DNA of 62,390 bases, the filler included, from Platydemus manokwari (lineage: Eukaryota), in NCBI GenBank assembly GCA_037951405.1. It is 6 parts of 6 records of this genome, joined end to end, with 100 filler letters (N's around TTAATTAATTAA, not from the genome) between each part and the next. Parts side by side here need not be neighbours in the genome. Positions count along the whole stretch, not along the records: positions 19,547 to 32,634 come from JBBMOY011845834.1; 5 more parts are not named here. The stretch is one strand, 5' to 3'. Numbering within the stretch: position 1 is the first letter of the stretch; the number at the start of each line of letters is the position of its first letter. A program made the translations under genes and the position numbers. Below the pieces are notes generated by a model. The model saw only the letters and a program-made list of their open reading frames with translations, was not told where the DNA came from and ran no database searches. Positions 1-62,390 of the stretch are shown piece by piece.

Positions 1-2364
1 TAATAAAAAAAATCAATATAAATAGATATAAAAAAAATTTTCAAATTAAGTGCTAAATTAGGAAAATAATAAGGGCAAAAATTATAAATTTATCATAAAA
101 AATTATTTAAAGAAAATATGTTTTCATAAATCAAAAATTATATTTGTCTGACTGCTCCAAGTAGCTAAATTATAGTTTCGACCTCAAGGTCATAGAAAAA
201 CCATCAGCAAATCTATTTTTGGCAACTGCTTCAGTCCTAAAAATTGACCACCCCAATTCAGGTTCTTTATCGACTAAATTTGTGGGTTGTTACTATTTTT
301 GGCACTGACGTGTAAGTGTTGCTAATAATAGTAACCGATGTAGAGTTTGTCGCAGACAAAGTATATAACCAGAGATCAATCCACAGTTGTGGCACAATAT
401 CGACTCGCTAAAAATTTGTACCGAAATTTCAACGATTGATCAAAATTCCTTTTGAAGATATTTTTTGTATGCCAATTTTAACAATGCAATCCACAAGTAA
501 TTTTTTTAACTGTTCAATTCATTCTCAATCCACGACTAATCTTAGTCTTGGGGTCTATTAAAATCATATAAGTTCCTGCTCTAAAATTTCCCACTTTCAA
601 TTTTTTGTCACTAGAGGCCTACCCGAGCACCTAAGCGGTACGCCCTATACTTTTTATTCGACTACACATCTCTTTCCTCCTACAGTTACGAATACCGTCT
701 TGAGTAGTATAAAATCTATTGTGTTCAGATTATTGTTGATTAATATATTTTTTTGGTCTTATTTTACATTGTTCAATTGTATTTTATTTTATTTATCATT
801 TATATTTTAAATATTATTTTTATTGCATCACCCAAGTACTAAAGCGACAACAACCTCTTATCCAGATAAGTTCAAGATCTAGGGCAACTATTATTAACTA
901 TTTAAATTCTTCTGATGAAGTTTCGCGCGTTAATCAATATCTTTTTACAAATTGTGCATTTTCAATTTGAACTTATCATTATTATATATAAAACCCGATA
1001 ATCTTTAACACATGTCTTAATAGCCAATCTCGAAACATCGACCCATATATCGAATTTGATATTCAAATTGCGCACATCAAAAACAAGTAACGAACATTGA
1101 GATAAGTCAAAGGCACGAGAGATACAAGAAAATTTGCTAATAAACCACCGTGTGAAAATACCTCATAGATTGAAAAATAAAGCCTTTCGACATCAAGTAA
1201 ACATGTGTAATAAGCCTATTAAAGGAATTGGATCTCGTGAGCATCCATCAGTCTTTCTCGGTCGGCAACTGTTATCTGTCGTAACTTTTATGTGATTTTT
1301 TATTAACTAGTCTTTATGATTGATATTTTATCGCTGTCTAATTTTCAAGTTTTGACTGCCTGTGTATTGATTATTGATTTGACCAATGTGATTGTGATTC
1401 CGTACCGTGATTGTTTGACTATTTTGTCTTTTGTATAAACTGTAATTCCTAATTAGCATTCAGCAGTAGCAAATATTAGTAACGCACATCTATTTCTCAG
1501 TGATTTGACAAGCAACTTAAATTTTGAAAAGAATCATATTATTGGTGGGAACATCACAAAAATCAAATCTAACAATAAATTAAAGGAACTTGCAATTAAA
1601 TACAAATAAAACCCTATCATATATCACAAATAAAGAAAATATCCTTAGAGCATTTACTTATATTTCATTCAAGGTAAGATTCACATTCTGCATGACTCAT
1701 ACAAAAATATATGGAAAATAGGTGAAGCTAGGAGCAAAAAATAGATAGAGAAAAACAACTCACAAATTCAAATCACTTTAATCGAATAGTGGTTGCATAC
1801 GAGGTTAATTTGTTATTATTCAATGCATATAAATTTAATCTTTCTTGCTCTTTATTGATTTTATAAATTCTCTTTATTTTATTCATCATATGATTTGAAG
1901 TTGTCATTTAAATATAAATATATTTAGAGTCTTAATTATTTTGTTATATATAATTATATTTACCATGTGGGTATTGTAATAATTAAAACGTGCCGCTGTT
2001 TCGTTTAGAGTCCGATATTGGATCTATAAACATCAATGTACATTAAGCATTAGCAACTTCACATCACCAATATCTCCAATTTAGCTTTAGAGCACAATAT
2101 CCGACATCTTTGGAAATCGTAATAAGCAAATTTTATTGTGTAGTTTTTTTATTTTATTTTTAAAACATAAATTATTTACACACTAAGTGTTAGATTACTG
2201 GTGATGATAAATCTATTAATAAGTCTGATAAATGGTAAATAAATAGATTCAATAAATAAATATTTACATTTATTAGATGAAAATTGATAAATAAATAAAT
2301 TTGATAAATAAATAAATGAAATCAATAAATAAAAAAATATTTATTAGATTAAATAAAAATATTA

Positions 2365-2549
2365 CAATATTCCTCCTCCTAACCACCACTTTTGGGGAAT
2401 TGGAAAAATGTGGCGGTTAAGAACAGTTTCTTATAAGAAAAGTAGTAAAGAAGAGCAATCAAATGAACTTTTTATTTTTTATCATTGGAAAAATGCGGCT
2501 ATTAAGAGTAATTGGCAGTTAGGAGTGTCAGATAATAAGACGAATACTG
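2365..2549. mobile_element. Possible small Tc1/pogo-type MITE
   Basis: TA on both flanks, imperfect terminal inverted repeats caatattc / gaatactg, and an internal direct repeat attggaaaaatg(t/c)ggc. Confidence 0.35.
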
Positions 2550-3377
2550 TAGATGGTTTTTAGTTTAAAAATATTATGGGCATGAATATTTGATGAGAAT
2601 ATTATCCAATACCAAATGAATGAGATCACTGATGATGGAATCATATTTTCCATAATGTATCAATGAATCTATTAATAGAAAAAAATAATTCCATGACAAC
2701 CAATATTTGTGTCGAGTGATGATAATAGATTATTTCGAAATTTTAAATATAAAGCATAATTAGAAAATGAACGCAAGATTACAAACTATATCAACATATA
2801 GATAATCATTTAATGTTGTTCTTCTAATCTCGTAAATAGTGATGATTAGAAATTGTTTAAATTCATATTATTTACCGATATCTTGTGGAGTTTCGTGTAT
2901 TTCCTGATAAATCTTTCAATGAAGCCATGGAATATGATTTCGAAGAGAGATTTTTGTATATTCTCAAACAGTAGCTAATGAATAATTGTGACAAGAAATA
3001 GAATTTTTTATTTCCAAATAATGATTATATGTTGTAATTATTTTGTTTTGCTGAATATCTGTCATCAATGTTTACCTCATCCATCATTAAAACCAAACAC
3101 ACTTTTTATTGGTTATATAAATGATGTTAAACTTGTAGAGAAATCCGATGAAGGATATTTTATTTTATTGAATTTTTTGTTTTAATAATAGTTTGTTTTT
3201 GTTTTTGAGTTTATATTTGGCCAATGGCTTCCTTTGTATATAGATACCTTGTTGTTTTTATCAATGCTGTAAAAGAATAACTTTAAAAAAATTTAAAATA
3301 AAAATTTTTAATAAATATTACTTACAAATTTTTGTAAGTAGTTTTATTTATATAAAAACATTTTTGATCGTTTTTAG

Positions 3378-3616
3378 AAAAATTGGATCCTGAACAAGAG
3401 GAAGCAAAGAAAATGCATAATGCTGTGGAACTGAATATTTTGATCAAAGAAAAATCATCGGGATCTGATTTAATCATTTTAAATTTGCCTGGACCTCCAA
3501 GGAATAAGCGATCTCTCGGAAGCTATTTGAACTATTTGGACGTTCTTTCCGAAGATCTACCAAGAGTATTATTGGTTCGAGGAACTGGAAAAGAAGTTAT
3601 CACCATTTATTCATAG
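3378..3616 (+). CDS. SLC12A: Terminal coding exon of a K-Cl cotransporter (SLC12A4-7/KCC family)
   Basis: Acceptor tttttag ends at 3377. Translation MHNAVELN...LNLPGPP...LDVLSEDLPRVLLVRGTGKEVITIYS* matches the characteristic KCC C-terminus (VLLVRGGGxEVITIYS). AATAAA at 3687-3692. I did not find upstream exons in 1-3377. Confidence 0.93.
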
Positions 3617-6600
3617 TTTCATCTTACTTCTAGAAATTATCTTTTATACTTCTGCCTCCATGCTCAAATACTTGCTCAGTAGTTTTAATAAAATATTTAT
3701 TTAGAGAAGAATATATATATTATACTCTTTAGATGTGTTTGTTTTTATTTATTTATATTTTTTATTGTAGTTGCTAATATAAACTATAAACATTATTGTA
3801 TTGTTATCATAATTATGTTATTAATATTATGTAATTAAATATTATGATTTTGAATTATAAATTCTTAACAATTATAACGTGAATAAAATAGTCAAATTTA
3901 AGTTCATGAAACAATTAATATATGTGATGGTTAATTTTTATTAATACAGCGAACAATTGAAATATGTTAATACTGTGCCATATTGCAATCATAGCAGGTG
4001 TTCAAAGCCTATTGGTAATTTAGATGATTAGCGAGTGTAAACTAGTGAAACTATTATAGTAGTATAATAGTCGATAGGATTATCAACAATTTCCGTTTGA
4101 TTTTAGTTGATTATGATAACTCGAATTAACAATTAATGATAGAAAATTTTGTAGCCAAAACTTTTAGTTGGCGTTAAATGCAGTCAAAAAAGTATTTCCT
4201 TTAATAAATAAAATTTGAAAAAAATATGATGAAAAAATGAAATAATTAACTTCATTGAAATACACATTGATCGTGTATAAGTGTTTATAGACTAGTATAA
4301 ACATTTTTGAAGATCAAAGCAAATTTTGGCTTCGGATATGAGTTTAGTGTTTTTACATATGTGGCTTTATGGCAATACAATGAGCAGTTAAATGAAACGA
4401 AAATTTTGTAACGGTCTTTCATTTGTGGGGGGGGGAAAATTTCTAAAACACATTAAATGATGCCAGGATTTGAGAATTCAATTTCCGCAAGGCTGAATCT
4501 TTTCAAATATAATATCGAAATATTTGCAAATTCTGGTGGGATTAATTGATTCATATGAAAGAACAATGGAATAAATTCCACACCCCCTTCCAAGAAAATT
4601 ATTGACACAAACACCGTAATCTTTGTAAAAATTGAACTTATACAAAAATTCTCTGTCCTGATAACAGAAAATGCACTTAAATTATATTAAATAAATGATT
4701 ATTTTAATTTTTGATTAAAGTAAATGGTCAAAGTTATATTATTGATAATATTGATAATAAAAATATTTATAAATTAGGAAAAAATAATAATGTCAATGTA
4801 ATTGGGTTTTGATGAAATATAATTGATTTGTTTTCAATTCCTGTTTCGTAAAGTAGTATCAGTTAACAATATTAAATTTGAGATCCAATGGTCAATAAAC
4901 ATTAAAACAAAAGTCTTAACAGGTTTTAGTCACAAAACGAAGAAAACTGTTATTGAAAATTAACGAATCATTCCAATCACAAAAAGTCTGACAAAACATC
5001 CAAATAACTCAACGATAATAAACTATGATAGCTTAACACACAGTCTATGATCTTAGAAAAATCATTATACCGAAGATTGCAGTCGATTTATTGTAACTGA
5101 GACAACTGTGATCAATGAACCAATCCCTTAGAAACGCTCCAGTGTTCTATCATGTCTTAGTTTTGAAATCTTGATCTGCCAAAGTTTTCTTAAAAGTCAT
5201 CTATATTTACGAAAAAACATGTTCTTCTTATTGTAACATAATACTGACAGCACAAAACTTAAAAGCTAGAATTTTGACACAATGGTTACGTCATGGAAAT
5301 TTTCGAAAGATTATTACTTTACATTAGTATTTAATGAACTCGAAAAATTTATTTTATATATATATACTACAAAGTAAAAATTGATTTGCATACTTCACTT
5401 CTGTCCCATTAAAATTTATTAATTATTTCATCTTCACATTTTTCAGCTTCATTATTAATCACAAAGGTTTCCTCCCGTCTCGTTAGAAACACTCGCATTC
5501 CTGTCGTGAAGTGTATTAACGTAATACTGGAAAACCAGTTATTTCGAGTATCTTTAACTGTATGGTGTTGAATATATTCATTGTTTATTATAATAATTAT
5601 AATTATCGATAATTATAATTATCAAATAACTCGAATTCTGCACAAAAGCATAGAATAATTTATCCACTGAATTGAACAAAACAATGTGTCTCATTTGTTA
5701 ATGAGATTTCATAAATAATTTGCGTAATAAAGCAGATATAAATTTTAAAGTAGAAAAAGACAACAACATTTACCCGACGATAATTAAGCAAAATATTGAA
5801 ACAAAAAATATAAACAAAAACAAGAAATAATGATTTCTCCCAGTTCCAGTAAAATAATCCATTCTCACATTTGACAACAATTCTCCTAGCACAACAATCC
5901 ACAGAATGTTATCATTGAAATCAATCGTACTGGTTCACACATGGATGGTTTAACATAATTTTAAAACTAGAAATTTCTTTCGAAACTCTATAAATAACTG
6001 TTCACTGCATAATTGATGTTGGTGGCCTTGTTCTCACAAATATATTCCATTGTATACACTGCAAGTAATCGAACGATGCAATGTTTTTCTGGAATTGATA
6101 TATTCATTAAAAATGAACAAGAATTGGTCGAAGTAGATTTGATTGTTTGTTGTCATGAAGCGTTTCTAGATTTGGAGTTTTGTTTAAAATATGTGAATAA
6201 TTATTTAGCTATCTATATGGCCTTTGTTTTAAACATTAATTCTTTGTATCGACATCTTTTAGATTTACCATATGTTAACATTAATTCTTACACTTTTTCT
6301 AGGAACCTTATAACGTATTGAGAACAAGTAGACATAATTATCTATGCATCTAGATTCATCTAATAGGTAGATAGTTAAATGTATGAGTACGGCATTGTCT
6401 CGACAATAATATTTCTGACATTCCTAGAATTGATAAAGTATGCTTCGAATTGTTTACGAAATTAAAATTAAAAAGAATTCAGAATGAGCCAAATTTCTTT
6501 ATTATGCTTACAGCACCATACTGTATCCTTAAGTTCAATTTTCAACAATCCTATTGGTATTTCTGTTTCATGAGTAGATAGAATAATGTGATGGTTATTA

Positions 6601-6902
6601 AAAGGATTGATTCAAAAATCGCGAGTTTATAAAAATTTTAAAGATGATTAAAATAACCAATGAATTAAAATGTATTGGTACTAATATTATATATTCCTGT
6701 GACCCAATACGATCAGGAATTTTCAATTTCAAATTTCAGGTTTATGGTTTTGTGCCAATAATTTTTAGGCTGGCTACACTGGACGTTGTCAAATATCATG
6801 TAACTTTTTTTAATTAATAAAAAATTAATCACGATATGTGTTTTGTTTAAATAATGTGAGATTTTGTGGGGGCAAAGTAATTGCATTGTATTTATTTTTA
6901 GA

Positions 6903-7195
6903 AAATGAAATTTCTCTGGGAAAGCACTGAGGATGTTTCAGAAGCCATCACATGACAGATTACAAAATGTTCAAAGAGGGTCTAGAAATTGTTGAAGACG
7001 CCCCAATTCAAAGACGACTACAAGCATGTCAAGAAAAACTAAGATTTAATGTTCCAAGATTTTCAATAGATAATTTGATATCTTGATGATACTCTAAACA
7101 TTTAATTTTTATCATTCGACGACATTTTAAAAGCTGTTTCGTTAGTCAGGCAAGTCAAATCTCGTTTGGTGTCAAATACACTAACTTTTCGTAAA
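6903..7195 (+). mobile_element. Degenerate mariner transposase fragment (N-terminal HTH region)
   Basis: Frameshifted pieces EALRMFQK, FKEGLEIVEDAP and VKSRLVSNTLTF resemble the mariner FKxGRxxVEDxxRSGRP and xRxVPKxL motifs. Confidence 0.6.
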
Positions 7196-8629
7196 ATGGA
7201 GCTTTAAGTTCACCTGAAGTAAGGAATAATAAACTTTATTGAACCAGCTTTATCGCTGGGAAGATTTTAAAATGATGGGTTTAAAAATTTTAAAAATTCA
7301 ATTTTATGTAATAATTTGTTTAAATAATTAGCTTTAAATGTATAATTTTATGTCTTGACTTGTCAATTCGTTTGCGATGAGTATTATTAAATAGTAGTGG
7401 CTTACAATGACCATGGATAAACTTATTGGATTCAAAATGATGTCTGATCGTGATTTTTGGACCAAGCATGATGTGATGGAATTAAACAACAATACTTTAT
7501 TAAAAAAAGTAAAGTAATTATTTAAAAATGTACTTCTATTTGTTTCAATAAGCTGAAAATCCAGTCTGAATTCACATCAAACATTGGCTAAACCTATCAG
7601 CAAAATAAACCCTGTCTAGCAGATTGAAATAGGATACTTTCAGTTAATCCAACAGTTTTATAAGCTCAAACATATAGGTATGAGACTCATTCTCAATGCA
7701 AACAACACCCCTATGTAGTGAGTATCAATTTTCATAAAGAATATGTTTGAAAAAGACTGATAGAACTTATTTTTTTAAATGTCAAATTGTTCGAACAATT
7801 TAATAGGGAATGCAAAATCAGCGTCGGAGAAAACGGTTGATTAGTTGTGTAATAAAAAAATTAATTAATTAATTAGATATTGAAGGTTAAAAATAATTAT
7901 TATATTAGGGCAATAATAAAACTCAAAATTAAATAATCGATAAGTTTTATCGATTTATTTTTTTAATATTTCTGAGTTTATTATTTACCAAAATTTCTTA
8001 TGGAAGCTATTTAAAACGAATTATTTTTTGATGTTGTTGGATCGAGTTTTTATTGTGCTGTGAAATGTATTTGAATTACTGTAGAAATGACACTAGCAAA
8101 CATCTGAGATTTGTCTAACTATCTTTATTTAGTTGAAATATATTTGATTTATACACCAAATGCCTGGATTTTATTGATGGAATAAGATCATATTGGTATC
8201 TATTATTATTGCTATTGTGAAGCGAGTCGGAAATAATTCATAAAACCCTGAAATGTGGTCCACAGTGGTATACATTTTGTCACAACACGAACTATCCTAA
8301 TAGCCAACCAGGGGAATCTAAATCAATTCTTTGTGATTAGACATAAGTTCCGGATTAATGTAATAATTGTAACGCACCAATGACATAAGAAGTGGAATAA
8401 AATCTACCAAGCCTTCAAAAAAATAATGAAAAGCAAAACTTTTAAAAAACAGACACAATACAGCTTCTGGGCATTATCGTGTCATTGGAGAAATTTTCAG
8501 TCTTTTTGGTTTGGTAAATCTGGGGATTTATTCCATATGCTGAACCAGTCGTTCAGATTACATTCAATGGTTGATAAAAGTAAAGTGAAAACCGTTTATC
8601 ATCTCCTCTTTTAGACATTGATAATGTTT

Positions 8630-8830
8630 TGAGGATTTTGAAACGATGAAGATGATTTTTTAAAGATTTTCTAATTTTATGTGGTGACTTCAATTCGTTT
8701 TCAATACATGCTTTATAAAATAGCAGAGAAGATTTTAAAGAAAGGGAAATGTGAGGATTTTAAAATGATTATGATGATTTTTAAAAGAATTTATAATTTT
8801 TTCTCATGAATTTTGAGCTTATTTTCAATA
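8630..8830. repeat. Degenerate ~120-bp direct repeat (2 copies, related copy near 7260-7390)
   Basis: gaggatttt..aa.gat.a.gatgattttt ... ttttcaatac.tgctt.ataa occurs twice in tandem. Confidence 0.55.
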
Positions 8831-10134
8831 CGTGCTTAATAAGAATAGTCTCGACTTACAGTTGTCAATTCATTTCTACTATATAACCTACAACTGTAAT
8901 ATACACCAGCTACCAGATAGCTTTTTACAATCTATTAACACTCAACGAATACTTGTATAACACTGAGTGAATCGTCGAATAAGTCTTACATATCCATTAC
9001 TGAATTCGAACAAGTGAAATCTTGTGATTTAGCCGCAGTATTTATTGTTAACTCGACTAACGACCACAGCCTCATGAGCCATATTTAAATTTTAATTTTT
9101 ACAAATTCGCCTTGGATGAAAATTATAAAATCTTTCATGTGCTTTAAAACCCCATTGTTGATCCCCTGACTTGGTGGCCAGTGGAATTGAACATCCATAC
9201 AGATATTCGTAATCGAATATATAATTTAATCCATAAGGTTATCGATTCAAGAGCAATGACCGTTGGTGCGAGTGTAGATGAATTATTAATTTGATATGAA
9301 TTGTAAATTAGAGATTCTACTGAATACTGATGCCACTATGGGATAAAAATTGTTACCAAAATTATAGAAAAATCAAATAATATAAAGAAAAGCTGATAAA
9401 ATCAAAATTTCATATTAATCATGTTTAAAGCCACTAAAAATCTCAAAAATTTATATTATTCAATGATAATTTTTTTTAATTATTTTTGGTAAAGTCAAAT
9501 TGCGAGCCTGAAATGATACGTCTGAAAATATTCTGTTGATTGTTGCTAGGCAATTTTAGATGGATTATTGGAGTACTCAGTAATATGCAATGGACAATGA
9601 CAGTGTGTAATTATATAGCAACACGGATAATCAGTATTATCCAATGCTTAATGGACATATCTGAATCATATCTGCTCTTTGCTAAGTTTAAAAGATTTAA
9701 TAGCGAAAAAGTTTCTGTTCAAATCAGCAGTCAAGACAATTTGAGCTAATTCTCTGAAATTCACGTCAGTTGTGAGAAATCAAAACTCATCCATTTCTTA
9801 TAATAAAAAATGGATCAAATGCTTCATGATTTATTGAAAATAACTTTTCTAATAGATCCTTGAATCTGTTGTTGGAATTTAATAATAATAATAATTAAAA
9901 TAAAAATATTTTTATTATCATTATAATACATGTCTATGGGAATTTAGGGCACATAAAATCTATAAGAATATGCTGACTGTAAGTATTAATAATTTTAAAT
10001 AAATTTTAAAATTTATTGGAAAATATTTTAATATTTTAGCTATCCCTAATCAAGATAGAAAATCAAATCTCTCTAGAAAAACAAATTATATTTTGTTTAA
10101 AAAATTGTATTAAGTGTTGGAAGTAAATAAAATT

Positions 10135-10234
10135 NNNNNNNNNNNNNNNNNNNNNNNNNNNNNNNNNNNNNNNNNNNNTTAATTAATTAANNNNNNNNNN
10201 NNNNNNNNNNNNNNNNNNNNNNNNNNNNNNNNNN
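10135..10234. other. Artificial contig spacer (N44-TTAATTAATTAA-N44)
   Basis: Identical 100-nt N block with a central six-frame stop 12-mer. Confidence 0.97.
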
Positions 10235-10499
10235 ATAGACTGATAATCGAGAGGGTTGATTTGAATTTAAATCAGATCAATCTAAAGAACTCACCGGTGT
10301 TGGGAATAACAGCATATAAGTACCAAACCCTACAGGTGGTTAGGTACGATAACCGATGTTACAGGATTGTTCTTTGATTTCTGGTTTTTAGATTTCATTT
10401 AGATTCTAATTGAATCAAACTAGAATATTTTTTAGTATAATGTTACAATGATAAACAATAGTTAAAAATTAAAAAATTACTTTTAGCTTTACGAATTAG

Positions 10500-11800
10500 G
10501 ATTTATAAAAATAAAATATAAATAAAATTCATAGAAAAATGGAATCCTAAGGTATGCCAATTTTCTTATAAGATGATCCTTGGTTTGAATCGTTTCTGAA
10601 TGAAATTAGTTAATCGTCTCTGAATCACAATTTTCTTTTTGCTCGATCTGATCATTTATTAACACTTGTTTTACCATTGGCTCGGTGCTGTTAAAGTCCG
10701 ATTTTTCTGAAATTCTATACTAACTATACTCTGTTTTACTTGAGCGTTGAGTATAGTTTTCCCACAAATCGTTATTGAATGGTTTAAGGATGACAGATCT
10801 GCGACTTTGAATCACGATTTATAGTCATCAGCTGTGGTAATTGAATTCTATAGACACTATCTAGCTGAATTGGAGGCATAGCAGGACATCATTAGTTATC
10901 CGGTGATTATGCAGGTTGAAATTCCATAGCTAACCTACCGTTTTCTCTTCTATCTGAGTGCTTAAAGTGCGATAAAGTTTTGCATTAAAGTTTTGCATTA
11001 AAGCTCGAAATGATACGGTGTTCGGTCACCGGAATTTACATCAGTGTCTGATTTGTAGGTCTGACCAAGTCTTCATGTTAAGTAGCACCTCCGTTTAGTG
11101 GTGATGCTAGATCCTAGCAGTGCCGAATATTCTAGGCAAAGAGAAGCTTGAAAACTCGTTGATGTTTCATAACCTTCAAGATATGACACTGCTTCATTTA
11201 TACTGACTATAAGATCCGCTGAATTAAGAAATTGGTGAACCAATGTCAGACAGTCATCATATCTATGAACAATAAGAGACGTGTAGGATACTCTTAGTGG
11301 TTACAACAACGACGGGATCTTCGTTTAAGAGGGTATCTTCGTAAATAACATGGTGTATAAAGCGCCAAACATGACCAGTAATCTGACCGTTCCACATAAT
11401 TTTACTTAATCTCAAATTTTTGTGAATGACGCACCCAAGTAAACTTGAATTTTAACTCTCGAAGCCATTTAGGGAAATAAGAGTGTGCAAGTGCTTGGTG
11501 AAGAATATGTATCGCTTGACGCTTACATTTCTCTCTAAATACTTGCTTGTGATAAACAGCATCGTTCACGCGAATACAAACGCTATTCCGATAGAGTTCA
11601 AATTCCAATACGATTCAGTAATTTATCATAAAGTAGTTGATTGCTCTAACCGCTCGCAATTTACAACGAGGTTGTTCAAAAGTGCTGTCTAACATGGCCT
11701 GAAGAACCAAAAATCCTGATTCTAGAGGCTTCGATCAGTCCTGTCCGGATTACTTATCGGATCTTAAAATCAAGAACATTGAGGACATTCTTATATTCTG
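10500..11800 (-). mobile_element. Highly decayed LTR-retrotransposon 5' relic (PBS-like motif followed by gag-like remnant)
   Basis: TGGCGCT PBS-like motif on the minus strand at 11361-11367, followed by a higher-GC, stop-riddled stretch with gag-like TWSDLQ. Confidence 0.35.
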
Positions 11801-14800
11801 TAATCTAAAAGATCATCATAAACAATATTTTAGGTGAAAATTTGTTAAAAAAGAAATGTCATAGGACTCTACTTCTTAGTCTAAACCTACTTATTCGCCC
11901 ATTCACTAGGAATTAATTTTTGCTAAAATTTTGATTGTAAAATAGATAAATATGGATTTCAAATTTCTAAAATTTTTAATCAAAATTTGTTGTTAAAAAC
12001 CTTTTAATGTCTTTAGTCTGTATTAATTTTGTACCTGTTAAATATTTTTAGTTACCTGATGGTCAACTCAATTCCATAATAATAATATCGAAACTATTTT
12101 AAATAAATACTTTCAAAATTTTAAAATGAAGAATTTTAATTCTGTGAAAACACTGAATTTCGATGTCTTGTTTTCTAACGAATAATTTTCCAGGAAAATA
12201 CACGAAATAATTCAAAAGATAAAACTAGTTTATCATCGAATGCAACTTGAAAGACCAATCTCGAGATACAATTTTTTGCGATGCCATTTAAATAATATTT
12301 TAAAATTATGACATTAACAGTGTTTTTGGGGCAGCACTTTTGTGTTATTGAGAGGAAAAAGATTCATAAATAGGTGACTAATACATTTTCTCTGGGAACC
12401 CAAGTCACTGTTATATTATCAGTAATCAGTAACGCAATCCAATGTCAAATAATTCAATACTCAGAGTAAAACTAAATATTGCCATCATTTAAAGCTCAAT
12501 GTATGTTTTCAAAACTGTAATAATTACAAAGTGGACGAGAAGAAATAATTCACATATTACTCATAGCTAAATTAAGCTTAACAATTAACAAAAACTCCCC
12601 CAAAACTGCTTCCACAAACTCTAAATTTCATTGATAAAATCATTACTCAGATATTTAACCAATCAAATACACTCATAAACTGTCTAAAACTTATTCAGCT
12701 AATTCTATTTTGTTCTGCATGCCGATAGTTATCAACACGTCATAAAATAAGACTTATAGCTCTTCAAATGAAATATACTTTTCAATTGTCTTTCTCATCA
12801 AGTACACATCATCACAATGTAATTTTCTGATAAATTTATTACTAATTCGTGCATTGGATCACCTAAAATAGGATTGAGAAAATGAGTTATGATAATCGAG
12901 AAATTTAGAATAGATTTCATATCACATAGATAAATAAAATTTATTTCTAATACTGTATTGATTGTTCTGATCTGGTTATTCTATAATTACTAAAATAAAT
13001 TAAGTTAGATATAATAGAATCGAATATAGTAACTAGAATTTCACGTAAAGTGTGTTCAATCAATAGTTGTCAAGATGAAGAAGTCATCGAACTCATTCAT
13101 TACGAAATTATTTTGCTACTGAATTATTATTATTATCCATTTCAGAAATAAGTGTGTGTTATGTTTGGACCTTATTTCTTTTATTATTTATAGATGTTAT
13201 TTTTCACGATGTTAATGTTATTGCTATCGCTATTACTAGTGTCCTAATCAGTCTCGAGGAGTTCTTATTAATACTGCAAATGCAATCTAACTTAACCCAT
13301 TCGTTTTTCTATTCATACAACTTTATTGTATGAAGAAAATAATTATGGTGACAGTGATACTAAATATCATGGATTTTAAATAAGCTCTTTTCCTTCTGCC
13401 TACGTTTAACACCAGACTCATTGTCTTTAAACCTTTTTGAAGATTCAAATGAATCCTAACAAAAATTATTAATCACAAATTATAATTACCTGTATTATAT
13501 ATAAAATTATAAACCATAGGTGACTATGGGGATAAATTCAGTTCCTACAATAATCAGAGCTTGATAAATAGAAAATATGATAGATTGGAAAACATAATTT
13601 TAGAATGTTTAGAAAGTGCTGAATACTTATGTTACTCGGTCTTGTATTGAAACCGGCAGGGGCCAATATTTTCTATTTCATAAAATTATGTAATCCGTGT
13701 CCTGGTGTCAGTAATTGTGTCTTAATTGTGCTCTATCTGTGATAACGGTTTTATAAAGGAGTTGATGAGTCACTCATAGAAATTCTTTGCGATTATTTAT
13801 CTAATTCAGTGAAAATATTTTTAATGCTAGAATTTATTATGGCAGAGAGAAATTCTCGATGATTAAATTTAATCTCTGCAATCTGAATATTTTTCATGCC
13901 ATGATTATTTTATTGAATGTTATAATTTATTTGACACAATTATTTAATGGTTAGCAATTTGTTTAGTGTTATCTCTATTATTGAAATTTGATTAGGTTTT
14001 GTTTTAATGAATAAATTTATTCGAATGTATTTAATGAATTTTAATTAGTCTTTATTCATGAAATTGATAAAATATTTTTATAAAAATTGTGAGATCATTG
14101 AAATCACGAAATATTTTAAGTTTTGATTAGTTATACATTAATAATAATAATTAATACCTTCACTCATCAAATTGTTACGTATATTTCTGAAATAATTTTA
14201 TACGTTAGTATACAATACCCGTCAGATAATTGTCTTTAATAAACCCCTTTCAAAGTTCTAATAGTCCTCACACCTCAATAATCGGTTCAAAAGAGTTGGG
14301 TCATCTACTTCAAGTTATATGACGGATATAAATGCACAGAACTGAGAATGAACTCAGACATTATTGTTTGTAAACTCACCTAAAAAACTGATGCACCGAG
14401 AACACATAAAAATAATACCTTTTTATTTATGAAGTTATTTATATTAAAATGAAAATCCTTAATTCTAATATTAATCAAACTTGTTGCTAATAATCTTGAT
14501 GAACAAAAAACTTATAAATTAATGAAATCCGTTGTTAGTTACCAAAATTTCTTCATCTTCGAGATTTAAATCCGAACTCATTTTTTCTGAATAATAATCG
14601 ATTTTTTATTACATAAATTTACAAATAAATTTTAAAACCCAGTTCTAAAATTTGTTCCATCTGATTTGTCTACATTCCCACATATTTATTTTATGTCTTT
14701 TTTAATAAACTTTTAACTATTGAGTTTAACAGTTCTGTTCAGCAAGATCCTTAACGTTTATAAATATTAATATGATTTATTTAATTTTTATTTGATATAA

Positions 14801-14912
14801 CAAGTACTATTAACACCAAATATAAATTACAACAGTAATCAAAATGTTTTGATAATAACAGTTAAGTCATAAGCACATTCCGTCATAATATTTATTTGAA
14901 AAACTACACTAA

Positions 14913-15400
14913 AGCGCCAATCAATTATTTAAACAAACACCACATGTTTATTTATTTAATCACGTTACTATAAAAACGTATAAATTTTACGACAATTCCT
15001 ATCAAACTTCCGAATAAGTCATACGGATAAAAAACTACACGCTCTTGCAGCAAAACCACCGTCACGGATGTGAGACACAACTCTATAGTAGGAAATATTC
15101 ACAAAGTTTGTAATACCGATCAGTTTGTTAAATAATGATCAAACTCACGTTTATTGACATATACATTTGAACAATTGAATTGGTAATAGTGCTTCTGGCA
15201 AATATGGATCGAATAACGACTTCACACAATCTACAAAATGAGAAATACGCACTACGGGCTAGTGGTTCCGGTTAATTATTGGAAGAAAATTGTGATGTTT
15301 TACCCCCTATTTATACGATTTGAAAGATGAATTTAATCGTCACCCATAAATGGAAAAACTGGGTACAATTATTTTTATTCCCAAGGGATTTAACATTTAT
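14913..15400 (-). mobile_element. LTR-like fragment with TATA box and PBS-like motif
   Basis: Minus-strand TATAAATAGGGG at ~15303-15314, then ~380 nt of GT-rich R/U5-like sequence ending in TGGCGCT (14913-14919). Confidence 0.45.
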
Positions 15401-16579
15401 TCTTGAAGATAAAAAATTCTCCAAAAGATTGCTGATATAAATAATGAAATATATTAAATTTATTGACTCACAGCTCCTTAAGGTTCATCATTTACCTATT
15501 TTTATTATTATAATTATTTTTCCGTGTAATTATTATAATTATTATTCTTTTTAATCTAGAAGCATAAAAGCTAATACAACTATACACAGAATGCTTGTAC
15601 AGCCAAGTTAAAATGATTGTCAATTTTTTATAAATAATTAATTCATAATGCCACAATAATGTCTTTTAGTCAATCAACTGGAACTGTTTTGTGGATGTGG
15701 TCGAGCTGGCTGAATTGATACAATTTTTTCCGAATCCCCAACACTCAAATTAAAGAGACAGACGAAATCATCAAATCTACCATGAAAACCCTCGTCCCTC
15801 TATTCTGTCTGATATGTACACATACAATAGATGTTTATTGATAAATAATGTATGTAAATGTTGTTTATTCATTATTATTATCTTTGGTTACAATTAAATA
15901 TTTGGTTGATATTAAAAACACAAGTTGGTTGATGGGCGGTAAATCAAATTCACTGTGTTGGTATTTTTGAGTTTTATTATTGACAACTTTTTTGTTGTAT
16001 TGACGATTATTTATGATGTGTAAAAGTGAATTATTAAATCCCACTTTTATTGTAGATTGCTACCGTGTTCTCGATAAAATTAAATTAGAATAACCACAAT
16101 ATATTATTAAATATATGTACAATAATAAAACAACAATCTTCTTTATTATTTTTTGTAATCGGTTTCGTAATTATTTATATAAAATATTTTAGATCTTATA
16201 TCTTTTCGAAAATAGGCTCACAGAAATTTTGATTCAAGTTTTCTTGTTTTTAATGAGAAATTGACTGATTTTCGTTTGAGTTTTGGTATCCAAAAAATAA
16301 TTTATCATAGTTTATTTATGATTTTAAAAGTATAATTAGTACTATGTATGATTATTATTGTCCATGATGATTAGTCACAGATAAAATGGAAAACTTCAAT
16401 TAACGGTTCACCGTGTTTTAAAAATAAAAAATAATAATAACATAGAGAATAATGATAATAATTAAGATAAAAATAAATAATAATAAAATAATAAAATGTC
16501 ATTTATAAAATACTATAATCATTTTTAGATTATCATAAATAGTTAGAACAAATCAAGAGCTTGAGTCAGATGATCATCT

Positions 16580-17320
16580 CATTGGGGTTTGACTGCACTC
16601 TATTAGGATTTGGTTGGATAGACTTTGTTTTACTTATCCATTTCTATAATAAATTTATTCCACATTTATTTCTTTTCTAGTTTTCTGGAATTCTATTCTC
16701 TTACAATCTATTTTTTTATTTGTCTTAAATGATCCTCATCTTTTCTTTAATTATACCAATTGATTCCAGGTTTGTTGGGCATTTTTCTCTTGATCGCTTT
16801 CCTCTTCCACCAAATAACGCTTCTTTGCTGTTTTTTATTTCATCCTTACCGTCTCTATTTCAGCATTTTTCTTCCATTGACTGTAACATGTCAATTTTAT
16901 ATTAATTTGGTCTTCCTCATTACGTTGCTCATTATCAGTGTATACCATTAGCTTATTTGCTGTTCGACACAATATTTCTTCATTATCTTTTTGCAAATTT
17001 CTAGTTTTAGGATCCTCTCAGCACTAATGAAGGAATGGTTATTCTGTATATCGATTCAGCTGGTTGTTTCTAAAGAAAATCGGTTCTATTATTCCTATTC
17101 CATTTCTGGAAATAGGTTACTTATCGGATTATTTATCAGATTATTATCAGAACATTTTCGCAAGAAATTTCAAATTGTTTGGTAGACAGGTTTATAAAGT
17201 AGAATTTATAATTTCTGCTATCCGTTCCATGTATGCTTGGCAATAATGATTGATATGGGCGAGGTAAATATTTTGAAAAGACACCTGGTGGTGGAATTGA
17301 AATTCGACATTGCTTCATTT
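16580..17320 (-). mobile_element. Degenerate Gypsy reverse-transcriptase relic
   Basis: Frameshifted pieces EMGIGIIEP (cf. LxxGIIEP), KEINVE and IQPNPNRVQ (cf. IxPDPxKV). Confidence 0.45.
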
Positions 17321-19446
17321 TCTAAAACAAATAATTAAATAACGTTAAGCTCTGATAACATATGGTATGTTAAATTCAACATAGTGCATGTTATATTTTG
17401 AAAACATGTGTATGGAATTAAATTATTTTATTTGGTTCCATATACAGAAATAATAAATAAAATAATCAACGAACAACCCATACGTCACATGGTATTTTAG
17501 TCGCACATCACCAATTGAATGTCATTCATTGTTTTTGGCTGATTTGTCGGGTTTCCTGTTTGTATAACTGTTTATCTATTAATGAATTTGGAAATACAGA
17601 AACTGGCTGGCGAGCACGTACGTTCTAACAATGGTCACATAGGTCGACTAATATATCTTTTTGTTAACATAAATTTGAACAAATCGTACTATGGGAGATA
17701 TTGAGCGTTCAGAAAGTCTTGTTGCTATTCCTATGGCTTGAACCGTTGGATTTGAGTTTCCCTATTTTGTCATTCTATTTATTTTAAAATTTATTTATTC
17801 GGTCTAGAATTTGAATATATTATAAAGCGGATTATCGACTAGTACTATGACCGGGTTGGATTCTGCAGCTCGTGGTTCAATGAGTGTAATGTATGGATAA
17901 AATGTTGCATATAAAGCCTTTCGTTTTTCACGTGTATCACCTTTCATTTGAGATGATGGCTTCCACTGCAAGAATTGGTAAGTAAATAATCATTATGTGA
18001 TTATATATAATGATAAATCCTTCGATATACGTAGTATCTCCTTATTGTTCCTTGTGAAACTCTATATGGGATACAAGAAATATTCAGTGAAGTCCACGAT
18101 TGAATGAAATGTAGTGAATTTCGATTTTGAACAGCCATATGCTAAAGCATTTAGCTGTTATTTATCAATTCTAGAAAATTATGTATACCGATGACCGTTC
18201 CATTTGATTCTAGTAGTTCACAAAAATTGGTCCCAATGTTTGGGTGTGAAGCATTTAATTGTATCCATCGATTGATAAATTGGTACGCTATCCCTTGTCA
18301 ATCAATCGACATTATAATTTTACTAGATATCTAGTTTGAAATAATAATTTTCAATAATAACTTTTATTTTATTTTATTTTATTTTATTATTATTATTTGT
18401 TTAATCGGTTGAAATAACTCGATAGCCTCTGTTTATGGCCAATTGTTTATTGATTTATTATTTTTCACTTCTTTATAAGAATTTTTCCATTCATATTTTC
18501 AAGTGAATCATATAATTCTAGAAGTGATTTGGTAATTTGAATGGATTTTTTGTATTTCTTATTTGGTTCTAGTTCTACATTAATTTTCTAAAACCGATAG
18601 ACCAATGAAGTTACAGACATTTATATTTAAAACAAGTAACTTTTCATCGAACTATTATCAAAAAATATAGAATCGGAATATTTAAACTAATTGTTATAAC
18701 GTTAAGATTTAGAATAAGAGTTAAAGTATTTATGTTAATATAATTGTTGAAATAGCCTCGATACTATACGCTGCAGCACCAACAGAATAAATGACCAATA
18801 CATTATAATCATAATATCTCAAATAACCTCAAATTCAAGCAAGCTATCCCTAAGATAATAAACTACTGTCTTTAACCATGGGAAAAGTACGTTCTATTTA
18901 CTGAGTTAATTAAATTTTAAATTCTCTAAAGTTTTTAAAGCCTCAATGTGAAAGAGCCTAAATCGTAAGAACTCGATTCAAAAAATTTAGATTATAGTGA
19001 AAGGAACTTGATAAATAGAACGTCATTGTTATATGAAGTAAATAATTTTTTACCAAGCAATATAACTTGCATGAAATAGTATGGTGCGCAGATAATGGTT
19101 TGAGCAGTAAAAGAATTAAAATCAGACGATACTAATTTGATATAAAATTAAATGAAATAAGTGATTTAAGCCCAAATATTGTAAGACTTGAGGATATAAA
19201 CAGTTTAGATATTGAAAAGTTTAATACCTGAAACAATAATAAAGTTTAATAACCATTACTATTTAATAAAGCACGCTTTAAAATCAAACTGAAAAATCAC
19301 GATATCAAATTATCTATTTAAGAACAATTATTTAAACAAATTGATATATTTTGATATTTAATTATAAAATTGTTATTGTATTAAATTTTTTAAATTCTCA
19401 CATAAATCATACTAATAATACAGTTGGAGATAATGTAAATTCAATT

Positions 19447-19546
19447 NNNNNNNNNNNNNNNNNNNNNNNNNNNNNNNNNNNNNNNNNNNNTTAATTAATT
19501 AANNNNNNNNNNNNNNNNNNNNNNNNNNNNNNNNNNNNNNNNNNNN
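19447..19546. other. Artificial contig spacer
   Basis: Same N44-TTAATTAATTAA-N44 block. Confidence 0.97.
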
Positions 19547-21942
19547 AGAGCTGTTTAAGTGTCAGAGGTTATTTGTGTTTATGTCGAACATTTTATTTGG
19601 TTGTTTCAAGGTAAACTTGTGTAGTTGTGATAAATAGATTATTTATAATTGTTTGCCATTTTTATATTCAACAATAGCATAATTCGCTAAAGCATAGGAA
19701 TTAAAATTAAAATCTTGTTACATAAACGATAAATATATAAAATACAAAAATTATGTAACAATTGTTTAGACAAATAACAGGGGGAAGTTGATTGGTTATT
19801 AATCAGAATTCCAATTGTTTTGGTTCTATCATAATACAACTGGATAATTTTATGGATTGTCTTTCATGGTTATACCATTAAGGCTCTAATTTATTAATTG
19901 TTTATTGGTAGTTAGTATTAATGATACTGTAACCACTAAAATTGGGATATCAGTTTAATGTTTAGAGATTATTTATTCTTCATTTGAACTGTGTTCATTC
20001 TGTAATGGAAATATTAGATATCAACTAAAATATAAGTTATGAGAATTTTATAACAAATAAAAATTTACTCGATATGTTGGTAGCAGTTGGATTTTGAAAA
20101 TAATAGATTCTTCTTAGTAAACCTACAGTCAAAACGGTTTTAAGGCTATTATAATGTTTTGTTTCAGGTTGTTTTTGTGATAAGCAATTGTTATGGGGTC
20201 ACAATTATTTGTTTATCAAGATTGTTTCACCTAGGATATTGTGACAAGAGTAAATTGACAAAATTTGATAGAAATAAAAATATTAAATCATATAAAATAT
20301 TTTCAAAAGACCGAGGCTCTTCTAAAAATAGCAGCAATAAATATAAATAGGATACTAAAAATAATATATATAAAATACAAAAGTAAACAAAACCAAATAG
20401 GTCAAAAAGAAAAAAATAATATATAAAGAGAAGTATAATGCATAGAAGTGCCATAAATTATTTATCTTAAAAAAGCACATAATTTTTATCAGTCTATAAC
20501 TTATCGAATTAATTGTATGTGGAACTATTTTGCCATCTCAACACAAAAATCCAATTACTACGTGTCATATTTTTCAATAGAGAAATCCCACACATAGGAG
20601 ATATTATTTCAATATGTGGAATTATTAATTCATTATCGGTCGGGGAATTATAATTGTATATAATATTCCAACTAGAAGCACAGAAAATAGAAAGAAACGA
20701 AAGAGGAAATAAATTCTGCTACGCGACTAAAGTAAACTTTACATCGTAATTTTTCTATAATTTCTAATGTCTTATAAAATCGCCTTCAATGTTATCAACA
20801 GTGTCTTGAGCACCGCCCAATCACTATTTAATTAAATTTTAAACCTATCAAAGTAATCATTTGCTCTAAATATATTTGCCGGGCAATTAGGTCCCAGCTA
20901 CCGTCAGTAATTTTTCAGGACCTTGCAGCTCTCCGCACAAGGGACTTATAAATTTATCACCGGACAATTGCAGCTAATTAATTGAATATTATAAAAATCC
21001 TCTTGGTTATTTACTAAGGGTTCTTGTATTATTTATTTTTCTTTTATTTATTTATATTTAAACTTATTTTCTTCATTTTATGCACTGTCTTTGAAGTCAG
21101 GTATAAAATAAGAGCTTATTTATCAATATAGAACCTTCTGGAATTTGGAACTAAATAAAACCAAACAATTATTAGTAACTATTTACATTTCGTAAAGGGT
21201 GATTTTGTTTTGTTCACGTTTCTTTTATACTATTTTCTAATTCGTTAGTTACTTTGGTTTTATATTTTTAGACTATTAGTCAATTTATTAATACTATTTT
21301 TGCCCATTTAATTTTGTGATTTCTTTATTTAGTAACTAATTAATTTTATTTCTATTTTTGTATTTTCTAAATTCTCTTTTTAGAGTGGATAATTTCTATT
21401 TCTTTTTTTGGATAAAATATTCATTTAATCATGATGAATCATTGTAAAAATTTTAAAAAATTATATTTATTAATTATTATTTATCATAGAGTTGTAACCA
21501 ACCATATAATTATTTGGCAATATCATCTGATGCGTTTGGCATGGTTGGGAAGCATAGAATTTGTTAATTTTATAATTATTTATATTAATTAGTAAAACTT
21601 ACTTCCATAAAACGCAACTTTAAATCCGCTAAAAGTCAGATGTTGTTGGGATTCATTTTCATTCTCTATCAAAGGTGACCAAAGCTTGATTAAGCATTTG
21701 ACAAGTTTTATCGATCGTAATTATTTTTGATAATTGCTAAGCTTTCATTGAATTCACAATCCTATCTGTTATGTCCTTGTTTTATACTACCCACTTCACG
21801 GTGTGTCGAATTGATTTAATTAAATCTATTTTTTATTTATTTCAGCATTGGTAATGGTGATAAGCATTTCGAAAATATTAACATTATTTAATAATATTTT
21901 TTGTAATTTTACTTTTATTGTTAGAGCTTAGCTAGATACATT

Positions 21943-23800
21943 TTGGATTTGTTTAAAAATGATCATCGTGCACCAGTTAATCACATGGAATCTCCAAACA
22001 ATAAAAGACCAATAAGATCAATTAAGGCTATTCCGTCTAAATTTTACAACGATTGTAGAGGAAAACCCACACCACGTGGTGATTATTTGAAACCGGGAGC
22101 TTGCTTTTCCTGTGATAAGCTTGGACATCGGAAGTTTCAATGTCCACTGTGGAATAGATGTTTGATATGCGAAAAATAAGGATTCCAATAGTTTGGAACA
22201 ATAAAATTCTTGTAAAGGAGATCTTTGTAGTAAAAGAAATTTCACCAGGTTTTATAGGAGGAGTTGATATGATGAAGACTTGTGGAATATTCATTGCACG
22301 AATAGAATCAATTGATACAAAAGACGTTGGAAATAAATAAAGTGACCAAAACAGAATTGTAATGGCGTTGAAGAGTATTGTTGATACGAACGATATTTCA
22401 TTGAATGCGCAAATAAAAAAATGGCTCCGTTTTTATAGGGGCTCGGTTCGATTTGGGACTAAAAGATATGGTGAAGCACATGATATCCAAATGTTATTGG
22501 ACTCGGTATATGGCGGGACAATTTTCTTCACAAAAGATTTAGGCCAAGCAAATTATCACGTGAATTTGAGGAAAATTCTAAGTTAAAAACGGCGTTTAGC
22601 ACTAGAACTAGTTAGTTCTTTTTTAACAGATTACCTTCTAGATTATGTACCTCGCCAGCTATTATTCAGAATCTAATGAATACTATATTCAAGGATTTGA
22701 TTTACAAGAGCGTTCTTGTTTATCTGGACGATATTTTAGTGTATGGAAGAACAGTGGAGAAACATAATGAGAAATTCGACAAGGATTTCAGGTTGATTAA
22801 TTCATCATGTTTGAAAATTAATCCCGAAAGATGCGCTTTTGGTACTAGAAAATTGAATTTCCTGGGTCATACAGTTAGTACAGAAGGTAAAGAAAGTGAT
22901 AACGACAAAGTAAAGAAGATTAAATAAGCAATAAAATCCTGTTGCATAACCCAGTTGAGGTCGTTCCTATGATTGTTACAGACGATTTCTCAAAGACTAC
23001 GCATTAATTACAGCTCCACTATATGCGATGATGACTGGAAGTGACAAAAAAAATTGGAGTGGAATATAGAGTGTGAGGAAAGTTTTGTAAACCTAAACGA
23101 CCAATTATGCACTATTCCGATTTTGACATTTTCGAATCCAAACAAAGAGATGATTTTAGATACCGACAGTAGAGTCGGAGCGATTGTCAGCATTATTAGC
23201 CATTCGGACGACACCGGAAAAGAGACCTAGAACTTCTAGAACTCTTAATAGTCATGAAAAAGGTTATTGGGTCTAGAGGGAGGAGCTTTTGGTAATCCAC
23301 GAGTTCAATATGCATTTTAAGCATTATCTACTGGGAAAGAAATTTGTGAATACATTAACATATATGAAGAAAACTAATAAACCTATTATCCCTCAATTTC
23401 AAATATGATTTGCAAATTTATCCGGATTCAATGTCAAAGTTCAATATCGGAAGGGATCAGATCATGGAAATGCGGATGGACTCTCAAGGATAGGCGAAGC
23501 ATTTTGTTCACATTGCTTAACTCAGCACCAAGGTGCTAATGAAAGTAAACCAAAAAATAGGTTCATTAATGTTATCGAGCATTCAATTGTGAAAAAATGA
23601 CGAACTAAGAAAGATTCAACAAAAAGATACTGTCATTGGCTCCATTCTAAAATGGCTCAGAAAACGGAAACAGGAGTCAGCGGTCAAGAAAAGCAAATAT
23701 TTTAACAGTTTAGAGAAATTCGAATTGTTTGAAGATATGGTTGTGTATAATGAGAATGGAAAAAAGCGAATTGTTTTACCAGAGGTTCATTCACAGATTA
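21943..23800 (+). mobile_element. Ty3/Gypsy retrotransposon gag-pol relic (pseudogenised)
   Basis: CCHC knuckle CFSCDKLGHRKFQC; protease C-terminal remnant FIGGVDMM; RT motifs FFTKDLGQANYHV, KTAFST and VLVYLDDILVYG; RNase H motifs ILDTDS, HFKHYLLGKKF and QYRKGSDHGNADGLSR. Many stops and frameshifts; I did not see an integrase core. Confidence 0.92.
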
Positions 23801-24029
23801 AACAGGAAGATATAATAATTTATATTAATCATGTATAATTTATATCTCATATTCACCACTATCTATACAGATATTCTCAAATATCCTGATGAAGGTACTT
23901 GCCAAATATCGACGAAGGGGCTTATGATCATAAAAGCTTCACTGAATTTTTATAACTATAATTCAACAATTAAACTTATGAAAGTATTATTTAAAATCAG
24001 TATAATTTATATTTCTGTTAGGTAGATCA

Positions 24030-24560
24030 CAAATCAATCAAAATAGTCGCAAGAACCAGAGAAAGAACTGTAAAAAATACACGCAGATCCGACAAACACA
24101 TATGTCGTTAACCAATCAGATTCGTTCTAATGTTAAGCCATATTTAGAAGCTAAAAATCAACAGACGCATACCTACAAATGTCAGCAAGCTCAAATATCC
24201 GCCAATGGCATGATGTAAGGAAATCCACGAACAAATTCGGTGAATGGAAAACGAAGATCCGCGATATCAAGTAGACACGCCCGATAGGATTATAAAAGAG
24301 GTTGAGTTCCATGGATTTCTGGAAATCTTTTTTGGTCGGTATCTTCAGTGCTTAGATTATGTGTGATTCCAGTAATCAGTGTTTTTGATTACTCTTCATT
24401 CAGTTTTTGACTTTCGTGCGCTGATCCCGTCTTGAATGATTTTTTGTGAATTATGTAAAGATTTGCTATTGTTTTGAGATCTTGAGTGTATATTTTAGTT
24501 AATACAATTTTCAGATCTAAATTGTTGATTGATAACCCAACAGTTCATTGTTAATAAATA
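24030..24560 (+). mobile_element. LTR-like sequence (possible 3' or solo LTR)
   Basis: TATAAAAGAGG at ~24291 then tcttt..ggtcgg. A similar layout occurs at ~1215-1450, and ttgataaccca.cagtt recurs at ~39062. Confidence 0.45.
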
Positions 24561-25425
24561 TTTATTTTAGTATTTGTATTGAGTCGTTTAATTGACACTG
24601 TCTATAGGATTCATAATCTTCATTTGGTTGAAATCATCATTTATGACACCCATCATTTATTTTTGATAATTTGAAAATCAGTGAAACAATAGAAGTGGCT
24701 GGTATAAAATAATAAATCAATCTAATACCTTCTTATTATTTTGGATCAATTATTCTGGAATTAATGTGTATAATTTATTGTTTATTTTATCACGTAACAG
24801 TTGACATACTAATTTTGTAAAAATTATTGTAATTAATATTGAAATTTAAGTTCCATTGCGAATGTCTTGAAAAAATGAGTTAGATACCATTTATGTATTT
24901 TTTAATTATTGTTTTATGAAATCAGATATTGTTATTATGAATTTATAACAAATTCAAATCTTATTCATGGTGAAAAATCCAATTGGTAAAAAATTACCTT
25001 TACGATAATTTAATGTGACACAAATGTTCAATAACCAAATGATATTGCAAATATTCGAGGAATTATTATCAGTTATAAAAAATTTCACATGTCTGTACCT
25101 GAGTAATGACTAACAGTGATAAACTTTTCTCCTCCATAGCTGAGTTTTAATGACAAAACAATTAATCACCTAAACACAATGTTTGTCACAAAAATCGAAA
25201 CTATATTTTTAATATTATAATTAAGCCATTCATTATGAAATTATTAAGAATAAAATTATATTACAATAGATCAGATAAATATCGATCTATTATGAGAAAT
25301 CAATAAAATGGTTGTATCAAATAAATAAGGAATATAAGACAATAGTTATAATAACTGGCATTATTAAATAAAGAACAGGAAAACATCTAAAACAAAAATC
25401 AAAATTTAAAACACAGAAATCATGT

Positions 25426-28400
25426 CTATTTGATTTGACGGTTGCGAGAGCCATTGCTATTACTGATTGAAGGCGGCGGCATTCTCGATTGATCTGATGA
25501 ATTGCTAAATAATAAAATAATGATTATATATTTATTTATAAATTTCTTTTCAATATCAATGCCTCTTTTGAATTCCACTGAATGTGCGACCTCCGTGATT
25601 AATATTTCTTATTCCCGCACGTCCTCCTGACAATATTACATCAATATTACCAGAATTATGCATCAATTATCTTTACCTCTTAGATTACGAAGATTTCGTT
25701 CGCGTAACATAATTTCTTCCTGGATACAAATGTATATTATTGATTAAATTCACTATTATTATACAACAATTGTTTGTCACATAATTTTATTAAGCAAAAT
25801 TTGGATAAATTTATGAAAAAACCAAAGATTTATAATAAACAATGAAAATTTTTGTGTTTTCCCATCTGATGATTAAAAGGTCAAAATAATATCCATAGAG
25901 TTCAGATATTTGGGGTTAGTTGAATTGAAGAAAGAGATAAACAAGAATAAGAAAATATAAATATAATGATCATCATTGGATGTAGCTATATCAATATATA
26001 AATATTGTGCGCAGATTCTATTGCGATAGGAATAATGGAGATTGAAGCTCAACAATATTTCAGAAAATCACTTTATTTTAATGTATAACATTATACAATA
26101 ACTTCGGTCGATATTGTCGAATGATTTATTGTTTTTTAGACAATTATTCAATAAAAGGTAAAATTGATTAATGATTACAGGAAATATTTAATTGATTATT
26201 TTTATAAAACAATTTCACAGTAAATTATTAATTATGTAATTATAACTTAATATTTCTAATTTGTCGATTAATACAAAGGAACGAAAACATATCATTAGAA
26301 TGAAGAGAGAGAGATCAAATAAATGATATTAACAGTAACAGAATACATTGTACACAATGCAGGAAAATACAATGATCAAAATTATGGGATTGTGATTATA
26401 TTTGGGAACTTTAATTATATTTTTGCAATGGGTAGCAATTGTGATACCACATATATAAATTAATATTATATATTATATTACACAAATAATAAATTAATAT
26501 AGTGATAATAATAATTGTTATTATTAATTGTACATTATAAATATTTTAAGTTTAATGACCACTAAAAATTAATGACGCAGTAAACAGATAAGCTGAATAA
26601 TATTTGCAATGCTTATGGAAGTATTAAATGTGATCCGTAATAGACCTTATATTTTCAAGCATTTTTTATAATTAAAATTGAATAGATTATTATTATTTGG
26701 TTATATTTGATAATATATATCCGTTGTTATAGCAATCGGTGGTCATGACTAAAAACAAAGATAATCAATATTAAATAGTTGTGCTTCTGATTTACAATAT
26801 TAATTATCTTATTTTATTGATTTTTAACAAAATAAATGTTTCTCATTGATTTTATAAGATAGTGTTATGGTTTGAGAGTTTATTAAAATCAATATTTTCA
26901 AAAATAAATCAATACTAACATCTAATTTCTCATCCTTTTGTAGTTTTTGGAAATCATCAACATGCATACTTGGCGGTCTACTAGTATTGGGTGGTCTTGA
27001 TCGGAATGAATCATATCGATCTCCGTTATTGGTTGTCACCAATGTGTTGCTTCGAACACCAAAACCTCTGCCACGCATGGGAGCCACTGAAATAATAAGA
27101 CAACCAAAAATATTAAAATCAAAAAAACATAAAGAAGAAAGATCATTAAAAATATCATGAGTAGTTATAACATATTGAGCTGACTAAACACATACGAAAT
27201 CGATTTTAAAATATATGTTTGGGTTTAAAAATTATCCTTGCTTTCAAAAAAATATAATTATGTCTCTCATTGATAATTATATTGATTTATAATAGGAAAA
27301 TTCGATTGAGCTCTCAAACTTATTGATTATTAATAATATTTATTGGAGATAATGTAATCCAGATATTATGATATAAGATAATATATCGATTAGAAATAGT
27401 TCACAGCAAAGCATCGATATTAATGATTATCAAATGATGAGCAAGCCTACCGAATTTCTTGCTACTCCTCCCGGTATGAATGATTGCATCATGCCCTCTT
27501 CGTCTGCGCTTATGTCTAATAGCTTCATCATCTTGTTGTCGACCCCTTGCTAGCTCATCGTGAAGATTGAATCCATTACAACAAACATAGGCCAGATTTT
27601 CCAAATCACATCTGGACAATTCTGGCTGTTCTCTTTCCGTAACTTTCACTGGACCAAGCCACTCACGATAACCTTCCCCGGAAACATATTCTTCATCGTG
27701 TACTCGACTCCAAACTCCTCGAGACTTGTACATTTGTTCCAAACTTTGAGGTAAAGGCATAATTCCTGATGTTCCCTCAATGCCATCAGTATTTCCGGAA
27801 ATCAAGTCATTTTTGGATAACAGTTCTATCAAACTCTCCATCCCATCTCGCAAAATCTGCAACGATTCTTCTTCTTCCGAAACGATCTATTTAAAAATTA
27901 TATAATCGATTGATTAGATCACATTGCACAATCAATATTCGCAAAATTGGCCCTTGTGATTTACCTTAAGTAGTCCATGTAATTCCGCAACTGGATGAGC
28001 ACTGTTTGATTCTTTATTTCCTGTCCATTGTAACATCTGTTTTACATGGGAGTCACTCAAATTCAAGGTACGAGGAGGTAACTGATATGATATGGGTTCA
28101 TCACTATTGTCTTGTTTGACGACGAGCACCTGTAATAACGACAGTGCAGTCAACAGACTAACTTGACAATCGGGATTATCAGCACTGAACGTTTCGTTCA
28201 CTCGTTTGATAAGGCTTAAAAACATTCCCGGTTGCTGATCTAGAACTCTGAAATTTTGATAATTTGGTATCGTACTTGATTAGATATACTAACTCAAGCA
28301 AAATACGGAAACCGTAGTCATGACCAGCCAGCAGTACTAGAGGTCTAAGAGCACCGGGAATTGTTGACATATCCTGATCCGGATTTACACAATGGCGTGC

Positions 28401-30053
28401 CAACCAACCAACTAGCATCAAACATTGAGCATTGGTAGGTAAACCATTAACGAGCTCCTGATTTGTAAGGACACGACTCGATGATGGAATTAATTCTTGA
28501 CTTCCTTCGAAAATCACTTCATCTATAGTGCTGGGTTCTTGGACAGCAGACAACATGGTTACACGGGCATCTAAAAGAAGTTGCAAGCAAGCCTGTGAAC
28601 AAATTATTTAAGGAAGATATAATTGAAAATATCCAACTATCATATTTTCTTGAGAAGCGGTATGATTTTCTTTACTTGCTTCTAACAATTCAGATATTAT
28701 TCGATAAAATAATGTTTCGAACGTTTGTTCACTATCGAAATTATCGGGCAAAGGTCTAACAGATCAAATTGATGAAAATATCCCACCACGATTATCAATG
28801 AATTACTGTTGTCCAATCAGTTTTAAAAATGCATGTTTACAAGCAGGCACACTGAGAATCAGCTTCAACATAGCCCATGTTCTTGTCAGTTCAAGGGAAT
28901 CAGGATAAAGTTTGATTTTCGCATCGATACCCAAAAATGAATCCGTTCTTAAAAGAGTTTGATTCGCATTACTTGACAGAATATTACTGCCCATTGTTCC
29001 ATCTTTACCGGTGCTATCATCAGTTTGTTTGCTAGAATACGTTCAATGAATTCATCAAAAAACATTGAGATCATTTAATAATTTGTATTAAAAGGAGAAC
29101 AAAATGAATAGCGTCATTTTGTTTACAAGATTTTCACAAAGAAATCAATATTATTGGATAAATATTTTGCTATTTTAGAAATATTGACTAATAAAAGCTT
29201 TATTGAATAATTTGGTACATATCAAATGACTAGATAATCACGAAATAAATATGATTACAACGCTCACCTATTCAATTCCTTATTGCTTGTCCCATCTGTA
29301 TTACTCTCTCCTGCTTCGGCTGTTTTCAGCGATTGAACGTATTCATTATGTGAAGTCATTTCTTTACATGCTCTTTCCCATACTTCAAGAAGTGTTTCTA
29401 AGCTATTCTGAGCTAACATCAATGCTGTACTGGGCCCAAGAGCACTTATAAGATTAATAAGTCTAGTCAATAAGGTTATTAATATGTAATTGCTGGTGCA
29501 GCCAATTGTCAATATTAAATCTTTCAATTCCTGCCTCACACACAGTATATGAGCACTCCATAAAGTTCTTGCAGATTGAATCTATAATTCAGAAAAAAAA
29601 TAAGAAATATGAATTAGTATGGAATAAATGATATCATTCAATATTATGATAATGCTGTATAAATGACAAGGTCAGTTATTCAATCTTCGAATTAATACAA
29701 TAAAAATATTTAGAAAAATCAGAAAAAAATAAAATTAAAAAAATAATAACATCATAAAATTATCTTACTTGTGCTGTTTCCTCGTCTGTGAGGGGGACAT
29801 TTGTTAGAACGGGTAATGGCAGTGGTAGCAGTTCTATCAACAATGTTAATCCACCAGCAAATGCAAAAGGAGCGCTTTGTGTGAAATTAAGCAACTCTCT
29901 CAGCATACATGTCCACAGGCTTTTTCCTAATGCTGACGTAAGCAATCGAATTAAAAATCAATTTTGAGAATTACTTTTACCTTTTTCATTCTCTTCATCG
30001 GGTAATTGAGATTGGGTGTAAGTTAATACTGTATCGATAATTGAATGACGAAT
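25426..30053 (-). CDS. VIRMA: Virilizer / KIAA1429 (m6A writer complex subunit), C-terminal portion only, 12 exons, 754 aa
   Basis: Exons 30053-29981, 29932-29769, 29581-29268, 29031-28807, 28755-28638, 28592-28294, 28247-27965, 27886-27451, 27086-26920, 25719-25677, 25626-25563, 25504-25426 join in frame (2265 nt, all phases consistent; the last intron needs a GC donor). Hallmark motifs ELLPLPLP, RTLWSAH, APMRGRGF and DSFRSRPPNTSRPPSMHVDDF. Confidence 0.92.
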
Positions 30054-30201
30054 CTGTGAATAAAAATGGTAATATTTTTATTAAACTTCAAAGACGCTTA
30101 TATATAATCACAAAGAGTAGTCAAATATTAAAATGTGATAACTAAGACCATGGTATTCCATTTTAATATCATAAAATATCATTTTGTACATTCTGTCAAA
30201 C

Positions 30202-30580
30202 CAGGGGTTCTTAGTCCCGAAGTCGGCAAGCTTTTTTAAGTGGGTCACCGAATTATGGTAGATGTATAAACCATTACATGTGAATAATCGTGTTTTATGA
30301 TGCTGTTAAATAAATAGTTTGTGATGCTGATTAAACTACTTCTGTTCACAATTACCTTGACTACTACAGTTAAATATTTCATAGGCAATGTTATTATCTG
30401 ATGATCTTATTATTAATATAGGTAATTCATTACTTGTTGTATCAACATTCTTATCAACTTGTTAGAAATTGGTTTCATTAAATATATTGAGTTGACTTAT
30501 TTTTAGTAATATTGATTTTCTTTGCGGTTACCAAGATCTTAAAAATGGGTTGCCATAGAAAAAAGGTTGAGAACCGCTGT
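30202..30580. mobile_element. hAT (Charlie/Buster-type) MITE
   Basis: Terminal inverted repeats CAGGGGTTCT ... AGAACCGCTG. The right flank ttctaatg resembles the NTCTAGAN target, but the target-site duplication is not intact. Confidence 0.65.
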
Positions 30581-30707
30581 TCTAATGGGTCTTAAATTAA
30601 TATAAATTTATCGAACGAAGTCGTGGATTTATGCAAGATTTTTATAAAATTTAAAAATAAATATCAAATCATTTTTGGAAGTGCAGTTAGGTTTGGTGAT
30701 AATAAGT

Positions 30708-31598
30708 CTAGATATAAGAGGATTTGTTTTGTTTACTGTCATCATCTGATACATTATAATCATCTAAAAGAGCAACATTATCTGTCTTAATTATTTTCTT
30801 TTTTCTACGCCCAATCTCTAAACTAGACCATAAACTACTCAAGCTGCTTCGAAGAGATCGTCTAAGGTTTCGCTTGGGTAATTTTATGTCCTTTCCGAGA
30901 TTTACTCCAATCTGAATTTTAGTATATGTAGTGGATTAAAACAATCGTTTGATTTACTTCAATATTTCCGGATTTTAGATACTCAAGGTGCTGATTATAG
31001 CCTTGATCGGCTAATTTTTCTTCATTTGGTTTAGTCCACAGCTTGAGCATCAAACTCAGACATACAACACAGATGGAACTGGCTGCCATTGCTACTGAAG
31101 CCATCCATGGCATAAATACAACTCCGACAGGCATAAGTGCACCTAGAAATCTCATAAATAAATATTTCAAATATAATCTTGAGAAAACTGATTTGGAAGA
31201 AAAACCATCCATTTAGAGTACATACCTGCTGCTATTGGAATTCCAATCAAGTTATACATTGTTGCTGCAATAAAATTCTGTCTAATCCTTCTCACTGTAG
31301 CTTTACTCAATTTCATAGCGGCTATAACATCAAGCAGAGAATTTCTGATGAGAACTACGTCAGCTGCTTCCACTGCTACATCAGTGCCCGTTCCAATTGC
31401 GATACCTACATCAGCCTGAGCAAGAGCCGGACTATCATTGATTCCATCACCGACCATGGCTACGACTTGCGACTTTGAAGATTTCCTACAACATCTAAAC
31501 AGCGAAGAACTTTTCTTATCACAGGTGGCTTGGATTTGTTGAATTTTCGCGACTTTGTGTGAAGGAAGTACTTCTGCAAAAACGTGGTATATGCCAAC
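30708..31598 (-). CDS. ATP7: Copper-transporting P1B-type ATPase (ATP7A/B-like), last three exons
   Basis: Exons 31598-31226, 31142-30958, 30911-30708. Motifs [57 protein letters not shown], and a tail with ALLDD di-leucine. Stop TAG at 30710-30708. Confidence 0.96.
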
Positions 31599-32580
31599 CT
31601 AAATTATCTCATTTGAAATATCTTTTATAATTAAGAATGTAGTTATATATACTTATCTCTTAATATCACCGCAACCGAAAATCAATTCTACATTCACTAT
31701 ATATTAATAACAATATCAATACTCATTTGTTTATGCAAGATAAGAAGAGACTGTGATTTCATTATAAATCTAGAAAGATAGAACCTCATAAGTAAGTAAA
31801 CATTTATTATTGAGGTTTTCAAAACATTATGGTAACTGCTACTTTATATAAGTAATTTAAAAAAAAACTTATAATCAGCGTTAGTTATTATAATAATGAT
31901 TCTATCTGGAACCTTCGATCAGTGTTTATAAATCAATTTTGCTAATCTAAATGAGAATTTATAAATTGTAATTATAAATATAAATTATAAATTAATAAAG
32001 ATGGAGAAATCGTTCATTTACGTTAATGTAATTAAAGATCTCAGAAAAGGAAAGAAAAATGCAACAATTTTAGGAATTAATCTAATTAGTGAATCACGTT
32101 GAAAATTATTATAAACTAGTGAATAATTAATTATTATTTTATAATGAGGAAAATATTAATTATTTCTCATAATTTTCTAAAAATTTGTTTTCTCATAAAA
32201 ATTATTACATCTAATTGATAATAAATTTAAGATAATTTTTTTGACAATATTGACAGTGCCTCTGTTCAGAGTTTTGTAACTATTATTTTAATCGAGGAAA
32301 ACCATAACATAAACCAATTTGAAATTATTTAAATATTAAACCTTTCAATGCTTCAGATCAAATATAAAATAAATTTTTCAAAACATATTTTCCTAAGTGT
32401 GCATATATTTACCAGAATAAACTCAATGCTATTTTAAAAATTGGACTTAACTTTTAAAAATATAAAATAACATTACTAAGATGATATAATCCAGAAATGT
32501 GATAAGGCCGAAAATAAGAGAAGAATTGTAATAGTGATAATCTAATGAAAAATTAAGTAGTAAAAATAAATGAATATTAG

Positions 32581-32600
32581 TATTATTATTATTATTATTA

Positions 32601-32634
<34 letters not shown>
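32581..32634. repeat. (TAT)n microsatellite at contig end
   Basis: About 18 near-perfect TAT units running into the spacer. Confidence 0.9.
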
Positions 32635-32734
32635 NNNNNNNNNNNNNNNNNNNNNNNNNNNNNNNNNNNNNNNNNNNNTTAATTAATTAANNNNNNNNNN
32701 NNNNNNNNNNNNNNNNNNNNNNNNNNNNNNNNNN
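32635..32734. other. Artificial contig spacer
   Basis: Same N44-TTAATTAATTAA-N44 block. Confidence 0.97.
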
Positions 32735-33133
32735 TTTTAAATTTATAATGAAATAATTAGTTTTTTAATATTATTATCATTAATTAAAGTTATTATTATT
32801 AATTATTATTAATATTATTATTGTTATTTTAATATTATTATAATTAAGAAAATCAATCCAATAAAATATGAATCAAAATAACAAAAAATCTTTCACTGGT
32901 ATTGAATGGTCAGTATTTATTAAAGGTTTCAAATGACCAATGTGAATCAATTCAATAAAATACACCCCATTACAGTCATTTCAAAGTTGCCGATTTCGGT
33001 CACTATTTTCATGTCAAGGCACAAGAGCAAATATGGTCTTATTATCCAATTGAAACACGAGTCGAAATTTTGCAATTCATATAAATACAATCAATCAATA
33101 CATATTACTGACATCATTGATTAATTTGACAAG

Positions 33134-33520
33134 TCTGTTAAACGAATGTGGTGCTACTGTACTCCATCTCCACATCATCGATGTAATTTGACAACCGGTC
33201 AAGTCAAATGTAAATCCGAGAAAGAACATTGTATTTTAGGAAAATCGAGCAAAAAATGGACTCAAAGTTGTTGGGAATGGCCGACAGCATCTGGTAAATT
33301 GATTGCATGTCTTTTCATTGATTTTTCAATTTTATTTGATGAAATTATTATTTGTTTTAATAAATATTTATGATCCTGTTGAATGAGATCCATTCAGAAT
33401 GTCCCGACACCGTTGGACCGTGTTATCTATTGGGAAATAATGTCTTGCAACCGGCTTGTTGCTGTAAGGGAAATCTCTGCAATCACAAATTCGTTGAGTT
33501 TGTATATAAACCTGATAAAG
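33134..33520 (+). CDS. Activin/BMP type II receptor-like ectodomain, two exons
   Basis: Exons ~33134-33293 and 33398-33520 (phase-1 GT-AG intron) give WCYCTPSPHHRC...KC...HC...SCW...ECPDTVGPC...ACCCKGNLCNHKF. The CCCxGNxCNxKF cysteine box is typical of ACVR2-type receptors. The second exon is not translated in this frame in the ORF track. Confidence 0.8.
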
Positions 33521-35852
33521 GTAAAAATATCTAATATTTTTAAAACATCTCCATTAATCAATCATCAATATTTGATTCGATAACTTATCGATGATTTATC
33601 ATCAAATATTTCCAGCTAGTTCAACATTATTTGTATAGGTACAATGTAATATAATTATCTAAGGACAATCGATGGAAAATATGGACAATAGGAATCGATA
33701 CCAATGTAATTGATGACAACTGAATTATATAGTAATTCCATCACGAGGAAGAATATCAATCATTATCATTATATATAGAAATCTATAATAAATAATAGTT
33801 AAACTATAATTACTGAGTTCGAAATATCGTCACATCAGATAAATATTTTACTGATAAGTTTAATGAATATCTTTTACGATTTTATCTTTCCTAATTATGT
33901 TTGTTTTGATTATGCACGACTTTCTTTCCAACAATTTTTAATAAAGAAATGATTTATTAAATACCGCATTAAGTTAATTTCAGAAATATATTATACGTCA
34001 AATATAATATTTTATAAAATATACAATCACCAGATATTTTTAATTTAATGAAGTTGAGAACTCTTCGAATTTAAAAATGTTTAATAATCACAATAATTTA
34101 CGCTTCAATTCTAGATTTTAATTAATGTCAAATAGAGTATGTCTCTGTTTTGCTATAATATTCAAATAATGGCACTCGGTAAAAATCAAATGTGGATAAC
34201 TTGAATAAGTTGTTATATTGATAGCTCCGTGAGACTCAGTATAACAGGTGCCTTTTCACAATTCTTCAGTTGGTTAAAGTATGTATAAAAATTTGTGATA
34301 GTTCTGTCAGTATTTTGGTTTTCTGTGTTCGTTTTTGTATATAATTACAATTTTAAAGAGACTATTCTACAGATAATTAACCATTATTTGCATTACTTAT
34401 CAATCTTCAACTTTTAATTTGAGTTATTTTTTTATTCTTTTTAAAAAATTTTTATTCTTATTATTTTTGGTTCTAATATTTTATTTATTATTTTATTGGT
34501 TTTTTTTATTTTTCATTATTTTATTTATTACATTATTGTTTTTTTATCATTATCTGAATTCATTTCCTGATAAACTCCCTTTTTAGTTCTAATAATGAAA
34601 ACTGTTATGTTAAGTTTGAAATAGTTGTTTTAATAGATTGTTGGTGGCAATCTGTTGATAGGGATAATGATGAATTATCGATTATTGCTTGTTCTGATCA
34701 CAATATTAGAAGATTCAATTATAATGAAGAAATTAATTCCAAAATTTATGAGATATTATCTGGGCATCTTTTTATCGACACGTTAAATCACTCAACGCGA
34801 AGCTTTCTGGATTTAATTTAATGCTTTGATATAATATTTATTGAAAGAATTCAAAAAAACTTTAGGTTCGCCATTCATTCTTAAGAAGTAATCAATTGTT
34901 GTTTTAATTTTATTTTCAATTTCAAATCTTGTTATTCAATTCAAATTCTCAAAACAGTTCCTACTTTCTCAGATTGATAATTTTTATAGCAAGTGAGAAC
35001 TGTCAGGATAGCTGATAGTCCAAAAATCTCTAAATAAACTCATAATCATTATCGATTATTTTAATTTCATTAGCGTAAGAACTATCAAGTGGTTTTCGTA
35101 AGAAAATTTAATCAACGAAATGTTTTAAAGAGTTTGAACTTCCGTGTAAACTAATATTACGCTGTCTGCAGAGTGACACCCACGTGAATATGAAAAGCTA
35201 TTAAAATAGCCGAGGCAATTCATAATGCTATATTGAAGGCTGGTATTGGATATTCTAGAGCTTTAGTTAATCTTAACCATGACAACAACAAGATATAAAT
35301 TTCTGTAGAAAAATTTATTACAATGAACAAGTAAAAATTAAATGGGTTAAAAACAAAGGTGATATTTTCCCATTTACTTATTTCTATGGAAACTCCCTTG
35401 TGACAGCATGGTTGTTTTTAAATATGGCATTTGCAGACCATGTGTGGTATTCATTTTCGGCCACAATATTTTAACGAATAATAGCGTTATTGATTATTAA
35501 ATCATCATCATAAATTAAAATATTATTTTTAGAATAATATTGATTATTATTTTTATTAAAGGCACTAAACCAGAGATTTTTATATCGTTGATTGTTCAAA
35601 TCAAAATAATTTTTCTTATTTCTTCCTATCATTAAAACAAATTCAAAAGTTATAACAATAACCAATTTTTCAAATTAAACAGTCAAACCATTTTCATACA
35701 GAATATGCAACATACAGAAATATATCTCAACACATTATATATACACACATTTATAAAATTCATTTTAGAAAATCAATACTGACTTGATGAGGTTCACAGC
35801 GAATAAACGAAAATGAAAATGATTACGGCAATAAATGTGATAATGATAAAAG

Positions 35853-37894
35853 CTATAAATATGAAAACATATGAGTGACTAGAATGTTCTGATTTTTCGA
35901 TTTTGGGTAAAACGGGTGATTTGATCTCCACGGGACTCTGGTTTTCGATATCCCTCGTCGGTGAACTCGGACCTCAAGAATTTTGAAATCACGAGACTCA
36001 TTGATCGTAGGTTTGATATTGTCATTAGTTATTGCTCTTGGTGGGTCGATATTTGTGAATTGATAAGATGGCCTATTGATATGGTTCCTGCTATTGATTA
36101 TACTATTTCTAATACTCGGACGATTAATAGTTTTCGGACTTTTGAATTTAACCTTAATATAGGTATAGATCCCGATACCATCAAGATCATCCTTTACAAA
36201 CCCACGATTAATCATCTTTTGCGATGCCCATTCACTCAAATTATCAACGAGAATTATCAATTTAAATCTCCATTTCAACTCATCCCAGACATCAGAAAAA
36301 TTCATCGAGTGTGGAAACAGCATTAGACAGACATCATAACTTGTATCCATATATGTCAGCATCCCTGTTGATAGATCGCCTTCCTATTTAGAAAATAAAA
36401 TCAATATTTGTAAATCTATTAATAACATTAACAAATTAAATCTCATATCAACACTAAGCTCACTTGAACTTTTCGAAAAAGAGTCACAAAACATTGTAAA
36501 AACAAAGTCAAAATAATAAATTTTGCCATGACAACAATAAAGTAAGCTCTTATGATATCCAATAAAATATCATTTAGGTAGATTGTGTGTGCCATGACTA
36601 ATGATTGTTTAATCTATAACACTAAAGTTGTCGTACAAGTTCCGGTGTAGTCTGCTCTAAACCAGTAAATCAATTTTGTGCGAAATTTTTTTGTTTATAA
36701 AAACAAAATTGGTTTAATTTGCTGACGAGACTTGATAAATAAGTGATTAATTACTGGGCGATCCATTTTGCGGGTGACCATAATCAATTTCTGAACGACT
36801 TATCCAAAGTAAGTTTACAATTGAGCTTTTTAGTGTAACCATTTATTCTCAAGCTCATTATTATTAAAAAAAGCTTCACAAAGGTGCTTCACCTGTACTG
36901 GATTTAGTCAATAACCATTAGAAATTTTCATCTCATATTTATTCCTCATATCATTATTTGATGGAAATTTTCGGGAAATTGATGAACAAATTTCAGAAAT
37001 ATTTTTTATTGATAAGTTCCAGTTAATTATAAAAATATCATTCAATTAGCGAAGCCTACCAACTTATTCATCAATAAATCCTATCATATGGTTTATATTA
37101 CTGACAAATCAATATTTATTATTCGAGTAATATACATTACCTCAAATCGAATACATGTGTTATAATCAGCAACTTCATTGAGCCTAGAAATATATTTCCC
37201 CCAATATCGTAATCTGTCCACAGCTAAGATATCTAATCGTAAATAATTGCGATTTAATACGTTACGTATATAGTCGATATATGCAACAATTTCAGGTCCA
37301 GGTCCACAACCAAAACTAACGATTGATTGGCTCTAAATCAATCGAAAATTATTTTCGAATAAAGTAAGTATTGTAAATAAATCTTAAATTCGAATCTAAT
37401 TAATTTTTATTTAAATAATCAATAAAATTTGTCGAAAACAGTTTGATTTACATTTATTGATATGAAAATATTATAATTGATTATATCAATTGCTTTGCTA
37501 TATCTTTGATAAAACTTATTGATTTTCGAAACTCAATCTTTAATCACAAATCCGAAAAATTATATTAAAACAAATGTAAATAAATTCCAACCGATTGCAA
37601 TATCGATTCCAATTCAGGTTCCCGATCGATAATTTGTAACGTTGCATTGAATATATTAATTTGCTTCTGAAACTTTTTCAAAACGTAACACGCGCTAGGA
37701 AAATTTTTAAAAAATTTTAATAAATCAAATAAATACCCAAATAATGGGTCATCGAAATAATGATAAATGTTGTGTCTTCTGACAGCGTTCATCCATTCTT
37801 CGACTTTAAATTCATATAGCCTGACATCATTCGGAAATGATTTTGCTTTCTCAGATTGAGCAACATTATCTACCGCGTGGATAAATGAGATCAT
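35853..37894 (-). CDS. Uncharacterised class I SAM-dependent methyltransferase, 3 exons (~340 aa)
   Basis: Exons ~37894-37592, 37332-37141, 36383-35853, all phase 0. Motif I IVSFGCGPGPEIVA, motif II ILAVDR..W, then FEEGDL and YDVCLMLF. The start codon is uncertain. Confidence 0.72.
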
Positions 37895-39780
37895 AGAACA
37901 ACTTTTTTTCCCAAATTCCAAGTATTAACTTGACCTCGACATTGAAAATTTATTTTACTTAAACAACCACACCACAATTTTTGTTTTCAATTTAAATAAT
38001 TATTTGCTAAATTCAAGCTAAAAATGTTTTATTCAACAAAATAATATTTTATTTTTTCAAACCGTAAAGTCTGTCGAAAAATTTTAAAATTTTAAAATCA
38101 AACGTTATACTTTTAAACTAGATTTTCAAAACTAAAGATAATCTAATGGGGAGTTGCCTTTATATTTTGGCAATTAAATATGCTATGACTTTCCATTTTC
38201 GGAAATTTCCTTCCACGTACATCGAATATTTGAGCACAGACTGCACATTAAAGCTTTGTTTATATCGAGGTCCAATGTGAATAATCGATATGTATTTTAA
38301 TGTTTTGATCGAATTCGTCGTGAACCCGGTAAACCGAAATGAAATTTATGTAGAAAGAGTATATGTTTAATCCATGTGTTTATTCAGTATGTGTTATGGC
38401 AAATACTATGACTTTAGAAACTTTATTAATACAAAGTATCATTAAATTGAAATAATTATTTGATGGTCCTTAACTATTTGATGACTCAATTATTTTAATT
38501 TGCAGCGAACATTCCTTTTGTTTCTTTCTGGCATATAATATATTTAATCCTCTTCCCTTATCTACTGCATTTCAAAAAGCGCACACACTTCTCTATAGTA
38601 TTAAAAATAGCACCAATAGACATTGTCAACTCCCTAAACCCCATTTAGATTTCATGCCCTGCAATAAATCTCCTATAGAGTTGACACATGAAAACTCCAT
38701 ATAAATCATTACCCTAAAAATCACTAAATATGCGCCTTAGAATGTTTCCTAAAAGTGTGGACTGAGCTGCTGCAAGCCAATATATTCTCCAAAATAAACA
38801 ATTGGTAATTGGAAATTGGTAATTAGAAAGTACTAAGAGATAGATTTTTTCGTATTGACTATCACTCATAAATTTCGTAAATTTTAAATTTTATGGTAAT
38901 AGTAATAGTAATCAAGTTATCGAAATTTTCTCTGCATCTTTATTAATTTTCCGACACCGGATTTCTCGTTAATCGCTGAGGCGAGGTACGAGGTATTGAC
39001 GCAAACCTTGTTGTTTATTTGTTTAATTAATTAATTGTTATCCGTTTTCGAAAATACATATTTGATAACCCACAGTTTGTTATTAATTATAACTAATAAT
39101 TGTGAATCTCGAAACATCATCTACTTTTCTTTAGGCCCAGAGAGCCAAGGTATTCTCTGTACTTCAGCTTAATATATCAAATTTATCTTCCAACATCTTT
39201 GTCCTCAATACCAGGTGTTGAAGCCCCCATCGGATCAGTACCTTTAGAGTGAAGCGCCAAATAATTAAATAAATCAATAACATTTTAACAACCACCAAAC
39301 AAATATCACATTTTTAAGTATGACATGCTGACAATACCATTTATGCCTCTCTAAATTCAATAAATGTTATATTGTGGTATAAATGATTGTATTGTTTTTA
39401 ATTTTGGTGTGGAATCAGTCCTTATCCGAAACATTAAAATACAACATATATACTTAAATACATATATAAGTAAAAAGAATTTGAAAAATTAAAAAAATTT
39501 AAATTTAAAGAATTTTACTTGTGACTGAAAAAATAAAATTAAAAATTTGTACAAAAAATTTTGTTTATCCACAACAAATTCTTTTGTTTAAAACGAACCC
39601 AAACTCAAAGCAAGAAAATTATCCTAAAATCTATTTTTAGCAACTACTTCCCTGCTAAAAATAGTGTAGGGCTAAAAACAGTAAGCTGTTGCTAAATTTA
39701 TACATGACGCTTAGAGAGTTCTGTGTGGTTGTTTTAAACTTATTAAAGTTCAAGCTTATATCTCCATCCATCTTTCTTAT

Positions 39781-40850
39781 CCAAACGGGGAGACACGAAC
39801 CGTACCTACAATAATGATGTTAAACAAGTCTTCAGACGCAATCCGGCTAGTAATCAATGCACCAATCACAAAATGTGCTACGATATTATATAGTACCAAT
39901 TATGAAGGTGTTTATTATAGCAAGGAGAAGCTAAAAAACGCACAAACCCTTCACAAAAATGATATTAAACTAGCCAGCTATATGAACAATAGAGTCGGTT
40001 TCCTCTACCATGACTTACAATCACAGCTGCTCGAAATGTACCAGGAAACACTAATCGCCAACTGCGACTAATCGCTAAGGGACAGAGAAATTCTACGGAA
40101 CCGACTAGCCAAAGCCAACCTATACTTAATCACACTCATCATCATGGAAAAAGGACAATATGGCAAGGTTAATAGAGAAACCAGGTTCGAATTTCGCTGC
40201 AAAGAAGTAGAAGTCATGATGGTCCACGTACATGAATGCACAAACGAATTAAAGGTCACTTATCAAGGTAAAATCAGATACATGGATCCAATCACCAGGA
40301 TACTACTGGAGCCCAACGCCAAGCCAACCAAAGGAACGTGCACTTCACTCTTCGCACTACTATACAAAATTAAGAACCCATGGATGACACTACCATCAAG
40401 AGGGTTACCACGCCTACCAGTACAGACACTAAATCGCAGTGTAATAGAGGGACGTGCCAGTTTAGGACCCATAAAATCTTTCGAAAACATGGGACGATAC
40501 AACCCTAAAGACACTGAAGATGCACGACGAGCGTTAATGTTTCCACAACTACGGGATCGAGGTATCACTGAGATAATCAGACGAATTTATCACTATGGAT
40601 CAAGGCCTGTTTACTGCCGAACATGTCATGTACCAAATCTGGGGTAGCTTCATGACATTTGGAATATTCTTTACCGGATGCACGGGCATCTACGTCACGT
40701 GTACATTATTATACGTCGTGTTCCACCGCGCAATGACGGGGTTCTTATTGTACCGAGCCTTTTGATGCACCAGAAGAATTCCATTGGCACTATGTCCGCC
40801 TTGCGCTGATTACTCCATACACGCACAGCACCGAAGAGAAATACAGTAAA
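39781..40850 (+). pseudogene. Chuvirus/herpes-gB-like (class III) envelope glycoprotein, C-terminal half, disrupted
   Basis: ORFs 39814-40071 and 40144-40647 are one frame broken by a single TAA (40069-40071): YMNNRVGFLYHDLQSQLLEMYQETLIANC...RCKEVEV...ECTNELKVTY...MDPITRILL...CTSLF..LYKI. After a frameshift comes the membrane segment WGSFMTFGIFFTGCTGIYVTCTLLYVVF (from 40640). Recognised from recalled chuvirus glycoprotein motifs; no search was run. Confidence 0.8.
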
Positions 40851-41181
40851 TGAAGATGTGGATGAAAGAAAAGCAACACGCTATCCGGAAACCAACATGG
40901 CCAACGAATGACGACAGCGACGAAGAATACCCCACCACAATTAAGATTTGGACAGAAAAAATTAAACCAAAAAGAAAGCAAATACCCATGGAAGACATTT
41001 AGTGGTACCAATTAACCGTCAGCACACCACCTTATCGTCCAGTACAAGTCGAAAAAGACATGCCCATTATACTCAAACGAAATAGAATTCAAGAAACCTC
41101 AAGGAAAAACCCGAAATGACAAATGGAAAACTTATCCTACAACGGAGCTACAGGCAATGATCGACAACCAGGAAGACGACT

Positions 41182-41735
41182 TTGGTAGATTACGTGAACG
41201 TAGCAAGCACAGGCAGAAACGGACTCATCCAGATAAAACTTAACCGCTACTCTGTAATGGCACTAATAGATACAGGAGGTGAAGTTACTATCATCAAGCC
41301 GGAAATACTAAACCACATAGAAATGCAAAACCTAGTTAAAGATGAGAATCAGCTGCCTATAGTCGGAATTTATGGGATGAAACTGCCTTTATTAGGAGTA
41401 CTACCATGTAGGTTACACATCTGCAACAAGATGTTAACAGTTGAAGCAAGAGTATCCACATGGGCACCATCTCATTGCGTAGTCGGACAAGATGCAATAA
41501 AACAATTGAAAGACATTGTGTTTGATTGCAGCACAGGAAAATTAATTTCCATTGAAAAACATGAAAGACGAGGCGATACGGAAATTTATATGGGAGAGAC
41601 CGGAGATATCCCATCACGAGTAGAAACCATATACTATGCCAACACTGCACAACCAGATGGAACCGAACTAGTATTCGAACCAAGCCAGGAATTTTTCCAA
41701 CGATATAGAATACCCATAGGAAATGGAATCGCTTT
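41182..41735 (+). mobile_element. Retropepsin (Gypsy-type aspartic protease) plus post-protease linker, truncated pol
   Basis: VMALIDTGGEVTII (DTG at 41269), IVGIYG flap, VVGQDAI C-terminal motif, then DIPSRVET...LVFEP. Same A/C-rich composition as the glycoprotein block, with an abrupt return to AT-rich DNA at ~41735. Confidence 0.88.
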
Positions 41736-42106
41736 GTTTACACAATCAATTGTTATTTAATTTGTAGATTGTACTGATCCATAATTATAGTTTAGTATCA
41801 CTGCGTTATTGTTATTTACTGTCTTATTATTATTATTTATATTTAAAACCATTTACTTCTAACGAACGCAGCCAATCATTTGGAGTCTGGTTGGCACCAC
41901 AAACGAGCACATTGAAACAACAACCCACACAAAATCAATAATACATTAAAAACCAATAGTAACATTGAAGACCTTACTTCGAAATTAAATGTCCAATGTA
42001 GATAACTTCTTATTATCAAATGTAATAGGTTTGATGTGTTTTGGGGTTGCACTTATTTTATTTGTATTATCAGTCTCTATATTAGTTTTACTTGTGGATC
42101 AAAGCT

Positions 42107-42206
42107 NNNNNNNNNNNNNNNNNNNNNNNNNNNNNNNNNNNNNNNNNNNNTTAATTAATTAANNNNNNNNNNNNNNNNNNNNNNNNNNNNNNNNNNNNNN
42201 NNNNNN
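42107..42206. other. Artificial contig spacer
   Basis: Same N44-TTAATTAATTAA-N44 block. Confidence 0.97.
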
Positions 42207-45200
42207 TTGTTTTAAATAAATTTATGTACAACAAATTTTTATTTCCAATTTTGTCCGCGAACTTTATTTACAACCTAATAATAAGAAAAATTCCTTATTC
42301 ACAACAGCAATCTGAAATAATTAGCAAATTAAAACGAAGCACTTACCGTATCAGACATGTTAAAATTCCTTTAGAATTTCAGACAGTCACGTTGTTAACA
42401 AAACTTGCATATACCAAATATCCAATCACAAACAAGAAAGAAACAAAATCTATTTAAATTGAATTTAATTGAAAATTCAAGAACTGTGCACATATATGTA
42501 TAACCACAGTAACATATATTTTAACCAATGATTACACAAACAAAGACAATGAAAACAATTTACGAATTAACTTCGGGTTTTATTAAAACTAATTTTATCG
42601 CAAATTAATGAATACTGCTGCAGTTTTTTTTAATGTTTTGACTTCCGTGACACATATAAGTGAAATTGAGTAGTCGTAAAAGAATGCATTTCTAAATTAA
42701 ATTAATGAAACTTAAGATAATAATAATTTTTAATCAAAGAATCCATATAACCCTGAAAAACACAAAAATGATTAAATACATAATCACAAAATGAGTTTAA
42801 ACTATTTAAATATTTCAAATTTTATTTTAAAAATTTCACACACAAATAAGAAGTATGTGGTTGATGATGTTTTGTATTTCTGCTACGTCCGGTATTATTT
42901 CGAATAGATCAACATGTAGTTATTTTTTGTCATTAACCAATCGTTTTTTTAACTTTCATGTTATTGAAAGTTTAAAATCTTGTCACATAATTAGAACAAA
43001 GAAAATTAGCCTCAAATATGTATTGATCTTTTGATAACTGATTGTTGATCTTGACTTGTTCTTATTAAACAAATTTAAATACTTTCGTCAATTTATTGTT
43101 TGGAAAATATTTTTCATAAATTTGCAATCACATGATTATTGAGCTATGTATGCTATCATATTTGACATAGAACTTAATTGACTGTGAAAGTTTTGCCTTT
43201 TATTTCAAATATTGTTTTCTGTTTTTAGACAAAGATTCAATACTTCGATAACAATAATATTATCTAATGATTCGAATATTTAGTTAATGTTTCAAAGGCG
43301 ACAATTTTATTTTAGAAATTCCCCAACAATTTTAGTTTAATTAACATATAAACTTCCGATAAATTTGAACATATAGACCGCATTTCTAGAAAACCTATAT
43401 AATTACTAATATCATATGTTTATAATGAATATGAAGTCATTCCTATAAACAATCTGAAATTCAAACAACAACAACATTAAATTTAATTTTTAAAATAATC
43501 TACAATTTTCGAAACGAGAATTTATTGTTAATAATAAATTAATTGATACGATAATTAGATTTTACTTTTCAATTATAGATAGCTAATTTTAGATTAATTT
43601 TCCCCGAATAAATATTCAGTTCATTGATGTTCACATAGCTCATAATGCTATCAAGCTTAAAGAAAATAATTAATCATATATGTTTCTTTTATGTGAAATT
43701 TTACCTTGTGAAATTCGAAAAAATTATATTGGGAACTTATTATGAAGTATTGCATTATTGAATTGTAGATATATAAAATTTCGTTGCGATTTCATCATGA
43801 TATATATATATATATATAAAACAGATATTTTAAATTTGTGAGTGACTTTTTGTGTAGCAAATCTATTTTCAAATTTAAAATATTTTATTAATTGGTTTTC
43901 AAAATTAACAATAAGAATGAAAAAGTTGTTGCTTTCTCCTTTATTTTACCTGCGGATTTTCAGAAAATATGACGACACAAAAGAAAAAACCTTAATCCAA
44001 AATCCTTAAATAATCCTTTAAAATGGTAAACACATGCTCGTGAGAGCAACCAATTAGGTATATTGAATTTACAACTAATTTTAGATCTACATCGTTGATT
44101 GGTGCATACCTACAAGAAGAACTAACTAAATTAGAATGATTAAACCAGGATAAAACTAATTGTAAATATTAAATTGGAATTTGAGCATTAATAATTGAAA
44201 ATTCAAATTATTATTCATAAATCTAACAAATTTTAATTATAAAATGATCTGGTAATTTTTTGAGAGTAGTGAATAAACTTATCTGATGAGTTGAAGCTGT
44301 CTGGTAGAAAAGCACAATTCATTTAAACAATTCAATATATCTATAACTTCAGATACGCGAATTAATTCAATTCTATAACTTTACAAAAAGGAGTGTAAAC
44401 CGACTAGGACGCAATCGTGCTTCGTTTCTGTGTAATACTAGTAAGGCTCTAATCTCAAGTATATTTCAAGTTTTACTTTTTTTTGCAATTTGTAATGGGA
44501 TTGGCTCACTATTTATACTATTTTCAAAGTGGCTTATTCTCTCATATGCCTTGACTTCAGTTTATTTCTTATATTTTATTTTTTTCTCACTATTAAAGTG
44601 AAGATCGACAAACTTTTGGACGGACTTTTTAAATTAATTTAGTACTTTCATAAACTTGTTTAAAAATATGCATTTTTTAAATTTTTTTTAATTTTTAGAT
44701 ACCGGTAGACTAGAATTTTGTCCATGGTAAGTTTGACGTCATATATTTTACATTCAATATTTACTTGTTCAGACTTTTTTCACAAAACATATATGAATAA
44801 TTAAATATCAGGAAATTTAGATTTAGTAAAGAATCAGTCTTTGAAGTTAAGTGTCAGTTAAAAACAGACTCTGACCTAATGTTCGCTCTTACTTCAAATC
44901 AAAACGAAACATTAAAACGGAACGTGATAATTATTATTATACTAGGCAGGGTTTATAATAACACAAGAAAGATAATATATTATAAATCGAAATCCACTTT
45001 TAAACAACTGTACTTTTATTTGATGATAAATATATACTTTTTTCTGGTATCTTAATTGTGATTTACTATACTTAATAATCATGTTTATATATATTTAGAA
45101 TTGGTTTAAACTAATGCTGTTCGACACAAATTAATCTGAGGCAGTAGATCGTTAATCTTTAAAAATTACCAAAACTCTGAGATATTTATCTGAAGAAATT

Positions 45201-46763
45201 ATAAATGCTCAAAAATTGATAAATATTTTATAATTAACTAAACAAAAATAGAAGATGATCACTAAAAATATGAAAGTCACAAAGCAGTGAATAAAGGTTA
45301 CCGACCATAAAAGACTTGCAGCTGTTCCAGAATAACGACTGGTTTTAAAATGTGTTGTGTGTGGACTTACTACTTGAAATTTTACTTTTTGTTAGGACAA
45401 TTTAAAAATTTACCCAAGTTTTTTATCATCTTTTATCATTTTCTTTTTTCTCTTATGCCATTGGTGCGATTTTGTGTTTGTAATTTTCTGTAGGCATGCA
45501 CTAATTGAAAGTAATTATCCAATCGGTGAATATTGATTTTAAGACATCTGATTGGCTACTGAAACGTGTGTCTGTTGTATCTGTGCAACTTCTCTTTTGC
45601 AGGCTGTTCTAGCAGTCGTTCGTTTTGTATTAAACTCCATACATTGGTAGGAATTATAAATTATCCACAACTATAACTGTAAATCCAATATTACGTTTCA
45701 AATCTGTTAAAACCCTTTTTTTCTAAATTTTTGTTTAGAAATCTATATAAAAGCCATTATGATTTGAATTGCAAAGCCAAAAATTTCATCAAACACAACA
45801 TAAATAAAAAATTTATTTATTAAATCAAGTATAATTTATATTATCTGTTTTATAGTTAATGTATGTGCGGAGTGCTTTTAAAATCTATTTCGATAAGGCC
45901 AAATTTCCAGTAATATTTATGCATTATGAAACTTGATTCCACCATTAATTTGGAAATGCGAATATACAAGAAAATGGCTTTTTATGATTTAAAAAATATT
46001 ATTCATGCAGTCATAGATACGATATGCATGCTTAATACAATATAATTATATTATAAAATAATATTATTATAAAAAAATATAATTTCGTCCATAATTCTAA
46101 CGTTACTAATAATAATACCTCGTCCAATTATTGTTATATACATCATTTTTTTTTCAAAATTTTTAAAAAGTCGACGAACCATTGCAATACGATTAACAAT
46201 ATTTTTATTATTAAACCGGAGTAATCGTGAATTTTGTACTTACTGTATAAAATTATATTTTTAATAATAAAAACTTTTAATAATTTCTGAAAAGTCAGAT
46301 ACTACTACTTTCAGCAGTAAAGATATGAAATCGGAATAGAAAGAGCTTGAACAGAAAATAAAAAACAAAACCTGAAATAATTTATCTTGATTTCAAATGG
46401 TAACAATAAATTCCACTCAAAGAACAAAATAAATCAATCGAATTCAGATAATTTAAAAATACCACTGCGAAATGTAATATGCGATCGTCACAACACATAT
46501 TTGAGAACATCATTTAATAGTTCCAGGCCTGTAAAAAATACCAAATGTAAATTTTTAGGAATTCCCGACAGATATGTTTTACCAAATAAAGGTTACTAAT
46601 AGTACGTTAAAAAAATTTATCGCAAATAACCAGTAGTTCGAATCACAAACCGTAACAAAATAAATGAAAAACGAATCCCAAAATCTAAGTTTGTATGTCA
46701 GCACGTAAAAAATATTTATTTGTTCTCAAAACCAAATATCTCACCATTTTTTCTTTAATAAAA

Positions 46764-48743
46764 CTATTCATACAATTTTGGAATCTTATCATCATTTTCA
46801 AAATCGAAATTTTCTTCATTGTCTGGTAACATCAATTCATCAAAAGCTCCCAGGTTGTCATCGAAATTATCGGTTTGGAATTTAAAAAGATCATTATTAA
46901 TATTAACTGATAAAGGAGGTTGTTGTTTATGTGTGGTTTGAATATTATTCGGCATCAATATGCCTTGCATTGGATTTGGATTTGATATAGGAATTTGATA
47001 GAACATTTTACTAGTTTGTCTCGTTATTTCTTCATGTCTTTGAAGATAAACTTGATATGGTATGGCAATGTATGTTCCGTCGATATTCAATTGAAAATAA
47101 TTCATATTTGTATTCAAATATCGTTCAAATATTTGTCGTAAAGAATCATCGACAATTACATTATTTTGACTGCTGTTAAAGTTGATTGGAGTTCTAAAAT
47201 AGAAGTGATAATTATAAATTGCAAATATAACTGTCGAATATTGTAGAATGTTTTTTCGTTAGTTTACCAGCTTTTAATATCCATAAAATAAGATTTTATC
47301 AATTAATTGATGAATCAATATCATTGTTTTATATTTGTTTAAAAGTATCAAATATCTATTAACGCGTTATTATACTTTAGCAAATTTAAAATTCAATGAA
47401 GAATTATTAGTGTTAAAAATAATGGTTATTACATAAATTTTTAAAAGAACTACGTAACGAAAACCATGATGAGTTATTGAAGAAGACACGCGTAAGCTTA
47501 TACAGAAAACTAGTTATTCTAAATTGTTCTCTTAAACAACTATGTTAGGTGTACATAATATTTCGATTTCATGAATTTAAAGGAATAAATAAGCTTCTGA
47601 AATTCATAATAGAATATTTTAATAGTAATATGCTTGAGGTGGCATTGGAAAATTTCAAAATAGTGATGATATTATTTCATATTTAAAAAGATCTTAGAAA
47701 GTTAAAGCAGTATTATTGGAACATATAATCAACTGCATGTCATTGGATCTAATATTAAGATCAATATAAATTAGAAAACTAACTAATTCTAACATAAACA
47801 ATTTTTAATACACCATTTTGATCAGTTGATAGTTCCGTATTTTATTCCAAAATATTTACTAAAGTTCCGCATTTTTATAACTACTCATTAATATTATTGA
47901 ATGTAATAATTAGATTATAAAATTTTCTTAAAGGTATTACTTGCAAAAAGGACAATTATCGATCATCCATCCGGCATAGAAGTTCAAAAAGCTGTATAAA
48001 TCAATCGGCTGTATGTGTCGGCATTCTCTGAACCTGATTGGATATTGAATTGGAAGATTGCTCAAAGGACAAAGTCTTGATGCAATGGTGTATTTCAATT
48101 TCGTTTGATTGCATTCATAAGCTACCATTCGATTCAGTTGAGCCGTTATCGATGCATAGTTGAAAGTGGCTTTAAACGTTTGAAAAATTGTTGGTTCATG
48201 ACTCACAAAAACATGGAAAGCTGTAACCTTTCGGGGATCGATTAAAAATCATATTGAATTACAAAATAATATAAATTTACCTTTATTGGTTGTCGTAACG
48301 GTGTAAAGCTGAGAATATTGTTACCAGTCACACAAAATGCTTTCAATTTGACATAGAACAGCAATGGGATATTGTTGTGATAAATGTGTTCAATCTTGAC
48401 TTCGTTATCATTGAGATGTATCTTGTACGTATCAGCAGGCCAATAGACCATGTTCAAACCATTGACCATTAACCGTGATACTAGGACGATATTTAGGTCT
48501 GTTCGATGTTTGATGTCTCTGTAAAGATTGTTAGATACATTGAAACAAATTTGTTTGGTGTTGTCTGGTAAGGCTGTTGGTCCGAAGAGAGTTCCACCAC
48601 GAACTGACATACAAATCGTATCTATTTGTTTCAAGAGAATGATTGAATTTTATTTAATTTTTTTTAATAATTACCTTTTTGATTACATTTTTGCGTTTCA
48701 TACAGAAGATTCGGAGGATTATTTCGGAAATACGTTTCTGGGC
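46764..48743 (-). CDS. Compact ZMIZ/PIAS-like SP-RING (MIZ zinc finger) protein
   Basis: Exons ~48743-48675, 48621-48281, 48227-47941, 47193-46764 are phase-compatible. VRGGTLFGP...YWP (ZMIZ-like), SP-RING CPLS..PIQYPIR..ECRH...CPFC, then VIVDDSL and an acidic tail NDDKIPKLYE*. The 5' end is unresolved. Confidence 0.82.
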
Positions 48744-51189
48744 TATTTATTTTCTTTATTAATATATGAATCTTTTTGTTATTATTATTATAAAAATCAT
48801 CTTACAGCAATTATAGAGGTTCTGTCTGTCATTTAATAGGTTTAGGAAAATAAATCTGGTTTTTAATGAAAATCTTCAAATCAACATTTGGATTGGGCAA
48901 ATATTTAAACAATAAAAAACAATTTAAATTTGAAAAAAAAACATTTTCAAATTTAAAAAATTTACCACAAAAAAAACCATTTGATGAATTAAGAAGTGGA
49001 CGTCGAAATGTCTAAAAAATGGGTATGCTACTAAATTAACATCTATCAGATGGGAAAGATATTTCATTAAGCAGCAGGAAATTTTCTGATCCTATTATTT
49101 TCAATTAAAACAGAATCAGGAAATAAAAACAAACCAAATATCATTTATTAAAATCGATTGCTGCCACTTCCAATTTCAGGTTGAAATTTGATAATTATTG
49201 AAAAGATTTTTTCTGGTTTTAATAGAAAATTAATGAAATTATTGTTTTTATTTTGTTTTTCAGATATTTAAACGCAAAATTTGCAGAAAAGAATTTCTCG
49301 AATTTGAATTTTAAAATTAACCAATGAAAATCGAGTATTGATAATTGCGTAATTCTAAAAATTACACGTAAGTTTTCATATCTTCGATATTTGATTTTAA
49401 GAATAACCATAAAATGATTTGATTTGAAAAATTGAAAAAATTTTCGTTTAAAAATGAAAATAAAAATTATTGATATCAATTGTTCGAGAAATTATAATAA
49501 TAACGTAGTTTATTAAAACAATTATTTTCAAAAGTCTAAAATTTTCTATTACTAGACTAAAGTTATGCCGTTTTTAGACACTCATTTTCCCATTTCGGTA
49601 ATTTATTAAGTTAATTGGAATTTTTTTTGCAAACTCAAGGTTTATAACAATATTCGAGTTTCAAGTTTAATGATCTACTTGAATCTTAACGTTTTTTTTA
49701 ATGAAATGTACTTCAAATAACACTTGCTAAAGTAAAGCTTGAGAAAACAATTGTTGATATTATGAGTTAAGATTGTAATTCGAATTTCTTATAATAGATA
49801 GAATATTTCCAGTATGCAATGGTTGGATTTACATATAATTTTTTTTATTAATTAAATCTAATTAATCCCACATCCTAATGCAAGAATGATTTGTTTATGA
49901 TGAAGTTTTTATCATAGAGATTCCATTTAATTTTATTGACTTATGAGAACGATACAATGTTTATTCTCTGATCGCAGTCATCTAGTTTCACTTTTTTCAG
50001 ACGACAGTACGTATGTGTGTGTATGTGTGGGTGGGTGAGAACATTATTTGAATTACCGTGACAGTAGGCACAGCATAAGATCGGAAAAAAAGGCCTATGT
50101 TATAAAGACACAGACTTCACCAGTTAGAATTTTTTCTGGTAATGAAGTACTGTGTACAGGTTATCGAACTCGCTAAGAGTCAATGAAGGTTTTTAAATAG
50201 AAAATTCAATTTTTATGTTTCGAGAAACGTAATTATTTTGTGGCAATTTTCTGTTTTAAGCTAAATACATCGTTATTAACATTAATAATTTTTCTTGCAA
50301 AATGTTTTCTGTTCCTCAGCAAGATTAAAATTCTACAATCAAAGAACATACATATCGCAACGATAATTTTCCAGTCTACAAAGCAATTTAATTTCAGTAA
50401 ATCAGTATTTATCAAGATTATTGATTAAGTCTAAAAATGATTTACTGGAAATGAAATAAAGACTATAGAACAACTAATATTTGGATATTTTTGTTTTCAA
50501 AATTAGATTTTATTTATCATAAAATTTTGTAAAATTGCATTAAATCTGAAAGGATTGAATCATACAGCTACTTAGTTAAAACTAACCAGAAAAATATTTG
50601 ACAAATTTAAGCAAAGAGAAATATTTTGTTTCAATTATAAAGTTAAGTGATTTATTATAGAGTATTTACAGTTATTTTTAAAATCTTTTATTTTTAATAT
50701 CAAATTTCGAGCTTTTACAAAAACGACGATTTTAAAAATACCAATACGAGATAATTCAGTTGTTTTGTCGAGAAGAGGTTTTTGTTAAAAATATTTATCA
50801 AGAAATTAAATATATAAATTTATATTTTTCAAGAATTAATAAAATTTATCATTTCCATCAGTGTGTAAAAACAATATTTTTTTGTTATTTTTCTGTTTAT
50901 ATGGAGTTCATCTTGGATTTAAATATCGGTGTTACTTCGAACCTCTTTTTCATTTGACAATCTCACTAATATCAACTGATTTTTTGTATAATTACCTTGT
51001 TAGATTATTATTATTATCATTGAAATCCTGGCATGCAGTAAATATGGTGAAAATCAAAGCCATAGTTTTAAAATAAATATCAAAAACTTAGATCAGTACC
51101 CGAAAAAATATATATGCGAAAGGCTAATGAACTTAAAAGACAGGCAATTCTTAACTAGAGTTGGGTCTTTTAATATAGTGTTATGAGCA

Positions 51190-52450
51190 AATCCGGTGTC
51201 ATGCTGTATATGATTTCCAACTTGCTTGAGCCATTTGGACTTTGTACCGATATTGATTTACTGGTTGAACAGTGTTTTTTGTGTGTTCATGTATCTCTGT
51301 GATCAGGAGTTTGATTATTCGCTTGTTCCTAGAAATTTAAAAGGTTTTTATGTATCACGTTTGAAGAATATGTGGGTCTGTGATTCGCCTTTATAAATGT
51401 ATTTTTTGTGCTGTATCCCTTTAATATGTTTTATTCAATGTTCTGAGTGTAAACTTTATAGAAGGATCTAAATTCTTCTTTTCTACGAACAACACTAATT
51501 TTCAGTTTTAGTGCTAGGGTGTATTAGAAATATCTGCAATATATTATTTGTTCTTTCCATCTTACCATGTAGCTTCTTTTGAAGTACTGTCTTAGTATTT
51601 TTGATAATTCCCTTATTTTTGTTTGTTTGCATACCTCATTTGATGGTTTAAAATAAATATTTATATCTATACCTGATTGACATTAAAAATAAAAGAAAAA
51701 TCTCTCCATAAATTGGTTTGAAAAATGCTTTATTTGTTAAAAAATAAAATTTAAGAAAATGAGTTCTTTTGTTGAAACATCAATTACAAGTGAAGTAGCC
51801 GCTACTATTAGGTGTCATGCCATTGTAGATTTTATTCAGTGTTATATATTGTTAATTTTCATTTTCGACATTTTTAAAGGAATTTCTCACAATATTTTTC
51901 ACCACTTACTTCTTAGTATATCACGTTTATGTACAGATAACTAAATGGTATATTCTTCTGTAATATGAGTATTCTTGAACTTCTGTTTTCTCGAAGTTGG
52001 CAATTGTTGGAGCAGATTTCGATACTTTTAGTATTTGATGTATTTTTCTTTAATTTTCTGGGCATTGCTGCTCATATTAAGCATATCTATTATATCTTTT
52101 AATGATATAATGACACAGTTTGACCTAGACCATATATGGAATTTCATGGTTAGGTAGTAGAAGTCTTTCGGTCATGTCTTTTTAAATTTGACGTGGACAG
52201 GGTTTATTGCTTGTCTTAATCATTATTTAATGTATATGTTGACTGTAATTTAGTCGCCCTATTTGTGTGATTGTATTTTCTGAAACTGCCATTAATCTTG
52301 GTGTAAGGAACGTTGTTTGGATGTGAAAGATAAAAATGCAATTTATAGGTTGGTCTTTCTTGTCATGGTATTTCACCAAACACGGCTTTGATTAAAAACT
52401 TATGTTCTCCACATCCTGTGATTGAGACTAGATTCTTTTGGAAAGGATGA
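51190..52450 (-). mobile_element. Decayed Penelope-like element (RT and GIY-YIG remnants)
   Basis: Remnants LVKYHDKKRP (cf. LPKxHK..RP) and IYKGES...FKR (cf. YIGxT...FKxR..EH). The motif gtgtcatgctgta is shared with ~57953. Confidence 0.4.
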
Positions 52451-53102
52451 GAAAATAGCGATTACATAAAAATACTTAAATTGTGGCCAGAGTAAAATAA
52501 AATTAAAAATACACAACAACGTTGTCAGATTCGAGCAGTGAGTTGGAGTGAATTGGTCATTAATTCGAATTTATCATAGAGTAAAATACGAAATATTGTA
52601 TTTGAATCTCTAACTGATACTGAGGTATTATTGATTTGCAAATGGAATTGTCATTAATCCAATTAACCAACTTTCATAACTTTTTAACTTATCTTGGGAA
52701 ACTTATCAATTGTGATTATTTTCATGGATTTTTAGAATTAAAAAATAATAAATTTTAAAATGGGAAATTTGTGATAATAATTGACAAATAGATAAGATAT
52801 AACTGGTATCGAAACTAGTGATAAACATCCATGACAAATAGTCTACTACTTATAGATCGAGTCAAATTTTAACAAATAGTAATAAATTCCAACTATTAAT
52901 AATTTTTCTTAAAAAATCCAAATCTAGTTCCAATTATAAGCCTGGGAAAACCGATTAACAAAATATAAGAAGTATTCTAAATATTAAAACAATATCGTAT
53001 TAAATATAAAAATTTTAAAATAAAGTTAAAATTGTTTTTCGTTTGGCTTTTGTTTAAGTTAATTAAAATTTCATGAATAATTATTCTTGCAACAAACAAG
53101 TT

Positions 53103-53202
53103 NNNNNNNNNNNNNNNNNNNNNNNNNNNNNNNNNNNNNNNNNNNNTTAATTAATTAANNNNNNNNNNNNNNNNNNNNNNNNNNNNNNNNNNNNNNNNNN
53201 NN
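53103..53202. other. Artificial contig spacer
   Basis: Same N44-TTAATTAATTAA-N44 block. Confidence 0.97.
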
Positions 53203-56200
53203 ATTTCAAACAACTAAAATTCTTCTTAAGTACTTCAATAAAAAATTCAAAATGTTTTTAAAGAATATAATTAAATAAAATATGTTTATAATATTACAAT
53301 AGACTCAACAAATTTAAAATTTCATTTTAGGACGCTTTTTTTAACTTAAGCCAAACCTTTTATTTAGGTCAATAATTTATTTTCCATTAATAGTGTGAAC
53401 CACTTTTCTATATATTAGAAACAAAATTTATAACAATTTATATTCCTCTAAATGTAAAGTGTTGAGCAGGATATTAAAATATATCAAAGGTATTGAATGA
53501 AAATTTTATTTTCAATTATATATCAATAAAATGAAAGCTGTTCATAAATATGATTTTTAAAAATAGGAAAAACCATTACAATATTAACAATCATTTTAAT
53601 TTTAAAAAATACAAATTTATAATTTTCATTTTCACATTGTTAACTTTCTAATCAACTGACGGAAAAAATCTCTCACTTTTTTGCCTTGATCTTTTTGTAT
53701 AAAAATAAATTCAAAATCAAAGATGAAATTACGTAAAACAGAATTAACCTTACATTTTATTAAGATGTTAAGATTATAAGAAATGAACCTTTGGTTGTTA
53801 ATGATTTTGTAGGAATAAATCTTCTAAACTTTTCTGTATCACAATATAAATTTAGAATTTAAAATCATTTAACGAAACAGTACAGTTAAAAATCATTGGT
53901 AATAAAATACGTAGCGATTTCACGATAACTTATAAAAATTGAAATAGCTCATTGATTTGGCTTTCTGAGTCAAATCCACAATTTTCTTTCAATTTTCTAA
54001 CAACATTTTTCACAACAATTATATTCTATAATTTCAATCAATCAACGTAATGATTTTATGGAATATTTAAAATAATATTTCTACAAATTCACGAAGGAAA
54101 AATGTTGCCAGATTAATTATATATTTGCGTATAACATTTACGTTATCCATCAATAAATGCCTGATGTTCTGTTTTGATCTCGCTGCAAAGTATCAACAAC
54201 GATTGTCGAAATTTTATTCTTTAATCAGCTGATGAAATAATTGTGTCTACTGCATTAATAAATGTTCGGAAATTTTCAATTGGATTGAATGGAATTGGTA
54301 TCAGGACATTCTGTGTTGGTTAATTTTGATGTTATTTTTTTTTAATTTGGTTATTTTAATTGAATTTAAATTAATCCTACATTAAGATTACTGAACGATC
54401 TTTTAGTCGATTTAAGAATTCTGGACAAATTTCGATTATACTGGCATTGAAGAATATTTTTTTTCTAATACTCATGTTCTACACACATCAAAAATGGGAG
54501 TTAGTTAAACAGGAAAAATAAATTTGGTATCTGGAATAAGTTAAATAATTGGTATATTTTTCTGATAATTTGTTAGTTGGATTTTGTATAAATCGATGAA
54601 TTATTTTTCGATTTTCAATTATTTTATTATAGAATAAATTATGATATATGAATTATTATTTGAAGGGTTATGAGAGATACATTGATTGAAAATTCTATCA
54701 AATTGTCCTAATCAGTAATCATTGTATTGAAATTTTTATTATAAATCATATTCTAATTCTCTCTATCAAATGAAATAGAAAAGTTGTTTGAAAAAACCAC
54801 GTTTGATAAATGAAATAAATATCGCTCTGATCTGATTTATTTGAATTGATATTTTAGAAGAAAAATAAATTGAATATATAAATATTATTTATAATCTGGC
54901 TTTCCTGTCAGTTGAAAGCTTAAATGAATGAGCCTGCAGATTTTTCTATTGAAAAAATTTTGAAAATGCGTTCAATTTTCATATCGAGTGGACTACTAAT
55001 CCGGATGTAGTTCTTTGGTAAGACCTATTTAAAACGAAAATTTCTAACTTTAAGTTTGATTTATACAATTATCATTTCTAAAGTTGCTAGGAATATTTAA
55101 CAAAAATATTAATAAAATCTTTCTCTTGTTTCTATCCCTTTTTTTGAATGTTGTATTATCATCGAAATTACTGTTCGTCGCCTTGGGAACAAAACTGATT
55201 AGCTATGGTTTGACCGAGAATGAAAGGCCATTGTAGATAATTTCAGTTTTGAATTTATTTCACAATTTTCCCTTTAATTATTTAAATTATCTTTCAATTT
55301 TTCCAGTTGTATTAAAATCCGTTCAACTGAAAACAAATTCCAGTTATTTTTGTAAAATACAACCCGTTTGTTTTCCTAGATTTCAAATCTTCCAAATTGA
55401 ATTTCTATCCCATTGATGAGCGTTTATATGCTTTTTCAATTTGAATTCTCTAATTCGAATAAATTGCGAGCAAAAAATGGTTATCATCAAAAGACGACAT
55501 ATCGATTGAAGAACAGAGATTATCAAACATTAAAATCTGCTTATTAAAGAAATGGCATTTTATCAACTCGAATGCAAAAATGCGAAACTATTAGACCGTA
55601 GTACATCATTAAAAAAAATAAATATTACACGTTTAGTTTGAAAGTAAATCTCTAGAGTCCATTTGAAAATTTGATTCTATCTTGACTGTTAGGCACATAA
55701 CCACGTAAAACCCAAGACAGAAATATTCCCTATCAATTCCCGCCAGTAGACAGGCATATTATATAAATGTTCGAATTAAAGTCTCTCTTAAGCGAGTCAA
55801 TAAATTGGCGATCAACATTTTGTTATCAACATCGATATTGTCGATGAATTTTGAAGGGAATATTCTGAAAGTAGCTAATTTTTTATCATCGTGAATGAAA
55901 AAGGAAAGATTTTGAGAAAGTAATTGCATTATTATTATCATTATTATTATTTTGATTATAATAATTGATTAATTAAATTAAAATAAATTTGTAAATAAAA
56001 TTATTTTTTGTACTAAATTAATTACTAATTTATTACCATTAATAATAAATAATTCATTAATAATAATTATTATTACATTCTATAACATAATTAAGATGTA
56101 TATTTTTATGACGTATTGATAACAAAATTAAGTAAAAGCTAAATGTGATGTTTTGCGATGACATTTTGATACAAATCGGGTTTTATTTTATTTTTCTAAT

Positions 56201-59200
56201 CACGATTATTTTTACGCTAATTAATTTTTCTGTTTAGTAAAACAATTTCCTCCGATGTACTTAGATAAACTAATTCATTGATTTTCTTAACGAAAATAGT
56301 ATTTTTAATTAAAATGTTTTTTATAGTTCCCATGGAAATGTTTTTGATTTCCTTTTAAATGTAAAAACAATGTCGATAAACAAATTGTTATTTTTAATAT
56401 GATTCTTACCAATAATCAGATATTGTCTAGCAATCCAAACAGTTGTGACCATTTTCTTAAAAAATTCTGATAATAAATCGAGAATTTATTTTGAATTTAT
56501 TGATAATGAATTTCTTTTTATATGTAATTTATGTTGTGAGTGAAAATGATATCAATTACTAGTATGATTGATCTAATATTTAAAAGTCTCTCATAAAGAA
56601 ATAAATCTAAAAACTAAATATATTAAAAATAAAATGATAAATATAAAAGTGGTTTGTTTGAAAATATTAATTTCATTAAATATTAAACAAAAAGTACAAA
56701 TATTTTTTCAAAAACCAAAGTTGAATTGATTAACTGGATGACAGGTCTGATTAACACTGATGTCAAAAATCGAACAAATGTCCATAATAACCACAGAAAT
56801 GCCATAGCAATAACAGTGCTATCTTATAAAATGATTTAAATGCTAAATATATTTTTTTTCCAAAAACCAACAAAACAAAATCCACAGTCAAGTAAAATTA
56901 TGCCACACACAGTTCTAAGATTCAAAGTTCAAGGGTCAAAGACATATCACAATAAAAATGGGATCATCATCCAAAAAATAAAAAGATTTAATTTATAAAG
57001 AAATTGATAATTTTTGTCAAAAGCCAACTCGTTTCATAATCTTAATTTACGTGTGCTGGTGAATATCTTGCAAAATAAATATCTTGTATATAAATTTCTA
57101 CTTGTTAAAACTTCCTCGATCTTACTTAAGGATTTTGATTTCCAAAAATTCGATTTTTTTCAATGTCATTTAGTTGTCTGAACTTTCGTTAGATATTGTT
57201 GCTATGCATTGATCGAAATTTGAACACTGATCAAAGTGTTTCGATTTGGTTAAATCGAATTATTTATCGAAATAGTGTGTGCTAAACTATTGTGTTCACA
57301 TTTTTACATGCTCGTTCAAGGATTATTTGATCGTCATTTTGAATCATTTCCCATAGGCTTCACAACAGAAATTACCTTGGTCCAGAAAATACATTTGAAC
57401 CAATTAGAAAATAGAAAATAAGCCAAATCTAAAATCAAATACAGACAATTAATTCAGGCCAAAAACTGGCATTTAAATTTCCTCAAAATTTGAATAAAAC
57501 AAAATCAGGACGACAGGAAATTGACATTTAAACTTGTGCAAAGGCTTCCATACAGATACTAGACGCTTGGAAACTTCACAAAGCGAATCTATTGCGCCTT
57601 TTGATTATTGATGTGTTTATTTATAACAGTTGAAAATAATGATAATATTTCATTATATTATTTCCAATTTATATTGTATAAATATCACACTGATAACCAA
57701 ACGCATTTCATAAACACCAGTAAAATAAGCAAAACATTTTATCTGAAACCAATTTATATTCTTTTGTTGGAATGTCTCCGAATAATTGACTAATCGTCGA
57801 ATCCCATAAACTAGAAGGCCGACCCTATTCTGAACTGCATAATATTTAATACAACTTATAAAATAAATACACTCAATATACTTCTCAAAATATTAGCAAA
57901 ACTGGCTATTTTTATATCGATATTTATATTCGAAATATGTGTGCAATTTTTTGTGTCATGCTGTACGCTTATTTTGATTAGATCTTTGCGTTTCCATGTT
58001 TCTATCGAGCTTTTAAGTTTTTATATGAGTGGGATTGGTCAATCCCGAATTTCTGTGTTGCTGTGTGGCTATACCCTTTTTCCAATTGTCTTTTACTATC
58101 TAACTTCGTTGTGATTGATTGGTTGCTATGCTTGTATGGTTGTGTAGGCATGTTAATATTTAATGTACTCAAACAAGAGTTTGAAGATGCAAATCCGTTT
58201 ATCTTTTTCAGAATTTCATCTCACTCAACACTTTATTGATCTGTTGTTATTGTCATTTCAATTCATTACATTCATTCTGTCAGCAAAGCAATGCTTATTC
58301 ATCACAACTTTAACAAATCTATAAAATATCAACAATGTTCACCAATTAGCGAGATTATCGGTTTTATAAATTAGAATTCGAATTCAAAATTAGATTGAAT
58401 CCTTTTGTCTTAGACCCATTTTCTTTATTCATTATTTATACTGTTTTGTTTAAATTCACTTAACGGTCGAGAATGTTTTCCATTGCTTAACCATGTTATT
58501 TAAATTTGGATTATTATTGAACTTGGCTAGGAGATGGATCCTAGTAACCCGCGATATTTGAAGCCATTCCAATGTACTTCATCTATTTATGAAAAAGCTA
58601 GAAAATTAATTTTAACGTTTTTCTTCAAAAATTATAAAAATAATTTCATTTCTCTTCGTAATTCAAAGGAGTATTCTGGAAATAAAAGGAAAGTTTTTTT
58701 TAAACAAAAATATTTAGCACACAACCATTTGAAAATTAATATTTAATGTGAACAAAACATAGAAATAACTCGAACAGTACAACGAATTTTTGATGAATCA
58801 ATTGATTTCTAATAATTTGATTGGTAAAATATTGTTTTCAATTTTCAAATTCAACTATAAAGTAATCTAAGAAATCAATTATAAAATAATTGATTCATTA
58901 AAAAATTGAGTCGATGAAAATTTTCATTAAATTTCGACGACAACTTTTATAATTTTTATGTCAGTCGTATTCATGAAGTTAATTATTAAATTTAAACGCA
59001 ATTATGATGGAATTGAAAGTTTGTTGTCGTTTACATTGAGTTTCGGCTGAAAAAAAATTCCGATCACAATATGACAGGCATTCAGAACCCGACCAGTAGT
59101 TGAGAAATTGGTGTTTCGAATTATTATTTAATTTATTATATTGATTAATAAAGAAAATTTAATTGGTGTTCAACAAATGTGTTATCTTTTTGAATGGGAA

Positions 59201-59869
59201 TTGAAAACCAAATTTACAGATTTTTTCAATCGTTTTATTCTCCATTTATCACATAATTACTTCTCTAAAGTATAATGTGTTGATCGATTTAGTTAGTCTA
59301 GATATTTGATAACCAAATTAGCAATCCCTAAACTACTACTTTCCATGTCGTAAAATTATAAGTTATGTCTTGAATAAAATTAATTTCCTAAAATTGTTAA
59401 TCGAATATCCTCAGGGTTTTGTTTTTTCCATAATTTTCGATATATCATTTACCATCAAAGGGATATATTATTCCTTTTTTCTTGTTCATAAAATACGTTT
59501 GATTTTTATCAATGCCAGTCTTCTCTTTTTTTAATTTATATTTTCATTATTATAAATTATAATTCTAAACATTTTATATTTACATTTTTAAAAATTATTA
59601 TTTTATTCATTTCTTTTAACCTTATAAATTCACTTGGCGTGATAAAATTTTGATTTAATAAAATCACCATTTTATAACTTTATCTGGTTTGTCGACACGT
59701 GAAATCTTCTATTTTTAACATTACTTCACTATTACTTTCATTGCCATCTAATATAAATTACTTAAACCCCCTTGATTGAGACATTTATATTGCAAAAATA
59801 TTTCCTGTAAGTGTTTTTAATTATTTGCATGTTATTTTAAAAAATTTTTATTATTTACTATCTCAATGC

Positions 59870-60707
59870 TTTTATGACGTAGTTGGCATATCTCGCCAAT
59901 ATCTTTCATGAACTAAACCTCTTAGCATGCATGAAAGGAACGAAAACATCTTGTTTTCTACTAATAAAATAAATGCTTTTCGAAAGGAATTGACAATATG
60001 AAAGAAACACATAGTTGCAGGAAATTTTGGAATTTTTCCAAGTATTTTTAAAAGGAATTGTCAAGAAATTAGGTTACTGATTTTAAACCATTTGAATACT
60101 ATGTTAACAAATTTTGACAAGTATTTTCCATCGATATCTGTTGACCGTATGACTGTATTAGAAACCCATTTGTAGAATTTGAGCTATCTAAAGAACAGTT
60201 TACATTAACTGAAGAAGAAGTTGACAGTGTTTTAAATGATAAAGCATTAAAGTTGAAGCATTTTGAGCTTAACCTGAATGCAAATTTGGTTACCGGTTGA
60301 AAAGAAATATCCTGCAATTGCCCAGATATCGCTACGATTTCTTGTGCAATTTTCAACCTCATATTTATGTGAATTTCGGATTTTCAGCTCTGACAATAAT
60401 CAAACACAAGAACAAACATAATTGCTGTCTGTGGAAGATGAACTTCGTGTGTGCCTGTCAAAAACATGACCGAATCTTAAAGAGTTGTACAAAAACATCA
60501 GGCTCAAATTTCCCACTGAGTTTTTGATAAGAATAAATTTAGTCTATTCAAACATATACAATTTTGTTTTCATTTCATCAACAAACATGTACAATACTCT
60601 GAACATAAATACTTTTAATTCATTTTAAAAAATAAATGCTGTTTTCTGCATAAAACAATTAAATTATTGCACAGTGGTTCCTCGAGCAAAAATGTTGAAA
60701 ACCACTG
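59870..60707 (+). mobile_element. hAT Buster/Charlie transposon 3' relic (dimerisation domain plus right TIR)
   Basis: Frameshifted LAYLANIFHELN, FDKYFP, IRNPF, STSYLCEFGFSALTIIK and SVEDELRVCLS. Terminal GTTGAAAACCACTG ends at 60707. Confidence 0.88.
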
Positions 60708-62390
60708 GTGTAGTAGATTATACCTTTAACACTGAAATGACTAAAAAGTTCAAATTTTCAATATTATTTTTCAACAATCAATAAAATATTAAATTCAAAA
60801 TCATTTTGATTCTTAAATTTTTTATTCTTTCTAAAGTAATTGGAAATTCAATCTTATCATTTTTATATGATTTAAATTTTTTCTAATCAATTGTGATTAT
60901 TTTTTCCTATTATTTAAATATAAATAAGTTACAACAGACCATATAAAGCATTTTTAATATTCAGAACACCTTTTTTATAAATATATCATCAACTATTTAT
61001 TGGTAATTTCTTATATTTATTTCCAGACTTTCAATATTTTGCAAATACCAAGTTACACTCAATTGATTCTTGTTCTTTAAAGAAATATTTTAGAAAATAT
61101 TAATGAATAAGAATATTTATTTCATCTAATTAAAATACTTGTGTTTATTTAAAATGTTATTTTCTTTTACATATATTTAATATTTATTTTAATCTTTAAT
61201 TTAAATTTGAGATTTATTATTGAAATATTCTTTCTAAATATCATCAATTTATATTTTTCAAGTATAAATCAAATTTTATTAATTATTTTTTTAATTTAAT
61301 TGTGATACTTATTAATATTTTCCTCGTTAGCAAAAAATTATTAAAAAGAAATCTTATTGGCATAAAACATGATAAATAAGCTAGTAATCTCCATGATTAT
61401 CTTGCGACATATTCTCCTAATATTGATATTATAACGATGATTTTAATTTATCTCAACTGCATTCTAAATTTGTATTTAACAACTCAGAATTAATATTTTC
61501 AATTGTCTATTCGTAATTTTGTAAATGTTCTCCTGATTTTCAATGATTATTATTTCCATTTCTAATTCCATTGAATTTATGAATTTTATCTCAGTTATTT
61601 TGTACATATTTTTATGATCATTTTTATAATAAAAATCTCTTTCATTATGATGTCTTATTTTATTTCCCTATTTAATATTGTCATAGCTTTTTAATTTTTA
61701 AAATTTACTGTTTTATTTTTATGAAGTTCCTTAAATGATTATCTTAAAATGATTTAGCTCCAAATTAGGCCATATAAAATCACCAATTTCTATCATATAT
61801 TCTGCAACATTGGCTTTACACATTTATCTTACTTCACGTGTATTAATGTCTAACAAGCTCCAAATATATTTCTTTGAACTGTATAGGATACTTGTCTCAC
61901 TGTTTTGAAACAAATATTTTCTCTTCCTTCGGATGTGCGGCACATAGATTTAAATATTTGATATTTTAATGTTACAGAATTATATTAATGCTATTAATAA
62001 ATTTTAAAACTTTTGAATGAAAACAAAGATAGTAAAACATTAATAATTTTTTCAATAAAATTATGGTACCGGAATTCCTTCAAATTTGACTTATTTAAGT
62101 GGTAGAGATGAAATAAATAATTTAACTACAGCTTTTTGGATTTCAGTAGAATTGTATTATAAATATTCCAATATTATAAATAATTATTTTATTAAATAAT
62201 TTGAAAATAAACATAAAAATAATAATAATAAATTATTGATTGAAAAATGAAAGAAATAAAAATAGAAAATATTTATTTAATTCCGTAGAATAATTCTTAG
62301 ATTTCAGGAAATTATAATTATAAATATGAATTTATGAGTTCAGAAAATAACTCTCTAAATAATGAAAAGGAATTCTTGAATCAATTGTAA

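What the first reader, a model, noticed from the sequence alone, without database searches (positions are those of the whole stretch)
29981..31598. VIRMA C-terminal part begins ~650 bp downstream of the ATP7 stop codon: split gene in a trans-spliced operon, or interleaved genes?
Seen: within one uninterrupted contig and on the same strand, ATP7 stops at 30708 and the first VIRMA exon starts at 30053 behind a strong acceptor (ttttattcacag). That exon has no ATG and starts in phase 0 (ATT CGT CAT). There is no room between the genes for the missing N-terminal part, and removing the 379-bp MITE leaves only ~275 bp. Known: animal VIRMA is ~1800 aa but only 754 aa are here; flatworm spliced leaders end in AUG, which can act as the start codon; flatworms have SL-resolved polycistronic loci. 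Inference: either VIRMA is fissioned and its C-part is expressed as SL-AUG+IRHSII... from an ATP7 operon, or ATP7 is nested same-strand inside a VIRMA intron. Both would be unusual for an m6A writer subunit.
Basis: partly seen in the sequence, partly recalled or inferred. Interest (0 to 1): 0.8.

Follow-up and report, generated by a model that had tools for sequence, protein, structure and literature searches.

The report
VIRMA tail beside ATP7, across repeat
The last third of an ordinary VIRMA (m6A writer scaffold) gene does start 654 bp after the end of a copper-pump gene, but the two meet across a roughly 1,300-copy transposon with no insertion footprint, so a false or recombinant join is at least as likely as a split gene or operon.

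Summary
On the minus strand a copper P-type ATPase (ATP7) gene ends at 30708. An intact 11-exon, 727-aa chain matching only the C-terminal third of VIRMA (human residues ~1060 to the end) starts at 30053. That exon sits behind a good acceptor, in phase 0, and no upstream ATG reads into it.

No N-terminal VIRMA exon exists anywhere in the 13-kb piece. Exon 1 is an ancestral internal exon: a trematode has the same 24-aa mini-exon and intron position, and a tapeworm has an intron at about the same place.

In four other flatworms VIRMA is one gene of 1,686-2,289 aa. None has an ATPase gene called inside it or within 10 kb.

The spacer holds a 378-bp hAT-like MITE (30202-30579) at about 1,300 times single-copy depth. 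It has no target-site duplication. The only available DNA run cannot bridge it. That points to two loci joined through the repeat, either in the assembler or by real MITE-MITE recombination.

No RNA data were obtainable, so spliced leader versus upstream exon is undecided.

My odds:
- Assembly chimera: ~0.40
- ATP7 nested in a VIRMA intron: ~0.25
- Real rearrangement: ~0.25, of which a working spliced-leader-rescued fission is ~0.15
- Other: ~0.10

Interest is moderate to low until reads are checked.

The parts
31226..31573 (-). ATP7-like Cu(+) P-type ATPase exon (P-domain hinge, [11 protein letters not shown], start of TM7)
   Evidence: PDB 7si3/7xuk E 4e-35/1e-34; Pfam Hydrolase_3; acceptor tttttgcag, donor gtatgt
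30958..31142 (-). ATP7 penultimate exon (last transmembrane helix); donor in phase 0
   Evidence: continuous frame with neighbouring exons
30708..30911 (-). ATP7 last coding exon with di-leucine/acidic tail and stop TAG 30710-30708
   Evidence: translation
30580..30707 (-). unique spacer after the ATP7 stop; no canonical AATAAA/ATTAAA, only TATAAA, CATAAA, GATAAA
   Evidence: hexamer scan; single-copy depth 12.7
30202..30579 (.). 378-bp hAT-like MITE: terminal inverted repeats CAGGGGTTCT.. and CAGCGGTTCT.., about 1,300 times single-copy depth, no target-site duplication (flanks TGTCAAAC and TTCTAATG)
   Evidence: depth 18,308 against 13.8, other copies diverge at 30579, and unique contigs end at 30315 and 30557; TSD scan
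30054..30201 (-). unique 148 bp before exon 1: ATTAAA at 30167, AATAAA at 30082, acceptor ttttattcacag; no ATG open into exon 1
29981..30053 (-). VIRMA exon 1 of the piece (IRHSIIDTVLTYTQSQLPDEENEK), phase 0, equals human ~1060-1085; ancestral 24-aa mini-exon
   Evidence: alignment with 11 orthologues; same mini-exon and intron in T. szidati; intron at about the same place in Spirometra
29769..29932 (-). VIRMA exon 2 (ELLPLPLP motif)
   Evidence: human VIRMA 1088-1129, E 2e-5
29268..29581 (-). VIRMA exon 3
   Evidence: tblastn E 9e-8 with the Macrostomum protein; model
28807..29031 (-). VIRMA exon 4
28638..28755 (-). VIRMA exon 5 (weak donor gttgga, 45-nt intron)
28290..28592 (-). VIRMA exon 6
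27965..28234 (-). VIRMA exon 7 (FSADNPDCQ motif)
27451..27886 (-). VIRMA exon 8 (Halter region and RNA-binding tail start)
   Evidence: human VIRMA 1465-1576, E 0.0095; flatworm hits in the representative library
26920..27086 (-). VIRMA exon 9 (VAPMRGRGF ... RSRPPNTSRPPSMHVDDF)
   Evidence: tblastn E 1e-14
25677..25719 (-). VIRMA exon 10 (inferred)
   Evidence: frame and splice sites only
25556..25626 (-). VIRMA exon 11 (inferred) with RG-rich end and stop TGA; AATAAA follows at 25536

Best explanation
The VIRMA exons are the normal 3' third of a canonical, full-length VIRMA gene, and exon 1 (30053) is an ordinary internal exon. Its contact with the ATP7 3' end is most likely not an insertion-bearing spacer. 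It looks like a junction of two separate loci, made through two copies of a very abundant hAT-like MITE. The likeliest maker is the assembler: this is a 13-kb contig of a fragmented assembly. One locus would be 'ATP7 3' end + MITE copy B'. The other would be 'VIRMA intron with MITE copy A, 148 bp before exon 1'.

Shown:
- exon 1 is internal by homology
- no upstream VIRMA exons are in the piece
- the repeat is very high copy
- it has no target-site duplication
- no independent contig bridges it

Inferred:
- the join is false
- the missing ~1,060-1,360 codons lie elsewhere in the genome and are cis-spliced to 30053
For: - The repeat at 30202-30579 has about 1,300 times single-copy depth.
- The two unique contigs of run X1 end inside it, at 30315 and 30557, so nothing links the flanks.
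- Its ends are well defined: symmetric CAGNG-type inverted repeats, and other copies diverge exactly at 30579.
- No direct repeat of 2-10 bp flanks it at any offset up to 6.
- The copy is young. Only about 5-7 sites differ from the family majority, so a target-site duplication should still be readable.
- The piece is a short contig ending in a microsatellite, which suggests a repeat-limited assembly.
- VIRMA is one unbroken gene in Macrostomum, Trichobilharzia, Dicrocoelium and Spirometra. None has an ATPase called in it or within 10 kb.
- The intron before exon 1 is ancestral, so an upstream partner exon is the default expectation.
- In the human complex both halves of VIRMA carry essential contacts (PMC9652331).
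Against: - No read-level evidence of a misjoin was obtained.
- The ambiguous core of the repeat is only about 240 bp. Part of it (around 30441-30493) belongs to a rare subfamily with depth ~100. Paired reads could therefore have resolved it correctly.
- Both genes lie on the same strand and exon 1 is in phase 0. An operon model predicts both; a chimera gets them only by chance (about 1 in 4 to 1 in 6).
- Flank depths are equal (13.8 and 12.7).
- The 8-bp duplication expected of a hAT-type element rests on my recall of that superfamily. It was not measured on other copies of this family.
Confidence: 0.4

Rival explanations
1. The contig is right and VIRMA is a normal cis-spliced gene. Its upstream exons lie beyond 32634. 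ATP7, or at least its 3' part, is nested on the same strand inside the ancestral intron before exon 1.
For: - The acceptor at 30053 is the conserved acceptor of an internal mini-exon.
- All 11 exons are intact.
- Flank depths are equal and single copy.
- Trematode VIRMA genes have very large introns, with genes of 75-138 kb.
Against: - A young cut-and-paste insertion in an intron should keep its target-site duplication, and none is present.
- A many-exon gene with its own poly(A) site nested on the same strand would compete for the host's splice donor. That is rare (general knowledge).
- No nested gene is called in VIRMA of four other flatworms.
- No VIRMA exon lies in the 2.6 kb upstream of exon 1.
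Confidence: 0.25
2. A real rearrangement between two MITE copies cut VIRMA in the intron before exon 1 and put its 3' third behind ATP7. The orphaned acceptor is then trans-spliced to the flatworm spliced leader. The leader's terminal AUG supplies the start codon (M-IRHSII...). The C-part is made from an ATP7-driven polycistron and the N-part from a separate gene. A variant: the rearranged copy is a heterozygous or dead allele beside an intact one.
For: - Same strand, phase-0 acceptor, no usable ATG upstream.
- No target-site duplication, as expected for a recombinant repeat.
- The exon chain is intact, with conserved motifs.
- ATTAAA and AATAAA lie 114 and 29 nt before the acceptor, so an ATP7 3' end close to the acceptor is possible.
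- Flatworm leaders end in AUG followed by GU. Operon candidates are taken at 200-1,000 bp. Acceptors are often shared between cis- and trans-splicing (PMC12582326).
Against: - No RNA evidence at all.
- The gap of 654 bp exceeds the 300-bp operon cut-off used for flatworms.
- The poly(A) hexamers are at chance frequency in 70% A+T DNA.
- The cut lies inside the Neck of the ARM-like solenoid. In the human complex both halves hold essential WTAP, ZC3H13 and RNA contacts (PMC9652331).
- VIRMA knockdown is lethal in planarians (PMC9627665).
- No VIRMA fission is seen in four other flatworms.
Confidence: 0.25
3. The exon chain is a partial duplicate or a decaying remnant, and a full-length VIRMA lies elsewhere.
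For: It lacks a 5' part and a start codon.
Against: - 727 codons have no stop or frameshift, and all ten introns are GT-AG.
- Conserved motifs are kept.
- Depth is single copy, so there is no recent identical twin.
Confidence: 0.05

Closest known systems
VIRMA / Virilizer / KIAA1429, scaffold of the m6A writer accessory complex (human structure 7VF2)
   Same: The 727-aa chain aligns colinearly with the C-terminal third of animal VIRMA: part of the Neck, the Head, the Halter and the RG-rich RNA-binding tail. It keeps the motifs ELLPLPLP, FSADNPDCQ, VAPMRGRGF and RSRPPNTSRPPSMHVDDF.
   Different: The VIR_N domain and the Belly, Chest and Back repeats (about 1,060 human residues, 1,250-1,360 in flatworms) are not in the piece. 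Identity to the nearest relatives is only 31-33%.
Spliced-leader-resolved polycistrons of flatworms (Schistosoma, cestodes, Macrostomum)
   Same: Two same-strand genes lie close together. The downstream one starts at a splice acceptor with no ATG. The leader's AUG could start translation in phase 0.
   Different: Here the downstream unit starts at an internal exon of a conserved gene, not at its 5' end. The spacing is 654 bp, with a transposon in it. No leader-bearing read is known.
hAT-type MITEs (inverted repeats starting CAGNG, 8-bp target-site duplication)
   Same: 378 bp, non-coding, imperfect ~55-bp terminal inverted repeats beginning CAGGG/CAGCG, more than 1,000 copies.
   Different: This copy has no target-site duplication. 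The family's duplication length was not measured on other copies.
Metazoan ATP7A/ATP7B copper ATPases
   Same: The P-domain hinge, the last transmembrane helices and a C-terminal di-leucine tail are all present.
   Different: Only the last 242 codons are in the piece.

Membership tests
VIRMA (Virilizer) family | N-terminal VIR_N domain (Pfam PF15912) | tested here: not met
   No match in any frame of 19547-32634 to the N-terminal two thirds of orthologues. The orthologues carry PF15912. Absence from the piece is not absence from the genome.
VIRMA (Virilizer) family | Colinear homology to the ARM-like Neck/Head, Halter and C-terminal tail | tested here: met
   blastp E 3e-90 to 3e-79 against flatworm VIRMA over the whole model. 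Human VIRMA 1088-1129 and 1465-1576 are matched.
VIRMA (Virilizer) family | Shared intron positions with orthologous genes | tested here: met
   T. szidati has the same 24-aa mini-exon and the intron before it. Spirometra has an intron within about 2 residues. M. lignano lacks it.
Flatworm SL-resolved operon | Same-strand genes separated by at most 300 bp (200-1,000 bp in older studies) | tested here: inconclusive
   654 bp from stop to acceptor, or 276 bp without the MITE. The true ATP7 poly(A) site is unknown. Thresholds are from PMC12582326.
Flatworm SL-resolved operon | Spliced leader joined to the downstream gene's first acceptor in RNA | not testable with these tools
   No RNA run holds the stretch.
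Flatworm SL-resolved operon | The downstream cistron is a complete gene | tested here: not met
   The downstream unit begins at the equivalent of human VIRMA residue ~1060, an internal exon.
Nested gene (ATP7 inside a VIRMA intron) | Host exons on both sides of the guest gene | not testable with these tools
   The piece ends at 32634 inside an ATP7 intron. No VIRMA exon lies in 30054-32634.
hAT-type MITE | Terminal inverted repeats beginning YARNG, high copy number, no coding capacity | tested here: met
   CAGGG and CAGCG ends. Depth is about 1,300 times single copy. Only short ORFs are present.
hAT-type MITE | 8-bp target-site duplication flanking the copy | tested here: not met
   TGTCAAAC against TTCTAATG, 3 of 8 identical. 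No better repeat of 2-10 bp at offsets up to 6.
P1B-type Cu(+) ATPase (ATP7) | P-domain hinge GDGxND followed by the last two transmembrane helices, with best matches to copper ATPases | tested here: met
   [11 protein letters not shown] is present. 7si3 and 7xuk are matched at E 4e-35 and 1e-34, ahead of Zn, Cd and Ca pumps.

The most novel reading that the evidence does not exclude
VIRMA is truly split in this flatworm. MITE-MITE recombination cut the gene in an ancestral intron and placed its last third behind ATP7. The orphaned internal acceptor is trans-spliced to the spliced leader. The leader's terminal AUG, in phase 0, starts a stand-alone C-terminal protein (part of the Neck, Head, Halter and RNA-binding tail). 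That protein would reassemble with a separately encoded N-part in the m6A writer complex.
Probability: 0.15. Interest if true: 0.75.

Novelty: new member of a known kind. Interest (0 to 1): 0.35.

Why it matters
If the join is real and the C-part is expressed alone, it would be the first natural fission of the m6A writer scaffold. It would also be a clean example of how spliced-leader trans-splicing, with an AUG-ending leader, lets a broken gene survive: any orphaned phase-0 acceptor becomes a translatable 5' end.

That would give a natural experiment on which VIRMA half does what. In the human complex, WTAP, METTL3/14 and ZC3H13 contacts sit in the N-terminal half, and the Halter and RNA-binding tail sit in the C-terminal half.

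If the join is false, the value is practical. High-copy MITEs without a target-site duplication mark suspect joins in this assembly, and gene models built across them should not be trusted.

Tried and rejected
1. **RNA evidence.** Laying it showed only that contigs break in the repeat.
3. **Same-species or close-relative protein.** An exhaustive HMMER search with exon 8 gave 13 hits. The nearest were Macrostomum and trematodes at 33-49%, plus one 62% fragment. That fragment's contig is 58% G+C, from an unrelated organism, and covers only the 3' part.
4. **Word search with the Macrostomum protein.** No triclad or close relative turned up.
5. **Hidden N-terminal exons, including interleaving with ATP7 exons.** There was only one chance-level hit: minus strand 32287-32180, 7.5 bits, E 0.16 among 736 segments, 21% G+C, and no continuation. 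Rejected.
6. **Own start codon.** No ATG upstream is open into exon 1. An ACCATG|gtctta mini-exon at 30151 would need a poor donor with C at +3. Not supported.
7. **Conserved ATP7-VIRMA linkage.** Absent in four flatworm genomes.
8. **Planarian m6A papers.** They give no gene structure for kiaa1429.
9. **Pfam on single VIRMA exons.** No hits, since Pfam models only the missing N-terminal domain.
10. **Rfam on the piece.** Nothing.
11. **Searches with the whole spliced protein.** It was used only in local scripts.
Full report
**What is in the sequence**

Both genes lie on the minus strand.

The upstream one is a copper P-type ATPase.
- Three exons (31573-31226, 31142-30958, 30911-30708) read in one frame to a TAG at 30710-30708.
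- The first exon matches a vertebrate P-type Cu(+) transporter (7si3) and human copper-transporting ATPase 2 (7xuk) at E 4e-35 and 1e-34, ahead of zinc, cadmium and calcium pumps.
- The tail ends with a di-leucine and acidic stretch.

- I built an 11-exon model: 727 codons plus stop, all ten introns GT-AG, introns of 45-1,200 nt, TGA at 25558-25556, and AATAAA 20 nt later.

**What the exon chain is**

- The model aligns end to end with the C-terminal third of VIRMA: Trichobilharzia 1361-2195 of 2289 (E 3e-90), Dicrocoelium 1190-1978 of 2072, Macrostomum 1257-1944 of 2026 (E 3e-79), and molluscs at about 1e-65.
- Single exons hit human VIRMA directly: exon 2 at residues 1088-1129 (E 2e-5) and exon 8 at 1465-1576 (E 0.0095).
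- Counting back from the exon 2 match, exon 1 starts at about human residue 1060.
- In the human cryo-EM structure the solenoid has 20 ARM-like modules: Belly 1-4, Chest 5-7, Back 8-10, Neck 11-15 and Head 16-20. A Halter loop and a C-terminal region needed for RNA binding follow. W987 belongs to the Neck (PMC9652331).
- So the piece encodes the later part of the Neck, the Head, the Halter and the tail. It lacks VIR_N, Belly, Chest and Back, where WTAP H1'/H4', ZC3H13 and the METTL3/14 cross-links sit.
- Pfam finds nothing in single exons, because Pfam models only the N-terminal domain.

**Is the N-terminal part hidden in the piece? No.**

- tblastn with five full-length orthologues at E up to 10 found only the C-terminal exons.
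- A profile of the N-terminal two thirds of eleven orthologues, run without filters against all 736 stop-free segments of both strands, gave one weak hit. It lies on the minus strand at 32287-32180, inside an ATP7 intron: 7.5 bits, E 0.16.
- That hit is 21% G+C where real exons here are 31-44%. It could contribute at most 17 codons between usable splice sites, and the next ~45 conserved residues are nowhere to be found. I treat it as chance, so interleaving is not supported.

**Exon 1 is an ancestral internal exon**

- In the multiple alignment IRHSIIDTVLTYTQ lines up with RIQNDIIDILLTFTQ of vertebrates and IRDSVITGVLAYTH of trematodes. Conserved sequence continues upstream in all orthologues.
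- In the Trichobilharzia gene an exon ends at ...QLER. A 24-25-aa mini-exon, IRDSVITGVLAYTHSELNRVLNIQ, follows after a 2.5-kb intron, and the next exon starts where my exon 2 starts.
- Spirometra has an exon end within about two residues of the same place. Macrostomum has no intron there.
- The acceptor at 30053 is therefore an old cis-splice acceptor, not a new 5' end.

**Comparison with other flatworms**

- VIRMA is one uninterrupted gene call in Macrostomum (15 kb), Trichobilharzia (75 kb), Dicrocoelium (138 kb) and Spirometra (22 kb).
- None has another gene called inside it or an ATPase within 10 kb.
- If the arrangement here is real, it is lineage-specific.
- No protein of this species or a close relative is in the protein collections. 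An exhaustive HMMER search with exon 8 gave nothing closer than 49% identity over a meaningful length. The word search gave no triclad. Papers on planarian kiaa1429 do not describe the gene structure.

**The spacer and its repeat**

- The 654 bp between the ATP7 stop and the acceptor consist of 128 unique bp, a 378-bp repeat (30202-30579) and 148 unique bp.
- In the one public run that holds this DNA, depth is 12.7-13.8 on both flanks and up to about 18,000-22,000 in the repeat. That is roughly 1,300 copies.
- The unique contig of the VIRMA side ends at 30315. The unique contig of the ATP7 side begins at 30557. Since these contigs already hold the unique words of both flanks, no contig of that run links them.
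- The run matches the window with zero differences over 4.8 kb of flank, so it is probably the assembly's own data and is not independent anyway.
- The repeat's ends are imperfect inverted repeats starting CAGGGGTTCT and CAGCGGTTCT, with further similarity over about 55 bp. Other copies diverge from the window exactly at 30579.
- Ends of the form CAGNG are typical of hAT elements, which make 8-bp target-site duplications. This is my recall of the superfamily, not tested on this family.
- The flanks are TGTCAAAC and TTCTAATG, 3 of 8 identical. A scan of duplication lengths 2-10 at offsets up to 6 on either side found nothing above chance.
- The copy differs from the family majority at only about 5-7 listed sites, so a duplication should still be legible.
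- A repeat copy without a duplication is what one gets when the left half of one insertion is joined to the right half of another. That can happen by an assembler walking through a repeat, or by real recombination between two copies.
- It is not what a simple insertion into an intron or an intergenic spacer leaves behind.

- The genes are on the same strand, and exon 1 is in phase 0.
- No upstream ATG is open into it.
- The only canonical poly(A) hexamers between the stop and the acceptor are ATTAAA at 30167 and AATAAA at 30082. An ATP7 transcript could therefore end within 100 nt of the acceptor.
- These hexamers are at chance frequency: about two are expected in 650 nt of 70% A+T.
- The literature confirms three things. 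Flatworm leaders end in AUG before the GU donor, and that AUG can initiate translation (Cheng et al. 2006, cited in PMC12582326). Operon candidates are taken at 300 bp or less, or 200-1,000 bp in older work. Many acceptors are shared between cis- and trans-splicing.
- Phase 0 and same strand together favour the operon model over a chimera by perhaps four- to six-fold. That does not outweigh the low prior of a viable fission of an essential scaffold cut within its solenoid.

**Weighing**

| Explanation | Odds |
|---|---|
| False join through the MITE | ~0.40 |
| Same-strand nesting with cis-splicing from beyond the piece | ~0.25 |
| Real MITE-mediated rearrangement | ~0.25 |
| Partial duplicate | ~0.05 |
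| Other | remainder |

Within the real-rearrangement share, a working spliced-leader-rescued fission is about 0.15. The rest is a heterozygous or dead allele.

The missing duplication lowers nesting. The lack of any read-level contradiction, and the partly rare-subfamily interior of the repeat (depth about 100 near 30441-30493), keep the chimera from being more than a plurality.

That question is what is joined 5' of 30053.

**Verdict**

The most economical reading is an ordinary VIRMA orthologue, an ordinary ATP7 orthologue and a high-copy hAT-like MITE, brought together at a suspect junction.

Noticed in passing
window 21943-23540, + strand: Decayed LTR-retrotransposon remnant in broken frames: gag zinc knuckle (zf-CCHC, 21943-22179), reverse transcriptase (RVT_1, 22676-22927) and RT_RNaseH_2 (23054-23230). 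It lies about 2 kb downstream of the VIRMA 3' end, on the opposite strand.
   Followed up: partly
window 30957, 30911 and 30053, minus strand: The donor of the ATP7 penultimate exon, the ATP7 last exon and VIRMA exon 1 are all in phase 0. Skipping the ATP7 last exon would give an in-frame ATP7::VIRMA-C fusion. This is arithmetic only; there is no evidence of use.
   Followed up: no
window 30455 (inside the MITE): The window's letter C is not seen in any laid contig of run X1 (all read T, depth 102). Around 30441-30493 the copy belongs to a rare subfamily with many internal-deletion variants among other copies.
   Followed up: no
window 32561-32634: The piece ends in an (ATT)n microsatellite, where depth in run X1 drops to 1.4. 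This looks like a repeat-limited contig end.
   Followed up: no
window 32180-32287, minus strand (ATP7 intron): A 26-residue stretch (RGTVNIVKKIILNLLSIRCNNFYEKT) weakly resembles the VIRMA segment about 50 residues before exon 1 (7.5 bits, E 0.16). It is 21% G+C and has no continuation, so I judged it chance.
   Followed up: yes
L003 (Logan contig of DRR639838): A 58% G+C contig from an unidentified organism carries the 3' part of a VIRMA gene or transcript. It shares the 12-residue string RCDLENLAYVCC with exon 8 and is 67% identical over the last conserved block.
   Followed up: partly

Follow-up and report, generated by a model that had tools for sequence, protein, structure and literature searches.

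Ty3/gypsy elements with an envelope gene ahead of pol are known from several animal groups. The Burro/GYPSM1 elements of Dugesiidae, reported in 2019, are giant single-ORF planarian gypsy elements of 25–30 kb with BCL2, MATH, BIR and ankyrin accessory domains, in which env is fused in frame downstream of gag and upstream of pol, flanked by BCL2 and PR; their env matches mononegavirus fusion glycoproteins, a dUTPase-like motif is located between PR and RT, and decaying Burro-type fragments with stops and frameshifts are found in Dugesia japonica (PMC6431247). BURRO1 is transcribed upon loss of SMEDWI-2 (PMC8532177). According to Chary and Hayashi (PMC13524379), the only env type in the errantiviruses of Nematoda, Bryozoa and Platyhelminthes is HSV/gB, arranged in the order GAG-ENV-POL, and their flatworm set comprises nine elements, Smed_errantivirus_1-6 from Schmidtea mediterranea, Mlig_2 and Pcro_1-2. 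Nematode non-canonical ERVs also have env before pol on a metavirus backbone (Sacco et al. 2022, as cited in PMC13524379). In mosquitoes, a chuvirus G has been captured by the Anakin elements, which belong to BEL/Pao (PMC7642597).

The locus described here lies in a window of 62,390 nucleotides (the whole stretch of DNA analysed) and is very probably a decayed internal fragment of such an element, consisting of half of env and the protease of a likely planarian-type Ty3/gypsy GAG-ENV-POL retrotransposon, i.e., a Burro-related errantivirus. The block, at positions 39781–41735, stands out in composition. Its GC content is 0.417, whereas 566 equal intervals elsewhere in the window have a median of 0.271 and reach at most 0.37, and it is rich in A (37%, compared with 21% T). 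A preliminary description had made out a class III-like glycoprotein (the C-terminal half of the ectodomain plus a transmembrane segment), a hydrophilic linker of ~400 nt and a DTG retropepsin, all on one strand and broken by stops and frameshifts, with no CCHC knuckle between glycoprotein and protease. Translations and ORF positions confirmed the linker, the retropepsin, the shared strand and the interruptions, and no CCHC knuckle is present in any plus-strand frame of 39700–41800.

All parts of the block are on the plus strand. At 39790–40614 lies an env ectodomain of gB/chuvirus type, reduced to its C-terminal half, which starts at the end of domain II. This half was delimited by Pfam PF24664, tblastn and Foldseek comparison of an AF2 model, and is covered by 2 ORFs of the same frame (39715–40071 and 40072–40647) separated by one stop (40069–40071). 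Near 40614–40620 a frame shift moves the membrane anchor into a second frame, open at 40577–40762 and followed by stops at 40763 and 40847; the anchor and the start of the cytoplasmic tail (40616–40850) were placed by the HSPs of relatives, by a hydropathy peak of 1.77 starting from 40664 and by the stop positions. The linker between env tail and protease (40851–41190) carries further stops and a second frame shift, and weak HSPs of the relatives P0123, P0127 and P0136 extend into it. The retropepsin (aspartic protease) domain, identified by Pfam and phmmer and by alignment to relatives, spans 41191–41511 within an ORF at 41161–41760, with the DTG motif at 41269. It is followed at 41512–41735 by an extension whose homologous segment in relatives, as phmmer comparison indicates, separates the RT-proximal protease from RT; in Burro, this is the position of the dUTPase-like motif. 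Upstream of 39721, tblastn yielded no HSP of relatives that would represent gag; Rfam gave no match, and no LTR-like repeat pair was found around the block, in keeping with its being an internal piece. Absent from the block copy are gag, RT, integrase, LTRs and the half of env that bears the fusion loops; broken as it is, and without these parts, it cannot make a fusogen.

The env identity was assessed at the level of both sequence and fold. Pfam PF24664 (Monjiviricetes_fusion) scores above cut-off for both env ORFs, with E 3e-7 (model positions 244–338) and E 1.9e-16 (358–506 of 653). Identity of env to relatives is ~26–37% (29–37% in tblastn HSPs; 36–37% for the best relative), and anchor-frame HSPs were obtained by tblastn from P0123, P0124, P0126, P0127, P0131 and P0132. 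The env frame, with X at the stop and a 114-row alignment, was folded by AF2 into a model with a mean pLDDT of 79.5 and a pTM of 0.54. When this model was compared by Foldseek with the viral models of BFVD, 27 matches had E≤0.001 (best 3.7e-12), the top ones being glycoproteins of chu-, qin- and xinmo-like viruses. Against the PDB, no row was below E 0.001, and 35 of the 37 listed rows, all weaker than that value, were herpes gB or baculovirus GP64; in a VIA structure search, herpes gB accounted for all top six rows, with middling Z scores of 4.5–6.0. Together with the hydropathy peak, the Pfam and fold matches, to chuvirus-type G as well as to gB, bear out the class III-like glycoprotein of the preliminary description. 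Judged by its sequence and modelled fold, the block env is thus a class III fusion glycoprotein of the chuvirus/gB type, represented by its C-terminal half and anchor. Domain I, which bears the fusion loops (PMC13524379, section 6), is missing from it, because the env piece starts at the end of the region covered by the published domain I-II alignments. A viral-contig scan with the env piece gave 13 pattern matches, none of which was confirmed, and atlas look-ups with the env piece and with a host exon returned no usable match.

The protease is recognizable mainly through its relatives. No Pfam protease model reaches its cut-off (gag-asp_proteas, E 3e-4), whereas the protease ORF aligns to the relative P0132 with E 5e-20 over 170 residues; one further protease comparison was weak (best E 0.012), and of 370 pattern matches from a metagenome-contig scan none was confirmed. 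The block has a single protease, ~180 codons past the anchor, which together with its C-terminal extension best matches the RT-proximal protease copy of relatives, the best being the compact P0132 and P0123. Matches in phmmer reach query residue 180–190 only on the RT-proximal protease of P0123, P0126, P0132, P0273 and P0275.

The preliminary description had proposed that env directly ahead of the protease is a property of the element, that the layout is (gag)-env-pol and that the product may be one polyprotein, and all 3 proposals were upheld by the relatives. A HMMER search of a representative-protein library with env recovered 294 relatives at E≤0.001, 150 of them listed; an earlier word-indexed search for longer env relatives had yielded none among 1229 candidates. 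Pfam domains were scanned in 25 proteins, namely 20 relatives (the 13 top-ranking ones plus another 7 long proteins) and 5 cluster-mates. Among the 12 best of the 294 relatives, 9 carry a protease after env in the same ORF (8 by Pfam; that of P0133 is partial, at the protein end), and the other 3 (P0125, P0129 and P0130) stop at or before the anchor, so that a protease is present in 9 of the 9 that reach past it. The ORF continues past env and protease into RT-RNaseH in 5 of the 20 scanned relatives and 2 of the 5 cluster-mates (P0123, P0126, P0132, P0138, P0191, P0273 and P0275), and six of these seven continue into integrase. Upstream of env, a CCHC motif is present in 5 of 18 relatives. In intact relatives, a single reading frame runs from a CCHC-bearing gag through env, protease, RT and RNase H to integrase. 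By tblastn, P0123 is collinear with the block, its residues 633–907 corresponding to 39793–40614, 920–1048 to 40616–40969 in the second frame, and 1074–1238 to 41191–41694; P0126 and P0132 likewise match the three parts in this order, similarly spaced. P0123 looks like a complete animal env-gypsy polyprotein; NCBI lists it as a hypothetical protein from a Flavobacteriaceae MAG, in which it is likely a binning contaminant. In a quick tree of 121 rows, with row labels assigned by pattern and 34 of 154 matches dropped for short overlap, the block row falls on a long branch (1.14) in a 22-row group holding all 14 rows with env and protease (SH-aLRT 90, unstarred).

Other copies were sought in sequencing run X1, which holds 0.75 of the sampled words of the window and may be the source sample; run X2 contained only small pieces and was not used. 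X1 contigs were compared at 80% likeness. Their summed depth, which is not a copy number, is ~160–740 over the block and 13–35 in the quietest flank bins, a sign, though only a sign, of a multi-copy family. Diverged X1 contigs join env to protease positions, one linking 40695 to 41437 (depth 389, 73 letters on the short side), another 40704 to 41440 (78 letters) and a third, weaker one 40440 to 41413 (24 letters); these joints fix both ends only and not the sequence in between. Both edges of the block adjoin high-copy repeats, a left one outside the env gene at 39492–39780 (summed X1 depth ~2700–3400, loose ends at 39628–39670) and a right one at 41736–42106 (2700–8100, loose ends at 41732), after which a run of N begins (42107–42206). 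The ends of the block copy were probably lost by deletion or by insertion of these flanking repeats. Since an X1 contig without a differing letter covers 39573–40166, the reads, too, contain the left edge of the block and the stop in the ectodomain. A short repeat that is very abundant and has an imperfectly inverted structure is found at the left edge of the block (39615–39695) and again near the start of the window (197–244).

Elsewhere in the window, exons of an ATP7 copper ATPase (30930–31700, minus strand) and a ZMIZ/PIAS-type SP-RING gene identified by Pfam (46764–48836, minus strand) represent intron-split animal genes. An ATP7 exon shares 67–70 identities over 80–84 residues with lophotrochozoan, Schistosoma and amphioxus rows, and 63–66 with insect and vertebrate rows, and so does not discriminate among lophotrochozoans; the host is probably a planarian, a placement that is based on the similarity of env. 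Further host exons at 26824–29581 (minus strand) belong to what we take, from a motif, to be a virilizer-like gene, and a 176-codon open frame at 35853–36383 (minus strand) has no Pfam match. A separate decayed LTR element is found at 22036–23543 (plus strand), with a CCHC knuckle followed by RT and RNase H pieces within ~500 nt; its RT fragment (22562–23543) was considered as the missing pol and rejected, its identity to the RT of relatives being 33–40%, compared with 45–78% among the relatives themselves. Runs of N at 10134, 19446, 32635, 42107 and 53102 each surround a fixed 12-base palindromic spacer, which is a convention rather than biology.

That a chuvirus glycoprotein EVE landed by chance beside an unrelated retrotransposon protease could be suspected from the high-copy repeats at both block edges and from the many stand-alone G proteins among the weaker env matches. 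Such a nested insertion is nevertheless extremely improbable, given that P0123, P0126 and P0132 each match env, anchor and protease in the same order and at similar spacing, that all 9 top relatives extending past the anchor have a protease, and that X1 copies join the 2 parts. By these comparisons, the position of env directly ahead of the protease is a trait of the family and not the outcome of a chance insertion. Solo chuvirus-type glycoproteins have been proposed to be domesticated in mosquitoes (PMC7642597), and the block might by analogy be a host-domesticated env gene with a syncytin-like or antiviral role, a reading to which we attach next to no probability for a copy with a stop in the ectodomain, a frame shift before the anchor, further stops after it and no N-terminal half. 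The class of the element could also be questioned, as no RT is attached to the block copy and its Ty3/gypsy status is therefore taken from relatives only 26–37% identical in env. Captured chuvirus-like G is known from mosquito Pao elements (PMC7642597), and an Anakin-like BEL/Pao element would share with the block a chuvirus-like glycoprotein within an LTR element, on a Pao backbone in place of the Ty3/gypsy one of the relatives. When the RT of one relative, P0132, was compared with solved structures, the best matches had E 1e-82 and 4e-82, the latter, and the best named one, being Ty3-G Gag-Pol. The families listed among the 25 scanned proteins include RT_RNaseH, Integrase_H2C2, Retrotrans_gag and Peptidase_A2B, and none is of the Pao type. 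Pao-type elements are marked by the families Peptidase_A17, DUF1758 and DUF1759. These results support, at the level of protein families, the assignment of the relatives' pol to Ty3/gypsy rather than BEL/Pao, which for the relatives settles the choice between Gypsy and BEL/Pao raised by the preliminary description in favor of the former and makes a BEL/Pao origin of the block highly improbable.

More weight has to be given to the possibility that the block has the same architecture and represents a separate lineage from a non-planarian host (a nematode, a bryozoan or another lophotrochozoan), outside the published sets. Its branch of 1.14 and its identity of at most 36–37% to any relative would fit such a lineage, although decay also lengthens branches. 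The Platyhelminthes C1a env group is characterized by a cysteine-bridge pattern in domains I-II; of these domains, the block has the last 30–40 residues, which match the ending of the group. In the supplement of PMC13524379, the end of domain II of Smed_errantivirus_4 shares 16 of 29 residues, aligned by eye, with the first env stretch of the block, including DAIRLV; DAIRL occurs once in the domain I-II file. A domain II ending in TNY-x-G is seen there only in the six Schmidtea rows, the other 11 of 17 TNY occurrences lying elsewhere and in other groups. By contrast, the 18 nematode env rows shown in supplement 2 do not share the domain II ending of the block, despite the common gene order and metavirus backbone of the nematode env-before-pol ERVs, and the bryozoan rows shown in the supplement also end differently. 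We consequently regard a separate, non-planarian lineage as improbable.

The planarian-type reading is further in line with the described elements. Like the Platyhelminthes GAG-ENV-POL HSV/gB errantiviruses, the block has a gB-type env ahead of pol sequences, shares the domain II end motif and appears to be multi-copy; its gB/chuvirus G-type env lies upstream of the protease on the same strand and within ~400 nt of it (<2 kb), the arrangement by which such errantiviruses are recognized. It differs from them in being a broken fragment in which neither RT nor LTRs were seen, and where the sequences can be compared its env differs from each of the six Schmidtea elements listed. With Burro/GYPSM1 the block has in common env ahead of the protease, an extension after PR and the decayed state of copies, and among the relatives P0125 has a weak Bcl-2 match before env and P0275 an ankyrin match. 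Unlike Burro, the surviving 2 kb contain no accessory domain, and the protease is closest to compact relatives. The preliminary description had raised the prospect of an undescribed endogenous virus lineage; this is not supported, as gypsy elements with an in-frame env between gag and pol have been published from planarians (PMC6431247) and GAG-ENV-POL elements with HSV/gB env from flatworms, nematodes and bryozoans (PMC13524379). Because the env-before-pol layout has already been described in planarian flatworms, the block probably represents one more decayed element of an established type, with nothing unusual about it, and not a new virus lineage.

Two features of the relatives go further. 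Between env and RT (or the protein end), 8 of 13 protease-bearing relatives, representing 6 of 11 clusters, have 2 to 5 protease-like domains, several of the queries coming from the same proteins; such tandem retropepsin-like domains, most with an intact DTG, are found in P0122, P0124/P0273, P0126, P0127/P0275, P0128 and P0131, and in P0126 and P0275 more protease-like domains follow the integrase. In addition, P0123 (~2257–2560), P0126, P0138, P0273 and P0275 have a post-integrase region between hydrophobic segments ~240–350 residues apart. These regions show faint mutual similarity only (local E 0.001–0.007) and no Pfam match, and a single-sequence fold of that of P0123 reached a pLDDT of 35.6; the region seems to resemble a second, type I-like membrane protein. 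In PMC13524379, the main text uses the word 'protease' a single time, and neither tandem proteases nor a post-integrase region are mentioned in section 7 of PMC6431247, although the figures of both papers may show them. These two features of the relatives are the only leads found that go beyond the published descriptions consulted. It is conceivable, if rather doubtful, that the lineage is an enveloped metavirus with a single polyprotein more elaborate than those published and a particle with 2 surface proteins released from that chain, a gB-like fusogen and a possible attachment protein, the block then representing a compact, single-protease subfamily from a flatworm not yet surveyed.

The domain order and hydropathy of the relatives suggest how an intact member might work. 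A hydrophobic segment ~560–575 residues before the anchor scores above threshold in 7 of 15 close relatives, 2 of the 15 beginning inside the ectodomain. Such an internal segment after gag would thread the polyprotein into the ER, leaving gag cytosolic and the gB-like ectodomain luminal. Past the anchor the chain would again be cytosolic, with protease, RT, RNase H and integrase on that side, and the protease would cut the enzymes free. A trimeric class III env may then let particles fuse with neighboring cells. The consulted literature on flatworm elements contains no fusion, cleavage or particle test for the GAG-ENV-POL lineage with gB-type env.

The block adds a further host record for the published architecture, in the form of a dead fragment. 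The lineage itself deserves attention for its layout: with env locked into the reading frame of gag and pol, the polyprotein would have to be threaded through the membrane, and env would be synthesized at a fixed 1:1 ratio to gag and pol.
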